NCBI GenBank assembly: GCA_050084515.1 | Contig: CM114271.1 | Coordinates: 17,608,001-17,672,000 of the forward strand | Source of the DNA: Blasia pusilla | Lineage: Eukaryota | Reading direction: 5' to 3' | DNA length: 64,000 nt | In this document: positions 1 to 64,000 of the stretch, one piece after another | How the letters are laid out: the number at the start of each line of letters is the position of its first letter | How positions within the stretch are numbered: the first letter of the stretch is position 1 | The notes under the pieces: model-generated | The model's input: only the letters and a program-made list of their open reading frames with translations | The model's database searches: none | Told to the model about the DNA's origin: nothing | Program-made: the position numbers and the translations under genes

Positions 1-1
1 C

Positions 2-650
2 AGATTCAGCAGGCAGGCATCCTTAGCGTCTTTTTCACCGCACTTGCTACTTTATGGCCGAGAGCCAGATTTACCTGCGGCCATTCGTCGAGATGCTGGT
101 GAGGTGCTGGACCTTGATGACCCCAGATGTATGGGTGCGAGCTTGTTCTCAGAGGGCTGAGTTATTTCAGAGAGTGATGCCCATGGCGTTTGAGAACTTG
201 GCGATTGCACAGCATCGGGATACGTTGAGGTATGCGACTATTCGGGATGGTGGTTATCGACCAACTATCCGGAGGTTTGATCAAGGAGATTATGTCTACT
301 TGCAACAGACGGCACCCACGATGTTGGATGTGACTGCAGGGCGCACTATCCTTAGAGTGCGTGATATTTTGCCATCAGGTGTTCTCTTGCTGGAGGGACG
401 CGATAGTATGGTATGGAAGGACCATGTGCGTAATTGTGCGCCATGTCACCTTCCTAACATTGATGGTACAGTAGATCCGAGCTTAGAAATAGTTCCTGCA
501 GGCTTGCATTGTATGTTGTGTGGTTCTGCCCGTGGTGCGGCCACAATGCTAGGCTGTGATGGGTGTTCAAGAGGATGGCATATGGCATGTTTGACGCCAC
601 CTCTCACTAGGGTTCCTCAGGGACGATGGATGTGTCCCAGATGTACATAG
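2..650 (+). pseudogene. Retroviral-type integrase C-terminal part fused to a PHD finger (frameshifted near the start)
   Basis: Frame 2 reads RFSRQASLASFSPHLLLYGREPDLP (end of integrase core). ORF 54..650 has FDQGDYVYL...HVRNCAPC (SH3/GPY-F-like region) and then CMLC...CDGC...WHMAC...WMCPRC, a C4HC3 PHD finger. Confidence 0.88.
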
Positions 651-821
651 AGTAGGTCGTTCTACATTCCGACTTGTGTCTGTGACATGGATGACAAGAA
701 GGCGACTAACGATGGGGCCACATGAGCACCCGACCTTCTTGCTCTTAGCGTCCGAGAGATGTATATCATGGTAGGTAGGGATAGATGGCTATCTGGAGTT
801 AGAGGGACCTAACCACCAGCT

Positions 822-830
822 AGGGGGGCG
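822..830 (+). promoter_or_regulatory. Polypurine-tract-like sequence AGGGGGGCG
   Basis: Lies downstream of the integrase and directly before repeat B. An equivalent motif occurs in family B at 7883-7892 (-). Confidence 0.65.
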
Positions 831-958
831 ATTGGAGATATTTTGGTACTTCTTGTCTCGTTGTTTGGATGCCATGAGTTAGCATGGGATCATGCGTGTT
901 TGTGTGTGTGTTCGGTGACAACGATGTATGTTGTGTAGCGATGTGTATGCGCACGACA
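831..958 (+). repeat. 128-bp direct repeat B1 (second copy B2 at 1472-1599)
   Basis: ATTGGAGATATTTT...GCGCACGACA is present twice with only a few substitutions. Confidence 0.95.
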
Positions 959-960
959 AG

Positions 961-1410
961 TGTCACGTCTTTTAGGATAGATCGGTGAGATCTAATAGAG
1001 CGCCTTCGTGAGTAGTGGAGGACACGCTCAGTAGGTCGCGGATGACCTGCTGAGGCCCCGGAAAACCTGAGAGAGCCGGTTTCCCCCTTGTTTCGGCTCA
1101 TTTGGAGCCATATTGAGGAACTTACTATTTTAGGTAAGTACCATTTTGAGTATATGATCGACTTTATATTTTTGGTAAGTGGCCCTTGACCTCCTACATC
1201 AGGTCAAGAGCCAAGGAGGTGACTTGGGAGAATAGGTTACCATGGAGAGAGCTTGGGAGAGGGGAGGGGTATACCTCAAGAAGAGAGAGCTTGAGAGCTC
1301 ATTCTCTCTTTGTTGAACCTCTTGGCATGAGGCGGCGGAGCTATGGTACCTTGCCTTGTGAGTGATACCCAAGCCTCTAATTAGGAGAGTGGTTTTGGTT
1401 TGACATGAGA
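961..1410 (+). repeat. LTR-like repeat A of family A (other copies at 7281-7733 on - and 53653-54033 on +)
   Basis: Starts TGTCACGTC. About 450 bp are clearly shared between the three loci. Confidence 0.92.
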
Positions 1411-1471
1411 GAGAGTGCACACCTTTGAGAGCTATGGTGTGAGATGGTGGAGAGAGAGATTGGATCCTACT

Positions 1472-1599
1472 ATTGGAGATATTTTAGTACTTCTTGTCTC
1501 GTTGTTTGGATGCCATGAGTTAGCATGGGATCATGCGTGTTTGTGTGTGTGTTCGATGACAGCGATGTATGTTGTGTAGCGATGTGTATGCGCACGACA
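1472..1599 (+). repeat. 128-bp direct repeat B2, right terminus of the element
   Basis: Copy of 831-958. Ends in CA at the junction with unrelated-orientation RT sequence. Confidence 0.93.
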
Positions 1600-2100
1600 G
1601 CCGCCACTAGTACAAACAATGAACATTTTGGTTCGTGAGGATCGATGCCCCAAAATGCCATCTTCTGCTTGTCCTCCAATCTGATAGGTAGGTGATGGTA
1701 TCCGGCTCGTAAATCTAATGAACTGAAGACCTATGCATACCCAATCATATTTAAGATCTCCAGAGGGGTGGGCATGGCATACCTATCGAACTTTATTTGC
1801 TGATTGATAGGTCGGTAATCTCCACACATCTGCCTATCCGTCCTGTTGCCATGCACATCCTTCTTGGCGGGCATGATAGTGGCAGATGCATACTCTCCAT
1901 ACAATATCTCCACTAGTCGTGCTCCAACCAAGTCCTGCCTCCTACTCTGAATCAGAGCCCTCTCCATATCACTGTACCTGTAGGGATTTCGAAAGATTGG
2001 CGTGTCACTCAACAACTCAAAGCAGACCCCTGGACCCTTCAACATACCCAAATCTTGCATGCTAAATGCAAAACAACTCCTATAACTCCTAAGGAACTGG
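1600..2100 (-). pseudogene. Reverse transcriptase N-terminal half (Ty3/Gypsy), decayed
   Basis: PIFRNPYRYS, YASATIMPAKKD, RQMCGDYRPIN, DRYAMP, KMAFWG. Confidence 0.9.
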
Positions 2101-2487
2101 TGTATCCGGCGCCGCTCTCCTCCTGTCTATTTAGGGCCCATATTTGGCTCCCAAGTCTCCATCGTGAAAATGGTAGAACTCTCCGGCACGGGTGTCGGTG
2201 GTTGCTATGGTGCAATTATGTCTCGGACAATAGAACTCTCATTTCCACGTGCAGTACTCGGAACCACGCTCGATGCTATGGCTACCATCTCATAACGTAT
2301 CTGCAAAACATCCCAAGAAGTCAAAGGGTGTCTCTCCCGATCACCTCGGCCTGGTGTGTCGATCTTCTTGGATCTCATCCCCAACCACTGCCTCAACCGT
2401 CTCGGTAGGCATAGGGCTCACCAACGCAACAACTGTGATCTTTGCATCCACAAACAATGCTGCTCAGCTACTCCTAAGCTAAAAATT

Positions 2488-3445
2488 CATGTCAAGAAAT
2501 TCAGGTCCATCACCTGACCCAAGATATGACGTCGTAATGCCTCTCATATTATGACGGTATTACAGTCACTCCTGTGGGGAATCCCATCGCTCCCTCTTGC
2601 TCTTTGGCGTTGGGCTCCACCAATCGCTGTACCTGGTCATCCCAAACCAAGCCTGGTCCGGCCTCCTTGAATTCATAAGAAGCGGGAAAACTCACCAAGG
2701 TGGGAAAGGCTGCATGTGGCATGCAAATCTTGTTGGCCACAGTCAACGGCGGTCGATCATCATGCCGTACCACCTGTGATCGATGACCTCGATCCATAAT
2801 ACAATCGACCAACAAATTGGATGGGCGCTCCACTCTCGCATATGCGAGAGTGGAGCGCCCATCCAATTTGTTGTGGTACCAAGTTGGTCAACCAAAGACG
2901 CGGGCGGTGTGCTCTAGAACCTACACTCACCGTATCTAGCAATACTGCTAGCCGATCCATGCGCGCACCTGATGTGCACTCGTCACCACGCGAGACCTCG
3001 AATCGCCCAAAATTGGCACATTCTCTCGAATATATGCTAAAGAACAAGGCTGATGCTCCTATAAATGTCGCAAGATCTGCATTTTCTCCCAAAACAATCT
3101 AGACTGAGTGTCAGCTAACCCCCTACCTTGTCCAACACTCCATTGGCCCTGACACGGCCGACCAGCAATGACCAAGTCTATGGTCCCTACTTGCTCCAAG
3201 TCCCGCCCGAGCAATGAAATGTCCCTTGGTAGGGAACTCTAGTAACCCTAGATGGCAGACGCAGGCAACAAGTCGGGAAAGTGGAGGCAAAACTACGCCA
3301 CATGATGAAGTTAAGCGCGCCTTGCAACATCATCAATCTCCACATACAGGTACTAGTGCACATGTACACCCGACTGCAAAACAATAGCTAACCCAGTGCT
3401 CATCCCTCCAAAGAGATCCAACACCCAAATACCCTCCTCTAGGAT
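2488..3445 (-). pseudogene. DNMT3-like C5 DNA cytosine methyltransferase domain inside retrotransposon pol
   Basis: Manual translation gives motif I IWVLDLFGGMSTG, motif II YLYVEID, motif IV IDLVIAGRPCQG, GLADTQSRLFWE, motif VI YIRENVP, motif VIII LDTVSVGSRAHRPRLWLTNL, motif IX EQEGAMGFPTGVT and motif X ILGQVMDL. There are several stops and frameshifts. Confidence 0.92.
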
Positions 3446-4399
3446 GCGTCATACAATGGGTGTGGTATACAAGGGCATCATCATAGCACTCTTGACTACC
3501 TTGGGTTCCTTTGACGTGTCACGCTCTGGTGCAAACGTCTCGCTCCACGCGGTCTGCACATGCTTAGTGGCTAAGCATCGCAACTCCTCAGTCAAGCCCC
3601 AAAGCGGCACCTCTCCTCTCCTCCACGGATAGATGCGCATACCATGACACTCCTCTCCATAGAAATGTCAGGAACGAGAGTGTACCTTGCATGGACATGT
3701 CGCTCAATCAAATCACTAGGCCAAGTGATGGCATTGCTAAAAGCTGCTAAGGTCGCCATCTCTCCCGATCGTCGTTCAATCACTCCACTCTTAAATTGAA
3801 CGAGTAATGAACAAAGTTTTCCATCATCGGACTCCCATCCTGGTCTGTAGGATGCTGACTCCTTCCAGTAATCCAGGGAAAATCCCATCGGGTATAACAC
3901 TGCTCCACCAACCAAGACGTCGTAGGACCCTGCATCGCTCACTATCGCATTGGCTCGCACCACATACTCATCTGTAGGATGTCCTGGGCGCATCCTCACC
4001 ATGATCTCCTATCGGGTGATATACTATGTGGTACTCGCTCCATCCAAGGATGTCTCTATTTAGAATGGACAACGCTCCACATCAACTCTCGTCAAACCCA
4101 ATCCTCTAAATGAAGCTTTCCCCAACATCAAGGGTTACGCTCCTAAATCCAAGAAGACGCGCTGAGCACCAAAAGCTCTACCTTTGGGCTCATATTTTTT
4201 ATGCTCATATTTTTGATGCTCCTCCTGGGCATAAAAAATATGAGTCGTCGCTATCGTTTCTCCCATTGCCTTCCGTGCATGCACACCAAGAACATCACCA
4301 ACTCTTCGGGAACTCTGATCAGGACCCATCGATGGGATCCTCATTGCCTCGGACAACATGAAAGACTGAGGAAGCCTGGCTTGTTTCTTGGCATCCCCT

Positions 4400-6091
4400 C
4401 GCTATGGATCCAACTCTACGACTGCTCCACTCGTCATAATTGCGGCAACCTCCATCTGGGCAATCCCGCACATCCAACCAAGATCCTTCATATCTCTGGC
4501 TGCTCCATATGGTGTCGATGCCATGGATCCGGCATCGGGTAACCTCAATCCCATAGCAGCAATCTGCTCCTGTAGCTGCTGTATCTGAGCAGCCATCCCA
4601 GCCTCACGTGCAACATCTCTCTCCATGCGTCTAGGTAGTGGGACTCTACCTCATCCATAGGCAACTCCACCACTCTGTCGGGCAACTCTAGCTCCTCTTC
4701 CCCCAACGAGACCACCTAGTGCATAACCTCTAGGCCTACTCGGACCGGCTACTTGCTCTAGTGCCCTCTTTGGCCCTCAGTCCGGACGTAACCCAGGGTG
4801 TAAAGTGAAACACCTGGCGCGTGTGTGACCATACCTCTGACAATATTCACACTGATAACCTCTTGGTGAAGCACCATCTCCTCCTCTATGGTGAGACACA
4901 CGTCCATGACCTTGACGAGTGCAATCACCCTGATGATGTGCTCCACCACATGACCAACAAATAATCGTAGGCGGTTGCTTGTGAGCCACATATGAAGGCG
5001 CAGGTCTCTGTGGCAGGGCCTCTGGGTATCCCCCCTGAGCTTGTGGTGCCACAGACCTATCTCGGAATCCACGTTGGTGCATTGGTGGTGTAGACAATCA
5101 TGATTGCTCTCACCCACAATCCATGGTGGCTACACTCTCCTCCGCCATGTTATGCTCAATATTCTCGGCGATTTTAAAAACATCTCTCAATGTAGGAGAG
5201 GTGTTCCTAAGAAGCACCCCCTTCCGCACTCGTATCCTCAGGGTTCGATCTAGCATCGCGTACCATGACTGGATAGTATGAGCCTCTATCACCCCCCGAG
5301 TGACGTTGATCAACCGGCGCAAGCGAGTGTAAGCCTCACGCAAACTCTCACCCGGGCGCCTTTGGAAGTCGTGGATGCTTTGCAACTTCTCCGTCTGTAC
5401 TCCCTGGTAGCACGCCCACAATTCAGCAAAGAACTCAACCACGCAGTTAAATCTGGGACGCACCCGATTGGACGGTGGGTGCAACTGGTCCAATGCAAGT
5501 GACCCCTCCTAGAACATCACTAGTGGAAGAGGAAGTAGCCTCTCTTGACTCCTTCTCCTCATCTGGGAACACCTCCGTCCATGATACATAGTGTGGGTCA
5601 TAGTAGAGTTGCCATGTCTCAATCTCCTAGGCATATGTGTGGGAGAACTCATGGTAATCGTCCATGGGTGCCCCCTCTAAGTGCTGGAACATACCGTTCC
5701 ATGTTGTAAATGGGTTGAACTCTCTAGAGTTCCTAGCCCACTGTGAGTCGCACCAACTCCTAAACTCAACGATGAAGTCGTGCAACTCTATCGTGCCTAT
5801 TGCACTTGAGAACCTACGCAGTCCTCTACCTCGGTCATCCATCTCGTACGCCCAAGCAGTAGGACTACTCAATGTGAGTGCCAAAGCACTACTCAACTCC
5901 TCCACGCCCTCCTCCTTGTCTGAAGATAACATAGAAGGAGGTCGAGGTAGTCCCGCACGTGGAGACCCTCGAAACCTCACACCACTTTGAGTAAACCCTA
6001 AAGAGCTACTCTCAAGTCCACTACTTCGCGTCTCTAAACCCCGAAAGGATGCCGTGATGATCCTCGTGCCCCTCTCACCGATCACTCTCAA
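4400..6091 (-). pseudogene. Gag of family A copy 2 (fragmented)
   Basis: Retrotransposon-gag-like FQRRPGESLREAYTRLRRL and two CCHC-type knuckles, spread over several frameshifted ORFs. Confidence 0.8.
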
Positions 6092-7994
6092 TCTTGATAG
6101 TAATCCTTCAATAACTCAAACTAAATATGCGGCACTCAATCTATACTCTCTTAGTGAGACGTGTACTGTGCGGCAACAAGCGGTGTGGTCCGGCAAATCA
6201 ATTGATCTATCGTCTCATCGAAAAACCATCCTCAACTCTAGACATCCCACACGGGTCTATATCCCCTAAACCAATACATCATCGATGCTCTCACCATGAG
6301 CACAAAACCCAATATCCCAAATAACTTCCCAATACCCGAAAATCCCTCACACGTGCAGGGTAAGAGACCACAATGGATAACTTGACAAGAATGTCGATGT
6401 CGCTCCTCGGCAGTTGCAAATCTCAACCCCAACTTGATCGTGCATACAACTCCTTCAATTAGCAAGTCGTACTCCTCTCGTATAAATGTTGCTCAAACCT
6501 CCTCAGTATGTGGTGCAGATCCAGCAATACGGCACGGAACGGCTATAGAACGGCACGACACTCGATAATGGGATGCAGCACTCCGCGGCATACCCTACTC
6601 ACGCAGTGACGGTGGATCATTGACGGTGACGGTTGACCATTGACGGATGACTGTTGAAGGCGACGGCCGCCGCCGGCGCGGTGGATGGTTTAGGGTATGA
6701 ACAATTTTACCCTAAAAATCGCCTAACAATGGCAATTTTGCAAAATCAGCCAAACTTTCTGCTAGTAGCTCTAAATTGCAGAGTGTCTATTGCATAGCGT
6801 GCACAACTTTACGATCTACAATGGCGTCAAAAAATATTTTGAATAAGACTTTTTAATAAAACGAACAAGGATTTTTGTAAACCCCAACGTCTCTTCTCTT
6901 ATAGAAATTTTGGCAGTGCTTCCGCGCTGATTTCTCCTAATAAAAATATAAAACCTATAAAAATACAAATCAAAAAGCTACATGGTGCTTTTGAGAGCAC
7001 TGGAATGGGGCAACCTGACCCCATACTCAATCCCTATTAGGAATTGGGCAGCGCTTCCGCGCGCCACTCTCTCACACAAAAAATGACACACAAATATCCA
7101 AACATTGTGGATCTTGCTCTCGTGAGCACTCCCATGAGCCCTGAAGTGGGGAACACGATCCCCAACCTGCACCAAACATCGCGCAACTAGCAAGTTTCCC
7201 CATGAAGCTCTTTCATCCTCTCATTTCTCTTTTTGTAAAATAAGGTGAAATCTCTCTCACATGTGTGTAATCTCACATATCTCTCTCAATGTCAAACCAA
7301 ACCCACTCTCCTAATGAGAGGCTTGGCTTACACTCACAAGGCAAGGGACCATAGCTCCGCCGCCTCGTACCAAGAGGTTCAACAAAGAGAGAATGAGCTC
7401 TCAAGCTCTCTCTCCTTGAGTTATACCCCTCCCCTCTCCCAAGCTCTCTCCATGGTAATCTATGCTCCGAAGTCACCTCCTTGGCTCTGGACCTGATGTA
7501 GGAGGTCAAGGGCCAATTGCAAAAATAGAAAATTGACCACATACTCAAAATGGCACTTACCTAAAATAGTAATTTTCTCAATATGGCTCCAAATGAGCCA
7601 AAACGAAGGGGAAACCTGCTCTCTCAGGTTTTTCAGGGCTTCAGCAGGTCATCATTGACCTCTTGAGTCTGTCCTCCACTACTCGCAAAGGCACTCTACT
7701 AGATTTTACCGATATATCCTAAAAGACGTGATAGTTGCCACGATAAATCTCTATCTATCGGCTACTAAGATGTGACAACTGTCGTGCGGATACACATCGC
7801 CACACAACACCACTCTTCCCAACACACGGGTCGATCCATCCATAAACCAAACAACTCATACATATACATCGAGACCCAACAACCGCCCCCCTAGTTGGCA
7901 GTTGGATCCCCCTAACTCCATATAATAAACACCTATGTACCTGGCATGATTTACTATCCTATATACATTGGTGCCGTCATCCACACAACACTGC

Positions 7995-8065
7995 CACATT
8001 GCAGCAAGCCCCCGTGTTGATCCCTCCAAAGAGATCTAACACTCTCGTACCCTGCTCCAAACATA
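7995..8065 (-). pseudogene. C5-MTase motif I remnant
   Basis: LEQGTRVLDLFGGINTG, followed by a deletion that jumps to the 3' UTR. Confidence 0.8.
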
Positions 8066-11000
8066 GGCACGACTCCACCTCTGGCTCACGAGTTCGTCTC
8101 CAACAAAAATAACAAAGCTCCGTACCATGGGAAGAGACACGCGCCCTGACATGTCTCTCCGTGGGACTATCCGCTGCGGGAATTTCCTCCGCATGTGTGA
8201 TCCTCGATATCGCCTTTCCGTAACCCCAACGCCAAACATGCCGTTTTCCCTAACATCAAGGGTTGCGGTTTGAATCAAGTAGGGCGCGTGGCGGGTCGTA
8301 CACCGTACATGTGGGACTAACCAAGAAAAACACTACTACTCGATTATCCAACAACACCACACCCGGTGTGATCATGGCTCGCTCAATGGCCGGTCGAGGT
8401 GGCATATCTACCAACTTTTTTGCCACAGAGCGTGCCTTGACTCAGTGGGAGAGGTCCCGAGCACATGCTCCAAGGGAAAGTCTATCACCTCCTCAACTAC
8501 CTCTGAACGAGAGGAAATCATCTCTCCACGCTCACACAACATGGTGGCCAGCCGAAATACCTCCATTGGTCCAATTCCCAGCGTTGCCAACTCCATGGCG
8601 GAAAACAATGGAGCGTGGCTCACCCTAATGGCCACCTCCAACAACATGGTCGACATTGGCTCCTCCCGAGCCCGTATAGGAGTCGTCTCTCCAACTCCTC
8701 GTGACGTCGACGCACCTATCCCACCCATAGGTACTACCAGTCTTTGAGGCACCATCGACGGTGTATGTAGTGCCTCTGACAATGTGATAGACTGGGGAAC
8801 CCTAGCGTGCCGCCCATTGTTCCCCTCCTCTAGGTCAATCTCAACCCTACCTCTCGATGGGTCGGTTACTCTCGCAGCACCCCGAGTCACCACCGAGGCA
8901 GCCTCAACCTGAGTCGCATTACATATAAATCCCATCCCTGCAGAATCCTCACCAGCATTGGGGTAAGATGTGGAGGTTGGCGCCACATTAGCTACTCTCA
9001 GCTCCGCGCCTGCCTGCATCATCGTCATGGCAGCAATCCTATGCTTCAATTGATCGATGTGAGTAAGGAGCGCTGCATCGGATGCACGTCCTCCATCTCT
9101 TGTGATTGGTGGTGGCACTCTACCATGACGATCATCAACTTCTCTCACCCCCAGGCCCTTTGCCTTCCCCTGGACGTATCGCTTGGCAAAGATCAAAACA
9201 CCTATCCCTAGTGTGACCATATCGGTGACAATGATTATACTGCAACTATGATAGAGCCATCCTCTATGGCTCCTAAGAAATTGTAGGCACCCGTGGCCCT
9301 CTTCCATGTTGTGGGCAGTCCCTCTGCCTATGTGGCCTACCACACGTCCAACAAGCCAACCCTGGTCCATGCTGGGAAACATATGTTGGAACGGGCCGTT
9401 GCATCATCGACTCATGATATCCGCCATGCTCTCTAGGCCTAGCGGCCCGCTCTTGAGGTACTAGTGCATGTTGGGGCACCTTTGGGTCTACTCCTACTCG
9501 TCCACCTGTTGTATCACACAAAAATCCCCTTGGTTAGCACCTGCTTCTCACTCATGTTGAGTTCTACCCTCTCAGACAACTCAAAGACCACCTTCAATGT
9601 GGGCTTTGCTGTGTGAAGCAACATCGCATCCCGAACTCTCTTCCGTAGCTCCTCATCCAACACCCCGTACCATTACTCCATTGACAACGCCTCAATCACC
9701 CGATATGTTGCAATGATCAATCTCCGCATGCGCGTGAATGCCTCTCTCAGACTCTCACCGGATCGTCCCTGAAAATCATGTAGACTCTTCAGCTTGTCGG
9801 TGTGTACGCCTTGGTAGCTCTTCCCCAAGTGTTGGAAGAACTGCACTGTGGGACTGAAGCTAGGTGGCCCTCTACTACCACAGGTCTCTGCCATATTGTG
9901 TGTATCACTGCTCTCCTTTCCATCTAGTCTTTGGGCTGATGGTGTGGGTCTCTCTCCTCTCACAATCCCATGAGATGCCTTGCGACCACTAGTGGATGCT
10001 TACCCTCGAGCCCAATACATCCTCCAGGCATCAATCTCTTCTGAATATAGCGATCAGAACTCCATATAATCATCCATCGGAAGACCCTCCAAGTGCTGGA
10101 ACAACCCCTTCCATGCCATGAAAGGGTTGAACCATGTCGGGATCCGTATCTCCTAGAAGTCGCACCACGTGTCAAACTCTTGGATGAAGTCATCTAGGTG
10201 GATGGTGCCCACTTCACCCGAGAAATGACGTATGCCCCGATGGTTGATGTCGACCATCTCCTGCCAAGTGACATTGCCTTCGTCTGCGATCTCGTCACCA
10301 GACCGACTGTTTAGTGATGACGATCCAGCTACGGACGGAAGTCGAGGTTGCTCCTTGCTCATAACCCCTCGATATCTCAGTCCACTTTGTGTCACACCAC
10401 CACTACTGCTCAAACTACCCCATTTTTCCCAACCCTAGAAGAACGCCGTGACGATCATCTTGTGTCACCCGCTCAAACACTGAGACTCACCAAGAGTCTC
10501 CCGCGCTCCTCACTAGCTCACATATGCTAATGGTAACCTCGTGATGACACACCTGGCTTCACGCACACTCAACACTCGGGCTTACCCTGAGCCTCTCGAC
10601 TATCTCACCTAATCACCAACATACGCTCATGTCATACACTCGATCCCTACTCGCAAACCGCCATACAAACATGCTAAACATGAAAGAAATCTACACTCGT
10701 CACCATAACTGAACCCATCTAGCACTTGCTACTACCCAACCCAGCACTCTCATTGACACAAGACAAGTGCAGGAAAAGGGACTCGAATGGATAACATGAA
10801 TACTCCCACCAATCAACTACTCCATCAACACTCACTCCTCCATGTGGCTCGGCAACCTCCGCAACACAACCATCTCCTTGCACAACGAGTTGATCCTCCC
10901 ATCACCGGATGCAGACAACCCATCGGCATCATCATATGCATCTCCATCAGTAACACTTGCAAATCCTTGCCACGCTCGAAAAACATCAAGTCTCAAAAAT

Positions 11001-11609
11001 CTCTCAGCCACTCCCGATCACTACTCTCAACTTTTGGCACAAATCAATCTCATTATCAATAATCGTGCAACATCTCCACGTAGCCCAGCCATCATGTTCC
11101 TTTCCTAGTAGACGCTCATTCTTCCACTCCAATCTCAACTTTAGCCAACGTTGGGCCTCACGGCTTTCTTCTACGCACTCCGGTGCAACCTCCCCACCCG
11201 CTTCCTTAGGCACGTGGTCCTATTCAGGACCTTGCCCGTGTCCACACCTCCTACACTGTAGTTCCCTCACTACCTCATGCACGCATCCCTATGACACATG
11301 TCTCGTCATTATTCCAAGCTCTCTAATGGCCCAGCTCTGTTCCCAACAAACTCAACCTTAGGTTACTTATGTGGTTTCCCGACCTGCACCCTTGCCTTGT
11401 TCTCATTAGATATGGGCACGTTGCCCTATGCAACGTCCACCTTGCCCAATCCTGGCCTTAATTGCCTCCCCGATTGTACCTTCACACGTACCTACCAGGT
11501 ACCATCATACCTGGCCTAAGATCCTGGATTCATAAAGGCTCCTATCTCCACGCACCTGGGCATGCGGCCCTATGCACTTGGGCCCAACCTTCTTCCTTTA
11601 ACTTTTGAG

Positions 11610-12715
11610 ACTATCTCAAAAGTCTAGGAGTCTTGTAGAGATTCCCTTCGAGTTGAGGCCAGAGCCGTTCTCCCCACTTTCTCCTCCTTAGTTACCTCCG
11701 GTCAGTCTGGGCTCCAATCTTCCTTGATGGAAGCCCACTTTGAGGCAGTTTTTAGAGGCACTATGTCTGACGGGAATATCCCCATGGAGGTTAGGGCCCG
11801 TATTCGCTCTTGCTCCGGAAAGGGGGCAGGCTCATGGGTAGGGGCGCGCCCCCTTCTCCAGGCTTTCCGTATCGCACCACTTACCTATACCACAGCGATG
11901 CGGTTCCGCTTGGGCCTCCCCCAACCATCGGTGGTTGGTTGACACACCGCTGCGAGTGTCGCGAGCCTGGATCCACTTGGTGTGCATTTGGCACGTTGTC
12001 GATTGGGGTGAGAGGATAGCCACTCACGATGCGAAAGGCGGGATATCATGTTGATGTATTGCTCGGGAGAGTGGCTTCCATGTGCAGAGAGAGAGGCACT
12101 ACTCCATGCGGGATTCCCTCATTCGTGCCGATCTCTACATGACACGTGAGGCTGAGGTGGTTGTGACGGACGTGGTAGTCACAGATCCTACGCTGGGAGG
12201 CGTCATGCGAGCCCAAGTGGTGGCCCAAGGGCAAATGCTACAAGGAGCGGCGGCGGCGGCGGCGAAGAAGACACATATCTCTGATCGACTACACGAGGGA
12301 CACATCTTCATCCCCCGGCCATAGAGATGTATGGGGCTATGGGGAGAGGTTCGACTTCGTTCCTTACGGGATGCGCCCATCATCTCCACTTGAGAAATGT
12401 GTTGTCCTTAGCTCTCTGCGATTCTCATTGACAGGCGCTGGTCTCCATAGCGTTGCGGCGTGCCAGGCTAATGGGATTTTGCAGCGGGCTCAGGTGTGGG
12501 AGACGCCGGCGCTAGAGGCCCACTTAGTAGTAGTCATAGCTCTCTTGTTGTTCTTGATATTGTCTCTGCTTTGTTGGTGAGTTTCGTCGGGGGGGGAATG
12601 CCCCTTCTTCCTTTTCTGGTCCTGTTGTGGCCTTCAGGTTTTGACTCTTTGAGTCCCCCTCTTTTGTACTTCCGATGGGTTTTCCATCACTCGTTTTTAT
12701 CGAAGTGCATCTTTC
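11610..12715 (+). mobile_element. 5'-truncated non-LTR retrotransposon (RLE-type, CRE/R4/NeSL-like) inserted in element B
   Basis: GAGSW...AMRFRLGLP, a Zn-knuckle CEC...DPLGVHLARC, RIATHDA, and RLE-like RADL...DVVVTDPT...AAAAAKK...FIP. Frameshifted. Confidence 0.75.
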
Positions 12716-14698
12716 GTCCTAGGAGCGGGAGATAGAGCCTCTCAGGCCCGTCTGGCTATGCGCTTGCACCGGCTTCCTCCAACGCACTCCTCTGACGCTC
12801 ACACATGGGACGTAATCAACCATGTCACAAAGCTGATGTGGTTCCGCGCCCTTATCCACTTTGTACTTAGTAGGATCTTGTAACCTAGTTCACATGTTTT
12901 ACTAAACGGCCCTCTAAAAACTGCAAGATCTAACTCTCATCCCGCTTGCTCAAGACATTCCCACTTTCCGGTGATGCTACACATGCCGCCACACTCTGTG
13001 CTACCCTGTGCTGCTCGTTCTCATCAATCTGCACCAGTAAAATCCACAAAAATGGACAGCGCTTGTGCGCACGGCCTTCCAAACATAAAACTAAAAACAC
13101 AAATGCCAACCGACGTCTCAAGGAGCTCCCAACCGAGGCATCGCGCTTGCCGACCTGCAAACAACAAATTCCCTGCCCCCCTTGCATCTTTCTCACGTAA
13201 AATCAAGAGTAAAAACGGCACACACGGCCAAAAACTCCACTCCTCAATCTACATGGGCATATTGAGCCTCGTCCACCCTACGCTATCAAGGATCCACACG
13301 CTAGCACCCAGTCCTAACTCACACACACAAACAAGACAGGATGCTCCAACGTCCCAACATGAGAAAGATGGCTTGAAAAAGCCATCTTCGTCCCTTATAT
13401 AGATGTGGGAATAGCCAAAAGGCTCTTCCCCCCAAAATAGCAACCCCCTAGTAACCTACGCGCATAGGTTACCAAGGGCGGATGATCTGCTAAACAAGTC
13501 ACCCAGTTGTGAAAGACCCCAATAAGAAAGTCGTAAAAAATGACGTTCTTGACACAACGGATCTATCCTCAGCCTCATCCAACACTTCGGGACGAAGTTA
13601 CACTCAAAAAAGTCGGATGGCTCTCTATGCTGTCGCCACGATAGATTTCTACCTATCGGCTTCTAAGATATGAGATCCCACCCAAGAAAAACTCCGACCC
13701 CTCAATGATATCTATATCGATAATGTCAAGGGGGGACTCCAAGGGAAGGGAGTGTGCAGATCAAGGGAAGCCAAGGATTCTAGATGAGGTAACCTTGGGA
13801 GATCCATTGACTCGAACTATAACCAATATATAATCCATACTAGATCTAACCAACTACCCATATAATCAAATCCTTCCCATGAGAGGAGTAGATCAAGGTA
13901 AGTAGTTGATGAACAATGCAATGAGTGACCTTGGGATTGACACCAATTATTTATCCCATGGGCAATTGGTTGTTTATCAAAGTGTGCACACGTAGGAATG
14001 GTTCTCCTACCATGAACTTTGTTGTGCTTAGTGGACTTTCCTTTGTTCGATGTACTATAAACCATCTCTTCTACAAGGTTACCACAAAGATATAAGTTAA
14101 GATAATAATGCATCCCCTCACAATGCTTTATAACTATTTACCTTATTGATAGTAAAAATTCTGCTAAGTTATCTCCATTCTTGATTTCAAAGTGCATATG
14201 CATCTACCCCATCCCAAAATTATTCATAACACTTTCACACTCACAATCCATCTCTATTCACAACACTTTCACACTCAAGCATGGTAATATCTTTCTCATG
14301 ACTCCATACATTGGCAAATAACGGATGTATATCCCATATCTTTCTCTTGATTCTCATGTTGGAAAATCAGGCTTATCTATCCTCAACCTTGCTTCGATCA
14401 TACTCTTGCCAACATGAAGATCTGACTTATCATGTATTCCTCTTTTGATGCCACATGATCTTTCACTCTAATATTTATGTCCTACGGAAACTATGAATGT
14501 CGATCTTGGAAGCACAAAAATTGGGAATTTTTACATTACTAGAGACTAGGCAAACTCCAAGGTGGGGGGGGGGGAAGGGAGATATTTGATTATCATCACA
14601 TATATATATGTGCGACCATAAAAAGACATTGAGAGACGTCAAAATTTGGCACACCTTCCACCCCCTCTCTCTCATAGACAGAGTCCATTCAACTTTTG

Positions 14699-14832
<134 letters not shown>

Positions 14833-14844
14833 GTAGATAACCAA

Positions 14845-14985
14845 GAGGTTAGCTGAACAAACATAAAGTCCTCTTGAAGAGGTCTTGGGTTCAACTCTCC
14901 CCTTGGACAGTGGGGGGCGATCTCAACCCCAGAGCAGTGGCGTCCCCTATCTAGGGCATGGATGGTCCATATTCGAGAGAGAAAA
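14845..14985 (+). mobile_element. Possible tRNA-derived SINE
   Basis: Weak A-box (TAGCTGAAC), B-box GGTTCAACTC near 14888, GC-rich body and purine/A-rich tail. Confidence 0.3.
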
Positions 14986-15203
14986 CGCCTTGTGTGCCTT
15001 TCATGTGTGTGCCTTGACAATGCTCCTAGGTTGAAAATATGGATAAAATTCTAGGCCTTCACAAAGAAAAAAAAAAAACAAAAACCAAATCTCCTCAATA
15101 AGAACCCCAAATCTAGATATGAAGGTTCCCTTCACATCGGATGCGATGTCAATTTCACATATGTGGAAGGGGTCCCATAAGCCAGTTCGACTTACCATGG
15201 ACT

Positions 15204-15208
<5 letters not shown>

Positions 15209-15262
<54 letters not shown>
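15209..15262. repeat. (CT)n microsatellite
   Basis: Direct reading. Confidence 0.98.
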
Positions 15263-15266
<4 letters not shown>

Positions 15267-16443
15267 GTGTATCATGAGCCAGATAAATAATATCCTAGTA
15301 GGAACACAAGTAAGATGAACGTCATTATAAATTGTGACCTTATCCAACCTTGATTCCTTCCCATAAAAAACTAGGGTCCATGGAAACAAACTCCCACTTT
15401 TTTAAATGATCATGAGTGCATAGAAACTAAGATAATGCAATGCCCTTCTATGGAACCAATGGAGGCTCTATGAGGACATACTCTCACATATACACAATCT
15501 CTTACCTAGTCTATTTCTATTCCTTATAGTTTCGATACAAAAGCACAAGTGTATAGCCCTTGCCATGTACGGGAGTGAAGGGACCAACCATTCTGCACAC
15601 CAATTTAACTTTTTTTCTTGTTGTCCGTAGTACGGGAAACATTTTCTTGCTGTCCAATTGCAATGTGTCAAGCATACAGGTGTTTGCAAATCAAGAAGAC
15701 CCTCTCCAATAATAATATAAATGAATCACGTACACTCATACAAAACTATGAAACATATATGGACACATTACTTTATCTTGATTTCTACTCACAAGAAAGA
15801 CAAAGTGAGTATGCATTACACATGAACATTTGCAACAAGTCAAAAAGTCACCAAACGTCATGCCAACGAAGATGGAATTCATGCACTCAACTCATACTCT
15901 CCTTCTCAATCCTCCTAATGTACTAGGGCTCACACAAACCCCCACCTCCATCCAAATCAATGTCCGGGGAGAACCGGGGTTACTTGTTGAGCTAACCGGA
16001 AGAAATAAAAAATTTACAATTCAATTTCTCAATCACCAACCAAAAACCGACAGTATAGGCAGGTTCTCTATTGTATTTGTAAGGTACTGTTCTATTTTGT
16101 AGAAACTGGAAATATACCTTCTCACCAAAAAAAAACTACCCAAATCCGTGCCATCCCAAACCCGGAGTCAATTTGGCAACCACTCATCAATACAATGATC
16201 ATAGACTTCCTATTGGGATTGAATCTATTCCCAAACCTAGAGGGACATGGATACATGTGGATCATGGACATGTGTAGGATGTGCATCATTTAACTCATAC
16301 TCCCATACCACCATAGCCCCCCATTTAAGGAATTTCTTTAGCCGTTAAAATTCGCGTAAGAAGGGATGCTTTGGGTGGCCCCATTACTCTCGAGGTCAGA
16401 AGGTGCGGAAGGAATGGATCCCGTGTTTTGACGCGAAAGAGCG

Positions 16444-19400
16444 ATGGCGTCAACAGGGTCCAAGCAGCTCCAGCTGAGCACGAGTATTCAGGCTAGTTTT
16501 GGCAATCCGGAGGACCCCGATTACGTATTCGAAATAGTCGCCAAGTAAGATTTCAAACTCAGCGATGTGTTTGCGATTGTCAAATCTGTCAAGCGGGTCC
16601 AGGATTGCCTGTGTAGGTGTGAAATTTCCATGCGGATGGGTTTTGATCAAAGGGCCTTGAGAGATTATGCTGATTGGTTATCCAATATTTGGCGTTTTTT
16701 GGATTCATTTGGCTCAATGCAGTGTGCGTTGATGAGATTTGGATTTGTTGGTATGAATTATAGTCGTTTCAGATTTGAGTAGGGGAACAGGATTTAGGGT
16801 TTAGGGTTCAGCAAAAGCTCAAATGGCGATGGCGGAACTGGTTCTGGAGTTTGAGTAGTGGCTGCTGTAGTCTGTGGACGTCTGTACATGGGTTGATTCG
16901 TGTGTTTAGCGGTGTTTGGTTTCGGAGGTCCGAACCTAGTACTGAGTTTTTGTGAAAATTGGACGGGTCTCAGTGGAGATAGATCTGTTATGGCAGTTTC
17001 TCTTTCGACAAATGCCATCAAGCTCTACTCTCCTGCCACGGGAGCATTCTTGGGAGACTGCTTAGGGCACACAAGCACTGTCAGTGGCATCTCATTTCCT
17101 GATCCCAATTCGCCAGCGTTGCTTGTTTCTTCTTCAGCCGATGGGACAATCAGGACCTGGGACATTCGACAACGCAAAGAGGTGCGTTTCGCAGCTGTAT
17201 GGGAACTAGTTTGCTGATGTTCTGGAATGTTCCCATGTAATGCTCAGGGTTTATGAAAACTGAACGAGTTTTGACATACTTGCAGAGTCTAGTATTTAGA
17301 CATCCCAATGCTGGCAGTGAGATATGGAGCTTCGATTGTTCAAAAGTCAACCACCTCATCGCTGGAGGTGGAGAGGCTCAGGTGATCATCGCCCACCCCT
17401 CGATACAGTTCAATACGTGCATTTTATGAGTTTTGCATGAATCGATAGCTTCTTTACCGTAGAAGGGATACTGGAATTGAATTTGGTTTTGAGTGCATGA
17501 GTTTTAAAATAATGTATCTTATGAAAATACTGCTCTAGGTGCTCCTCTGGGACTCAAGGAACTCGAAGTTGGCAGCCAACATGGACGAATGGCACACTGA
17601 AGCTGTCACTCAGGTTTGTGATCAGCTCATATATTTGGCCTCACAAATCAACTCATTTTGCCCTGGTGATGTCTGATACTTTGCTGGGAATTGTAGATAC
17701 GCTTCAAATATGTGAGTTATTTATGGCTTCCAAACTAAAGAATTTTAAGGTTTCTCGAAACCAGGTTTTGTATGATCTGAAAGTCAAGCGTTCAAGGTGT
17801 GAAAGAGCTCTTCGTGTGACCTTATCTCAGTGGGTGGTCAGTGTGTGTCCTTTCATGCCCTTCACTCTCAGCCTGGGTTGATCACTGATGGATTACTCCC
17901 GCTTGTTTAGAGCAAATGTGGGACGTTCCATATGGAAGCATCTCTGACATCCAAAGGAGCTTTGAAACTCACCCTCATATAATGCCTAAGGAGATACCTG
18001 TAAGGAAGATTCAATATCCTACGTCAGTTGCATACCAAATCTTCCATAAGTTGCATACCCAATCTTCCATAAGTAAGAATTGTACTGGTTAGCTTATACT
18101 CCCACTCTGCCCATACATTGTTGGGCACAGACTCGAGTACATCTCAGGGGCATTAACTGTGGTTTTACTCTGCCATTTGGCCTCTCATCTCCATTTCATT
18201 TTGGTAGCCTGATTATCTAATTTTTTCCAGACCTGAACGCATGGCATTCATGTTGTGCAGGTTCACTTTCACCCAACAAGGACGGAGGAGCTAGTTACTG
18301 CATCTGTGGATGGGCTTATTAACATTGCTAATACAAATGAAAGCCTCAGCAGTGACGAGGGTCTTAGTACTGTACGTTCATAAACGTCTTCATTTAATTT
18401 TCAATCTAGCAACTGTAACATGCTTTAGCAGTTTCACAGAAGTGTCTGTCAGACAAGTTTGTAGACAGGGGGATGGTGTTGAATTGTAATGATTCACTGT
18501 CAACAAGTGAGCTCTTAGAATGTCATTTTGTATGGTTCCTCATAGGTCTCGCAGAAGAGCTGAAGATAACCACATTAATGACTTCAAGTCAGTTTACATG
18601 TATGTTACTGATATTTTATGACTTTTGGTGCTATTACAGACAATGAGTGTTGGAACATCAATAGCAAAAATTGGATTCTATGGGAGTTCAAATCAGCTCC
18701 TTTGGTGTCTCACCCACATTGAAACCCTCAGGTGACTTTCTTTTCTGGTGGTTGTAATATCTTAAGTAGCAGGCATTGTTGTGGATTTGGAAGATGTAAT
18801 TCAGTCATTCATATGGACAACAGATCATTATCTGGTTATGCTAACAATAGATTAGAAGAGCGTTGTGTCTGAGGAAAACCAGATCTAGTTGTACCATGGT
18901 TCACTCTGCATTTTTGAATTGCAGTATCTGGAATATGGATGACCAAAACGAAGCAGCTACTTTCACTGACACACGTTCAAAGGCTTCTTACAATTGGAAC
19001 CTACCTTCTGTAAGTTTTAAGCTGTCCACTTCCGTCAAAAGCAGCTGAAATAGAAGTACAATTATTTTGTTCAGAAATTATTTTATGTTAGGTTGGTGGG
19101 GCAATTTGAGTTGATGAATCTTCACCTAGCAAGTTTGTAGGCTTTATAGCAAGTTTGTAGGCTTTGATTTGAGGCTCTGTGGAGCGTTCATCTCGTTTAG
19201 GGTGGTCCATCCAAGAAGACCACTTCACAATGTTTTAATGGATGAGAGAGCAGGTGGAGCTGATATCTTTCCTCACATATTCAGGTGAACTATCTCATCG
19301 ACTGTCACTCTCCAGCTGGGACCGAGAACCTCTGGCTTGCAGCAGGCAACAATGACGGTTCTGTAGGGTACTTTCCTGTGAGTTTTACCAAGTCTAGTCA

Positions 19401-19659
19401 CCCAGATGTTCCTACTCAGGGTGCCTTTGGTGAAGTTGGGGCCGTCTTGGAAGGAGGTCACCAGGGTGTGGTGCGGAGCATTTGGTTGTCTCAAAACATG
19501 GAATCTGAGCAACAGCTCTTTGGTTGGACTGGTGGGGAAGATGGTAGGCTTTGCAGCTGGTCACAAAGTGGCAGTTCTGAGAGAAGTTGTGCTTGGGTTT
19601 CGAGTAATTTAGTCATGAAGAAAGGCAGCAGCTCGAAACAAAGACATAGTCCCTATTGA
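16444..19659 (+). CDS. GTS1: WD40-repeat protein, WDR89/GIGANTUS1-like (multi-exon; span given)
   Basis: Exon 1 MASTGSKQLQLSTSIQASFG..DYVFEIV. Later exons read AVSLSTNAIKLYSPATG..GHTSTV..SSADGTIRTWD, HTEAVTQV, ASVDGLI, LWCLTHIETL and LEGGHQGVVRS..WTGGEDGRLCSW..RHSPY*. Introns have GT-AG borders. Confidence 0.9.
16792..16808. promoter_or_regulatory. Telo-box-like TTTAGGGTTTAGGG in intron 1 of the WD40 gene
   Basis: Two plant telomere units near the 5' end of the gene. A similar AAACCCTA lies at 50020-50027, upstream of TAF2. Confidence 0.45.
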
Positions 19660-22149
19660 GGATATTGCTGGGCTTCTGAACTCAGGAACGAGACTGGCTA
19701 AGAGCCGCGAAGTTCTTCCCTTGGTTACTGGCGACAGAGATTCATACTGATTGCAGGCTGACTACACTCACTAAGTAATTCCTGTAGCTGCCCTGCAACC
19801 ATAGACCCCACACCATGATTGGACAGTGCGACCATAGATAGACCAATAGTTAAGTAGTGCATGTCTTAGCATTGCAAGGATAGACTCAGGCCCTGGTTGG
19901 GTAGTGCCGGCTTTGGTAAATGTAAGGACTTCATGGCAGCTATGGAGAATCCAGTTTAGAATTTTCTAACATACACCCGCTTGCTGGGTTTATTCTTCCA
20001 CAGTCAGAATTAAGTGAGCAGATTTTCGTTCAGTCATGACAGCGTGGTGTAGAAATCAATAGGGGTTTAGGGTGGCATAGAAATCGTAAGGTGTTGAGGG
20101 TTTAGGTTACAGAACAGTAGACATTATTACTATGGCTAGCTCACTTCTTTAAATGTTACTGAAGGTAACCAATGCTTTTTGTCAAGTTTCTTTAGTGAAT
20201 TTTTAACAAAAGGAGAAACAACACGTTTTATTCACGACTGTTTGTCATATTGGTCTCAAGATTTTATCTAAGGCCTATGCCTGCCATAGTTAGCCATCAT
20301 CTAAATGGAGCCAAGGATGAGGTTAACTCAGGTTGGGATGTGAGGAGGATGGACATGATCTAGGTGCCATCGTACACATGATGGTTTGTCCACACGAAGT
20401 ACCATGTGAAACAAAATCCAACACCGATTGTGAAACCCCTCTACATAAATGCACAACCAACAATAGTAGATACCCTAGAAGAAGCCCACAAAAATGGTTT
20501 TCTCTACTGTAATTAACAATGGTAACTTGAAACACAACCCAGAAGTTCTCACAAACTTGGTTGTAACACCAACTCCTCTTTTCTTAAGCACTACTCACTC
20601 CTCTAATGGTATGGCGCAGCTACGTACATAATGTCGTGGCACTTGACGATGTGATGCAAACATAGATAACACGCCTCTTATCCGTACCTCAAACTAAAAA
20701 AATGTTCTCTAAGAAAGGTGAGCTCCTTGACCAGCTCTTTGGATAGTCATTCCTTTACTGCAAGGATGACCTATCTTAGAGTCAAAGCTTGAGCTCTTTG
20801 GATATTCATCGTATTCTCTAATCCACTACAAATGATATGATGGGTCCGTAGCTATGTTTGGAAGATTCCAGTACAGAAATATGAGCCTTCTTAAGCCCTC
20901 CCTACCCCCAACCATCAAAGAAAGTGACCTATATACACAAGTCACCCTAACCTATATAATACGTTCAAAGAACTCTAAGGAGACAACTTGTACACACAAA
21001 ACTACTTAGCCTACATACAACCCCTCCCTTCACCTCATTTATCTATTTTGGCTTCAATACAACTAGCATGAAAAAGTTATTTAGAAGGGCACTTTGAAGG
21101 ATTCAAAATAGGGATATTTGTTTCAATTGAGTAGATTCTTCAAATCCTTTTTATTGTATCTATTTTATTATGTCAATACTCATTTTCTTTTTATGATTTT
21201 ATTATGTCAATACTCATTTTATTTTTATGATGTCAATAAGGAAAACTATTGTGTCATAAGTTTCAAAATTTTATCTAGGATAGTGCATCATGTTGGAAAA
21301 CTTTCAAAGACACTTGCCTTTACCCTCTTTTCTTAATTGTGATGAAACTCCCATCTCGAACATTGTAAGCGGAAGACCCAACTTGTCATGCTTCTTGCCA
21401 AGTCTTGCGAGATCAGGTCAATTAAGTTAGGCGATGTAGATGGTAACCTAAGTCTCTCTTAGAGCGTAACTTAAATCTCTTGGTAGACCCCTAGGTTGAC
21501 CCTTGACCAAACTCTCTTGATCACTCATGGGTGCTAGAGAGTGGTTTGTTGACTCTTTGCCGTAATCCTCCAATAGTATGCTAACTTATAGTTAGGATCT
21601 TATAGTGGTTACCCTTGATTCAAGTCATTAGTGGGGAGGGGGAGGGGACGAGAGATTCCTACCTAGAATTTATGGATGATGAACTTTGGAAGTTGGGATG
21701 AGTCCGTTAAAAATAAGGGGTTTAAACCCATAAGGAATGGACCGTATTCAAGGCCACCCCACTTACATTAGCATAAACTTAAAACCATTAGTTTAGCATG
21801 TGAACTAGGCTCTCTTCTTAGTCTCAAGAAGGTCTTTTACTCTCCATTAGTATGTCTTCTCTTTTCATAGTCTAAGTTGTGCATCAAAGGTACTAAAAGT
21901 AACATTATCAATAGTGAGAGAACTTTGCATTGTTTTATTTCTTCATTATGCAACTGGATTTTCATCATGGTATTAGACCTGTGTTTAATGTTAAACTTGG
22001 AGATTGCTTTATTGCAAAGTTTTTTTCATTGATTTATGTTTCTTTAGTTTTCCTAATTTTTCTTCTCATCTAAAACAAAAATGGTCTTACACTTTATATA
22101 GAATTTTCATTGTAAAAAGCTCATCGACATTGCTTTTATTTCATTTCCC

Positions 22150-23600
22150 ATAGCAATGGCTTCTTCATCATCCAATCACCGCCTTAAACGGACCGATAGA
22201 AGAAACTATAGCACGTGGTCTTTTTCTATGATGTATTTATTGAGTGCTTAGAAACTCTTTAAGTATGTAGAATGGAAAATCGAAGTCCAAGTGAAGAAAA
22301 TGCGCGTGCGAGAGACAAATGGGATGAGGAAGAGATGGAAGCGAGAGCATAGATTTTTTTGCATATAAAGCCATTGCGAAAGTGTAGGATAGCAAAGGAG
22401 ATGGGGGAAGTGTTAGCTCAAGTCAACATGTGTATTGTACTCGGCTGAACGTCCCCGCCCCCATTGGGGCGGTCATAAACGGCGAGCAAGCTCGCCTTTC
22501 AAGGATCTTCATGATAGAAGATAGAATTTTAGACACATAAGCAACATAGTTGTGGTCCTCTTAATGCGAGAGATAATCAAGAAGAATTCAGCAAAAGCAC
22601 CAAGATCATTAGTAGATTTTGTTCGCATTGATTTTGCTACCGATGTGCATATCCAAGGGGATCGAACCAAGATCCAAAATTTGGATGAAAGAGCATCCAT
22701 CCAATTACGAGGCTATGATGGCAATATAAATAAATCACGTAGACAAAGTGAGATGCATTCCACATTTTTGGGTTTTAAGGGAGAGCGCACTCCGATGATT
22801 GTGAAGAATTTACATTGGGTGTCTGGTGCACAAGATATGCTTGTTTCGGCTGCAATCTTGTGCAAAAGGGGTTGCAAATTCAATTTGGATGGAGATGGGG
22901 TAGATTGGTTCCTACTGTCTAGAGATCTCCTTGCTCATGGCAACCTTGAGGGAAAGGCTTCTCTCATGTGTTATGAAATTGAGGAGACCACAATTATGGC
23001 AAAAGCTTGTATTCTTGCCACTCGGTCACTTTTTGAGTGACACCAAGCATTGGCATCAACAATTTGTGAAGCAGAGCTTACAAGAGTTGTTGAAGGTTTG
23101 AAGAAAAAGAGCTAATGCCAACATGTGAGGCAAGTATCGTCGAGAAGGAAGCCCATAAATTCAAAATGGGTTTTTTGCACCAAGTTTGCATCAAATGGAT
23201 TATGAGCGTTCAAATTACGATAAGTTGCAAAAGGCTACTCCCAAGTCGAATTTATTGACTATCATGATACTTTTGCACTTGTGGCACGTCTTGCAACAAT
23301 TCGTGTGTTTTTCACCTTAATAGCTACTCTGCATTGGAGTGTTCAACAACTTGATGTTGTTTCAGCTTATTTGAATGGAGAACTTAAGGAGGATAATATC
23401 TTCATGTTAGTATCTTAATACTCCTCCAAAGCACAAAGGCAAGGTTGTGCGACTGCTAAAGACTTTATATGGTGTGGAGCAAGTTGGACGTGGATGGAAT
23501 GAGAAATTGGATTGCTCCTTATTGGAATTTGGTTGGAAACACTTTGATTGTGACCCATGTCTCTACACAATGAAGATGGATCAATTGGTCTTCACTATGC
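22150..23600 (+). mobile_element. Degenerate Ty1/Copia fragment (gag/protease remnants and RT)
   Basis: KWVFCTK, VAKGYSQ..IDYHDTFA.VARL.TIR, QLDVVSAYLNGEL, LLKTLYGVEQ.GR.WN. Confidence 0.8.
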
Positions 23601-23929
23601 AATGGGATTTTCATCAAAGTCTTGTGGCTACTCTCCCCATATTGACTCTAAGACTTCAAACTCTCAATAAGCCATTGTCTGGACATTTTGTGGATTCCAA
23701 TTTTTGTGGCTTGGTATCTCATGCTAGTCTTGCTATGGTTTGCCCTTCCTACGAATAGTTTCAAGGCTCCTCTTGAATCTTGATTGATGTAAGTTTTCCT
23801 CCAATAGCTTGGAGGACCACTATATAAAATCTTCATTGATATCTTCTTCCATCTCCCATGGCTGCATGGATGATCTCAGATAATTTGATTCATGTTTGAT
23901 GTATTAAGAGGTCCTCTCTTATCTATTCA

Positions 23930-23960
23930 CTAGTGTAAACAAGTGAAATGCACGAGTTTA
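23930..23960 (-). mobile_element. Helitron-like 3' terminus
   Basis: Imperfect hairpin AAACTCGTGCATTTCACTTGTTT followed by ACACTAG|T on the minus strand. Confidence 0.45.
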
Positions 23961-24280
23961 AATTACTTCTAATAATAATATATACATTAGGAATTTTTTC
24001 TAAGAATCCTATTTTTAATGTTTGGATAATGGATAACCCTATCTAGTAAGAAGAAACTCCAAGTAATGGAACAAGTTATCCCATGATTGATTTTTTTTAT
24101 TACAGGACTACTGGGCCACAAAACCGCCTAACACTTTAATTATTAGGGAGATACCTCAACGGTCTCAAAATCTCTTCCCTGAAGGGGTCCACGTAAGTGC
24201 ATGCGGAGGGCTGTCTATCCGCGCCGCCACACTCGCTAGGAGACACCCAAGGCGTTGCTTTTCGGGAAATATTGAACTTT

Positions 24281-24580
24281 CGCTCGCAAGAAAGCGTTAG
24301 ATCTCGTCCGGGGACATGATCGTATTTTTTTCTCTCAAGAAAGCGTTGAATTTCATGAGGAGATATCCTAACTCTGCTCGCAAGAAAGCGTTGGATCTCG
24401 TCGGGAGACATCATAACTTTTCTCTCAAGAAAGTGCTGCATTTCGTCAGGAGATGTCATAATTCTGCTCGCAAGAAAGCGTTGTATCTCGTCAGGAGATA
24501 TCAGAAATTTTCTCTCAAGAAAGCGTTGGATCTCATCAGGAGACATCCAACTTCTGCTGCACGAAAGCGTTGGATCTCTA
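24281..24580. repeat. About 45-bp tandem repeat (about 7 units, alternating subtypes) inside ORF 24136..24945 (-)
   Basis: The core CAAGAAAGCGTTGGATCTCGTCAGGAGA recurs. On the minus strand it translates as SPDEIQRFL(ERK/ASR). Confidence 0.9.
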
Positions 24581-26404
24581 AACGATTTCTTTCGCACACT
24601 GGATCTCCGACTGCCTGCCCCTCGGATCAAGTTGAATGGTGGCTCGCAGTTTCCTCGTCCAAACGCTCGCCGGACGAGTGAATACCGCAAACCACGCACC
24701 TGAGCAAATAGAAAAAGCATCCAACGCAATTCGTCTTGGTTCCTTCGGCCATGGAGACGAGGACATTCATGGAAGAGAACGCCTTCGCCATGCCATGTAA
24801 CGCACAACGTTGGAAAAGTCTCACGATATTCAACCACAAACCTAATGGCCACGACAGCGCTCGAGAAGCGTAGAACCTCCACCGGTAAGAAGTGACACTC
24901 AACAGCGGTCCAACTACCACCGTCGCATTCACTGAAAGAGTTCATTCGCGAAGATGCGCCACTTCAATCGGGGAACGGCACTCGAGCACAGTTCAACTGC
25001 GGCCGTAGCTGCTCTGCGACACTTCCCAAGTTTCGGTGGGCGAACCAATTTAGAGCAGTTGGGAAAGAGAATAGTAGACTTTGATGTTTCCTTTCGTGCA
25101 ACAACTCAACCGCCGCAGCAGCACAACACTTTCGTAGAGCACATGATGACGAGTACACACGGAATGCTCAATGTGTGCCCCCTTGCTATGAGCGGGATCG
25201 AAGCAGTCCGTTGGCATCCAAGACTCCTTTCACCTCGTGAAGGTAAAAAAACAGCAAGAAAACGTTTCTACAAGCTTTGCTCTCTCATGTAGCAAGAAAA
25301 AGATTTTGTGGGAACATGATCTCTTTTCCGAATTTTTCCCGGGAAAAAAAAGTTCGGGAAAGGATACACAAGATTATCACTTCCATCGTGGCCTTCAGGT
25401 TTTGACTTCCGATGGGTTTTCCATCACTCGTTTTTATCGAAGTGCATCTTTTTGCTTCCATTTAAAAAGGCATCTTTTTGCTTCTTTTGTATATCGTACG
25501 AGTGTTTCGCACACCATGCTCTGAAGAGCTTTCTCGGCAGCTGGTGGAGTATATTAACTAATGACAATTATCATTTTAATTATTCAGAAATTTTGAAAAT
25601 GATTGATATTTTCTTTTCTATGGTCAAGAAAGATAATTCAGCAGATTTTATAAAACTACATAAAGTGGAACGTAGAAATGATCATGCCCCGAAACCGACT
25701 CTAATGAATGACAAGTGGGACAGATGGCCATGATCAAACTCGCCGATCAATAACAACGTAAATAAGTCTCCCGTTGAATACCTTAAAGTGTACATGAGAC
25801 GCCCTATTACACTGAGAGCGCACGGAAGTCCCTTTGACATTACACGGGACTTCCGTGGCCTGTCCCGTGAGTCTTCCCCACCAAAGCGCGACTGTGCGAA
25901 GGTTTCCCGCGTGCGAAGAGCTGTTATCGAATTCGTGGACAGTAGAAATCACGACTTAACAAACTTCATCCTCAAAATATAAAAATATATACCACGATAC
26001 CATGTTCCGTCCGTTTTACGAACTTTTACCCGGACTTTTATGCAGCGACATAAATTTTTTTACACGTGGGAACGCAGTGGTGGGCATACGCATCCTTCTA
26101 TTACACACTTCGCGCTTCTTGGAACGCTGCCAACGTATTTTGACGTGACCAATACCGCCCTTGTGCACGTAATTTCGAGTGCACTGCACTGGTATAAGAA
26201 CCTCAAAATGTACATAAACCAGTACGCCGGTAGAGAACCACACATGTGAGAAGAGATTGTCAATCAGATTGTTTTTCCACCGAAACCGATATCCCATAGC
26301 CGGGAGTGTTTAGGGTTCGTTCGAAGAAAGTGACATGATGCACAATCTCAATAAATATGCATCATGGATTCCAGTCAGAAGAGAAGTAAAAAGGGAGATG
26401 TATC

Positions 26405-26552
26405 CAAAGGCCACATGCCCCCTTTGATTAGATTCACCAACATCATAAATAATATCAGCAATTCCTAATGAATTGTGATTACTACTAAGCGGGCATCTAG
26501 TGCCGACGTCTCCCATAGTCTGAGCCCGTCGCAAAAGCCTTGGGCACGTTGC
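26405..26552 (-). mobile_element. 3' fragment of the same RLE-type LINE family as 11610-12715
   Basis: RRAQTMGDVGTRCPLSSNHNSL aligns with QRAQV.GDAGARGPLSSSHSSL at ~12480-12545. Confidence 0.7.
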
Positions 26553-27357
26553 AAAATTATGGAAACCTATTACCTACCAAGAAACCCCTCATTTCCTACA
26601 AGTGTCTTCCCGACCAGTTTATGGCTTTCGGCCTTTAAACGAAGCGGATATCTTTTACTCTTACCAGCTGCAGTTACTCCTAACCCAATCATTGTTGTGA
26701 ATGGGATCCTAATGGATAGATCATAAAGCACCCTTAATGTTATCTTTGGTGTGCAAATTATGTTATCCATTGTCAATGAAATAGGTGTTCATAAAGGTGA
26801 GGCCATACTCCATGACACACATGACTTAATATTTTAAACAAACAAAAGAAAATTGCCAAGAAAATGGGTTTGCGATTCCGTAGACATATGGAAAATGCCT
26901 TCATTGATTACGCTTGGTTTTCTTTTTCCATCTAACCGATTCCCTTCTCTTCTCTTGGGCATGTTGATAATTATTCTCTTCCCACCTTATTAAACTTATT
27001 AAAGGGTCACACTTTCCATTGTGTTCCAAAATTGAATATTTTTTTATTATAAAAAATTCGGAGACATCTTAAGGGATGTCATGATGAACATTGACATAGC
27101 GTAAATGAAGAAACTATCCACTAATCTACTATTATTGGAAAGTGTTCTATCACTTTGCAAATTCCTCCATCGATGAGATCTTTTTAAATTAATCAAAATG
27201 GCGGCTGAAAATTAATCGTGACAATTTAATCGTGCCATAACTTGTAGGTTTGGGAACATGGATGGATTCCGCGAATGCGTGTTGTGCACGCATATGCAGC
27301 AGAAGACCGAAATGGGAGATAAGGAAGGCTGTGGAAAGCAGCATCAGAGAAGATCTC

Positions 27358-30300
27358 TCAGAGCAGTGAATTGCGTTGGAGGTTCGTTACAGGTCCTCGG
27401 AACCAGTTCCTGGCACTGACGATCCACGATCCGAGAGCGAGAACGAACACGCCGCCGACAGCTACGGGAGTGTAATTGAGAGTGTCGGCCCGAACGGGAT
27501 ACGCAACGGGAAGGCAGAAAAGCACCGTTATGGTGACGACCCACAGGACGGCAATCCAGCCCACGAAGATGCTGAAGCGCCCCAAATCGAGGGGCCCCGG
27601 TTTGAATGTGTCGCGCGCCGTGGTGATCCGGAAGAGGATGGGCAACGCGTACGCGATGTACAGCCCGATCGTCGCGACGGACACCATGGCTTGGAACGCC
27701 ACCAGACTTCCCAATGACTGCACAAGGACTCGCAACGGGCGGTTTCAGATTCTCGTGCACAATCGAAATAAATAAATAAATGACGGCGAATATAGAGAAG
27801 AGATTGGGGCACTTTTCGGAGACTTTTTGTGAGCCTTCCGCTTTCGAAACGATCGGCACACGGAATCGTGCACGCCACAGCTAATTTGACGGCGAGAGAA
27901 GAAGAAAGCTGGGGGCTTCTTACCGTCAGCGCCATGGCGAAGGCCATGACGACAGAGAGCCATACGGCGTTGCGCGGAACTTCTCTCCTGTCTGTCACAT
28001 TCCACAGTCTGGAGAACGGGATCGCACCGTCTCTGGAAAAAGCGAACGCCATCCTGCCAAACGCAACAACGACGCCGCTCACGGTCAGCACTGGCTGCTC
28101 TCGTCTATGGCAGAGCAGCAACACGGGGACTCCCGACAAAGGGACGACTCGGAATCAAGATACCTCGAGTTGCTTGTGACTGAGCTCATGCCGCAGAAAA
28201 AGATGGCAACAGCCACGACACCCAAGCAAAAAATGCCTCCCGTCCCACTACCATATCTGTCCTTGAAAACATCGTAGAAGACTTGGGCTATGGCGTAACC
28301 CTTCGCGTCATTCTCCGGGTCCAGCAGCCGTGATGGGTCCACGACGGCGAAGGTGATGCCTACGAGATAGCCCCAACCGACCACGATCGATATCGCGATG
28401 GAACTCAAGATGCCGTAGGCACCATTCTTGTCTGAGGATTTGGTCTCCTCGGACTGTAAACGCAGCACACAACGCCAGACACGATACTTTCGGTCAGCAA
28501 ATCCATCGATATGCTCAATCTTCCACGACTTGCATCGATGCAGACTGACTGCTCCACGAGAGTAGTAGTAGTAGTAGCTGAGCAATCACAAAGCCAAAGA
28601 AGGGAAAATCTAAGCTTTGGATGCATATGTGGGGCAGATTCACTGGTTGTATATGAGATGCAGTCCAGTGAGAGGGCATCTAACAAAAAATGGGAGAACT
28701 CATTCTTGAGGGATATGAGGGTCCGATCGTACTTACCATGTGAGCGGATGCATCGTAACCACTCAACGTGTACTGACTCATCAATAAACCCAACAGGAAG
28801 ATGTATGATTCGCTCTGGATGCCGGCACCGTTGTCTCTGTTGAAGGACGAAAAAACGGAGCTTACAGTTTGCCTTTCAGTGGCGACCATGGGGATCAACA
28901 TCATCAGGACAAACACACCTGCCAAAAGATTTCAAGCCGTGGCTATCCCATGTGTCAAAACACGTCTTCTTCGTTGGCCAACTCCATCGACCTTCTCAGT
29001 CCATGGGGTTGTGGGTTTGTTCTTATAGCTATCGAGAATTGTAATAAGCCATCGCAGATGATGATGATTTCAGCATGCCCTCAAATAGTGCACAAGGTCA
29101 TGCAAAAATCATGAAACTAGAAATGGATAACACAGAACCACAATTTTATATACCTACAGGGTGAAGAAAACGTACCAAATATATTCCAAAATGCTGCGAG
29201 GGTTCCCAAGTAAGCCAGAATGTGAATAGACATGCTGTTCATGAGGCCATGAACAACTAAGATCCCAGCATGAAATGCTATCACGACATACTTGGACGCG
29301 AAATATCCACCACCATTTCCGCCTCCAGTAGCTAGCAAAATAATGACTTGCATCAGAGTGGCCAATGAAAAGTCGATACTTGTTGTCACGGCCCACTGCA
29401 TCACAGAAATGCACATGGACGTTTCTTCTCCTGATCAGTGTAGTTCGAATATTCCTCCCACGTTATGGCTTCGAAGATGAGTATCTACTTCATCCAATTC
29501 AAGGTGCGAAGCAGACTGAACGTCCTAACTCGTCACGTCAAGCAGAGTGGTGTTTTTCAGTCGTGCCAATATATCTTGAGCTAACTTGAGGATGTTTAGG
29601 TGCTGACTTCGGAAATTTAAAGCAGAAGCACGACTCTGAAGTGGAGCACAACCAAACGTGGGTATCCCAAACCAAACTGAACCTTCAAAACAAAGACTTT
29701 GGAATTGATCTAGAGCAAGGAAGATGCGTGACGGACCTGGCCAACCAAGTTGTACCTGCAGCGGTCAGACACACTCACATGTTTTAGTACTTTCTTCCAG
29801 AGGAGAATTCCAGCTCGTTATGAACTCAAAGTGCAGTAGAGTAGAGTTCCAAAGCATAGTCTATCATGGAGAGAGGAAGACAAAACGCCAGATAAGATTG
29901 GTCATGCCTGGAGACTTGACCAATCTTAGGAGGCTTACTAGTACACTATCATTCGAGGCGACAGAACATCCACACCATGACATTCAAGAGACGACTGACC
30001 AGCCAGTCATCCATGATGCGAAGGGCCCCCATGAAGGCCCTGCCAGTTTGTAACTCCAGTAGTAAAGACCACCAGAAGTGGGGTATGCAGAGCATATCTC
30101 AGCCATGGACAGACCCACAAACATGTTGAAGAATCCTGTGATGAGCCATCCGTAAGTCATCGATATAGGTCCACCATATCGAAGTCCAGTGTTGTAAAGA
30201 GTGGTGATGCCTGTCAGTATCGAGATGATTGCGAAGGAGAAGGCAAAATTGGAAATCAGTCTGCAGACATCCAAAGAACAAGTCGTCAAAAGAGAGAGCA

Positions 30301-30670
30301 CCCAACATCTCTAGCCAATAAGCACAGCTTCGAAGAGGCTAGAAGAGGACCAAAACAACTGAACACGACGCGTAAAAATGACTTCAGACAGATCAATCCA
30401 GCCAGAAAAGCTGACTGTAGATCAGAACCAAGACTGCTACAAAATGGGGAGAAGTCCTCGCAATTCGTGGTGGAGCTTTGACACAGTTGGGCCGATTTTT
30501 GCGCTTAAAAAGAAGACGACAAAAAATGAAGAAAGAAAGAAAGAAGAGCGGTGCAATTGCATTGCAGTGCAGACAAGAGACAGCACTCACGAGAGATCCC
30601 GCTTCAGCTCTTGCTTGTAGCCCAGGGCTTCCAAGCGCACCTGCCCTGTGTCCTTATCCCCCGCCCCCAT
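27358..30670 (-). CDS. BAT1: APC-family amino-acid/GABA permease, BAT1-like (multi-exon; span given)
   Basis: MGAGDKDTGQVRLEALGYKQELKRDLS, ISNFAFSFAIISILTG, SMAEICSAYPTSGGLYYW, GYDASAHM, SEET, TSNSRMAFAFSRDGAIP, LNYTPVAVG, SARNWFRGP. Introns have GT-AG borders. Confidence 0.93.
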
Positions 30671-31745
30671 GACTGAATCCTCCTTCTCCCAACCGATTGC
30701 ACCTCCCAGAATACTCGGCAATTTATATCCGTCCCCACTCCACCCCACCCCACCATGGCCACCCCTTCCCCGTCATTTTGCTCTGAGACTCCGGACTGGT
30801 TTCCTCCTAATCCGGATGTCCCAGTCTCACGGAGCTCCAGGTATTGAAGTGGTCAGTCGTTTCAAATTTCCAGCTTCTTCTTCCGTGCGCCTGCAGCCCG
30901 GGATCGCGCAGCTCACGTCGCGAGGTTCAAATCTCCACTCTCCAAGATTCGACTCAAAAAGATCTGACAGCAGTCGGCGGTTAGGTGGAGAGACAATTAG
31001 GTAATGGGATTCTCTCCGTCCGGATTTAATAATAACCTCAATTCCTGGGAAGAATCAAAATTTCTCCAGGTCAACTCCCTCCGCTCCTCTAGCCAAACGT
31101 TCGCGTTTCGTCTGATCCCAGGGCTGTGGTAGTGGGACGAACTGCAAGAGTACAGGGCTCGATGAGATTCAAGTAAGCCCGAACTGACTGCCAGACATCG
31201 GAGATGCTCCAATGCAGACTGCCGAATTCCATCGTGCTGGCTGGCTGGCTGAAGGCGAACGACGCAGATTCTTGCCTGCGATCCCCAACATGAGGCGTGC
31301 AGCGATCGCGGATTGAGAGTCTGTCCCCGACTCTCGAGGCTGCCCGATCCCGCCGGCGCTCTGCTCGAGAAACATTCCAGGACCGTCCATGATCTCACGG
31401 TTCATTCATTCACTCCTCGGCCCATCCCCTCTGTCTTCTTCATCATCATCTCACCCTGTTCCTCGTCGTTCTCACGCGCGCAAGAGAGGGGACTACAGAT
31501 CCTCGCCCATCACGCGTTCGACCTTCAATTCGAGCGGGCGAAGAAGACGCACTTTGAGCGTTCTGATACGATTTCCTCTAGTCGCCATGTTTCACACTCG
31601 TCTGCATGCACGCCCGACTATCGCGGGAATAACAAATTTCTCGTTACCGGGACCAATAATCATGCTTTTTCTCGATCCGAGAGACGGAATTATATCCATG
31701 TTATAATAATAAATATGTAAATTGGGCCATCCTTTCTTAGTATAA

Positions 31746-31991
31746 TCTATATATATACATATATATAAGTCATGAATCTTGTCATTATGGACGGAAAATT
31801 AGTTTCTAAATCCTCCCTTCTAAATTTGCTAAAACACCATTTTAGTTCTTTTTTTCATCTATATTATAATTGGAGAGTATTTTTTTTATTTGCAAACATC
31901 TATGTGTTTGACATGTGACAACAAGAAATAAAAATTTGTGTGCAACATCATTAGTCTTTCACTCTCGTGCATGGTGCGGGCTACCCACTAG
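31746..31991 (+). mobile_element. Small non-autonomous Helitron (about 246 bp)
   Basis: 5' A|TCTATATATATAC and 3' hairpin CTCGTGCATGGTGCGGG followed by CTAG|T, inserted between A and T. AT-rich body. Confidence 0.7.
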
Positions 31992-31999
31992 TTTTTAAG

Positions 32000-33040
32000 A
32001 TGGATAAGTGGGGGATCACCCAACACTCCCACACATCAAAGGTACCAACATATATGGTCTCACTACGCATCCTCTCTCAAGGCTTGGTGGATGTACCAAT
32101 CTATACTATGTTGCACCAATTCACATAGGCCCACCACCATGTCACGTCACTCTGCGCTACTTGCACAACATGATCCTTCATGACCATACCACTATTCATT
32201 ACTTGTTGGTCCTTCCATATGTTATGAGCCTAACTCATCCCTAGACGGTATGATGCAGTGGTTGCACACCACTTACACTACCAATCACACGCACGACAAT
32301 ATAATTGCTATGGCCACCACCAATAGAGTGTCCATCCCTCCCAACGTGAACTCCATAGAATATAAAACCCCACGGCCAACCAGAACATCATACGATTCAA
32401 CTATGGTCACCATCTGCTTATCAATAGGGTGCTCTAGTTGTTCGAACTACCAAGGGCCTTTGATGGTGAAAAACACACCTCTCCAACTCCAACCGACGCA
32501 ATTCCAAACCTAGAATTATTGCTCAACCAAAGGTCAAGTGTTATGCTCCAAAGTCAAGGAGCATTCATTCCAATCGATACACCACACTAGATGGCCCAAC
32601 CATAGGAAAACATACCATTGGTCTTATCCACGTTCCAACAAGACAACACTAGGTGTAACTAGTGAATACTTAATTTTTGGCTACATAGGCAACTCCTCTA
32701 TCAGAGTTTTTTCCGAACAACTCCACACTCGTCTCCCCACTAAGAGACCATCCCACATCCTATACAAAATGAGAACACGACACAAGCATGCCACAACTCT
32801 CACTCACTATGGCTACCAATCTAAAATTTTCAATAGATCCACATGCCCCAAACCTTGCAAAATCCGTGGCCAGAAACAAAGGCACACAACATATTAGTAT
32901 TGATACCCCCAAAAATATACGTGAATCGAGCTCTCAAAGTCCAAACTACCCACTAGAGAACCTACCAAACCACAAGATAAACAAGATTCCCAACCGAGAA
33001 CCATACTCACTCGACTAGGATCCATCAATGGGATCCTCAC
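32000..33040 (-). mobile_element. Old, degenerate relative of the family A/B Gypsy elements (gag-protease region); continues at ~37950-38400
   Basis: GGATCCATCAATGGGATCCTCAC near 33018-33040 resembles 4322-4343. Residual protease-region similarity. Confidence 0.45.
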
Positions 33041-36000
33041 TCTTGAAGACTAAATTATAGTCAAGTTGATCGGACATACAAACTGCAAAATTTGGTACTC
33101 ATACAAAGTATTAAAGTTGAATCTTTGTTAAATAGTTAAATACGATTATCTTCAGTAGGATTAGTCAACCACAGTTACTCCATACTAGGGTTGAGACAAG
33201 GATTAGGATTGCTTGTACATACCCTATATAATTGAGAAGAGGACCAATTGTCACTCATTGTCTCATTGCAAAATTTTGTCATGAGTTTTGCTTGTTTAGC
33301 AATTTTCTATATGATATGAGAGCAATAAGAGAACATCAATTGAAATTCTTGACATTTAAGGAGATAAGAGAGGCAAGATAAGGCACATTGTCAATTTGGA
33401 AAAAGGAAATTTCAATTAGAGAAATTTCAATTAATGAAAGAAAGTTATGATGTTTGCTCTGTATGTGCCAATTTTGACTAGTGCTTCCATATATTTAGTC
33501 TATTTTGGAAATTTTAATATCAATTTCTGCATAGGAATGATCTATGGATCAATTGGAGTAGTGGAAAGCCTGATATAATATTTTTTTGAGTAAAATTGCA
33601 ACAAATTATTCCTCAACAATAATTACAAGCGAGAAGCTAGATAAGCAAAATTACAATGTCAAGAAATTTTGCATGAAGCAATTTCTCATGGATCAAGAAC
33701 TCAGGGAGCTTAGTATATGTAATGAGACCAAACGAGAAGGTTACTGAAGAGACTGAATATGTGCGCCCAAAACAAACGCGCAAGGCAATCAATTTGCCAA
33801 TGATTGGTTACATTCAAGATATTGATATTTCGAAGGAGACGTGGGATGCATTGGAGAAGTTGTTCCAAACATCTACGAAGGCAAAGAGCTTCAATGGAAA
33901 AAAAAATTGAACGAATTGAGGAATAGATCGCAAAGCATCAATAACTCTTTTTTGAATATTAGACATATTTTTCATCTATTGAATAGCCTTGGAGTGTCTG
34001 TAGAAGATAATGGTCTACTTTGTTCACTCTCTAAGGCCTTCCAAAAGATTACAAGTCTTTTGAGACCTTTATCTTTGTGTGTTATTCGCATGCATTGGAT
34101 CAAACAAAGGCAGAGATCGTGATAAGAGCTTCCATGGTCGTGATAGATATCAAGCACATGGAGGAAGAGTCACTCAATATAACTTCACTTGGTCAATTGT
34201 GAACCAATACCAAAATAAGGATGTGGTGATGTTGGAAACCGTTGGAGTCGAGACCTGTAGTAGAGGATCCCGAGATCTTGCAATTCGTGTGGAATAAAAG
34301 GTCATTATGTAGAGTTTTACTTCAAGAAGAAGGCAGATATGAGAAAGGGAGCTTTACAACAATAAAACTATGTGGAGCAAAAAGATAAAGTGTAGTATCA
34401 AGAACAATAACATTGGTTATGATGAAACATAACCTTTTGGTTACGATTCATTATATAGGAGCAATAGTGAAGAAGGACTTGACAACATATTGATATATCG
34501 ACTCCTGTGCATTAAATCTCATGACCTCACAAGCTTCATGGTTCATTACTATAGAGTCTATGAAAGATCCTATAATAGTGCTCATAGGAGATGGTACTCA
34601 ATATTATCAACATCATATCACGCATATCCATAAAGTCCCAATAGCATTAAATGGTCTTTGTGCTCTTGGAAATATTCTCTATGTTCCTACCATTACAAGA
34701 AATTTGATTTCTCTAAGACAGATAGTAGAACAGGATTATCAGATGAGGTTGAATATAGATGATTATTTCATTGAAACAATGGATGATGAGACTATGATAG
34801 CCAAAGGAACAAGATCTGACAGAATGTTTAAATGAGATGTTTCTATGTCAGAGATTTAAAAAATAATGCATAGTCAAATTGGCCAACAAGTCACATATTT
34901 CAATGTGTGGCATAAGAGAACGGGACACATAAATCTTCAAAAATTATAAAGTCTTTCATCATCTAATCTAGTAATAAGACTTCCTAAATTATCAAGTCCT
35001 TCTATATTAGAGGAATGCCTTGCTTGCCAATTTGGAAAATAAGCTAGATTTCCATTTCCAAAGTAAGGTAGAAAAGCATCCAAGATATTGGAGCTCATTC
35101 ACAGTGATGTGTAGACAACATCACAACATAGCCTTAGTAGTTTTCAGTACTTTGTTTTATTCATTGATGATTTCTCTAAGTATATATGAGTATACTTTAT
35201 GAAAGCCAAGTTAGAAGTATTCTCAATTTTTCTAACATTCAGAATTCTGGAATAAAGCTGATAGGACAACACATTCTCAAATTATGTTGTGATGAAGGAG
35301 ATGAATACCTTTCAACAAAGTTTGATTACTACATACGTCAAAATGGCATCCAATGACAAATGACTTGACGTTACACTCTACAACAAAATAGAGTGGTTGA
35401 GCGAAATAATCGACGTATTGTAGAGGTGGCACGTGTATTAAATAAGAAGAGCATACTTGAGGTGTATTTGGCAGAGACTGTAGCGTGCGCAATCTTTTAA
35501 TCAATTGAACTCCAACAACTTGAATCAAATAATAATACAATAAGACTCCATTCGAAGTCTTCACATGAAGTAAACGTGATTTTCTATTCTTGAAAAATTT
35601 TCATGTTCCTTCTAAAAAACGTCAGAAAATTAGATCCCAAATTTGAGAGATGTCTCTTTATTGGCTATAGTGATGGAACTAAGGAGAATAAGTACTATAT
35701 TCCATCCTCTATGCAACTTATTATTAGTCCCAAAGTTATTTTGGATAAGCTCAAGTGATGGTTTGCTCCATCTAAGCCTATTGCACCTCTAAACTTGTCT
35801 ATTGAGGGAGATAATACGACTATAATCCAATAAAAATTGCCTAAAAACTCCCCAAGTACTAGTGCACAGTTAGGAAAGGTCTTACAATCTTCAATTAAAT
35901 GAGTCAATCCATGGTCAGAAAGAGTACGCATTAGTCTGTTGACACTAGTCAGAGCTCAAGTCAGATCTCCGAGGCATCCATCTCTGAACAACAACTTCAT

Positions 36001-37947
36001 AGATCAAGTATCCTCATACATCCTATTCATAGATTCATAAATGAAGGATTCCTTGCAATATATCTTGAGTATATGATGATTGTTCTTCAAGAACACGAAC
36101 TGAGTTATTTTGAAGAACTTGCATGTAAGGTCAAATGGATTGAACCTATGGAGGAAAATAATTTTGTTGCATTAAGATATCAAAAGATTTGGGAGCTCGT
36201 TGTTATACCTTACGATAAGGAAGTTATTGGTTGCAAATGGGTTTATAAATTCAAGCGTAATCAAGATAGTATAATGAACTGATACAAAGCTATATTGATA
36301 ATCAAGGTCTATGTACAACAATATGGCATAGATTATAAGGAGATATTTAGCCATGTTCCAAAGATGGCGACTACGAGAATAGTGGCTATAGTTGCAATAA
36401 GTAAGAAGTGGAGATTACATCTCATGGACGTCAGTAATCTTTTCTTGAATGGAAATTTGCATGAGGTTGTATACATGGCTCAACCACTTGGATATGAGCA
36501 TCCAAAGTTTTCATTTCGCATATGCAAGTTAAAGAAGGCTCTATATGGGCTCAAGCAAGCCCCAAGAGCTTGGTATTCCACGATTACATATATCCTACCA
36601 AAACTTGGCTTTAGAGTTTGTCATTCTAATTCCTCATTATATATCTTGAGAGGACAAGGCCATACGATTATCATTGTTTTGTATGTTCATGAATTCTTGA
36701 TTATTGGGAGTACATAGGATATGGCACAATAAGTCAAGCTAAAACTTACAAGAAGAATTTGAAATGAAGAACTTATGAGAACTCAAGTACTTCCTTGGAG
36801 TTAAGTTTATTAGAGTTGGATAGAGCATGTGGTTGTTACAGCAACAATATGCTCTTCACATGCTTTCAAAATAATTGCTTGTAAGCCAATCTGTACGGAC
36901 CATAATGTGAAGCTAAGATTGTATGAGGGAGAGTTTCTTGCATATTCTAATATGTACAAGCTTATGGTTGGAAGTTTGATCTATCTGACTATTACTTGTT
37001 TGAACTTAAGCTACATAATTGGCCCAGTGAGCTAGTTCATGCAAACACCTCGGAAACCTCACCTTGATGTTGTTAAGAGGATTATGCCTTATGTGAAATT
37101 CTTTGTTCAATTTGGGCTTCAATTTGAACTTTTTCCGAGTTTACAATTATGAGGATTCATAAGTATTGATTGGGCAAGAAGAGTGTCAGATAGACACTCT
37201 ACATCTAGTTATTCCTTCATCTTGGGAAGCATAGTTATAAGTTGGGTCTCAAAGAAGCAGCCTACAATTATTTTATCTTCAATAGAGGTTGATTATAAAG
37301 GAGCAACCAATATAGTATGTAAGGAAGGCGGTGTGGCTTCATAAATTACTTTTTCAGATTGAGGTTAGTAACTTAGGACCTAGTGTAATATATGTAGACA
37401 ACATGAGTAACGGCAAGCTTGCTAATAGCATTGTGTTTCATGCTCAAACAAAGCATGTTGAGGTGCACTACCACTTTATCAAAGAGAAAGTACTTGCACG
37501 AGAAATTGATATTGTGTATGAAGGTATAGATCAAAAAATTGTTGATATCTTCACAAATTCATTGTCTAGAGAAAAGTTTGAGATGTTAAGAAAGGATTTA
37601 GTTGTTAGAGATATCGATATGAGCTTGAGGGGAAGTATTGAAGATTAGTTATAGTCAAACTCATCGGACACATGAACTACTATATTTGGTACTCATACAA
37701 AATAGGAAAGTTTAATTTTGGTTAGTTAGTTAAGCATAATTATCTTAACTAGGGTTAGTTAACAATATTTTGTATAACTCGAGACTATGGTCGAGATTAC
37801 GGTTAGGGTTTCTTGTACGTACCTTATATAATTGAGAAGAGGATTAGCCTCCACTAATTCTCTCATTGCAAAATTTCATTTTATATGGTGGTGTGTGAGT
37901 GTAAGAGTTGTATCCCATCTGTTATGCTTGTTTAGCAATTTCCTATT
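33041..37947 (+). mobile_element. Full-length but degenerate Ty1/Copia LTR retrotransposon
   Basis: LTRs at ~33041-33309 and ~37636-37947. Decayed tRNA-iMet PBS TGATATGAGAGC at 33312-33323. Gag, protease (YIDS), integrase, RT (IGCKWVYK, LHLMDVSNLFLNG, LKKALYGLKQAPRAW) and RNaseH (TKHVEVHYHFIKE) motifs. PPT GAGGGGAAG. Possible TSD CTCAC/TTCAC. Confidence 0.9.
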
Positions 37948-40222
37948 TTCACCACCTCAAATAACAAGAAATATTGAGGCAATTGCATTTTCCAACAAGT
38001 CTTCTCTCACCGTGGGTCCGACGCCCCAACAACACCTCGTAGATCCCATGCTCTAGCTCCACCACAAGTCATAATAGTGTTCATCTCCACTTGCATAAAC
38101 AAACAAAAAAATCCAAATTAGCAAATTTACTATCACCATATGGTATAAGCATTGGATCACCGCCCGTTCGGACACAACCCAAATCATGTAGCATTCATAG
38201 GACACCCACTTATTCCCTCATCCCATGGATCATGCTAAAAAGGTTGCCATGCCACCTTTATTGACTTGTGGTTCTTGACCACCACCAAACCTGTGGCCAT
38301 GGGGCCATGGTCGAGGATAGACTCCCCCTTGGCCTCGGAGTCATACTCCCCTAGGATCACCGGTGAAACATACGTTCAATCCCAATACAACCTCCACACC
38401 CAAGTCTCCGCCAATTGCTTGTTTTGAATTATGTTTGTTCTTGCTTGCAAACATCAAGGTAGAGTGCTAAAGTGGTGTATGAGTGATCTTGTCCATGAAT
38501 CTTATTTGTTCATATTTGCAAACTAGTAAGAAAACACATCAATTTTTCTACTAATGTCTCTCTCTCTCCTTGCACATGTTTTCCTTAACATTGGTTGGCT
38601 TTGTAAGTGAGTTTATTTCCTCGTTACTAATTTTTTAATTAGCCTTGTCCTCACATCCTCATGCTATGTTGGCATGCTCCCCATGTAAAGGTGTGTTTTT
38701 CATGGGGTGGCTTATTTTGTTGGCATGCTCCCCATTTTGTGTTGGCATGTTGCGCTAGTATGCTCCCCTTGTTGGCATGCCTGGGTTCCTTTGTCTCTTT
38801 TGCCTCACTTCCTTTTGTTGTGCATCTATGTAGCCTCCTTCTCTTGGATGTTGGTATTGATTCTCTTCAAGCTCTTGCTTGCTAAGGTGGGGTATCTTGA
38901 GATTGGCTCCTACACGCACCTACCCTAAGCTAGTGTTTGGTAAGGTGTGTGTAGGTCAGCCAAGAAATAGATGTGCATCGGCATGGAGGATGCTCTAGAA
39001 CCTTTGGGTGTCACATATCCTAGCATCTTGGTTCCAATCACTCATTCATTCAGGTCTTGTAAACTCTAATAAGGTGTTGCCATATCAAGCAGCCCACGCT
39101 CTCAACATGAGATGGAGACAAGTTGTTCACACAATCCATTTCCCATTCACTCTTCCACGATTTGTAGGTAGTTACCCTCTTTCTACATGGTTCAACGGAA
39201 GCTCGTCTCGGGATCCACTTTCTATACTTTCTCGTGACTCTGAAAGTTCTAGAAGTAAGGTCTGAGAGAAGTGGAGCTCTGAGTTTAACACAACCACCGA
39301 GGGTAAACTGCGAAAGCAGTAACTGAAGTTGAAGAAAATGATGACACGAAGTGATGGGGACATCATCACTCCAACGGGTCGCATGAAACGAAGTGAAAAA
39401 GACACGCAAAGAGTCGTGATGCACGGATTTCAGTTGCTTCCAGAAGGCGGGCCAGGTGCTCGAAGTGAACATAGGCCCAAATAGCCAATGGGAGAAAATT
39501 TGATTGTCCTACGCTGAACCCCTAAGATTTTACCCGTCCGCAATTATTCACCGAGGGGAGTGCGTCATTCGCGTGAACCGGATCTGCAAGGATCTTATGA
39601 TGGGTTAGAAAATACTCTGCTTCTGAACAGCCAAAACTGTGCCAAAATCGAATGCAAGTGGTAAGATCAGACCATAAAGCCGCAGCCCAAATTCCTGTGT
39701 GAGATTAACACACTCATTTCGAGTGGGTAGCCCAAACCGAAACATTCTATGTGAGATGTCGTATGTCTTGAAGTACGAAAATTTTGTATTGTACCGCTTC
39801 ACAAATAGGAAAGAAAAAAAAACAAAACAATGCATGCCAAGGCCAACTAAGGAGAGGTGGACAAGTTCACATCCCCAACATCCAGAGGCCACATCCTGTG
39901 AAATGTTCCACGAAAATGTGGAGAGCAAAGGGGTCTGAGTGACGATGATAATCGATCATCCGCTCAAAAACATGTGTTTGAAGACTCTATTACAATGGCG
40001 TCAGAGAATTCAATGTCCGCAAATCAATCTAATAAAAGAGAATTCCACTCCTGTAGTGCCACTCCCCTCTTCACACCACTACTTCATGTGCATGCTCCGA
40101 CAACCATCTATTTATCTGGAGGAGCTGCAGCAATAAGATCTGGTGGTCACTGGACGTTCTATTTAGCCCTCATATCAGCTGATATGGAGAAGGTGTGGTC
40201 CACCGTGGAGGAGCTACGTTCC

Positions 40223-43200
40223 TCATGAATGAACCTTTGCGGTATGAATCTTTTTAATCTTCAATCGCAGTTTCTGACTTATGTCACCCTCCACTTTGCC
40301 CACTAGAGGAAGCCCAGATTTCTCCTCAGATTCACTTATTTTGCTTTTATTTACGTCCACTTTCTGAGATTTTCGCTCCTCTTTCTCTCGCCTTCGCATC
40401 TCCTTTTCCTCCCTTCTTTTGCGTTTCTTTTCTTGATACTCCACATCCTCCACCTTGGCCCTTTTCTTGTCTTGATTTTCTGATTCAGCATCCTTCTCTC
40501 GGTGATGCTTCTTCTTGTCTTTTTTGTGTTTCTTATCTCTCTTCTCCTTCTTCTCTTTCTTCTCACTGAAGTCTTCTTTTTTGACTGTGATGATACCAGG
40601 TCCTGATCCTGGTTTGGCGTCATTTCCTGCTGATGATCCACCTGATGGTTCTTGTTGAACCTCCTGTGACTGCATCTGAGAATATTTGTGTAATCCCCCA
40701 TTTTGTGAGGCAGCCCTCGAACTTCCGTAGTTACCAGGTTTAGGTCCACCTGACATTTGACTTTGACTTTCAACAGCATCATTTTCACTGTCGTCGCCAA
40801 GACCATCAAGACCACTTCCCATGCTGGATCCTTCTGGTATTGTAGCCAGGATTTGCTTTTGATCCTCAGGATCTGGTGTTACCTTCCGGACATAATCTTC
40901 TGCCGGCTCAATCTCCCCCTCCTCAAAACCTTGGGGTGTTCCAATCTCTTCCTTCACCTGATGACTACCCAAACCGACTTCATTTATCCTTCCATGGGAG
41001 ATAAGTGGACTTTCCTCACCTGTCTTCTCCTCCTTCAGAGTCACTTGCGCAGACATGGGTGATTGAGAGGCTCCAATGTCCACAACACCACCTTTTTCCT
41101 GTGATCCAATGGAAAGTTCCAAGGGACTGGATGCATCCGTATCGTCAAGGGAAGCAGGTTTAAGCCGTAACTTTACCTTACCCACCCTGGGAACTACTTT
41201 CACTGGTTCCTTTCCACATGAGCTTGCACTAGCAGTAGGAGCTTCTTCCTTGGGCACAGTTAGCCGTACAGGAACCACACGGATGCGGAGAGGTTCTGCT
41301 CGTGGTTGTTGGAAGATGACTTTCAATGGTTGGGTGCTCTTGGGCTTGAGCTCTTTGGGCTGAGTTATGTCCTGTGAAAGAGCCCGCTGTGGAGGTCTTT
41401 CTGCAACTAATGCATCTTCTCTTCGGAAAAGAGATGCAGACCTATATATGCACGCGCAACACACAACCACCATTGCTCATGGTCAGACAGCTTTGAAGGA
41501 ACACCTTTCAGAACACAAGCCTCCTTGACTACTACTCTCAGATCTTCTAATGAATATAAGTTGAACAAAACATTGAGGGTAGCCCATTGACAGTAATACA
41601 GCTTGGAGCGGAACACCATTTACCTGCTGGCAAGGATTTGCAACACACAGAAAATATGGTGTCGGAGGAGTACATTTGGAAATGAGTCAACGCTATCCAG
41701 TTTCTCCAACAAAGCAGCCAGTGCCGAACTACTCGAAGACATACTTAGTTCACCCTTAAGTAAGCACAGATTAATCATTTGCTCCATAACTTTACATTGC
41801 ACTGCATCGAGACAGCCCACTTTTTAAAGTCAAATACTGCTCTTCCAAGAGAATGAACCTTGCAGTTTTAGACATTCACTACTAGAACTCTTACTCCTCT
41901 AAAGACTATTCAAAACAGAGGATGAAGATCTAGAACATGGAATAATTAAAAGCTTCTTAGTGAACGTGCTACTCTAAGCAGACATATAGTTGAAGGTTCC
42001 AAGGCCTATCTTGATCAACCAACCATATGTGTAGTTTCCACAGCAATCTCCTCAACAAAATGTCGGACAAACAACACCCAGAACAATTATGAGAAATCAA
42101 GTTTACAGTTGCTCCAGATGTACAAGAGTGTTAAGTTACCTGTCAAAGACGGATCTGCTGCCACAAAACGAAGAGCAAGGCTGATCGCATTGTCCAGACC
42201 TCTAGACCTTGCCTCCACTTCGAGTAGGGACTGCAGTGCTGTAACCCGCACATGCCGAGTTGCACTCTGGGAATTTCCAAAAGGTTGCAAGAGCTTTTCC
42301 AAACGCTCCTACGAGTATATGGGTACAAAAAAATGACAGCTTTCAGCTACTCCAGAGAAGCTTGTCAAAATGACCTGTGTGACCCAAAATGACTTTATTC
42401 AGCATACGAAGGTTGAATAAAGCTTACCAAAGGTAGGATCTGTGAGAACTTCACCGCAAGGCGAGTTAATGTGTGAATACAACTGATGGTCAGAACACCG
42501 TTATAGCTTGGCATCAACCTGCATTACAATTACCATCCATACATCAAGTCCTGTGCGAAACAAGGAAAAGGCAACAAAATAGACTCATGAGGACACTACC
42601 AAAGCCCTAATCAAGAGGAACAGTCGCCTGGAAAAGCACGACATATGATTTACTTTTGATAGAAATAAACGAGGTTCACTTCACATGATTGTCAGGTTGC
42701 ATTACTAGGTAAAACACGAGAACTACCAGACTTCAACAGTGGTAAACATGTCCATGGTAGGACCCTTTTGTTCAGACAACAAGTGACATACCTGTCATAC
42801 TGCAAAAACCGATCAATTTGCTTCAAAAATTTAGCAAGAGTCTGCAGATTCTGTCAACCGGACACCAAAGTACACAAAAAAACACACACAATATCAACTG
42901 TTGCTCTTTTCATTATTAATCTCATGTCACCTTTGCAACTACATCCCCTACCAAACAAGCACATATGGACTTTAAACTCAAGAGGATCATTTTGCTTATG
43001 TTCAGGTAGCGAGTGGAGGTGCAATAGAATTGAATGGAAAATCTCCATACACATGCCAACTGGGAGGTGAACATTTGAGGCCCATTCCTCAAATGTCAAT
43101 TTTCAAAGTGATATTTCTTGGGCATCCGGGGCAAGTGCGTCCACTAAACTTTTAGGAAGGAAAGTATTACTGCGTAGTAAAGGAAATTCCCCGATCGAAT

Positions 43201-46200
43201 CCATTATCGACGAATTCTTCCCATCATGAGTAAAAAATGATGAAAATATCAAGTATTTTACCTGTGATCCAAATTCAAGGATCCCAATTGCTTCTATGAC
43301 AGATGCTAGCCAGAATACATCTGAGTACTGATTTCCGCTGTTGTCATTATGCTGCACAAACCCAAACATGTGAGTAAGCAGATTCACTCTTCAATTAACT
43401 TGACTCCAGACTTTCGTATATGCCAGTATGATAAGGTCCAACTCCAGGTATATGACTCGGTACACATTCCTGTAGTATATCAGACTGAATAAATATTCAG
43501 ATATCAATGACAATGAAAGGGATATACTATTTTTTACACAACAATAGAGAGACTTGCCTTCAGAATGTGTAAAATAAAGTCTGTTGCTTCCACTGGACTT
43601 TTACCATCACTACCACGAACTGAGGCCACTGCTCCCGGTATTGCCTTCAAAATATGGATAGGATATTATTGAATGAGAAAGACAATGATAGGAAGTACGT
43701 CCATTGGGAGTTACAAGATGGAAAAGAGGACCCCAAACTCTCATCCACCTGACACAGCTAACGAACTCATGAGAAAAGACTTAATCCAGTGAAGAAGATT
43801 AGGATCTACAAATACCTCAAGGACAAGATACTCAGCCAAATCATGGAAGTCATTAGATCTGCAGCCAAACACACGGATATGAGTCAGTAAGGCCTATAGC
43901 TTTCTGCCATCTCCACCTCTTTCAATCTTTCCCTGGTCACTACACCTAGGAGGAACAAAAGAAGTTGCTTCTGGAAAACAGATCTTCGTGGCTATGACAT
44001 AACTGTATGTTCTATTAACAACAAAAGAAGTAGCAGTTCAGAAAAATCCAACGTGAACTCATCTTCCAAGTTGTATAGCATACCTAGGAAGGCCAATGTC
44101 TGGATCGCATCTGCGACTTTTGAAAAATTTTATTAGGTGTGAAAGACCCGACCAGTTGGTGGCCTGAAATTTTTCAGAAAAAAATATATCAATTTTTAAT
44201 AGCACCATGAACCTTTGGCTCGATGCCTGAGAATGAAAGTTACAAAAAGTGACTTCACAGAAGCTCCACCACCACCAAGATCTTCATTCAGAAAAGTATT
44301 CCTAACCTCAGTCGCAGTGCTTGCAAGGGCTGAAGCTGCTTCAATCCTGACTCTACAATAAACCTTCATGCACAAACAGGATATACAAAAACAGTGTTAG
44401 AAGCAAGTAAGACATTGTTTGGGATGTACGGCAATTAGAAAAGTGGATTTTTTGCAATTGCACTCACAGGAGAGAAGCCACTTTACATGCTTGGTTCTAC
44501 TTACCTTGGAATCAGTGAGGCAATTGTTTAGAGCAGTAACTATCCCAAAACTTGGTCGTGGAAGAGCACACATGGCTGCAATAGCCTGAATTTGACCAAC
44601 CACATCGCGATCTTTCTCAAGTTGATTGATCTGTCCTCCACCAACCACAAAAATCATCTCCACAAATATTTGGGACCCTAAACAACTAGCATGCCCACAG
44701 AAAAACTCCCTTCTCTTAAAAAATTGAAGAGTAGAAATGCAACAGAGCCTGCACAAGGAAACATATTCCTCTTGAATGTTGATGCACTAGTACACAAGCT
44801 TGAGAACAACCTTCAAAGTTAGGAAGATTAAGTTTTTTCTAAGAATATTCTGCGCCGCAAGCTCCCAAAACTCTAAACATGTCCTACAGTATCCAGAGGT
44901 TGCGCATTCTACTTACTATTTGCTGTGCAAACCTTTTGTGAATCTACATATTTGCCACACGCCCAGATTCTGTACATTTTAAAATGCTTGTGAAAGTTGC
45001 CACAGGTTGAAGGCCAATCCTAAATAAATCAAATTATCCAGTCATTCCAGATCAGTTAAGGAGCAGGTCCATACCCACATCTGCTCAGGTTGGAACAGTT
45101 GTACGTCAGATATATATTCCATCTGAGGATCCGCCCTTAACCACAGCAATGGAGACTCCATGCTGCAAAACCAAAGCCTCTCCCTCTTAGTAACTAAAAT
45201 CTTCTCACCTATGGTACAACTCCCAAATAGGCCTGAGAGAAGAACAGACGAGAAGTGGATTCAGGTTCAACATTGAAAACAGGATAGCACTGGCATTAGT
45301 TATCACCTGATTCGTGTATCAGAAGCTGCAATGTCAAAATTTTCATCTGCTGCATCAGATTTACTCCCTTTTTTTGGTTTTGGAATGCGCCGACCAGCCA
45401 GTTTGGAATGACACTGTATATCCAACAGTTGGAATATATCTCCAGCCATGGGTAGACTAGGATGATCATACATTCCATCCAGTTCATGGACTCGGATGCT
45501 CATCATTCCGGGCCAACCCAAATCAACTGTTACAGGCTTGCTTTCAGTGTCCTTGTCGGATGTTGTCAACTCTGAAGAAGCAGTGGATTCGCGATGAACA
45601 GCAAGTTCCACTATATTCCGTCGCTTACCATAAGTAAAACCCATTCTGAAGAACACACCAGTTCATACTTTTCTCAGCACAGTCAGTACCACAATTTTCC
45701 AGAAGGGTCCTACCGGTCCATTTTATTGCCCTGAATTTTGAGACCGAGTATTCTGAATTGTATTTTTCCACTTCAAAAATGCTATACAAAGCAGGTAAAC
45801 GCCCACTCACAATTAATTGTGGACAAACCTTAAGCGGGGGCATCCTGAGGACTCAACCCAACGTGGGAAAAACTCCTTCAAAAAAGGACGCTCGAGATTG
45901 CCGAGTTTGTTTGCAAAATGTCGAAACTGCACAAATACAATCTCTATGTTAGAGGCAATATTTGTCCTAGGGTCTACTTATCAACTGGGCTCACTGATGT
46001 TCAAGGCACCTCATCTGGGTTCGATAGCAATTAAACCCCGATGATAAAACTCACCATCCATGTAGAGGCTCTCCTGGAATTCCACATAAACAAGATACAA
46101 ATCAAGACTTCTTCTAAACAACAAACATCACAAATCCTGATCTATGAACTAGGCAACATGATTCCACTCATGAACATGCAAGCTGAAATGGTACAGAAAT

Positions 46201-49200
46201 ATACCTCTTTTGTGCTTAAGGTGCGCAAGTGTCGAACCGGATCTTGTGCCCTAAGAATTATTCGCTGCAAAATCTGCATATGCAGCAGGACCCAGAATTC
46301 AAATTCACTATCCAGTATGTAGATCCGAGGGATTGTTGCAAACTCCACAGATATTTATCCAAGAAGGTCCACTTGTAGTAGTCATTGCATTGCTTACTTT
46401 TTTGAATGGCTCAGGACCCATTTGCTTCTCCAACATTTGGACCACTGCAGTCTGCAAAACCCAACATCAATTTGCATCGACATGACATTGGTTTGCGATA
46501 AAACCAGATAGAAGTGCACATTTAGGACTACATTTCTCGTCCTACTTCCTTCTCTGCCACAAATGCCAATCCAGAAGTCAGCCTATTTAAGGACCGAATT
46601 AGACACAAGAATTTGCCTACTCCCTAGAATGGAACTCTGTCCTGACCTGTACTCAGCAACACAAAAAACAAAATTTTGATTGAACACTCACAGCCTTCCA
46701 AGCACGAATCTGACCCAGACCACCAAGCTTCTCGACACCATACTGGTCAATTCCAGTTCCAGACGGCCAACTTAAAACTGGAGCTCCATCAACGTCCACC
46801 ATACATACAGCTTCATTGGCCTGCCCATTGAACACCATACATGTAGAGATCTCTATCAGGATGTGGCAATAGTTCTTCGCGGTAAAATCAACCACATCTT
46901 CCCTAAATTAGTTCACTCAAACGTTTGAGTGTACATTATAAACAACCACTCTGGATAGCCTACATTACAGCTGGTTAATGCCCGTGTGGCTCTCATTTAA
47001 GTGAAGTTGGTACAAATGAACATTTGAATCCTATCCCACTATGAGAGAGGTAGGTTCCCTACCTTATATCGACGGTAGCGTGCTTCATTGTTACCCATGT
47101 AACGCTTTACAAATTGGTCACATAAAAAGCCCGCCAGCCCCTCAAGCAACCATGCTGCCGATCAATCAATTCAACAAATGGAGAAAAAATCAGGCTCTAG
47201 TAGAATACCTTCCCTGGTAGAACAATCCCTTCCAACATGCAGCCATTCAGGGAAATGACATATGATGCTTCGAACATGTACAATGACCACACATACTATC
47301 TTCGATGACTTGTACAGACTTACTTCATCAGCATGTCTAGGGTCAATCAGGACAATCTGAACTCGCAGGACAAACAAGACATGGAGTATGCATGGAGAAT
47401 TACCATCAGCAGGAGTGTCTGGTGTGATAAACACACCAAACCATTGCTGAGCCAAGGCCTGAGCCAACTTCACTTGAGTGCTGAATGCCTACAAGCGATT
47501 GACAAGACTCGCTTCAGATTCTCATTGCACTGTATGCTTAGACAGTAAGAACGAAGCATCCAAAGCACTTGCATGGCTTTCAGTTCTTCGAATTCTCCAA
47601 TTCAATGCTTCAGTGACATGAGTTTGGCAAATGGGGTGGAGAATCTAAGTGTAAAATTATCATGCTAGCTTAATTTAAATCAATCTTACATTACAGAGAG
47701 TTATCACTAAATTACCTGGTCTATAATACGATCATCAACCAGCAAGTGTGAGCTGATAGTAACCATAGAAGCACCCACAGAAACTGAAGAGATAGTAGAT
47801 TCAGATTCGATGAAGACTTGTTTATAGCACCCATATGGAAAGGGTGCCCCAAGATACTCCTCATACGTACTGCATACACAGAAGAGATTGTTGGTAAGGC
47901 CAGATCTAGAGACACCATACACAAAGTAGTGCAGGCAGATATTTATTACTCACGGAAGAGACCCACAGACGATAATGGAGTAAATCTCATGCCATCATCT
48001 CCCAAGAAGAAGTTCCATAAAGTCGTAGAGACTAGCCTTCACATAGCTACAACATACATCAAGTAAAAGATATTTGGAGAAAAATCTTGCAGAGCATACT
48101 TACCTTGAGAGGAAGTGGAAGAAGCTAACTGTACATTGAAGTTTTGTGGCATCACCAGGCATGCACATATGTGAAATCATAGCATTGGAACGATCGGGAA
48201 GCACCACCAGAGGTGCAACCACCAGTGAAATATAGCTTGCTGCAGTTGGGATGCTTAGACTGTATGCATACGTTTTCAGGTGGGAGCCTTCCTTGCTAAA
48301 CACCTGAGCCCAAAAATGAATATCTTAGCCGCTGCTGGGATGCCCTTCTTAGCACCTGACAAGATGAAATAACTGATTTTCCCAAATGCATGGCATGATA
48401 TTTAGGATTTTCTTGCAGGAAGAGATTTCGCTTGAGCAGAATGTAAAGTGCAAAACCAGCAACCTTCCGCAAGGTCCATTTTGGTATAGAGAAAGTCGTG
48501 TGTCTGCATTTGTTGAGTTTTATGCAACTCGAGCAGCTGCCCACAACAGATGCACTAACTTCCCTCATCCCAAAACTCTGACAATCCCCCAATTTTAGGG
48601 GACAGCTTGCAACTTACCTGGTACAGAAGCTTCCCACTGCTGACAGCAATGTACTCAGAGGGTACAGTAAATTCAAGAGAATAACTGCAACCAACAAAAT
48701 CAATGATGAGCACGAGTAACAGAAACTCAACTACCATCAGACGCTTCTCACAAATATGGATAACACTTGCACATAGAGGATAGACAAGAATGACTAGCCT
48801 AGGAAACTCCTCAACCATGAAACCAAGTAAATGGAAAGGCGACAACTCTGCCATGAGAACAGAGCAAGAAAATGTTGGGGGACGATTGGTATCTGAGCTT
48901 TTCCATATAGTGAGACAATCTGTGCTCTTCTGATGTGTACTCTGACGTGTTAAGCCTTAACTACTGGAACTGTCTTCGGTTGGTGCTCACACCACCGAAA
49001 GATGATTTACCTGCATCGCTCTGATGTGGAGTCCACGCAGGGAAACCAACATCTTGCTCGCCTCAACTGACTATTGGTGTGTAACACATTTTGTTGAAAG
49101 TGAGCCCCTGCCACTGGCTTCTCAACCCAGTACTGCACATGCACCAGCTTAACTCGCTGCAAACAACCTCACTGGCATGAAAACATTACCCTGGCGTAAT

Positions 49201-49958
49201 CTCCCCTTGAAACTTGAAGTTAAATCAGGTAATTTTCAACTAACGGAGATCCCCCTATCTGATTACTCCAGCAGAAAAAAAGTACCTCCTGCATTGGGCC
49301 AACTGGCGGAGGACTTTCAATGTCTGCTTTTGTCTCGACCGATGCCTGCTCACCGCCGTTATCCTTATCACCCTCCATCACTGACGGAACCATCGGAGAA
49401 GGAGCTTGGCTGGCATCCATGGGGGTAGCAACATCAGCAAGATGTATCAGCAACTCGGGGATCATTTCCTCATCCAACGTGGCCACATATCTCCGATAAC
49501 CAGCATCAGCCGCGGCATCCGAGGAAAGGGATGAGTACGACTCATTGCGTAATTGTTGCTGCTTTACAGCAGCAATCTGCTGCAGTTCAAAAGTGGCGGA
49601 AACACCGTCCACCAAAACCTTCTCGATGTGCAGGCCACGAGCATGCAGCCCTATTGCTCCACTCTTAGGAGCTACCACTGTCAGCTCCGTATACCTGTCC
49701 ATTATATTTAATGAGATTACTTTAAGTATTCCCCACCTCGCAGCATTCCCGGGGTGCCCCTTACATTGATGACAAATACTTAACACAACGAAAATGCAAA
49801 TAACACGTCGCTCACCCAAAAATGCGTTGCTGCGCAATATCAATTGCAACGCAGAGCTTTTGATTGCGCACGGTACAGCAGCAACTCTCATCCGGCCTGG
49901 TTGCATCCGCAGTCGGGGCACGGTTATCCCTCTGCTTCTGCTTTTTCTGCTTTGCCAT
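40223..49958 (-). CDS. TAF2: Transcription initiation factor TFIID subunit 2 (multi-exon; span given)
   Basis: [118 protein letters not shown], and a Lys-rich C-terminal exon. Confidence 0.95.
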
Positions 49959-50795
49959 TAAGGTTTAGTACCTATTGCCGACCACAATTCCATTTCCCCA
50001 TCGATCCGCAGATCCGGTTAAACCCTAAACGAAAAGCCCCTCTACATGACTACGAATATTTCCAATTCAGCTCTCAGCCTCCTGCTATTCCTCCTCCTGC
50101 CACTACAGTCCCGCTGCTCTCCACAGCTAAATCCCACCTTCTCCAGCTCCAACTCCCCTCCCTGTCGCTTCAAATTCAGCCTCAATTTTCCAATCCCACA
50201 ATATCCCCTCCACCGTCGTCCTCACAGCAGCACACGCATGGCGTCCGGTCCGGAGCAATGCCACGCTCCATCGCACTTCGCACACCTGCGCACCTCGCAC
50301 AACCCCTTGCTCAACCTCATTTCAGCTGCTGCTCCTGCTCCTCTCCGCACCTCACCTCACCATCCCATCCTTCACCCCTCCACCGTCCCCACCCCTCAAA
50401 TTTCCTACTCGTCCACGCACGCGAAACACCATCACCTGCACCATCTCCTCCGCGTCGTCGACGATCCCTCGCCTCCTCTCCCGGACTCCCAAAAATCAAA
50501 AACAGATGAGATCCTCACTAGATCCTCGCCCTCGTCTCCCACATCCCATGATTCGCACACTCCAAGACTGTTCAAAAGCTCGTCTCCTCGCTCTATGCCC
50601 CTTTCGCCATGTACCCGCGCGACGAACAAATGCAAGCGACGGCCCTCGCAGGCGTCCGTCCCATGACATGCGACGGGGAGAGGGCATATATATATACACC
50701 GAATGGAAGAGGTGGCCGTCACAGGCACGAATGGGGAGTACGGCACGAAGTGAGGCGTCTCAAATCAGCTTACGGAAGTCCCATAATCTATAATA

Positions 50796-50831
50796 CTAGA
50801 GCGGGTGAGTTTTCACCGTGAAAATCACCCG
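50796..50831 (-). mobile_element. Helitron-like 3' terminus upstream of TAF2
   Basis: The minus strand reads CGGGTGATTTTCACGGTGAAAACTCACCCG (hairpin), then CTCTAG|T, with AT-rich sequence behind it. Confidence 0.55.
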
Positions 50832-51318
50832 TCAAGAGATTACATTTCGTTAATTTTACTTATTATATAAGTTCAGTTCGTTTATTATATGTTGGAGGAA
50901 AAGAAAAAATACACGTGTCAACATGGGACATTTATGGTCTCGACATTGTCTCCTCTAATAGTTTAGTTTCATCTAGTATAAGGAAAATGTATAGAAACCC
51001 TTTTCAAAATCCTGTCATGTCGACACCCTTTTATAATCTAGTAATTTTTCTTTCGTCTTCGTCTTGGATTCTATTATAAATTCACTAATCATTTTCTCAA
51101 TATCTTCCCACACAAATTTGCTCTCCTCTAAATAGGGATTTCTCGTTCCCTTTCCAAACTCCTCATGACATCCTGGTAGTTTGAGCCAATGGGTTTCTCA
51201 ATCTAGGATCATTCTAAATTTATTTAAGAGGTCACTTAAGAATTTTGGAGGTAAGTTAACTTCTTAGTCATATTTTTATACTAATGAAAATGGATAATAA
51301 TCCCTTGGCATTCACACG

Positions 51319-51780
51319 TGTTACAGAATAGGACACTGAGAGGAACGAGGTACCTAAGGATGACGGCCGTAGGGTGTCCCATGGTAAACATCTCTCTCAT
51401 ATACTTACGCGGAAAGGATGTGGGGACCAAAGTTCGGACAAAACCGGCATTCCGTTTCAAGGTCGCGAGTTCCGAGAGACCAAGAACCGGACCGGACCTG
51501 GCTACATGGTGTCGGGATAGAAGGTGAAACAAAACTGTGCGGAAACTGGTTGTCTCGAATACGTAGTGTCGGGGAAAAGTTGACGTGAGTGTAGACCTAC
51601 CGATTTATTTTCCGATAGGGAAATTGGAGAACGATAAGAAATTTCCGGGTGGGTGTAGGGCCCGATAGCCCCACGAAGCCCAGTCATAGTTCGGGAGGGG
51701 AAGGGGGGCGTGTTGCGGGCCTTGCGGCTCTAGGGTTTGTTTAGAGTGGGGGAAGAACTCAGGGGCTACGACAGCTAACA
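51319..51780 (-). mobile_element. LTR (462 bp), probably the 3' LTR of a decayed minus-strand element extending to ~52600
   Basis: TGTTA...TAACA termini. The purine tract AAGGCGAGGGTAGA lies immediately before it on the minus strand. Confidence 0.6.
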
Positions 51781-52818
51781 TCTACCCTCGCCTTGGGCTT
51801 ACTCAGAGTTGAGGCCCCGCATTTTGGGGTACTCTCCCTCCACCAGCAAGGGAGCCTCATTTCATGTGTCGATCTTTCTCACAATCTCGGTCCTCAACTC
51901 ATGTTTCTTCGTGCCCAACTCTCTCTCGGAGTCTCGGTCCTTCACTCGGGCTTCTTCGTGCTCATCTCCATTGAAGTCTGGTCCTCAACTTTGGCTTCTT
52001 CATGCCCAAATCTCTCTCTGAATCTCGGTCCCCGACTCATGCTTCCACGGATTTGCCTTTCTCTCCAACTCTCTAAGTCTCTCTACCTCGGCGCCTTCAT
52101 ACATGACAATGCATTTTGACTTTGAACTCTCAAAGCTTTGGAAGCTCTCTCTCTCAAGGCATATGTGGGGCCAATATGGCACATAGCTATCTCATACTCC
52201 CTCTTGTTGCACTTTTGTAAACCCTTTGGCCCGGGTTGTCTCTCTTCGTGTTCATCTGATGTTGTGGAGCAATAAAAGAAGCTAGAGTTTTTCCCGAGTT
52301 CTTGACTCTCTCTTGCAGCAAATCAATGGGTTATCTCTCTCTTTTTGTGTCTTAGATAGAAGGCTCAGACAAAAGGCTTGAAGTTTGAAATCTCTCTCGT
52401 TGCAAGCTGGAAAACTTGTTAGTCTTTCAAATCTAACTTGTAGACAAAGTGGCCCTCCCTTGCATGCTCACTCCTTATTTCTCCCTTGCAAGCTTGATGG
52501 TATTTTTGTTGATACATTGTTGTAAGAACTTTACTACGCTCAACGTTCTGCCTTTTCGGTTTGTTGCATTGAGTCTCCTCTAAACCTCCACTCCCTGTCA
52601 TTGAATCGCATTATGGCTAGCATACTTTCTAGACTCTACAGTCTCCTAGATCTAGCCTCTATATGAATTTTGCATTAAGAAGTGACCCAAGCGATAACTA
52701 TGAGTGTTAGGCAATCCATTGATTATTGCATTGACTCTTGCCGCCTATTTGAACTTGAAGAGGTTGTGAACTTATAAGGAAGATAGTAAAGATCTAGTTT
52801 ACCACCTTACCATCTCCA

Positions 52819-53652
52819 ATGGAAAGTAATTCTAGTAAGAGACAAAAGTCACTTACAGAATTAGGCTTTAATAGAAAATTGGAATGAGCCAATGCGCTCG
52901 TAGAAGATGTAGATGATTCCCAACATGATGACATGGATTCAATTGAACCCCTTCAATCTAAGATTGAAGAAAATAGAACGCAATGGAGAGATGCATGGTA
53001 TTCCGCCTTTGAATGGATAGAATTTGAGTCCCATACCGGATGAGTATTTTGTAAGATTTCTAGAGATAGTAAGGGAAGATCAGCCCTCACCACTCATGGA
53101 GCCCTGAATCTGAAAGTCTTACATATCATGGGAAATCCAAGAAACATGCTGGATTAGCCTGGGCTTACCATTGTGGGAAGAAAATACTTGGAAAGGCCAT
53201 AACCTCATCCAATAGGGCATGTGATGAAGCCTTGTTAACCCTCCTTCAAGCTACTTTCTTTGTTGCTAAGCAGCATAAAGCATTCTCTTGTTTCACGAGT
53301 CTTTGTGAGTTACTCAAGGTTGTTTCTACCAATATAACTAAGACCATGTATCAAGACGAAAAAGCTTGTGCATCAATGATAATATGCATAAGTCAAGTTG
53401 TGCATAACAGAGTCTTAAATAGAATAAGACTTAGCCCATTTTATGGACTTATCGTTGATGAGAGGATTGATGTCTCTATAACATGTCATCTCGTAGCCTT
53501 TACTACTTACATACATCAGGGGCAAGTAGTCACATCCTTTCTTGGATTGATTCGAGTTGACAACAAGGATGCAAACTCTATTTCAGATTGTATCCTAATT
53601 TTCTTGAGGGATTTTGATCATTTGGTATGGTTTGGCTCTGATGGAGCTAGTA
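52819..53652 (+). pseudogene. hAT-type transposase (ZNF862/DUF4371-like), truncated by a family A insertion
   Basis: WRDAWYSAFEWIEF..VFCKI, SPFYGLIVDERIDVS, FLGLIRV and FGSDGASM, with repeat A starting right at the end of that last motif. Confidence 0.8.
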
Positions 53653-54033
53653 TGTCACGTCCTTTAGGATAGATCGGTGAGATCTAGTAGAGTGTCTTTA
53701 AGAGTAGTGGAGGATAGGCCTAGGAGGTCGAGGATGACCTGCTGAGGCCCCGAGAAATCCGAGAGAGCAGGTTTCCCCTTCGTTTTGGCTCATTTGGAGC
53801 CATATTGAAGAACTTACTATTTTAGGTAAGTATCATTTTGAGTATATGATCGACTTTCTATTTTTTGGTAAGTGGCCCTTGACCTCCTACATCAGGTCAA
53901 GAGCCAAAGAGGTGACTATGGAGAATAGGTTACCATGGAAAGAGCTTGGGAGAGGGGAGGGATATATATCCCAAGGAGAGAGAGCTTGAGAGCTCATTCT
54001 CTCTTTGTTCAACCTCTTCACATGAGGCAGCGG
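53653..54033 (+). repeat. Family A repeat A (left terminus), interrupted at 54034
   Basis: TGTCACGTCCTTTAGGATAG... matches 961-1338. Confidence 0.92.
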
Positions 54034-55307
54034 TGTCGTATAGTAAAATCAACCAGTGTGTAAACTCCTTAGTGATTAAGTGTTAGATAGAGTTTCATTA
54101 GTATTAAATAAATTGGCTTAGAAAAAGGAGATTCTTATGTTTAAACCTCTTTATGGTGCCTCTTTTATGCGGGCCCAATTTTAGAAAAAAGAGGTAATAA
54201 ATAAAAGATGACTTTATAAAAGTAAAGTAGTTGCTTTAATGAAAAGCAAAAGTAGTCTAGGTTGGTGGCTAGGTTAGTTGGGGTAATTTGGAAAATATCA
54301 TGTGGGTAAAAGAGGATATTTTGGAAGAGATAAGAGGAAATCTACTTGTGTCAAAATGTGATTGGCTAAGCTTGGGAGGAAGCCATGTGGCACAAGATAA
54401 GATAAGCTCTATTTCGTACTCTTGTGGATCCTTTGTGAGTATATAAAGAGGAGGGACCTTCAAGGGTTCGGCACCTTCTATTCCACATCTTGAGTCTCTC
54501 GTGTCTCTCTTGAGTGTATGGCTTTGGGATTGCTTGCTCTTCCAATGAGAGTGGATCACCCCTCTTGGGAGAGTAACTTGACTATGGTCTATTCTTTGAG
54601 AGATTTCTAGAGTGTGGTGTGTGTGTGTGTGTGTGTGTGGGGATGAGAGGTTTGTCACCGTAGAGGAGTTTAGTCATACTAAAATAGCGGAAGTTTTGGC
54701 TGGTTACTTCCCAATGAGAGTGGATTACCCTCTTGGGAGAATAACTCCGCCAAAACCCATTCTTGAGGAGAGTAGAGAATGTGTGTCAAGCATGGATAGG
54801 GGTGGAGCAATTTTTGCCCGACTTTCCTTTCCTCAATCCTTACCATGTCAACGTACTCTTTGTAGATAGGCATTGGTTCACTTTCGCTATTTAGTTTATC
54901 ACTTTGGGGGGCGTTCATGAACCAGGTCATGCAATCTCCAACTCAGGTGATTCTTCCTATTGTCACATATGGAAGGACATGGGATTGTATTTTTGTATGT
55001 CCTTATATAGCGATCCATGGATGTCAATAGGCCTGCTCAAGTAGGGTTTAACACTAGTTGTGTTATCTTCCTCGTGTCAAGCGTAAAATAGTTTATAGGG
55101 ATTTTATAGTTAGGAATTTTGGGGTCCGATGTTAAGAAGTGATCGCCTCGGCACTTCCATTTGTGATACTCTGTGAGAGAATGGAGAGTGTACATCATAA
55201 TTTTATATTGAAAAAGAAGAACTTATTAGAGAGTTCACCTTGCATCAACCGTGATCTACCGCAGACTAGAAGGCCCGCCTGCTTGAAGAAAGACTCTCGA
55301 CACGACA
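54034..55307 (+). mobile_element. Solo-LTR-like unit (1274 bp)
   Basis: TGTCGT...ACGACA inverted termini, TATATAAG near 54440, and an internal ~38-bp duplication near 54540 and 54710. Confidence 0.65.
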
Positions 55308-57690
55308 ACGCTCTTGTGCAAGCGCCTCGCTCCACGCGGTCTGCACGTGCTCATCTGCCAATCGTCGAAGCTCCTCAGTCGAGTCCCACATCGGCACCTC
55401 TCCTCCACGGAATGATGCACCTACCATAACACTCCTCTCCATAGAAATATCGTGAACGGAGTATCCTCTGCATGGACATGTCCTCAATCAAATTACTAGG
55501 CCAAGTGATGGCGGTGCTAAATCGCTAAGGTTGCCATCTCTCATGGCGTTTCGATCATCGCACTGTGAATCGAACGGGTAATGAGCTAAGGCGCCCATCA
55601 ACCGATGTCATCCTCGCTCAGGGGACACTACTCCTCCCAATAATCCAGGGAAAACCCCATCGGGTATAACACTGCTCCACCAACCAAGACGTTGTAGGAC
55701 TCTATATCAGTCACTATCGCCTTGGCGCGTTTGCACTCATCGTAGGATGTCGGCGAATCCTCACCACGACCTCCTTTCGGGTGATATCGTGTGGTACTCG
55801 CTCCACCCAAGGATGTCAGATCCGGAATGGACAACGCTCCACATCGGCTCTCGTCAAGCCCAATCCTCTGAATGACGCTTTCCCCAACATCAAGGGTTGT
55901 GGTCTTGAATCCAACAAGACGCGCTGCGGACTAAAAGCTCTACCTCCATGACTCATTAACTGGAAGACCTCTCCTTGGCTATCTTGCAACACAACACTAG
56001 GAGAAGCCATGGCACGCTCTATCACGGGTGTTGCGGGCATCTCCGCCATTCTAGCAGCCGTAGCCTGCCATGAATATGACGTGGACGGTCCGAGCATTCG
56101 CTCCAAGGGCAGGTCCATCACCTCCTCTGCAATCACCTCTGAACGTGATGCAGGAACTCCAACTTTGCGCTCACATAGCGACGCAGCCAGCCGAAAAGCC
56201 TGGGCGGGCGTACCCCCCAACGTCATAACATCGGAAGCAGAAAATAAAGGAGTGCGGTACACAACGGTGGCAGCCCCCAACAATGTGCTCAACACATGCC
56301 CCTCCTGAGCATCAACAATAGGAGTCGTCACACTCGCTTCTCCCATCGCCCTCCGTGCCTGCACACCAACAACATCACCAACTCTCAAGGAACTTTGATG
56401 AGGACCCATCGATGGGGTCCTCATCGCTTCGGACAATGTGAAAGATTGAGGAAGCCTAGTCTGTTTTCTGGCTTCCCCTTGTTTTGGATCCAACTGTGCG
56501 GTTGCTCCATCTGGGCAACCCCGCACATCCAACCAGGATCCTCCCGATCTCTAGATGCTCCATATGAACTCGATGCCACGGTACCGGCATCGGGTAACCT
56601 CAATGCCATAGCGGCATGACGCTCTGAGGCGTATCGAGTAGCCATCCCGGCCTCACATCCGGCATCTCCCTCGGCGCGTCTAGGTGGTGGTACTCTACCT
56701 CCTCCACGGGCAGCTCCACCACCTTGTCGGGCAACTCCAGCTCCTCGTCCCCCAACGGGACCACTTGGTGCACGATCTCTAGGCCCACTCGGACCGGATA
56801 CTCGCTCTGGTGCCCTCTCTGGCCCTCGGTCCGAACGTAACTCAGGATGTAAACTCAAACACTTGGCGCATGTATGACCATACCTCTGATAATAGACACA
56901 CTGATAACCTCCTGGTGCAGCACCATCTCCTTCTCCGTGCTGAGGCATACGTCCATGACCCTGACGAGTGCAATGGCACTGATGATGGGCTCCACCACAT
57001 GACCAACAAGTAATAGTAGGCGGCTGCTGTTGAGCCGCATATGAAGGCGCAGGTCTCTGTGCCACAGGCTCCTAGTATCCTCCCTGAGCTCGTGGTGCCA
57101 CAATTGACCTATCTCGGAGTCCACGTTGATGCACAGGTGGTGTAGCCAATCGCCACTGCTCTCGCCCAAAACCCATGGTGGCTACGCTCTCCTCCGCCAT
57201 GTTGCGCTCAATGTTCTCGGCGGTCCTAAAAACATCTCTCAACGTAGGGGAGGTGTTCATAAGAAGCACCCTCACCGTGTCCCGCGTGGTCCGATCCAAC
57301 ATCGCGTACAATGACTGGATAGCCTGAGCCTCTGTCACCCCCTGAGTGACGTTGATCAACCGGTGCAAGCGAGTGTAAGCCTCACGTAAACCCTCACCCG
57401 GGCGCCTCTAGAAGTTGTGGATGCTCCGCAACTTTTCCGTCCGTACCCCTTGGTAGCTCGCCCTTAACTCAGCAAAGAGCTCAACCACGGGGTTGAACCT
57501 GGGACGAACCCGACAAGACGGTGCAACTGCTCCAGTGCGAATGACCCCTCCTATAACATCATTAGTGGAAGAGGAAGTAGCCTCTGCTGACTCCTCCTCC
57601 TCATCTGGGAACGGCTCCGTCCATGACACATAGTGGGGGTTGTAGTAGAGTCGCCATGCCTCAATCTCTTGGGCATATCTGTGGGAGAAC
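55308..57690 (-). mobile_element. Family A copy 3, internal fragment (gag-protease), cut about 80 bp before the MTase
   Basis: Colinear with 3521-5650. Has protease RVLLDSRPQPLMLG and knuckle CWSCGGAHHQCHC. Bounded by two other LTR insertions. Confidence 0.88.
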
Positions 57691-58875
57691 TGTGATACCC
57701 ATAATTTTGTACTTTGGAAGAAATGTATCTTTTTATTGAACAAAGACTCTTGTATATTATGGTTTGGATTATTATATGCAATTATGGAGAAGAACGATTA
57801 AGATTCAAGTGAATCACGAAGCTCCTAAGACAAGGCAGAGAGATGGAAGATCAAGGATTTGCCTTAGAGGAGAATCAAAAGTCGTAAAGAAGTATAAAGG
57901 ATCAACGCGAAGCTTAGCGAAGCTCAACGAAGCTCTGTATACGAAGTACTTCGCTCTTAATCGAAGCACGAAGAGCGAAGCACGAAGAGAATGAAGAATG
58001 AAGAACTTCGTCCTCCGGAAATTTAGCGCAGCAAAGCTCAGCATGATTGTGATTCGAACCAGCACATAGTTAAAACAATTAGACTAGGAAAGGGCGCGAC
58101 CCTTTGTATCAAATTGGTAGTTAGAACAGTTTTGTACCACGGATTCACAGGGACATAGGAAAAAGAACGCACACCATAGATCTAGGTAGTTACAAATATT
58201 GAAGAGACACCAACTTCATCAAGAACGCTTCGAATCATAGAAATGCTCCTACTCTCGAGAATATTTAAGAAACAGGACAGAAGCTATCATTATCATTCGC
58301 TCATGAAGTCCTTATGCTGTAGGAATGGTCCGAGCAAGAGAGTTGTACCCTCTCGCGCTTGTATATACTTTGAAGTCTTCCAATTCTTGATGGAGTAGCA
58401 AAGCAATCATTCATTCATTTTGATATGCGATGCTTATGTCTGAATATTCTTTTTGGGTCTGCCGAGTGAAGAGTGAATCAGGCGAACCTTTCTCATCAAT
58501 GGAATAATCAACATAGAGTTGTATCAAATCTGTTTGTGAGAGTAAACCTGCCCAAGACAGTTGAGTTCGAAAGTAGGAGAAGCCAACTTTATTCTTGAGG
58601 TCTCTGTGAGGTTCGAGATGTCGAGAGAACAAATTGTCTCGGAAAGGCGTTTTAAATTCCACTCGAGAGAATTGAAGAAGAAAACAAAGGTACTAAAAAG
58701 GATCGGAAGATGTTACTGGAATACTACATTTGAATTACATAATCAATTACACTTTTACAACATAAAAATCACTTTATACTCTCTTTTCAACCAACAATGA
58801 TCCTCTTGGGGATCGAACTCTATAATTGACTGTAAATAAGAAACACTTAGACATTACATATAGTCGAAGACTTTT

Positions 58876-58893
58876 TGGCGCCGCTGTCGGGGA
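58876..58893 (+). promoter_or_regulatory. Primer-binding site, tRNA-Asp type
   Basis: TGGCGCCGCTGTCGGGGA against the typical plant TGGCGCCGTTGCCGGGGA (2 mismatches). Confidence 0.75.
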
Positions 58894-59643
58894 TCATATC
58901 CTTGGCTGAGAAGGGAGAGAAAGACCCATGGGGAAGCAGGGAGCGGAGAAAGAAGCTTCGCCCCTAGACGACCCCACGATCTAGTTCTTACTAAAGATCA
59001 CCGGGTAGCTCTAGCGACCCCCGTAAGACAATATATGCTTGAAGATAACAATACATTTGCTACATTGGTGCTAGAGAAGATAGACCCACTAATTAGAATG
59101 GTCAAAGAACCAGTCGCCGAACGGTGCTTCGCCCATGGACGATAGTTGTACTTGGTGAAAACCCGATACTTCTCTTTATGGGAGGAAAACCTGGCAGGAA
59201 GCGTAGGAGCACCAGGCACCCTCCTGAAGATGTAAAAAGAATCAGTAGTTAACCTCCCTCCATGGACCCTTATCCTATCGCCACCGTGGGGGTGAACGCA
59301 AGTTGCGAAATCCCACAAGAAACTTATGGAAGGCTCTCAGCCCTCTTCGCGAGAGCAGCGAGCCGATTAGCAGTGATAGCGATGGCCGAAGAGCAGACAA
59401 CCAGCTTGGAGACCACCTGGTTCGTCTCCAAGTCTTCGTCCTCGTCTGAAGGCGAAGAGCAAGAAGAAAGAAAGGGACAAATTCTCCACTACGTCTCCTG
59501 CCAGTTTGCAGTCGGACGAAGAGTCGTCCTGGGACCCCTTTGGGGAGTCAGGGAGCGAGGAGCCGATCAGAGCACCTCGGGCGGCACCTTTACCTCCTCC
59601 CTCTCGAGCATCAAGCCCGGGAGCCAGCAGGAGAGAAGTTCCC

Positions 59644-60849
59644 ATGGCCAACACTAGAAAAACTCTGCTAAGGTACCCCACCTTTGCTGGGGGATGACGA
59701 GACGATGTGGATAACTTTGTTCTTGAATTTACCCATGTCGCAAAAGCCAACGGGGAAGGGGCAGAGGAGGATTTGTTACGAGTCTTTCCGGGCCTGCTCA
59801 AGAAGCGAGCAAGCCAGTGGTACGAAGGTCTCGGAGCAGAAGTCACGGAAACCTGGAAAAGGGTCTTGGAATCCTTCCTACATGAGTTCGCGACTTGGAG
59901 TTCGAGGACGAGGCTTCTTACAAAGCGGCGACAGAAGCGAAGAAAGAAGGAGACCCTCAGGGAATATACCCAAAGGTTCTGGAGCTTTGTGAATAAGCTG
60001 GAGCACACGACTACCTCCCAATTGGTAGATTGGTTCGTGTCCGGCTTATCCAAAGAAATGGATCGGTATTGCCGGAGAGGCCAACGGGATTCCCTGGAGG
60101 CGGTCATAGCCTCCGCTGAGGTGTACGAAGCCTCAGAAAAGTCCCGCCGAACACGAAGACGGCGTCACCAACGGAGAGGGGCATCGCAGACTAGTGCTTC
60201 GTCCGAAGACGGCGTCCTCCTGAACACGGAATCCTCTACGGAGGATTCGTCCGAGTCCTCGGACTCGGAGCAGGAGGTAAAAGCTAAAAGGAAAGGGAAG
60301 AGCAGGCATCATCGCTCCCCCAAGCACCAGACCAAAACCCGACCAAGAACCAAGCGTCGTCCTGAGCGGTCGGAAAGTCCATTAAGAGGGACGGCTAGGA
60401 AGGCCGGCAAGTCGGCCATGGAGGAACTCAGTAAACAAATGGCTGAGTTGAAGGTACATCTGGCGGCCCAGAAGGACCCCAGGAGACGACCCGGGTTGAT
60501 GAGGCCCAACCTTTGGTGTAGTAGTTGTGGAACCCATGGGCATATTGTACAAGAATGCCCTACTCAGAGGGATCTACGGTGGATCCAGGAAGAGGCCCCT
60601 ATTGAAGAAGGATGGTATGAACCGGAACAGTGGGAAGGGTGCTATGCCGTCCAAGCGGTGCCACCCCCAAACCCGGGGAGAAGTTGGATCACGCGGTATG
60701 TACCTCCGGAATACGGAGAACAGAGACCCCTGAGACACATTATGGGTGCGGCGGCCTTCACGCCACCCATCAAAAGAAATTGTTGTTATAACTGCGGTGC
60801 AGCAGACCATTGGGCCAATAATTGCCCAAACCCAAAGCGACCAGTGTGA
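59644..60849 (+). pseudogene. Gag of element C (frameshift near 59700)
   Basis: RASQWYEGL..TWKRVLESFLHEF, ETLREYTQRF, and knuckles CSSCGTHGHIVQEC and CYNCGAADHWANNC. Confidence 0.85.
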
Positions 60850-61616
60850 CTCAATCCCTTATCGCGGGAGCGCAAGAAGGCGGGCACTGCTGCCGGAATC
60901 TGTGAGCCCAAAGTCCCGCGTTTGTTGGTCAGATATGTAAATATTCCAGCGGCTCAACCAGAGCCCAAAAACGATGTAATGTACAACTGGTCCGGGTGGA
61001 AGAAGTAGTGTCACCGAGACCAAAGCGAGTCACCATCAGTGAGGAAGACTCGACCGAAGGGGCCAACGAGGAATCCTCGGACTGGCCCAAAGAATTCCAA
61101 GAAACTGTGTTGGCGGTCACCACGAGGTCGAAGAGAAGACCGCGGGGACCCCAAAGGTAAAGAAGGGTGCTTCGTCTTCGCGCGAAGATAGGGAGCCCAA
61201 GAACAAAGCTGTGAACACCTTACGTGCCGGGAAGGCCATCCTCAAAGGCGATGTGGACCTGGCCTTTGACCGAAGGCATCCGAAATACTTCCATCATGAT
61301 GTAGAGGATCAAGTCCGTGCTCAAGTTCATGAGGACCAAGAACCAGAGGGGAAACGGACCCCAGAGAAGACCAAGGCCAAACCAAGTACGACCGTCCAAG
61401 CCATGGCGACATCACCGCTGGTCCTAGAAGCTACGATTTCTTGAGGACTTGGCGTCAACCCGACCAACATAACCACCTCTGATTGCTAATGGATAACCCA
61501 AGTATACGGGAAAATCTTGCAGCGAGTGGAAAATCAGCCGCAAAAGACCGGGAAGTGGCGAAGCATCGCGATGGTGGATTTGTTCGTGATCGAAGTAGAA
61601 GACTTGGGAGCCCGAA

Positions 61617-63690
61617 GTGGAGGTGGAAATTGAGGGCCATACTATTAAGAAGGTCCCCATTGATTCCGGAAGCGGAATCAATATTATGACGGAGCAAACA
61701 GCTCGGGGCCTAGGGTACACGGTGTACGAGCCCACCGACAAGTATTTGCGGTTTGCGGATCAATCCCGGAAGAGACCCCTCGGACAGCTCACGCAAATTC
61801 CGACCATGCTCGGGGGGATGTTGTTTCTGTTGGACTACTTAGTCTTGCAGCCCTTGACCGCGACGGGCTATCCTTTGCTCATCGGAAGACCCTGGCTGTA
61901 TGGCGCGAGGGTGACTACAGATTGGAAAAGGCGACGTTTCACGTTCCAGGCGCTGAATCAGGTCTCGAAGCGGCTCATCAAGCTGTCATGGAAATCTCGA
62001 CCACCCCAAGGAGAGACGCCACCGACTGACGACGGCTATACGTCAAATCAAGACAACACCACCGCTACTAAGTCCTCGTCCAATGTATATTATTTAGAAT
62101 GTTATGAAATAGAAGAGGAGGCGGTACCCTCCAAGCCAAGGTCGACTCGAAAGGAAGAGAAGCTAGGTCATAGCACCTTCCAGTTTACAGAAAACATGGT
62201 TCAGGAGCAGGACTACGTCCAGGTCAATATTGCAGATCAAAAGTCTCTCCGCCTTTTGGCGGATTTGTCTCCCACCACACTTATAAAATATAAAAGACTA
62301 CTGTTTGAGTATTTGGATGTCTTTGCATACTCCATGGATGAAATGACAGGCATTCCCGCACAATATGGTGAACACCGAATTGATCTTAAAGAAGGGGCGG
62401 TCCCGGTGCGAATGCGACAATATCGACTGAATCCGAAGTACTCATTGTTAGTCAAGGACGAGATCGATCAGCGTCTCGAGGCAGGAATAATCTATCCGGT
62501 GTTAAGCAGCGAGTGGATGTCGCCCATCGTAATTGTACCTAAAAAACAAACGGGCAAAATCCGAGTGTGCCAGGACTATCGGAAATTAAATGCCGCCACC
62601 TTAAAAGACCACCATCCTCTACCTTTCACCGGCGGTATTTTGGATAAAGTGGCCGGGCACGAGCGTTATACTTTCTTGGACAAATATTCGGGGTACAACC
62701 AGGTATCCATACGAGAAAAGGATCGTCCCCTCACAACGTTCACAACGGACTAGGGAACTTTCGCATATCGCGTAATGCCTTTTGGGTTGTGCAATGCCCC
62801 GGCTACTTTCCAACGGATGATGATCTCCATCTTGACAAGGAGAAAGAGTCTGATTCGCTTGATCTGAGAACCTCCATCTTCAAGGAGTTCGTGGAAGTTC
62901 TTGGAAATCTTTTAGACGATTTTTGTATCTTGACGGAGGCCAAACATCTGGAAAAGTTAGAGTTAACACTCACGCTTGTCGCATGAAGTGCATTTGTCCT
63001 GCATCCGGACAAATCGTATATCGCTATGAAACAAGGAATTTCTTTGGGACGAGTGTCGGCGCAAGGAATTGAGGTCGACAAGGCCAAGGTGGATATTATC
63101 GTTGTATTGGAACCACCTACTAATCTCCGGGAATTGAGAGGATTCTTGGGACATGTCGGGTACTATCGACGGTTTATTAAAGATTACGGGGTAAAAGCGG
63201 GCGCTCTTACTGCATTACTTAAGAAGACCACCGAATGGGAGTGGACACCAACGTGCCAAGTGGCATTTGACACCTTAAAAGACGCATTGCAAAAAGCTCC
63301 TGTACTTCGGTCCCCCGATTGGACCAAACCCTTCCACATATATGTGGACACATCCTCATTTGGCATTGGAGTAGTGCTCAGCGAATTGGATGAGCACAAA
63401 CATGATTTTCCAATTTACTACGCCGGCCGACAACTATCGGCGGCAGTGCAGAAATATACAACTACCAAACGAGAGGCTTTAGCATGGTCTTCTCGTGTAA
63501 AAAGTTCCGGCACTATTTATTAGGGTACGAATTTGTCTTTCATGTGGATTATTTTGCACTCAAACCCTTGATGGTGAAAGCCGACCTGTCATGACGCATT
63601 GCACGGTGGATCTTGTTGCTACAAGAATTCACATTCGATGTGGTGACCCAGGCCAGCAAGGTGCATACCAATGCCGATTTTGTTTCACCC
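61617..63690 (+). pseudogene. Pol of element C: protease-RT-RNaseH with stops and frameshifts
   Basis: IDSGSGINIM, LLIGRPWL, WMSPIVIVPKK, RVCQDYRKLN, MPFGLCNAPATFQR, LDDF, LRGFLGHVGYYRRFI, FHIYVDTS, HTNADF. Confidence 0.92.
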
Positions 63691-64000
63691 CTTTGGACAT
63701 CACCCCGATTGTGTGGTGTATCCCAGATGAGGGTATTCGGGTGTTGGATCTCTTTGGAGGGATCCAAAGAGATCCAACCCCTCCATTTACCCCTCCGTTT
63801 TCCCGACTTGTTTTCTGTGCCCGCCATTAAGGGTTACCTCATTTCCCTACCGAGGGACATTTCATTATTTGGGGCGCGGGACTTCGAGCAGGTAGGGAGC
63901 ATAGACTTGGTCACTCCTGGTTGGTCATGATAGGGCCAGTCGGGTGCTCGACGGAGAAGCGGATTAAATGACTCTCGTTCCATGTTATTTTGGGAAATGA
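63690..64000 (+). pseudogene. DNMT3-like C5-MTase N-terminal part (runs off the window)
   Basis: TPIVWCIPDEGIRVLDLFGGI, then FPDLFS..AIKGY..SLPRDISL..DFEQVGSIDLVTPGWS**GQSGA...GLNDSRSMLFWEM. Colinear with 3480-3090. Confidence 0.88.

Follow-up and report, generated by a model that had tools for sequence, protein, structure and literature searches.

A PHD finger at the end of a Ty3/gypsy integrase in Blasia pusilla, from a retrotransposon family that also encodes a Dnmt3-like methyltransferase

Introduction

The left edge of a 64,000-nucleotide stretch of the Blasia pusilla genome (contig CM114271.1; the whole stretch is hereafter called the window) carries the end of a retrotransposon, copy 1, in which positions 510-647 of the plus strand encode a true PHD finger that ends a Ty3/gypsy integrase. 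The element belongs to the Gypsy-Dnmt3 kind: its repeats are DIRS-like, and a DNA methyltransferase (MTase) is present in a second copy of the family in the window, copy 2, and in relatives. The layout of the family is A - gag-PR-MTase - in-frame stop - RT-RH-IN-PHD - PPT - B-A-B, where A and B are repeats. Copy 1 itself is a decayed fragment with one frameshift; it is dead, and activity of its own is unlikely. The PHD finger, in turn, has long belonged to the integrase, under selection, throughout a large clade of the green lineage.

The PHD finger of copy 1

The window contains the 3' end of copy 1; the H2C2 and rve domains of the integrase, together with everything further 5', lie to the left of base 1. 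The coding features of copy 1 are as follows.

2..124, plus strand: integrase C-terminal region in frame 2, 5' of the frameshift (75.6% identity to P0137 residues 817-857 by tblastn; also matched by L070 ORF2 822-869)
111..509, plus strand: integrase C-terminal helical and SH3-like domain in frame 3 (P0137 alignment; AF2 strands at residues 89-140)
510..647, plus strand: C4HC3 PHD finger, with which the integrase ends (PF00628, pLDDT 83-92, Foldseek)
648..650, plus strand: TAG stop codon of the pol ORF

P0137 is the closest full ORF2, with 80% identity to the IN-PHD part present in the window, and its residues 853-1031 match the frame-3 translation of nt 111-647 with 79.9% identity (tblastn). 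Because the P0137 alignment switches from frame 2 to frame 3, we place a frameshift near nt 111-129 of copy 1. The ORF that remains open, 27-650(+), is 207 aa long and has the C-terminal end LHCMLCGSARGAATMLGCDGCSRGWHMACLTPPLTRVPQGRWMCPRCT, followed by the stop codon.

The first-pass annotation of this DNA described a canonical C4HC3 PHD finger at 510..650, and these coordinates are exact, being those of the domain, one further codon and the TAG. The HMM search that it proposed returns PF00628 above the cutoff and over the full profile (E 1.5e-11, 44.6 bits, cutoff 24, profile positions 1-47 of 47, Pfam) for residues 162-206, which correspond to nt 510-644. All eight zinc ligands are present in these residues with C4HC3 spacing, C-x2-C-x11-C-x2-C-x4-H-x2-C-x14-C-x2-C, and the other Pfam matches of the ORF are exclusively weaker PHD-type families. 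Homologues longer than the 207-aa ORF comprise 144 proteins at E<=1e-3, and PF00628 is found in 118 of the 120 that are listed. The strength of the Pfam match, taken together with the existence of these 144 homologues, excludes a chance origin of the finger.

The AF2 model of the 207 residues (mean pLDDT 73.4) consists, in this order, of a helical stretch, an SH3-like barrel of five strands at residues 89-140 (pLDDT 88-93 over residues 111-140) and the finger, which is modelled with a pLDDT of 83-92 and superimposes by Foldseek on the fingers of DPF2, DPF3, BAZ2A and ATXR5 with an rmsd of 0.8-1.4 Å. Most of the listed homologues also contain rve, Integrase_H2C2, RNase H families and RVT_1. In selected homologues the domains are arranged, by their Pfam coordinates, as RT-RH-IN(H2C2, rve)-PHD, so that the finger is at or near the C-terminus, and rve and Integrase_H2C2 lie upstream in homologues that cover 72-100% of the 207 aa. 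The finger thus follows the integrase core and the SH3-like C-terminal domain and, since it comes after the integrase C-terminal domain in the model, occupies the position where chromoviruses carry their chromodomain, as had been suggested from the sequence at the outset. The chromodomain family itself, PF00385, was found by Pfam neither in the window ORF nor among the 120 listed homologues.

Repeats and termini downstream of copy 1

The stop codon of copy 1 is followed by a series of repeats.

820..830, plus strand: polypurine-tract-like CTAGGGGGGCG, abutting repeat B1 (motif at the equal position in loci L067, L018 and L003)
831..958, plus strand: split direct repeat B1 (97.7% identity to 1472-1599)
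957..1471, plus strand: repeat A2, the "repeat A" of the first-pass annotation (matches to 7737-7280 and 53653-54033)
1472..1599, plus strand: split direct repeat B2, the 3' end of copy 1, inside the RT of copy 2

Repeat A (957-1414) matches 7737-7280 in inverted orientation with 89.3% identity over 459 nt and 53653-54033 in direct orientation with 89.8%; the first of these matches bears out the earlier proposal that copy 1 shares repeat A with the MTase-bearing copy 2. The part visible in the window is B-A-B (831-1599), and the complete A-coding-B-A-B arrangement is found in the related metagenome loci L067, L018 and L003, with A1 at 2620-2956, the coding end at 11087, B1 at 11254-11368, A2 at 11373-11709 and B2 at 11709-11823 in L067. 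The units have TG..CA ends and are flanked by 4-bp target duplications (CATA, AAGG and TCTC) in all three loci examined. Such ends and duplications fit a DDE-type integration of linear A...B DNA.

Copy 2 and other members of the family in the window

Copy 2 extends from 7737 to 1600 on the minus strand and contains the following features.

7280..7737, minus strand: 5' repeat A1 (89.3% to repeat A of copy 1)
4675..5920, minus strand: gag with two CCHC knuckles
3778..4161, minus strand: aspartic protease (39% to L070 ORF1 711-838; P0122 1006-1128)
2439..3496, minus strand: decayed C5 methyltransferase of Dnmt3-like type, interrupted by stops (motifs I, IV, VI and MGFP)
2199..2207, minus strand: conserved in-frame TAG CAA CCA at the boundary of the MTase ORF and the RT ORF
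1641..2162, minus strand: N-terminal half of RT, the start of ORF2, truncated by copy 1 (homology)

The MTase lies between PR and RT and retains motif I (VLDLFGGMSTG), motif IV (GRPCQG), motif VI (ENV) and MGFP. The RT part is 52% identical to L070 ORF2 21-194 and 67.6% identical to P0137 5-183, and across PR, MTase and RT copy 2 is collinear with P0122. The RT homology breaks off at about 1623-1641, beside the end of the B2 repeat of copy 1 at 1599, and we therefore consider copy 1 to be nested in the RT of copy 2.

The window contains additional pieces of the family at 10269-8223(-), 57503-55631(-) and 63799-63999(+). Family fragments cluster at 0-13 kb and 53-64 kb. Host genes, encoding a WD40 protein, an amino-acid permease and TAF2, are located between the TE clusters. 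The repeated nesting of these elements had been said earlier to fit heterochromatin targeting. The nesting is real, as the insertion of copy 1 into the RT of copy 2 demonstrates, but it says little about heterochromatin targeting: nesting among LTR elements is common and can stem from selection against genic insertions. It is compatible with PHD-targeted integration, and selection against genic insertions accounts for it equally well.

A separate Gypsy element at the right-hand end of the window (59.7-64 kb) is unrelated to the PHD family and has its closest relatives in Riccia and Marchantia. It was considered as a candidate for an RH-MTase arrangement and rejected: PF00145 and PF00628 are absent from all 120 listed relatives of its RH, and the MTase piece at 63690-64000 is therefore regarded as a juxtaposed fragment of the MTase-bearing family.

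The methyltransferase and the PHD finger in relatives

We took 80 metagenome loci that encode relatives of P0137. In 35 of these loci RT is preceded by 1400 nt or more, and 32 of the 35 contain an MTase (the exceptions are L001, L063 and L065). MTase and PHD occur together in 19 of the 22 loci with room for both domains; of the remaining three, L023 and L047 lack the PHD and L063 lacks the MTase. The order gag-PR-MTase-RT-RH-IN-PHD, which had been pieced together from the two incomplete copies of the window, is found as such in L070, L075 and P0122. L070 is intact: its ORF1 (1369 aa) contains the protease at 708-757 and PF00145 at 940-1086 (E 1.8e-13), and its ORF2 (1047 aa) contains RT, RH, IN and the PHD at 990-1034. 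Pfam detects nothing beyond PR and PF00145 in L070 ORF1, which makes the MTase a bare catalytic domain without a reader. L075 has the same layout as L070, but its ORF1 is frameshifted into frames of 701 aa and 728 aa. P0122 is a single ORF of 2811 aa with DNA_methylase at 1380-1481, RT at 1845-2008, RH at 2072-2201, IN at 2384-2552 and PHD at 2765-2808. Among solved structures, the best sequence matches of the MTase are DNMT3A, 3B and 3C (E 5e-8).

It was also proposed in the first-pass annotation that the element encodes its own pair of a histone reader and a methylation writer. This holds in the sense that full-length copies do carry both, with co-encoding in the 19 loci mentioned above, and it does not hold as far as physical coupling is concerned: MTase and PHD reside in different ORFs split by a stop codon and hence are not physically coupled.

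This in-frame stop at the boundary of the MTase ORF and the RT ORF is present in 39 of the 44 sequences with enough upstream DNA. Its contexts are TAG CAA CCC (26 sequences), TAA CAA CCC (9), TAG CAA CCA in copy 2 of the window and TAG CAA CCT, and, in the near-intact elements, TAG CAA TCA (L075) and TAG CAG TTA (L070). The leaky-stop consensus of plant viruses is given as UAG_CAR_YYA (PMC3542737); three of the contexts match it, and TAG CAA CCC and TAG CAA CCT deviate from it in the final base only.

Breadth of the clade and position of the methyltransferase

A HMMER search of 1.84 billion cluster representatives gave 6499 matches at E<=1e-3, 1006 at <=1e-10 and 245 at <=1e-30, the last figure being a number of clusters at 50% identity. 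Of the 150 representatives listed, 137 have an unbroken C4HC3 pattern. Homologues with a named host come from Marchantia polymorpha (79-80% identity), Calypogeia fissa, Sphagnum, Klebsormidium nitens, Pleodorina starrii and Haematococcus lacustris.

Pfam flags PF00145 in just 5 of the 120 listed homologues and in 5 of 23 long representatives, from which it would appear that the MTase is rare in the clade. This was overturned by direct comparison. In the long representatives RH and IN are separated by 600-750 aa, and phmmer finds a homologue of the L070 MTase in 24 of 25 RH-IN gaps (E 1e-11 to 1e-73); in the gap of P0340 (197 aa) no MTase homologue was found by phmmer. The RH-MTase-IN-PHD order occurs in P0056, P0113 and others. 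In P0039 from Pleodorina, a chlorophyte relative, an MTase homologue lies between RH and IN.

Among 55 RT-containing proteins, the union of two lists of homologue matches, MTase and PHD are found in one ORF in 36, with the order RT...MTase...PHD in 34 and MTase...RT...PHD in 2. In the remaining 19 the ORF contains no MTase, and 17 of these proteins begin no more than about 210 residues before RT, as ORF2 does; P0090, which has 600 residues upstream of RT, has no detected MTase there. Since IN-PHD proteins with no detectable MTase exist (P0340 and P0090), the pairing is not obligatory. It is, in short, a common pairing that comes in two domain orders. The searches suggest that it is widespread, with 245 protein clusters at E<=1e-30, and that Pfam, with 5 of 23 long representatives against 24 of 25 by direct comparison, under-detects the MTase.

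Selection

The PHD finger is constrained like the enzymes of the element. L070 and L075, whose ORF2s are both intact, have 88.8% amino acid identity and a pS of about 0.6-0.66, and the dN/dS between them is 0.044 for the PHD, 0.028 for RT, 0.032 for RH, 0.028 for the IN core and 0.059 overall. For the MTase it is 0.127 and for PR 0.137. Among 38 recent and mostly decayed copies, the pN/pS of the PHD is 0.82 (core, 1.0), and all eight zinc ligands are kept in 32. Because these copies were recently amplified and have decayed, values of 0.82-1.0 represent neutral decay and lend no support to selection.

Predicted ligand of the PHD finger

Aromatic cages are a feature of PHD fingers that read H3K4me3, and some readers of K4me0 have an acidic residue right before the first Cys. 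In the window PHD the stretch between Cys2 and Cys3 is free of aromatic residues, and the Trp is at H-1; an acidic residue ahead of the first Cys is not evident in its sequence. The closest solved chains by sequence are CHD4 PHD1/2 (E 6.7e-18), PHF12, KAT6A, DPF2/3, KDM5A/B PHD1, PHF21A, ATXR5, AIRE, BAZ2A/B and UHRF1. Single-domain matches in Foldseek are DPF3 (1.0 Å, 46% identity), DPF2 (0.8 Å), BAZ2A (1.1 Å) and the ATXR5 PHD-H3 complex (1.4 Å), as well as UHRF1 and BHC80; the fingers of DPF2/3, BAZ2A, ATXR5, UHRF1 and BHC80 are ones that we take to be readers of the unmodified H3 N-terminus. Two of the Foldseek entry titles name such a ligand, "unmodified H3K4 histone peptide" for BAZ2A (4q6f) and "unmodified histone H3 N-terminal tail" for UHRF1 (3zvy).

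Compared with the PHD fingers that bind the unmodified H3 tail as a group (the second PHD of DPF2, DPF3 and KAT6A, BAZ2A/B, BHC80/PHF21A, ATXR5, UHRF1 and AIRE), the window PHD is 38-49% identical over 45-49 columns, superimposes with an rmsd of 0.8-1.8 Å and has the common core ML.CD.C.RG[WFY]HM.C. Those fingers reside in cellular chromatin proteins, whereas the window PHD, a predicted reader, resides in a retrotransposon integrase. Given that its nearest solved relatives are of the unmodified-H3 type and that an aromatic cage appears to be absent, we predict from similarity that the window PHD is a reader of the H3K4me0 type.

Relation to known elements

REM1 (Perez-Alegre 2005) is reportedly a PHD-bearing retrotransposon of Chlamydomonas, and for the chromodomain-bearing integrases of chromoviruses PMC6673714 cites Gao et al. 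2008. The family described here resembles chromoviruses in placing a histone-reader domain after the integrase C-terminal domain, where it is proposed to act as a chromatin tether (PMC3605345; PMC6673714). The reader of chromoviruses is a chromodomain that recognizes H3K9me, whereas here it is a PHD finger with the unmodified H3 tail as its predicted ligand. PHD fingers in retrotransposons have been published (PMC6673714; PMC9940879): Gypsy-7a_cRei of Chlamydomonas is a Gypsy LTR element with a PHD accessory domain, as is the case here (PMC9940879), the TEs of C. reinhardtii are said in PMC8557442 to have PHD as "a common accessory domain", and fusions of PHD and Chromo domains with TEs have been surveyed (bioRxiv 10.1101/2021.11.30.470311). 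No MTase is reported for the Chlamydomonas PHD elements in the accessible portions of these papers, whereas in the present family an MTase is found.

The closest known system is KnitGypsy-Dnmt3 of Klebsormidium nitens (de Mendoza et al. 2018, PMC5890265), which has Gypsy domains, an intron-less Dnmt3-type MTase inside the polyprotein and, according to the legend of Fig. 4c, a DIRS-like A-coding-B-A-B arrangement. The MTase is under purifying selection in both cases, with Ka/Ks < 0.2 stated for KnitGypsy-Dnmt3 in that paper and dN/dS 0.127 here. The host is different: K. nitens there, and here Blasia pusilla, with liverworts as the nearest named relatives. The word "PHD" occurs neither in the text of PMC5890265 nor in one supplementary spreadsheet, although Fig. 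4c or the supplementary PDFs may show such a domain, and the name KnitGypsy-Dnmt3 was not found in the searched literature beyond that paper. K. nitens does have IN-PHD proteins, P0028 and P0115, with 52% and 43% identity to the window ORF; they carry no established link to KnitGypsy-Dnmt3. DNMT3s embedded in streptophyte retrotransposons are briefly mentioned in PMC12344493, and streptophyte "Gypsy-DNMT3" is referred to in bioRxiv 10.64898/2026.05.21.726589. The latter work describes EpiLTRs, single LTR elements that, likewise, combine a chromatin reader with one or more DNA methyltransferases as "epigenetic toolkits"; according to the available part of that preprint, EpiLTRs of Cymbomonas and Euglena have a chromodomain, DAM and a DNMT4-related DNMT, whereas the elements considered here have a PHD finger and a DNMT3-like MTase and occur in the green lineage, including bryophyte-like genomes.

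Retrotransposons with a PHD finger, Gypsy-Dnmt3 elements and LTR elements that unite a reader with a writer have thus all been published. Our literature search found no paper on the pairing of DNMT3 with an integrase PHD, nor on such elements in bryophytes. Possibly new are how broadly and constantly PHD and MTase are paired, the two positions of the MTase, the conserved stop between MTase and RT, and the 4-bp target duplications around DIRS-like split repeats.

A model for the function of the PHD finger, and its rivals

We propose that Gag-PR-MTase is the abundant product of the element and that RT-RH-IN-PHD would be made by readthrough of the stop codon, with processing by the protease yielding an integrase that bears the SH3-like domain and the PHD finger. 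The finger would bind the unmodified N-terminal H3 tail (K4me0 type) and, in a role comparable to that of the chromodomain in chromoviruses, IN-PHD would tether the intasome to nucleosomes that lack H3K4 methylation, away from active promoters. The MTase would be made together with gag and PR from the upstream ORF as a separate protein. Its substrate may be the cDNA or the newly inserted copy, in line with the proposal of de Mendoza et al. (PMC5890265). Reader and writer, being separate proteins, would be co-encoded and act in trans. To this explanation as a whole, i.e., an element of the Gypsy-Dnmt3 kind, an IN-PHD tether to K4-unmethylated H3 and an MTase acting in trans, we assign a probability of roughly 0.65.

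That the finger is foreign to the element, being either a host exon that was captured or lies next to it or a zinc-finger-like ORF that arose by chance, has next to no probability: Marchantia gene models do label fragments of this sequence "PHD-type domain-containing protein", but the finger shares its ORF with the integrase C-terminus and is followed by the PPT and the terminal repeats, and its position is kept in nearly all of the listed homologues (118/120) and across the 245 clusters, with the between-element dN/dS of 0.044. It is also improbable, though less drastically so, that the finger reads H3K4me3 or another active mark and directs integration toward promoters or safe sites in active chromatin. 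The PHD class does include H3K4me3 readers, as is generally known, and the host genes between the TE clusters of the window mean that the family is not limited to gene deserts; against this stands the finding that aromatic-cage readers of the ING/BPTF/TAF3 type are absent both from the 60 listed solved relatives and from the single-domain matches in Foldseek, and that the finger lacks an aromatic residue between Cys2 and Cys3 and has its Trp at H-1 rather than at H-2, the position expected for such a cage.

A more substantial rival, which we still consider unlikely in all its variants together, is that the PHD does not select sites and has a role later than integration or independent of it. 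It might, for example, recruit methylation machinery of the element or of the host to the new copy (in an ADD-like manner, in trans), or serve in nuclear import, in particle assembly or in binding a non-histone partner. The occurrence of MTase and PHD together in 36 of the 55 RT-containing relatives, in two orders, looks as if the pairing itself were selected, and the MTase of the element, a bare catalytic domain in L070 ORF1 according to Pfam, has no reader of its own; the top multi-domain matches in Foldseek are, moreover, the Tudor-PHD modules of PHF1 and UHRF1. However, the rmsd of these matches is 13-15 Å, so that the relative arrangement of the domains is unsupported, the protein to which the finger is fused is the integrase and not the MTase, at the site where chromoviruses have their targeting domain, and IN-PHD elements such as P0340 and P0090 exist in which the MTase is not detected. 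We thus prefer the reading in which IN-PHD would serve as a tether to chromatin unmethylated at H3K4.

A broader interpretation, which we offer tentatively and would not expect to hold in full, is that MTase and IN-PHD form an ancient co-selected module of this Gypsy clade, one that serves a self-silencing, low-damage lifestyle in which the PHD would place the new copies into chromatin unmethylated at H3K4 and the element's DNMT3, itself without a reader, would then methylate them. As part of this interpretation, the MTase would have moved between two positions in pol, PR-MTase-RT and RH-MTase-IN, and would not be a one-off capture in Klebsormidium, since the clade spans chlorophytes, Klebsormidium and bryophytes.

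Conclusions

The family is a concrete example, open to testing, of a retrotransposon with coding capacity for a DNA methyltransferase as well as for a probable histone reader on its integrase. If the PHD finger steers integration to H3K4-unmethylated chromatin, it would constitute a second reader-based targeting system of Gypsy elements, independent of the chromodomain. If, in addition, the MTase and the IN-PHD do form an ancient module, the logic of host DNMT3, which combines an ADD with a catalytic domain, would be reproduced by a parasite and split over two of its proteins. Such elements, if the proposed scheme is true, would offer a route to asking whether transposon-borne DNMT3s shape the methylomes of plants and algae.

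Termini and putative recoding site of the MTase family

In all three MTase-family loci examined for their termini, DIRS-like split repeats arranged as A-coding-PPT-B-A-B go with TG..CA ends and with target duplications of 4 bp (CATA, AAGG, TCTC). The occurrence of the split repeats together with such ends and duplications implies that these elements undergo DDE-type integration of a linear DNA; the TG..CA ends of the split-repeat elements are unexplained by ordinary LTR reverse transcription.

Split repeats in the window and in related metagenome loci
Window 820-1599 (+): PPT and B-A-B split repeats of copy 1, the PHD-bearing 3' end
L067 2620-11823: DIRS-like split-repeat unit
L018 1676-10805: DIRS-like split-repeat unit
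L003 1768-10971: DIRS-like split-repeat unit

In 39 of 44 sequences (copy 2 of the window, which bears the decayed MTase, the metagenome loci L070 and L075, and 36 further loci), RT-RH-IN-PHD is divided from gag-PR-MTase by a conserved stop codon that lies in frame, with CAR-YY after it. The leaky-stop motif of plant viruses, UAG_CAR_YYA, is matched exactly in three of the stop contexts. For a gag-pol recoding site, a stop downstream of PR-MTase and upstream of RT would be unusually positioned.

In-frame stop and CAR-YY
Window 2199-2207 (-): copy 2
L070 5083-5091
L075 4661-4669

Structure of the integrase C-terminus and PHD

When the AF2 model of window ORF 27-647 (m63353a0eb9ca) was searched with Foldseek, the best multi-domain matches were Tudor-PHD modules, among them PHF1 (E 3.7e-6) and the UHRF1 TTD-PHD, because in the model an SH3-like barrel is followed by a PHD. 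The rmsd of these matches is 13-15 Å and therefore the arrangement of the domains relative to each other is unsupported.

Surroundings of the elements

Before the 5' repeat A of copy 2, window 7737-7924 (-) holds a motif resembling a PPT and a B repeat that has diverged; upstream of them, another fragment of this family (8223-10269, -) consists of gag and PR only. These surroundings resemble a tandem of the form 'internal-PPT-B-A-internal-PPT-B-A-B' more than they do one insertion simply nested in another. Further right, a second repeat A (53653-54033, +) adjoins a minus-strand gag-PR fragment (55308-57691) with 80-82% identity to copy 2; the arrangement mirrors the copy 1/copy 2 pair but without the MTase-RT part, and may have arisen by duplication of a nest or by insertions that repeat a pattern. 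Another MTase-family fragment (+), with 75-82% nucleotide identity to 3087-3475, abuts an ordinary Gypsy element at ~63690; this element's relatives, in Riccia and Marchantia, are without MTase and PHD (0 of the 120 matches listed).

Other features of the window
59698-64000 (+): ordinary Gypsy; gag 59698-60846, PR from 61599, RT, RH to ~63590
33055-37876 (+): Ty1/copia; RVT_2 (E 7.7e-37), Pol beta-barrel domain, LTR-like direct repeats 33055-33276 and 37649-37876 (77-79% identity)
24328-24552: tandem repeat, 45-nt unit, about five copies, within ORF 24139-24963 (-; 275 aa, no Pfam match)
16897-17214 (+), 27347-30310 (-), 43106-45662 (-): host exons (WD40 repeats, amino-acid permease, TAF2)

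The host exons lie between the transposon clusters, and introns split the coding region of the permease gene.

Detection of transposon-borne MTases

At E<=1e-5 the Pfam profile PF00145 flags only 5 of 23 long representatives of the clade; direct phmmer comparison found the MTase in 24 of 25 RH-IN gaps (the proteins concerned include P0297, P0315, P0321 and P0075). PF00145 misses most transposon-borne MTases of this clade. Surveys that rely on domain profiles would find too few of the Gypsy elements that carry a DNMT.

Follow-up and report, generated by a model that had tools for sequence, protein, structure and literature searches.

The segment from 822 to 1599 forms the 3' end of a retrotransposon of the Ty3/gypsy type. 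Its integrase is of the DDE class, with a PHD finger at the C-terminus, and its terminal repeats are truly split. It is well supported that elements of this kind carry a repeat A at the left end and the series PPT-B-NN-A-s-B at the right end, where NN stands for two nucleotides and s for a spacer. It should be noted here that the split layout is a composite, put together from copy 1 (the 3' end studied here), from element Y and copy 3 (5' ends), from element X (both ends, interrupted) and from L001, an intact relative found on a public contig. The window, that is the whole 64-kb stretch that was analysed, contains no complete copy, and the 5' end and interior of copy 1 fall outside of it. Y and X belong to subfamilies other than that of copy 1. 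All the shuffle tests given below used mononucleotide shuffles only.

Copy 1 is represented by the end of its pol ORF (27-650, plus strand, stop at 648-650), which codes for the C-terminal region of the integrase and the PHD finger. The PHD finger was detected in 27-647 by Pfam (1.5e-11). The ORF is 62% identical to residues 851-1043 of L001 ORF2 and shows 75-83% identity with proteins of Marchantia and Calypogeia, the best named matches being from Marchantia polymorpha and Calypogeia fissa at 72-79%, and longer relatives of the protein contain rve, RT, RNase H and PHD domains. A PPT-like G-run, AGGGGGG (822-828), lies 2 nt 5' of B1 and has counterparts in X and L001. B1 (831-958), the inner of the two copies of the right-terminal repeat, ends in CACGACA and is followed by the dinucleotide AG (959-960), which separates the final CA of B1 from the TG that opens the next repeat. 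A2 (961-1414, starting with TGTCAC) and the spacer s (1415-1471) together occupy 961-1471, and B2 (1472-1599, ending in CGACA), all on the plus strand, forms the right terminus of copy 1 and adjoins the broken RT of Y. B1 and B2 are direct repeats of 128 nt, identical at 125 of 128 positions (97.7%) without gaps. Both end at one and the same base (958 and 1599) and the bases which follow differ, AG in one case and GC in the other. The initial annotation had described this succession of B1, two bases, A, spacer and B2 behind a PPT, and it is confirmed. The 641-nt spacing from start to start can also be read as 1.2 copies of a 641-bp tandem repeat, so that a local duplication or an assembly artefact, limited to copy 1, would explain the pattern. 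This is hardly credible, and it is refuted in practice by the B-NN-A junction being present in X and L001 also; moreover, B2 stops at the very base that closes B1 at its junction with A, and in independent copies A begins two bases beyond that point. A tandem repeat scan of 1-14 kb revealed nothing relevant.

Two other copies of A are found in the window, one at 7733-7280 on the minus strand (89.5% identical to 961-1414) and the other at 53653-54033 on the plus strand (90.1%). The former is A1 of element Y (1600-7733, minus strand), which is cut at 1600 by copy 1 and is collinear with both ORF1 and ORF2 of L001 and with protein P0139. The latter, copy 3, consists of the first ~380 nt of A from TGTCAC onwards and lies inside a hAT-like (DUF4371) transposase gene (52900-53654, plus strand), which is broken where copy 3 starts. 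The ORF ending at 53654 gave no Pfam match but aligns over residues 9-273 with P0241 (574 aa; DUF4371, hAT-like), and residues 274-574 of P0241 were not found anywhere in the window at E values up to 10. The right end of copy 1 is the exact end of B2, inside the RT of Y. The minus-strand RT frame aligns with protein P0127 as far as ...AFWGID (1641), with a weak continuation to ~1611, which places the break of the RT within ~10 nt of 1599/1600. The termini can thus be seen directly in the DNA, at TGTCAC and CGACA as had been proposed before. Left ends start at TGTCAC or a mutated form of it, beside unrelated DNA, in Y (7733), in copy 3 (53653) and in X (13675), and none of the three has a B in front. 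For copy 3, the score of B1 against the 253 nt upstream was reached in 226/300 shuffles. A sensitive BLAST of the Y and X leaders and of 57.7-59.7 kb and 54.0-55.3 kb gave no more copies of A or B.

Directly upstream of the A of Y lies the 3' end of another element, X, which the initial annotation had overlooked. This 3' end (7954-7734, minus strand), broken off by Y, contains a pre-PPT region, a G-run AGGGGGG (7892-7886), a diverged B, here called B' (7885-7780, ending in CGACA), the dinucleotide GT (7779-7778) and the first 44 nt of a diverged A that belongs to X itself (7777-7734). B1 is homologous to B', as the score was reached in none of 300 shuffles. Further upstream are the gag-like ORFs of X (8411-10455, minus strand), with 30-55% amino acid identity to those of Y by tblastn. 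The A of X probably has its 5' start at TCTCAT... (13675-13632, minus strand), and no B-like sequence lies in front of it: the 225 nt upstream of it gave scores reached in 257/300 shuffles with B1 and in 21/300 with B'. This A start is assigned to X by the same 44 nt, 37/44 of which are identical to 7777-7734, a score that occurred in 0/300 shuffles.

It could be argued that 7954-7280 on the minus strand is one single 3' end of X, of the form PPT-B'-A in which 44 nt of the A start are partially duplicated, and that Y has lost its 5' repeat. In a permissive BLAST search 761-1414 of copy 1 is indeed collinear with 7954-7280, at 79.6% over 683 columns. However, the divergence along this stretch is uneven, with ~63% identity of B' to the B of copy 1 and 89.5% identity of A. 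Further, the A start at 13675, which matches the 44 nt, runs on past the point corresponding to 7733, as would be expected if Y had inserted into the A of X. We consider a single X end quite unlikely. It would remove only one of the three left ends and would leave copy 3, the 5' end of X and L001 unaffected.

The same junction, CGACA-NN-TGTCAC, is common to three lineages, with NN being AG in copy 1, GT in X and GC in L001. The internal CA-NN-TG junction pointed out in copy 1 was therefore found again in X and L001, and its flanks have diverged, B1 and B' agreeing in 83 of 131 columns (~63% identity). In all three lineages examined B starts 2-4 nt after a run of G6-7, and this adjacency of PPT and B, like the conservation of the junction, is a matter of observation. 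No purine run of at least 6 was found at the border of B1 and A; the sole G-rich PPT precedes B1 and not A. In L001 the G-run (6939-6946) is followed by B, GC and TGTCAC. B occurs once in its 9158-nt unit; no 12-mer of B was found elsewhere in it and the best score was reached in 79/200 shuffles. The first 127 nt of L001 are the same as its last 127 nt, a closure which may reflect assembly collapse and not a real circle.

A conventional LTR of the form A-s-B (TGTCAC...CGACA, 639 bp) at both ends is another way to read these repeats. B1 would then be an inherited fossil, an old LTR fragment left behind between the PPT and the 3' LTR, and the Bs of the 5' ends would have been lost or replaced. 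The unit A-s-B does have the classic TG...CA ends and a 4-bp inverted repeat, the distance in X from the A start to TGGTGCAG is 638 nt, close to 639, and a borderline B1-like stretch lies within the 5' region of X (13350-13295, 12/300 shuffles). Against this, no B was detected behind the 5' A of any element in which it was sought: B1 against 7285-6990 (minus strand) of Y gave a score reached in 37/300 shuffles, or 107/300 with stricter scoring, X's own B' behind the 5' A of X gave 79/300, and L001 has B once per unit. The earlier description of the 5' end of Y as A with no B following it therefore stands, and A plus B at both ends was not found in Y, X or L001. The G-rich PPT also lies in front of B1 and not in front of A. 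A fossil B1 and a copy of B in U5 would come from separate templates, so that their divergence should be at least as large as that between B and B' (~63% identity), whereas B1 and B2 are 97.7% identical. The conventional reading is disfavoured, and we regard it as improbable. The high identity of B1 and B2, set against ~63% between lineages, suggests instead that both Bs are recopied from one template in each cycle.

The search for a primer-binding site gave candidates which did not withstand shuffling. The motif TGGTGCAG, of which the window contains 5 instances, is found 562 nt (Y) and 638 nt (X) after the A starts. As a primer-binding site common to both it was not supported, the match being non-significant (98/500 shuffles). 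L001 has a similar motif without TGG, which by eye resembles a splice acceptor more closely. Inspection of Y had suggested a diverged B and a PBS-like motif after A, but local alignments tested against shuffles gave this no support, and the resemblance of the end of s to the sequence before TGGTGCAG in X was non-significant too (403/500). At ~1411-1431 s shows a weak similarity to the stretch that follows A in Y (5/500 shuffles). A tRNA scan found no tRNA gene in the window.

The enzymes of these elements are those of the Ty3 group. L001 has two intact ORFs of 1355 and 1047 aa, the first with a putative gag followed by PR-DNMT and the second with RT-RH-DDE integrase-PHD. Its ORF2 contains RVT_1, RT_RNaseH, Integrase_H2C2 and rve according to Pfam, and the integrase aligns with that of Ty3 (7q5b, 3.1e-21) and with PFV integrase (2.3e-19), the D, D and E residues being aligned. 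The order PR-RT-RNase H-integrase is also seen in the relatives P0127, P0139 and P0175, and the closest solved structure for P0139 is the Ty3 Gag-Pol polyprotein (2.2e-94). A C5-DNMT domain (PF00145) is present in ORF1 of L001 (6.8e-12) and in P0139 and P0175, and the element at 59698-64000 also has a C5-DNMT inside its polyprotein. In Y, on the minus strand, a gag-like region (5496-4783), a protease region (4161-3703), a degenerate C5-DNMT (3475-2555) and RT (2201-1641) follow A1 and the leader. Its DNMT frame holds 11 stops, and DNA_methylase (PF00145) was still detected at 3062-3238 (1.2e-6). A loss of RT/RNase H from Y had been considered and was dropped, since gag-PR-DNMT-RT is the native order in L001 and P0139. 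Pfam found gag and zf-CCHC only in the neighbouring element (59698-60846), and neither in the N-terminal part of L001 ORF1 nor in the gag-like ORFs of Y and X. Cys-His knuckles were spotted by eye in 56424-57071 (minus strand). No tyrosine recombinase (Phage_integrase) appeared in any Pfam scan; these covered 86 ORFs of at least 110 aa over the whole window, 150 of the 151 ORFs of at least 45 aa in 1-12.7 kb, 85 of the 136 ORFs of at least 48 aa in 50.8-64 kb, and the ORFs of L001. The PHD-bearing ORF, its rve, RT and RNase H relatives and the D, D, E alignment agree with the earlier assignment to a DDE-integrase element. The label Chlamyvir, considered on account of the PHD finger, was dropped because two papers on that clade give chromodomains and make no mention of PHD.

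With Ty3/gypsy elements (Metaviridae) the present ones share the order PR-RT-RH-IN behind a gag-like region, the PPT and the TG...CA termini. They differ from Ty3 in that the terminal repeats are unequal, the B behind the PPT being absent at the left end and present twice at the right, and in the extra PHD and DNMT domains. The repeats themselves resemble the split direct repeats of PAT/Toc/Kangaroo, Ngaro and Viper of the order DIRS, described as A1...B1-A2-B2 with the internal B1-A2 junction representing the joined termini (PMC4157794). DIRS-order elements integrate by a tyrosine recombinase; here none was found, and RT-RH-IN is Ty3-like, with aligned D, D, E, a G-run PPT and TG...CA termini. 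The initial annotation took such repeats as typical of PAT, TOC1 and Ngaro and not of ordinary Gypsy elements. The first part is in line with PMC4157794, and the second has to be qualified as the layout is in print for a Gypsy-DNMT3 family as well (PMC5890265). That family is KnitGypsy-Dnmt3 of the alga Klebsormidium nitens, which combines Gypsy domains with DIRS-like repeats (de Mendoza et al. 2018, PMC5890265); Fig. 1e of the paper draws the DIRS-like layout as A-coding-B-A-B, and the legend of Fig. 4c applies it to Gypsy-DNMT3. By this description our elements are like it, both in A-coding-B-A-B and in having a C5-DNMT in the polyprotein (Y, L001 and 59698-64000), and the host here is a liverwort. 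Integrase-PHD proteins of K. nitens are 43-52% identical to the copy 1 ORF, compared as proteins and not as members of KnitGypsy-Dnmt3. The passages of PMC5890265 that deal with KnitGypsy-Dnmt3 give neither a mechanism nor an analysis of junction, PPT or termini. Literature searches for 'KnitGypsy' returned only this paper, and no description of such elements from a liverwort was found in them. The liverwort elements are new, and the layout is of a kind already known but barely studied.

A non-canonical scheme of replication, as suggested in the initial annotation, is what we infer from these repeats. The possibility that we favour, though tentatively and at somewhat less than an even chance, is that integration leaves an ordinary provirus in circularly permuted form. 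The usual two-jump reverse transcription would produce an LTR extending from the PPT as far as the primer site, i.e. B-NN-A-s (831-1471 in copy 1), because it would start right after the PPT. If two such LTRs were linked at their ends, in the manner of a 2-LTR circle, the s|B junction (1471/1472) would result. Integrase would then open the joined molecule not at the LTR ends but at CACGACA-NN-TGTCAC within one LTR, so that the inserted copy would start with TGTCAC (A-s-leader) and end with PPT-B-NN-A-s-B (CGACA). In the next round B1-NN-A2 would serve as U3, and B1 and B2 would thus be remade from one template in each cycle. A 2-LTR circle would contain two identical junctions, and cutting of the other one would give a dead-end isomer (A-s-B-NN-A-s...PPT-B). 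Two steps of this scheme are conjectural, the formation of a circular intermediate and the cut that integrase makes in it. That the joined-ends DNA is the obligatory substrate of integration, with the DDE integrase cutting a permanent att site in every LTR, is possible, but we would sooner expect it to be wrong. PFV integrase has been reported to cut 2-LTR circles at their palindromic LTR-LTR junction (PMC1180852), and a like cleavage has been reported for HIV-1 integrase (PMC1905944). The CA-NN...TG site here may be comparable to those circles as a joined-ends site for a DDE integrase. In retroviruses, however, the junction forms when the ends of the LTRs are ligated, and the provirus still has a pair of equal LTRs, whereas in the present elements each LTR would permanently include the cut site in its interior.

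A replication like that of DIRS elements, combined with a DDE integrase, would account for the same repeats in another way. The transcript would start inside A1 and end inside B2, B1-NN-A2 would act as a splint by which a mostly single-stranded cDNA regains complete joined ends, a part which has been proposed for the internal complementary region of DIRS-1, and integrase would insert the product. The very same repeat layout defines PAT, Toc and Ngaro (PMC4157794), the internal region of DIRS-1 is essential and its cDNA is mostly linear and single-stranded (PMC7192593), and a conserved junction suits a splint as well as an att site. On the other hand, the G-run lies exactly at the start of B in 3/3 lineages, which is expected from PPT priming and needless for a splint, and the RT, the RNase H and the integrase all conform to the ordinary Ty3 type. 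We therefore think a DIRS-like replication unlikely, and prefer the circular permutation of a provirus at the strength given above.

Split direct repeats serve as a hallmark of tyrosine-recombinase retrotransposons, and LTR-finding software presumes equal LTRs at the two ends. A Gypsy lineage widespread in streptophytes and having a DDE integrase together with split repeats contradicts both assumptions, and its members would be mis-annotated or missed. The PHD and DNA-methyltransferase domains which these elements carry make them of interest for the interaction between transposons and host chromatin. If the inserted copy is indeed a permuted provirus, the elements would provide a natural system in which an integrase of the retroviral type acts on an internal joined-ends site, and this would bear on the long debate about what part LTR-LTR junctions and circular DNA play in integration. 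Were the joined-ends DNA also their obligatory substrate, they would offer a natural parallel, with a DDE enzyme, to the integration of DIRS and Ngaro elements and to the old circle-junction model for retroviruses.

The 3' end of a Gypsy-type element (copy 1) lies on the forward strand at the start of the window. The initial annotation had read 822-1599 as a polypurine-tract-like G-run (PPT), a repeat B1, two nucleotides, a repeat A, a spacer and B2, and rereading confirmed this layout: AGGGGGG at 822-828, B1 at 831-958, the dinucleotide AG at 959-960, A from 961 with TGTCAC as its first bases, the spacer s up to 1471 and B2, the right terminus, at 1472-1599. B1 and B2 form a 128-nt direct repeat without gaps and agree at 125 of 128 positions. 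When the whole window was compared with itself by BLAST, it showed two further copies of A, at 7733-7280(-) (89.5% identical to that of copy 1) and at 53653-54033(+) (90.1% identical, spanning just the first ~380 nt), and no further full B. Chance similarity is excluded for the A and B matches. In the ORF that stops at 650, Pfam detects a PHD finger (1.5e-11); this ORF shows 72-83% identity to many short proteins, the named sources being Marchantia polymorpha and Calypogeia fissa. RVT_1, RT_RNaseH, Integrase_H2C2, rve and PHD are all present in longer relatives of this ORF, and the best solved-structure match of one relative protein, P0139, is the Ty3 Gag-Pol polyprotein (2.2e-94). These domains and this match identify copy 1 as the 3' end of a Ty3/gypsy element whose integrase is of the DDE type. 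The named hits point to a liverwort as the probable host.

Element Y, at 7733-1600(-), is a second element belonging to this broad family. Collinear with an intact relative, L001, it consists of A (7733-7280(-)) followed by the leader, gag-like sequence (5496-4783(-)), a protease region (4161-3703(-)), a degenerate C5-DNA methyltransferase (DNMT, 3475-2555(-)) and RT (2201-1641(-)). A perfect 64-bp palindrome (32 + 32 nt, without spacer) lies within the degenerate DNMT region at 2810-2873. The RT frame of Y aligns with the relative protein P0127 through ...AFWGID and weakly on to ~1611, and there runs up against the final base of B2. Because the match breaks at the end of B2, copy 1 sits inside the RT of Y with ...CGACA as its terminus; this is the one visible right end, at 1599. 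Three left ends adjoin unrelated DNA, each starting with TGTCAC or a mutated form of it: Y at 7733(-) (TATCAC), inside a more diverged element X; X itself at 13675(-) (TCTCAT); and an A fragment, copy 3, at 53653(+), with a hAT-like ORF upstream. The latter ORF aligns up to 53654 with residues 9-273 of P0241 (574 aa, DUF4371, hAT-like), the remaining part of which is absent anywhere in the window, and this junction is solid. The termini proposed earlier, TGTCAC and CGACA, are thus backed by three left ends and the right end in Y's RT.

At 7733 the initial annotation had described A only, followed by unrelated leader. The A was found, and just upstream of it lies what that reading had missed, the 3' end of X. 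Here 70 nt of pre-PPT homology are followed by AGGGGGG at 7892-7886, X's version of B (B', 7885-7780(-), ending CGACA), the dinucleotide GT and 44 nt with a TGTCAC start resembling the beginning of A. In mononucleotide shuffles of the target sequence, the observed score was reached in 0/300 for B1 against B', for the A start against the 44 nt and for the pre-PPT regions. The 44 nt are seen again at 13675-13632(-) (37/44 identical, 0/300), upstream of X's gag-like ORFs (10455-8411), and this copy extends past the point where Y begins. No B-like sequence was found in the 225 nt before 13675 (score reached in 257/300 shuffles for B1 and 21/300 for B'), and a search of the 687 nt that follow it did not reveal X's own B' (79/300). 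A borderline B1 match at 13350-13295, in X's 5' region (12/300), counts against a split-repeat reading. The simplest account would be that X has the layout A...PPT-B'-GT-A and that Y was inserted later into its 3' A.

A genome-collection scan found L001 as contig CADCWO010000201.1, 9285 nt long and assigned to a MAG that carries a cyanobacterium label; the contig is an intact eukaryotic Gypsy-DNMT-PHD retrotransposon, and bin contamination is likely. Its first 127 nt equal its last 127 nt, giving a unit of 9158 nt. In ORF1 (1355 aa, stop-free) a gag-like part and a protease region are accompanied by DNA_methylase (6.8e-12); ORF2 (1047 aa) contains RVT_1, RNase H, H2C2, rve and PHD, and the integrase can be aligned to those of Ty3 and PFV with D, D and E all in place. 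About 300 nt past ORF2 comes AGGGGGGG (6939-6946), then B (6950-7054, ending CACGACA), GC, and TGTCAC from 7057. B occurs once per unit: none of its 12-mers is found elsewhere, the best local score was reached in 79/200 shuffles, and no second B is present in the 1525 nt between the A start and the gag ORF. That interval also contains a run of ~29 A (near 8155-8183) and a 38-nt tandem repeat (7595-7670). The order is PPT-B-NN-A-...-gag (NN, a free dinucleotide) whether the closure is a true circle or collapsed repeats, whereas a conventional A-s-B LTR would place B between A and the leader.

The B repeat ends at the exact base where B1 joins AG-TGTCAC, so the internal junction corresponds to both termini joined with two bases between. 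The earlier suggestion of a joined-ends CA-nn-TG junction gains from its recurrence: CGACA-AG-TGTCAC in copy 1, CGACA-GT-TGTCAC in X and CGACA-GC-TGTCAC in L001, within strongly diverged flanks (B1 against B', 83/131 columns). Fixed CA and TG around a free dinucleotide is what integrase end-recognition would predict. In all three lineages B starts with TG, 2-4 nt past the G-run, and none has a purine run of at least 6 at the B/A border; by the usual rules, an LTR made by reverse transcription would thus start at B, not A. B1 and B2 differ by 2.3% within copy 1, as against ~37% between junction-bearing lineages, which suggests that both are recopied from one template in each cycle, like LTRs. 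Such concerted evolution argues against B1 being a fossil.

The initial observation was real and its interpretation correct in outline. The split architecture A...PPT-B-NN-A-s-B, pieced from partial copies, none of them complete within the window and copy 1's own 5' end lying outside it, is very probable. A mechanism with permuted LTRs and joined ends is a tentative proposal, somewhat short of an even chance. From reverse transcription with the ordinary two jumps one would expect [B-NN-A-s]-leader...PPT-[B-NN-A-s]; the two LTR ends would be joined, s|B, as at 1471/1472 of copy 1; and opening at the 5' LTR's CA-NN-TG site would yield exactly A-s-leader...PPT-B-NN-A-s-B. Left-end trimming alone cannot give the observed right end, because B2 comes after s. 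PFV integrase is reported to cut the LTR-LTR junction of 2-LTR circles (PMC1180852), and likewise HIV-1 integrase (PMC1905944). The circle model is weakened by its second junction, which is identical to the first and could equally be the one opened, giving dead-end isomers. Chief among the competing explanations is a splint mechanism of the DIRS kind (cf. PMC7192593).

The DNMT occupies two places among related PHD-Gypsy elements: between protease and RT in Y (3475-2555(-)), L001 ORF1 and P0139, and after RNase H in the Gypsy element 59698-64000 (63687-63999(+)), P0175 and P0232. Around the start of the DNMT, 3087-3475 (Y) and 63995-63690 (element 59698-64000) share 75-82% similarity at the DNA level. 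A leader motif, GAT[G/T]TT..GGTGCAG.T.G, at 7174(-) in Y, 13036(-) in X and ~8537-8556 in L001, was rejected as a primer-binding site; it is without statistical support, and the L001 version, in which TGG is missing, is reminiscent of a 3' splice site. A gag-protease fragment at 55308-57797(-), 72-78% identical to Y's in amino acids and cut off on both sides, is oriented opposite to the A fragment 53653-54033 and lies between the broken hAT-like gene and element 59698-64000, so the region is a nest of insertions. Elsewhere a Ty1/copia element, 33043-37876(+), has Pol_BBD and RVT_2 matches at 34494-36714 and diverged direct repeats at its flanks (33043-33276 and 37638-37876, 76%), and a separate RVT_2 fragment is at 23411-23755. 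Apparent host genes are represented by amino-acid permease exons (27347-28585(-)) and a TAF2 Ig-like domain exon (45306-45662(-)). Dinucleotide microsatellite blocks at 14701-14831 and 15209-15266 have one common unit, and a tandem repeat of ~94 nt is at 24282-24578.

A1-B1-A2-B2 split direct repeats define PAT/Toc/Kangaroo, Ngaro and Viper, all with tyrosine recombinase according to PMC4157794, whereas the copy 1 family, with split repeats alike, has a DDE integrase. No tyrosine recombinase was found in Pfam scans of the L001 ORFs and of the window ORFs, which covered 86 ORFs of at least 110 aa over the full window, 150 of 151 listed ORFs at 1-12.7 kb and 85 of 136 at 50.8-64 kb, the others there being mostly antisense and overlapping gag and pol. 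Klebsormidium nitens Gypsy elements with a Dnmt3-type DNMT were described by de Mendoza et al. (2018, PMC5890265), and by the accessible text of that account the combination of Gypsy and split repeats is already in print, without a mechanism. A 2026 preprint (10.64898/2026.05.21.726589) mentions streptophyte Gypsy-DNMT3, and a 2025 paper (PMC12344493) cites de Mendoza 2018 for streptophyte and dinoflagellate DNMT3s within 'LTR Copia and DIRS' elements. No description of split-repeat Gypsy elements in liverworts was found in literature searches. The family belongs to a kind that is known yet barely characterised, to which the present analysis adds a second and a third junction, a conserved att-like site (CACGACA-NN-TGTCAC), the adjacency of PPT and B, the apparent concerted evolution of B, the intact relative L001 and a concrete, testable model.

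Follow-up and report, generated by a model that had tools for sequence, protein, structure and literature searches.

Cytosine methylation is the main weapon of the host against transposons, and because of this a transposon that carries its own de novo methyltransferase presents a paradox. Two retrotransposons of this kind, which the original prediction had named as precedents from Symbiodinium and Klebsormidium, are indeed described in the portions of de Mendoza et al. (2018, PMC5890265) cited here as SymbioDIRS-Dnmt3 and KnitGypsy-Dnmt3, and the authors hold the two DNMT acquisitions to be independent. CG de novo methylation in yeast was shown for SymbioDIRS-Dnmt3; for the Klebsormidium domain no DNA methylation was detected in yeast, a result that the authors called inconclusive. 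KnitGypsy-Dnmt3, from Klebsormidium nitens, is given the repeat structure of a DIRS element in the legend to Fig. 4c of that paper and an A-coding-B-A-B arrangement in the legend to Fig. 1e. As far as these portions go, the gypsy-type case has rested on one alga, few copies and an inconclusive enzyme assay. The same kind of element can now be placed in land plants, in huge numbers in the genome studied here and also in Marchantia (the model liverwort), Calypogeia and Sphagnum.

The window, by which we mean the whole 64,000-nucleotide stretch of Blasia pusilla DNA that was analysed, contains at 7737-1620 on the minus strand what is, with a probability of about 0.88, a dead, 3′-truncated Ty3/gypsy-type copy (element A) of a land-plant family that encodes its own DNMT3-like methyltransferase (MTase); this figure applies to the identity of the element and leaves aside the role of the enzyme. 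A whole C5 cytosine methyltransferase can be read at 3529-2460, extending somewhat past the interval first noted (2488-3445). The six motifs that the original prediction had named, in order and in pol orientation, were all located on the minus strand: motif I (VLDLFGG) at 3424-3404, motif IV (AGRPCQG, with PCQ and its catalytic Cys) at 3166-3146, motif VI (IRENVP, with ENV) at 3031-3014, motif VIII (AHRPRLWLTNL) at 2912-2880, motif IX (GAMGFPTGVT) at 2593-2564 and motif X (LGQVMD) at 2522-2505. These motif names (I, IV, VI etc.) are those of C5 methyltransferases, and the order I, IV, VI, VIII, IX, X is unrearranged, in contrast to that of plant DRM. The frame was said to be broken by stops and frameshifts, and the homology path does contain 8 stop codons and 3 frame changes (near 2949, across 2874-2810 and near 2548). 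A perfect palindrome lies inside the domain (Table 1), with one arm of genuine coding sequence and the other replacing about 32 bases, homology being lost across it. When the domain was read in one frame with X at the stops (2530-3529, minus), Pfam PF00145 matched at 29.2 bits (E 8.1e-7), above its gathering cut-off of 22 bits, so that the methyltransferase call held up in the profile search; PF00145 also matched inside a 1533-residue frame of the window (26.0 bits, E 7.6e-6), and relatives score 35-51 bits. A protein search with the X-at-stops MTase recovered 30 proteins of comparable length, the top one at E 2.4e-92 with 51% identity across 98% of the query, and 16 longer ones. Identity to the best-matching relatives amounts to 50-52%, with 93-99% of the domain aligned (E about 1e-92), a similarity that is far above chance.

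The MTase had been placed between protease and reverse transcriptase (RT), and homology puts a protease region upstream at 4182-3628 and RT downstream at 2168-1625 (Table 1). Gag, protease (PR) and RT of element A were positioned by tblastn homology with relatives; Pfam detected no gag, protease or RT family in the window frames at E up to 10, and Retrotrans_gag is weak even in Marchantia P0034 (E 0.054). The putative protease is assigned from weak Pfam matches, a motif and homology. In relatives the Pfam protease families fall below cut-off (gag-asp_proteas, E 0.16 in P0036; Asp_protease_2, 22.0 bits against a cut-off of 24.3, E 2.8e-4, in P0185), and the active site appears in element A as a mutated form, DSG to DLG (FLDLGA at 4155-4138, LLDSGA in relatives). 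The protease region further contains the peptide YDVLVGGAVLYPMGF at 3924-3880 (minus), and its relatives carry RVLLDSGAQPLMLGK. For RT, the segment 2168-1746 is 65% identical to that of Marchantia MARPO_0091s0058 (P0037, RT residues 691-831; E 7.6e-52). Element A has no B repeat adjoining its left terminal repeat A1, and no homology to its leader was found elsewhere within the window. Its inactivation is mostly through decay of the C-to-T type: differences between reads and window comprised 133-134 A>G and 160-162 T>C vs 43-53 G>A and 43-49 C>T, and 129 of 226 stop-making changes in metagenome loci are C>T. Six read differences fall inside the MTase, none of them in the 8 stop codons (among the 40 of 627 differences listed).

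Table 1. Positions of element A and of related copies and fragments in the window
Feature	Positions	Strand	Basis or remark
Element E, integrase C-terminus and PHD finger	2-650	+	Opposite orientation to element A; Pfam PHD 44.6 bits, E 1.5e-11
Element E, polypurine tract	806-828	+	GACCTAACCACCAGCTAGGGGGG, once in window, 0/100 shuffles
Element E, right block: B1 831-958, A2 959-1471, B2 1472-1599	831-1599	+	B1/B2 98% identical
Element A, RT N-terminal part	1625-2168	-	Cut at about 1620 by nested copy E; KMAFWGIDPHE ends 1632
Element A, in-frame TAG (TAG CAA CCA) between MTase and RT	2205-2207	-	Family's conserved stop position
Element A, DNMT3-like C5 MTase, motifs I-X, broken	2460-3529	-	Motifs, PF00145, relatives
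Perfect palindrome inside MTase, 32+32 bases	2810-2873	.	100% complementary, no spacer
Element A, aspartic protease region (putative)	3628-4182	-	48% identity to P0034 residues 627-813
Element A, gag, broken	4222-5845	-	tblastn with Marchantia P0034 residues 9-534 and Sphagnum P0044 residues 3-377
Element A, two CCHC zinc knuckles in gag	4959-4921 and 4851-4810	-	Peptides located
Element A, untranslated leader from A1 to gag (inferred)	5846-7279	-	Position and similar length (1434 vs about 1150 bases) in L070, L047
Element A, left terminal repeat A1	7280-7737	-	89.6% identical, inverted, to A repeat 959-1471 of neighbouring copy E
Element B, older and divergent: gag, PR, MTase motif I (8060-8010), then deletion	7738-10455	-	37-54% amino-acid identity
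Element C, gag and PR, ends just before MTase	55308-57691	-	DNA 80-82% identical to element A
Further MTase fragment, motifs I-IV	63627-64000	+	Deletion and stops at catalytic site; runs off window

The order of the family is A, leader, gag (with two CCHC knuckles), PR, MTase, in-frame TAG, RT, RNase H (RH), DDE integrase, PHD finger, polypurine tract and B-A-B, and Pfam finds RVT_1, RT_RNaseH, Integrase_H2C2 and rve in this order in the relative P0185. The element had been called an LTR retrotransposon, a description that stands with respect to a retrotransposon with the gypsy-type domain set and fails with respect to ordinary LTRs, the repeats being split as A-coding-B-A-B. Instead of the canonical two-LTR layout, a lone A stands at the left end and B-A-B at the right, with the polypurine tract before B1. 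This arrangement is complete in loci L070 and L047, and L006 and L058 have A1/A2 only; in 8 of 12 complete-looking loci examined there was no flanking repeat pair. Within the window the repeats comprise B-A-B at 831-1599 and A alone at 7737-7280. Pfam found no tyrosine recombinase (Phage_integrase) in relatives, which have rve and Integrase_H2C2 instead.

The position of the MTase within a single open pol frame, as first proposed, has to be revised, because a conserved in-frame TAG terminates a gag-PR-MTase frame in which the MTase comes last. Of 53 on-target rows, 51 carry a stop at the codon between MTase and RT (TAG in 39, TAA in 12; the other 2 read TAY), as do 50 of the 52 locus rows; CAA follows it directly in 47 rows, and the stop lies in one frame with both of its neighbours. 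Soon after the MTase the Marchantia proteins P0033 and P0034 come to an end, probably at about the position of this stop. Not every relative has the stop: in the deeper one P0185, a single protein of 2188 residues spans both MTase and RT. No RNA structure after the TAG received covariation support from RNAalifold (34 sequences, covariation term -0.67); only 5 of the 29 predicted pairs show any compensated double change, and these do not fall together in a single helix, so that a read-through stem or pseudoknot at this place has no support.

The MTase is a feature of the family across copies, species and subfamilies. It is present in three of the four window copies that reach that far, element C stopping just short of it; each of four DNA runs yielded 7908-11467 read contigs on 1600-6200, with 30 of 30 bins covered. 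Among metagenome contigs, 131 of 277 pattern matches encode a relative, and the best 80 of the 131 were kept as loci. The whole domain order was found on one strand (tblastn) in 19 of the 25 loci of at least 11 kb, an outcome which, together with the other copies in the window, speaks against the one-off insertion that would have undermined the prediction. A library of representative proteins gave 398 clusters at E up to 1e-30, and the best 150, which were those listed, are all family members; the ESM Atlas returned generic PF00145 clusters only, one from Streptophyta and the others from phages or unrecorded taxa. The PR-MTase-RT order occurs in annotated polyproteins of Marchantia polymorpha (8), Calypogeia fissa (1) and Sphagnum fallax (1), the Marchantia relatives being gene models known from the protein alone, and a host exon in the window, of the amino-acid permease BAT1 (82%), is closest to liverwort proteins. 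These relatives and this exon bear out the proposal of a land-plant lineage of DNMT-bearing elements. Elements of this kind were already known from a streptophyte alga, and in the openly readable main texts searched we found no earlier report that named bryophytes or any other land plants as hosts of DNMT-bearing retrotransposons. Surveys of bryophytes can overcount host DNMT3 genes through the label "DNA (cytosine-5)-methyltransferase" that the Marchantia proteins bear.

Three copies are nested within 10 kb of the window, E interrupting the RT of A and A, in turn, the terminal repeat of B. Nearly identical polypurine words to that of element E stand directly before B1 in L070 and L047, and its right end, ...GCACGACA, is common to Sphagnum-type loci. 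We rejected the placement of its ORF 27-650 in a clade with the order RT-RH-MTase-INT-PHD: element E (2-650) is 63-77% identical to the same part of metagenome copies with PR-MTase-RT, vs 35-48% for P0045. The 3′ part of element B retains its own polypurine tract, a B repeat and a 43-base stub of the A repeat (7924-7738), where element A is inserted. Elements B and A were also considered as a tandem dimer sharing B-A, which was rejected; their gag proteins share no more than 45-53% identity, the tract and B repeat of element B match copy E at 71%, and A1 matches E at 89.6%. A nested insertion, 43 bases into the A repeat of element B, fits these identities better. At the far end of the window, the MTase fragment at 63627-64000 lies immediately next to the RNase H of an unrelated gypsy element. 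The 59.7-64 kb copy was rejected as a third architecture, RT-RH-MTase: its RT-RH shares no more than 24-40% identity with seven representatives of both clades, and for the MTase piece the identity to the PR-MTase-RT type is 45-59% (DNA 75% identical to element A). The region reads as an ordinary gypsy element abutting an MTase fragment.

The anatomy of the family constrains possible mechanisms, in that the MTase shares a frame with Gag and protease and precedes a conserved stop, a PHD finger terminates the integrase, and the repeats are split yet accompany a DDE integrase. We propose that in active members gag-PR-MTase would, more probably than not, be the main translation product, RT-RH-INT-PHD being made by occasional read-through of the TAG, and the enzyme would therefore be present in Gag-like amounts. 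The MTase would be released by the protease or would act as a Gag-PR-MTase fusion in the particle. More tentatively, it may then methylate new cDNA before or at integration, such that the new copy arrives pre-marked. The composite picture, to which we would give somewhat less than even odds, is that land plants harbor an undescribed and very large clade of gypsy-type elements with a DNMT3 in which the MTase moved into the gag-protease frame upstream of a conserved leaky TAG (TAG CAA CCN), is produced in Gag-like excess relative to RT and integrase, is packaged, and methylates the cDNA before it enters the genome. If so, this MTase would form, with the PHD-finger integrase and DIRS-like split repeats, a self-contained epigenetic toolkit, and the function of transposon-borne DNMTs would become testable in a genetic model plant, because Marchantia polymorpha has apparently open gag-PR-MTase frames.

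An unlikely alternative to cDNA methylation is that the enzyme acts on host chromatin, methylating the insertion site or resident copies of the family, where it could limit copy number or make heterochromatin that the PHD-finger integrase targets. The PHD finger is a reader of histone tails, and the integrase ends in such a finger (Pfam E 1.5e-11). Three copies of the same kind nested within 10 kb would also suit a preference for such chromatin, but a single nest is anecdotal because nesting is common for any abundant element. Effects on insertion-site chromatin and self-limitation are both discussed as possibilities in the cited portions of de Mendoza et al. (2018, PMC5890265). The place of the MTase in the gag-PR frame, however, favors packaging in the particle over free action in the nucleus.

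The likeness of the MTase to DNMT3 bears on whether its substrate is DNA at all. By comparison with solved structures only, the family profile scored best on DNMT3A (E 5e-16), DNMT3B (2.3e-13) and DNMT3C (4.2e-13), followed by DRM (3.8e-10), M.HaeIII (2.5e-7), DNMT2 (1.6e-4 to 5.7e-3) and DNMT1-type chains (0.23-0.25), and three aligned stretches (motif I; IV-VIII; IX-X) are collinear with DNMT3A. An AlphaFold model of the relative P0002, built from a 41-sequence alignment, reached a pLDDT of 91.5 (a 9-sequence job gave 40.4 and was not used). With this model, all 32 Foldseek matches listed (ranks 1-47) are DNMT3A/B/C (best E 1.6e-18, TM 0.84 on the target). Judged by profile and predicted fold, the MTase is therefore nearer to DNMT3 than to the other C5 methyltransferase classes among the solved structures compared, in line with the DNMT3-like motifs VIII and IX of the original prediction. 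Pfam found none of the companion domains of cellular DNMT3 (PWWP, ADD, plant domain) in relatives, and the published retrotransposon-borne DNMT3s are likewise without companion reader domains in the cited portions of de Mendoza et al. (2018, PMC5890265). These comparisons make it improbable that the enzyme methylates RNA in the manner of DNMT2, be it the genomic RNA of the element or a primer tRNA, since the profile fits DNMT3A/B/C (5e-16 to 4e-13) far better than DNMT2, and the P0002 model superposes on DNMT3-DNA complexes. RNA methylation does have some attraction: it was raised for a LINE-borne DNMT, the Klebsormidium domain gave no DNA methylation in yeast (both from the same portions of PMC5890265), and the enzyme is co-translated with the RNA-binding Gag.

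Even less probable is a reading of the domain as an inactive leftover that persists because it serves the polyprotein structurally or by binding DNA. Intact copies are few, only 2 of 80 metagenome loci being without stops in the MTase (an open gag-to-integrase frame was found in 0 of the 80), and constraint on the MTase is weaker than on RT, with a median pairwise dN/dS of 0.59 (1422 pairs of decayed copies) vs 0.39 for RT-RH. The ratio was 0.90 in the closest pairs (dS <0.05), 0.57-0.66 at dS 0.1-0.5 and 0.19 in 104 pairs with dS >1, which are between subfamilies and have saturated dS. By these estimates the MTase appears to have been under purifying selection between subfamilies, where the value near 1 that would have counted against the prediction was not observed, the 0.19 being subject to saturated dS. 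In an alignment of 41 members (32-76% identical), E183, R225 and N230 are invariant, and C140 and Q141 (PCQ), N184 (ENV) and R223 are at least 90% conserved, indicating that the catalytic residues are nearly invariant across the family. The best-kept residues are thus the catalytic Cys-Gln, the Glu-Asn of ENV and the motif VIII arginines, and this conservation of chemistry speaks against a mere scaffold because a scaffold would not need them. The null reading, in which a fragment of a host DNMT3 gene or pseudogene lies within or was captured by a single copy, found no point in its support and is refuted by the recurrence of its PR-MTase and MTase-RT junctions, both among the proteins of Marchantia, Calypogeia and Sphagnum and at 19 of the 25 long loci, by the MTase in two further window copies and the read contigs that cover the domain, and by the lack of introns and of PWWP, ADD or any other host companion domain.

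Compared with cellular DNMT3 (human DNMT3A/3B, mouse DNMT3C and, in the cited part of Yaari et al. 2019, plant DNMT3), which gives the best profile and fold match and has the same motif order, the element MTase is 20-23% identical, has neither introns nor a PWWP, ADD or plant companion domain, has about 85 residues between motifs VIII and IX, and forms part of a retrotransposon polyprotein. A sister clade with the order RT-RH-MTase-INT-PHD (P0045, P0183, P0192, P0234) has its MTase after RNase H, not before RT; this MTase shows about 30% identity (E 1e-60 to 1e-80 to the same profile), and its integrase with PHD finger 35-48% identity. In the MTase tree the two orders are split by one branch with support 99, with 46 rows that include all 7 of the MTase-before-RT order vs 107 rows that include all 74 of the other. 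The EpiLTRs of Cymbomonas and Euglena, as presented in the cited part of a preprint (bioRxiv 10.64898/2026.05.21.726589), are also of LTR type and also combine a cytosine methyltransferase with a chromatin-reading domain; they differ in that a DNMT4-related domain lies at the 3′ end of pol and that the elements also encode an adenine methyltransferase and a chromodomain. The same part of the preprint sets 'streptophytes (Gypsy-DNMT3)' apart as a case known from before. SymbioDIRS-Dnmt3 of Symbiodinium likewise has a Dnmt3-type domain in its polyprotein and A-coding-B-A-B repeats (PMC5890265), but it is a DIRS element with tyrosine recombinase, whereas the relatives described here have Integrase_H2C2 and rve. 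With KnitGypsy-Dnmt3, as described in the cited portions of that paper, the present family has in common the gypsy-type domains, a DDE integrase, an intronless and unrearranged Dnmt3-related domain in the polyprotein, A-coding-B-A-B repeats and a streptophyte host. This likeness is one of published description rather than of sequence or domain position, no K. nitens protein being among the named matches, and purifying selection on the domain is given there as a Ka/Ks below 0.2, compared with 0.19 here between subfamilies only, at saturated dS, and a median of 0.59. Unlike KnitGypsy-Dnmt3, for which the same portions report few copies in K. nitens (PMC5890265), the family described here has land-plant hosts and is very large.

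A complete C5 cytosine methyltransferase (MTase) is readable at 3529-2460 on the minus strand, within a Ty3/gypsy-type element (element A) that was laid out on that strand by tblastn with longer relatives (see the table). All six MTase motifs of the original prediction were found there in the same order, and the domain, translated in a single frame with stops as X, scored 29.2 bits against PF00145 (E 8.1e-7, cut-off 22) and 26.0 bits within the longer frame. The read matched 30 proteins of similar length (best E 2.4e-92, 51% identity, 98% coverage) as well as 16 longer ones. The frame is indeed broken, as had been claimed, by eight stops on the homology path and three frame changes. A perfect 32+32-base palindrome at 2810-2873 (64 bases, no spacer) lies inside the MTase, one arm being genuine coding sequence and the other replacing the adjoining ~32 bases; the rest of the domain around it is heavily decayed. 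A single read contig (run X4) omits 2796-2872; the palindrome could be an artefact of assembly or the trace of recent hairpin-type repair.

Positions of element A, of related copies (E, B and C) and of MTase motifs in the window
Feature	Position	Strand	Basis
Copy E integrase C-terminus and PHD finger	27-650	+	Pfam E 1.5e-11
Copy E polypurine tract	806-828	+	sequence
Copy E repeat block B-A-B	831-958, 959-1471, 1472-1599	+	repeat comparison
Element A reverse transcriptase, 65% identity to Marchantia RT	2168-1746	-	tblastn
MTase motif LGQVMD	2522-2505	-	sequence
MTase motif GAMGFPTGVT	2593-2564	-	sequence
MTase motif AHRPRLWLTNL	2912-2880	-	sequence
MTase motif IRENVP	3031-3014	-	sequence
MTase motif AGRPCQG	3166-3146	-	sequence
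MTase motif VLDLFGG	3424-3404	-	sequence
Element A protease region, active site DSG to DLG	4182-3628	-	tblastn
Element A gag, two CCHC knuckles	5845-4222	-	tblastn
A repeat, inverted; left end of element A	7737-7280	-	89.6% identity
Copy B polypurine tract, B repeat and 43-base A-repeat stub	7924-7738	-	adjoins element A upstream
Copy B (older): gag, protease, MTase motif I still visible	10455-8010	-	
Copy C gag-protease, ending immediately before MTase	57691-55308	-	
MTase fragment adjoining RNase H of unrelated gypsy element	63627-64000	+	

The domain is DNMT3-like in both sequence and predicted fold. In a search of all PDB sequences, a nine-member family profile matched DNMT3A (E 5e-16), DNMT3B (2.3e-13) and DNMT3C (4.2e-13), followed by plant DRM (3.8e-10 to 4.6e-8), M.HaeIII (2.5e-7), M.HhaI (1.5e-6), DNMT2 (1.6e-4) and DNMT1-type chains (0.23-0.25), and it is collinear with DNMT3A over motif I, motifs IV-VIII and motifs IX-X. 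The AlphaFold model of the relative P0002 (41-sequence alignment, pLDDT 91.5) was submitted to Foldseek; the 32 matches listed in ranks 1-47 were all DNMT3A, 3B or 3C, and among them the best E was 1.6e-18, identity was 20-23%, and TM was 0.80-0.84 for crystal-structure chains that comprise just the catalytic domain.

Three like copies are nested within positions 1-10455. The RT of element A ends at ~1620, where it abuts the right end of copy E, which lies on the plus strand. E thus interrupts the RT of A, and A in turn interrupts the terminal A repeat of B after 43 bases. From this single case, the elements might insert into methylated copies of their own family. Near the far end of the window, an ordinary and fairly intact gypsy element at 59698-64000 (+) (gag 59698-60849, protease-RT 61599-62837, RNase H to ~63660) runs directly into a DNMT3-type MTase fragment. 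At the junction (~63655-63665) neither an integrase nor a repeat was found between the RNase H and the MTase fragment, and the RT-RNase H of this element is 24-40% identical to either DNMT-bearing clade; recombination or a deletion may account for the junction. Interspersed with the repeats, at 27344-28875 (-), 19264-19659 (+), 40223-41476 (-) and 49220-49957 (-), are pieces of host genes, comprising BAT1-type permease exons, a WD40-like ORF, a 417-residue Lys/Glu-rich ORF and another long ORF. The BAT1 amino-acid permease exon at 28088-28585 matches land-plant proteins over ~97 aligned residues, most closely those of Riccia sorocarpa and Marchantia polymorpha (82%), then ferns (78-79%) and the moss Ceratodon (77%). 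These matches make the host a land plant, most probably a liverwort. An ORF at 36283-36717 (+) contains ...ALYGLKQAPRAWY..., which we take to be Ty1/copia-type RT motifs, and the ORF at 14475-15050 (-) is mostly (RE)n, a GA/CT-type microsatellite.

Element A belongs to a large family. Short contigs from four DNA runs of one organism covered 1600-6200 (7908-11467 contigs per run, counted at at least 80% likeness), reaching 30 of 30 bins, the MTase included, although contig depth cannot rank the parts. Among named relatives, the protease-MTase(-RT) order is shared by eight proteins from Marchantia polymorpha and one each from Calypogeia fissa and Sphagnum fallax. In 1.84 billion representative proteins, a profile found 9705 matches at E <=1e-3 and 398 at E <=1e-30, and a scan of metagenome contigs confirmed 131 of 277 pattern matches as relatives, the best 80 of which were analysed as loci; one of them is identical to the named Sphagnum fallax protein over 141 residues. 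The complete order gag-protease, MTase, RT-RNase H, integrase and PHD finger lies on a single strand in 19 of the 25 loci of at least 11 kb; four of the others run off the end, an internal deletion affects one, and another contains a nested insertion. In locus L061 an unrelated gypsy element (RT 32% identity) is inserted in reverse within the MTase, and in L039 a second, divergent RNase H-integrase-PHD copy lies immediately downstream of the first.

When 196 family proteins were sorted by domain order, the MTase preceded RT in 9, followed it in 49, immediately preceded the integrase, without an intervening RT, in 26 and was alone in 112. Pfam annotation of seven long representatives gave one CCHC-protease-MTase-RT-RNase H-integrase and six RT-RNase H-(MTase)-integrase proteins. 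Of these six, all but P0223 have a PHD finger, and three reach PF00145 at E 0.001, the family profile locating the MTase in the other three. A single branch with support 99 separates the two orders (FastTree, 153 MTase domains): one side holds 46 rows, namely all 7 MTase-before-RT rows, the window and all named bryophyte sequences, and the other 107 rows, including all 74 of the other order. Because the tree is unrooted and contains no cellular DNMT3, it does not give the number of acquisitions. P0185 (2188 aa), a representative protein deeper in the protease-MTase-RT clade, unites CCHC, protease, MTase, RT, RNase H and integrase in a single chain.

Most copies of the family are dead. Although 53 of the 80 loci align to P0002 in one unbroken in-frame stretch, the MTase is stop-free in only two (L004 and L006), and none of the metagenome loci had an open gag-to-integrase frame. 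C-to-T changes dominate the decay: C>T accounts for 129 of 226 stop-making changes in the loci, and reads have G for window A at 133-134 places and C for window T at 160-162, versus 43-53 places for each reverse change. Pairwise Nei-Gojobori medians of dN/dS, stop codons skipped, were 0.59 for the MTase (54 copies, 1422 pairs), 0.39 for RT-RNase H (36 copies, 556 pairs) and 0.72 for gag-protease (45 copies, 843 pairs). The MTase ratio drops with distance, from 0.90 (dS <0.05) and 0.84 (0.05-0.1) to 0.57-0.66 (0.1-0.5), and to 0.19 for 104 pairs at dS >1, where dS is saturated, a pattern expected for neutral decay after insertion combined with selected source lineages. Across 41 MTase members that are 32-76% identical, E183, R225 and N230 are invariant and C140, Q141, N184 and R223 reach at least 90% conservation; the conserved residues comprise the catalytic Cys-Gln, both members of the ENV pair and the arginines of motif VIII. 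Our favoured reading, with a probability of roughly 0.4, is that the predicted enzyme methylates the element's own cDNA. Three rivals were weighed against it: action on host chromatin seems less likely, methylation of RNA improbable, and a non-catalytic role for the domain the least credible.

MTase, a stop codon and RT share one frame in all eight loci inspected (...KVFA*QPMA...ETWEP...). After five off-target rows were dropped, the stop was present in 50 of 52 locus rows, or 51 of 53 with the window (TAG 39, TAA 12, TAY 2), and CAA follows directly in 47 rows. The window's TAG CAA CCA at 2207-2199 (-) aligns with the Sphagnum-type TAG CAA CCC, although the flanks differ. Tobamovirus-type read-through uses the context UAG CAR YYA; RNAalifold found no supported RNA structure downstream of the stop. 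P0033 and P0034 of Marchantia begin with methionine and end soon after the MTase, at about the stop position. The main translation product of the family would be gag-protease-MTase, with RT-RNase H-integrase-PHD produced via read-through. Given that P0185 has no stop between MTase and RT, the stop may be a later feature of a bryophyte subclade.

These results bear out the observation behind the original prediction and support its interpretation: element A, itself dead, belongs to the known Gypsy-DNMT3 kind, within a large land-plant branch of it. New features of this branch are its hosts (a model liverwort is one of them), an enzyme placed within the gag-protease frame ahead of a conserved stop, the integrase with a PHD finger, and the sister clade carrying the MTase after RNase H. 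In the portions consulted, de Mendoza et al. 2018 (PMC5890265) describe DNMT-bearing retrotransposons in Symbiodinium and Klebsormidium nitens only, with Marchantia, liverworts and Physcomitrella absent from the text. Passages of later papers cite that work for "streptophytes (Gypsy-DNMT3)" or "streptophytes" (bioRxiv 10.64898/2026.05.21.726589; PMC12344493). The 2025 paper (PMC12344493) also attributes to it retrotransposon-embedded DNMT3s in 'LTR Copia and DIRS', whereas the 2018 wording is Gypsy and DIRS. Full-text literature yielded nothing on land-plant copies, though such sequences may appear in the 2018 and 2025 supplements.

From end to end, L070 and L047 consist of A1, a leader, the coding region, a polypurine tract, B1, A2 and B2 (first and second occurrences of terminal repeats A and B), and flanking DNA diverges directly outside A1 and outside B2. 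L006 and L058 have the A1/A2 pair only, and in 8 of 12 loci examined a flanking repeat pair was not found. The window has the same A-coding-B-A-B layout, divided between copies E and A, and shares with Sphagnum-type loci both the words preceding B1 (GACCTAACCACCAGCTAGGGGGG) and the right end ...GCACGACA. A solitary A-repeat piece at 53653-54033 (+), 89.8% identical to 961-1338, lies beside an ORF at 53073-53672 that presumably encodes a hAT-type transposase. The A-coding-B-A-B arrangement is the one given for DIRS-type elements by de Mendoza et al. 2018 (PMC5890265), whose Fig. 4c legend ascribes a DIRS repeat structure to KnitGypsy-Dnmt3 of Klebsormidium nitens as well; DIRS elements, however, use a tyrosine recombinase, whereas the family described here carries a DDE integrase.
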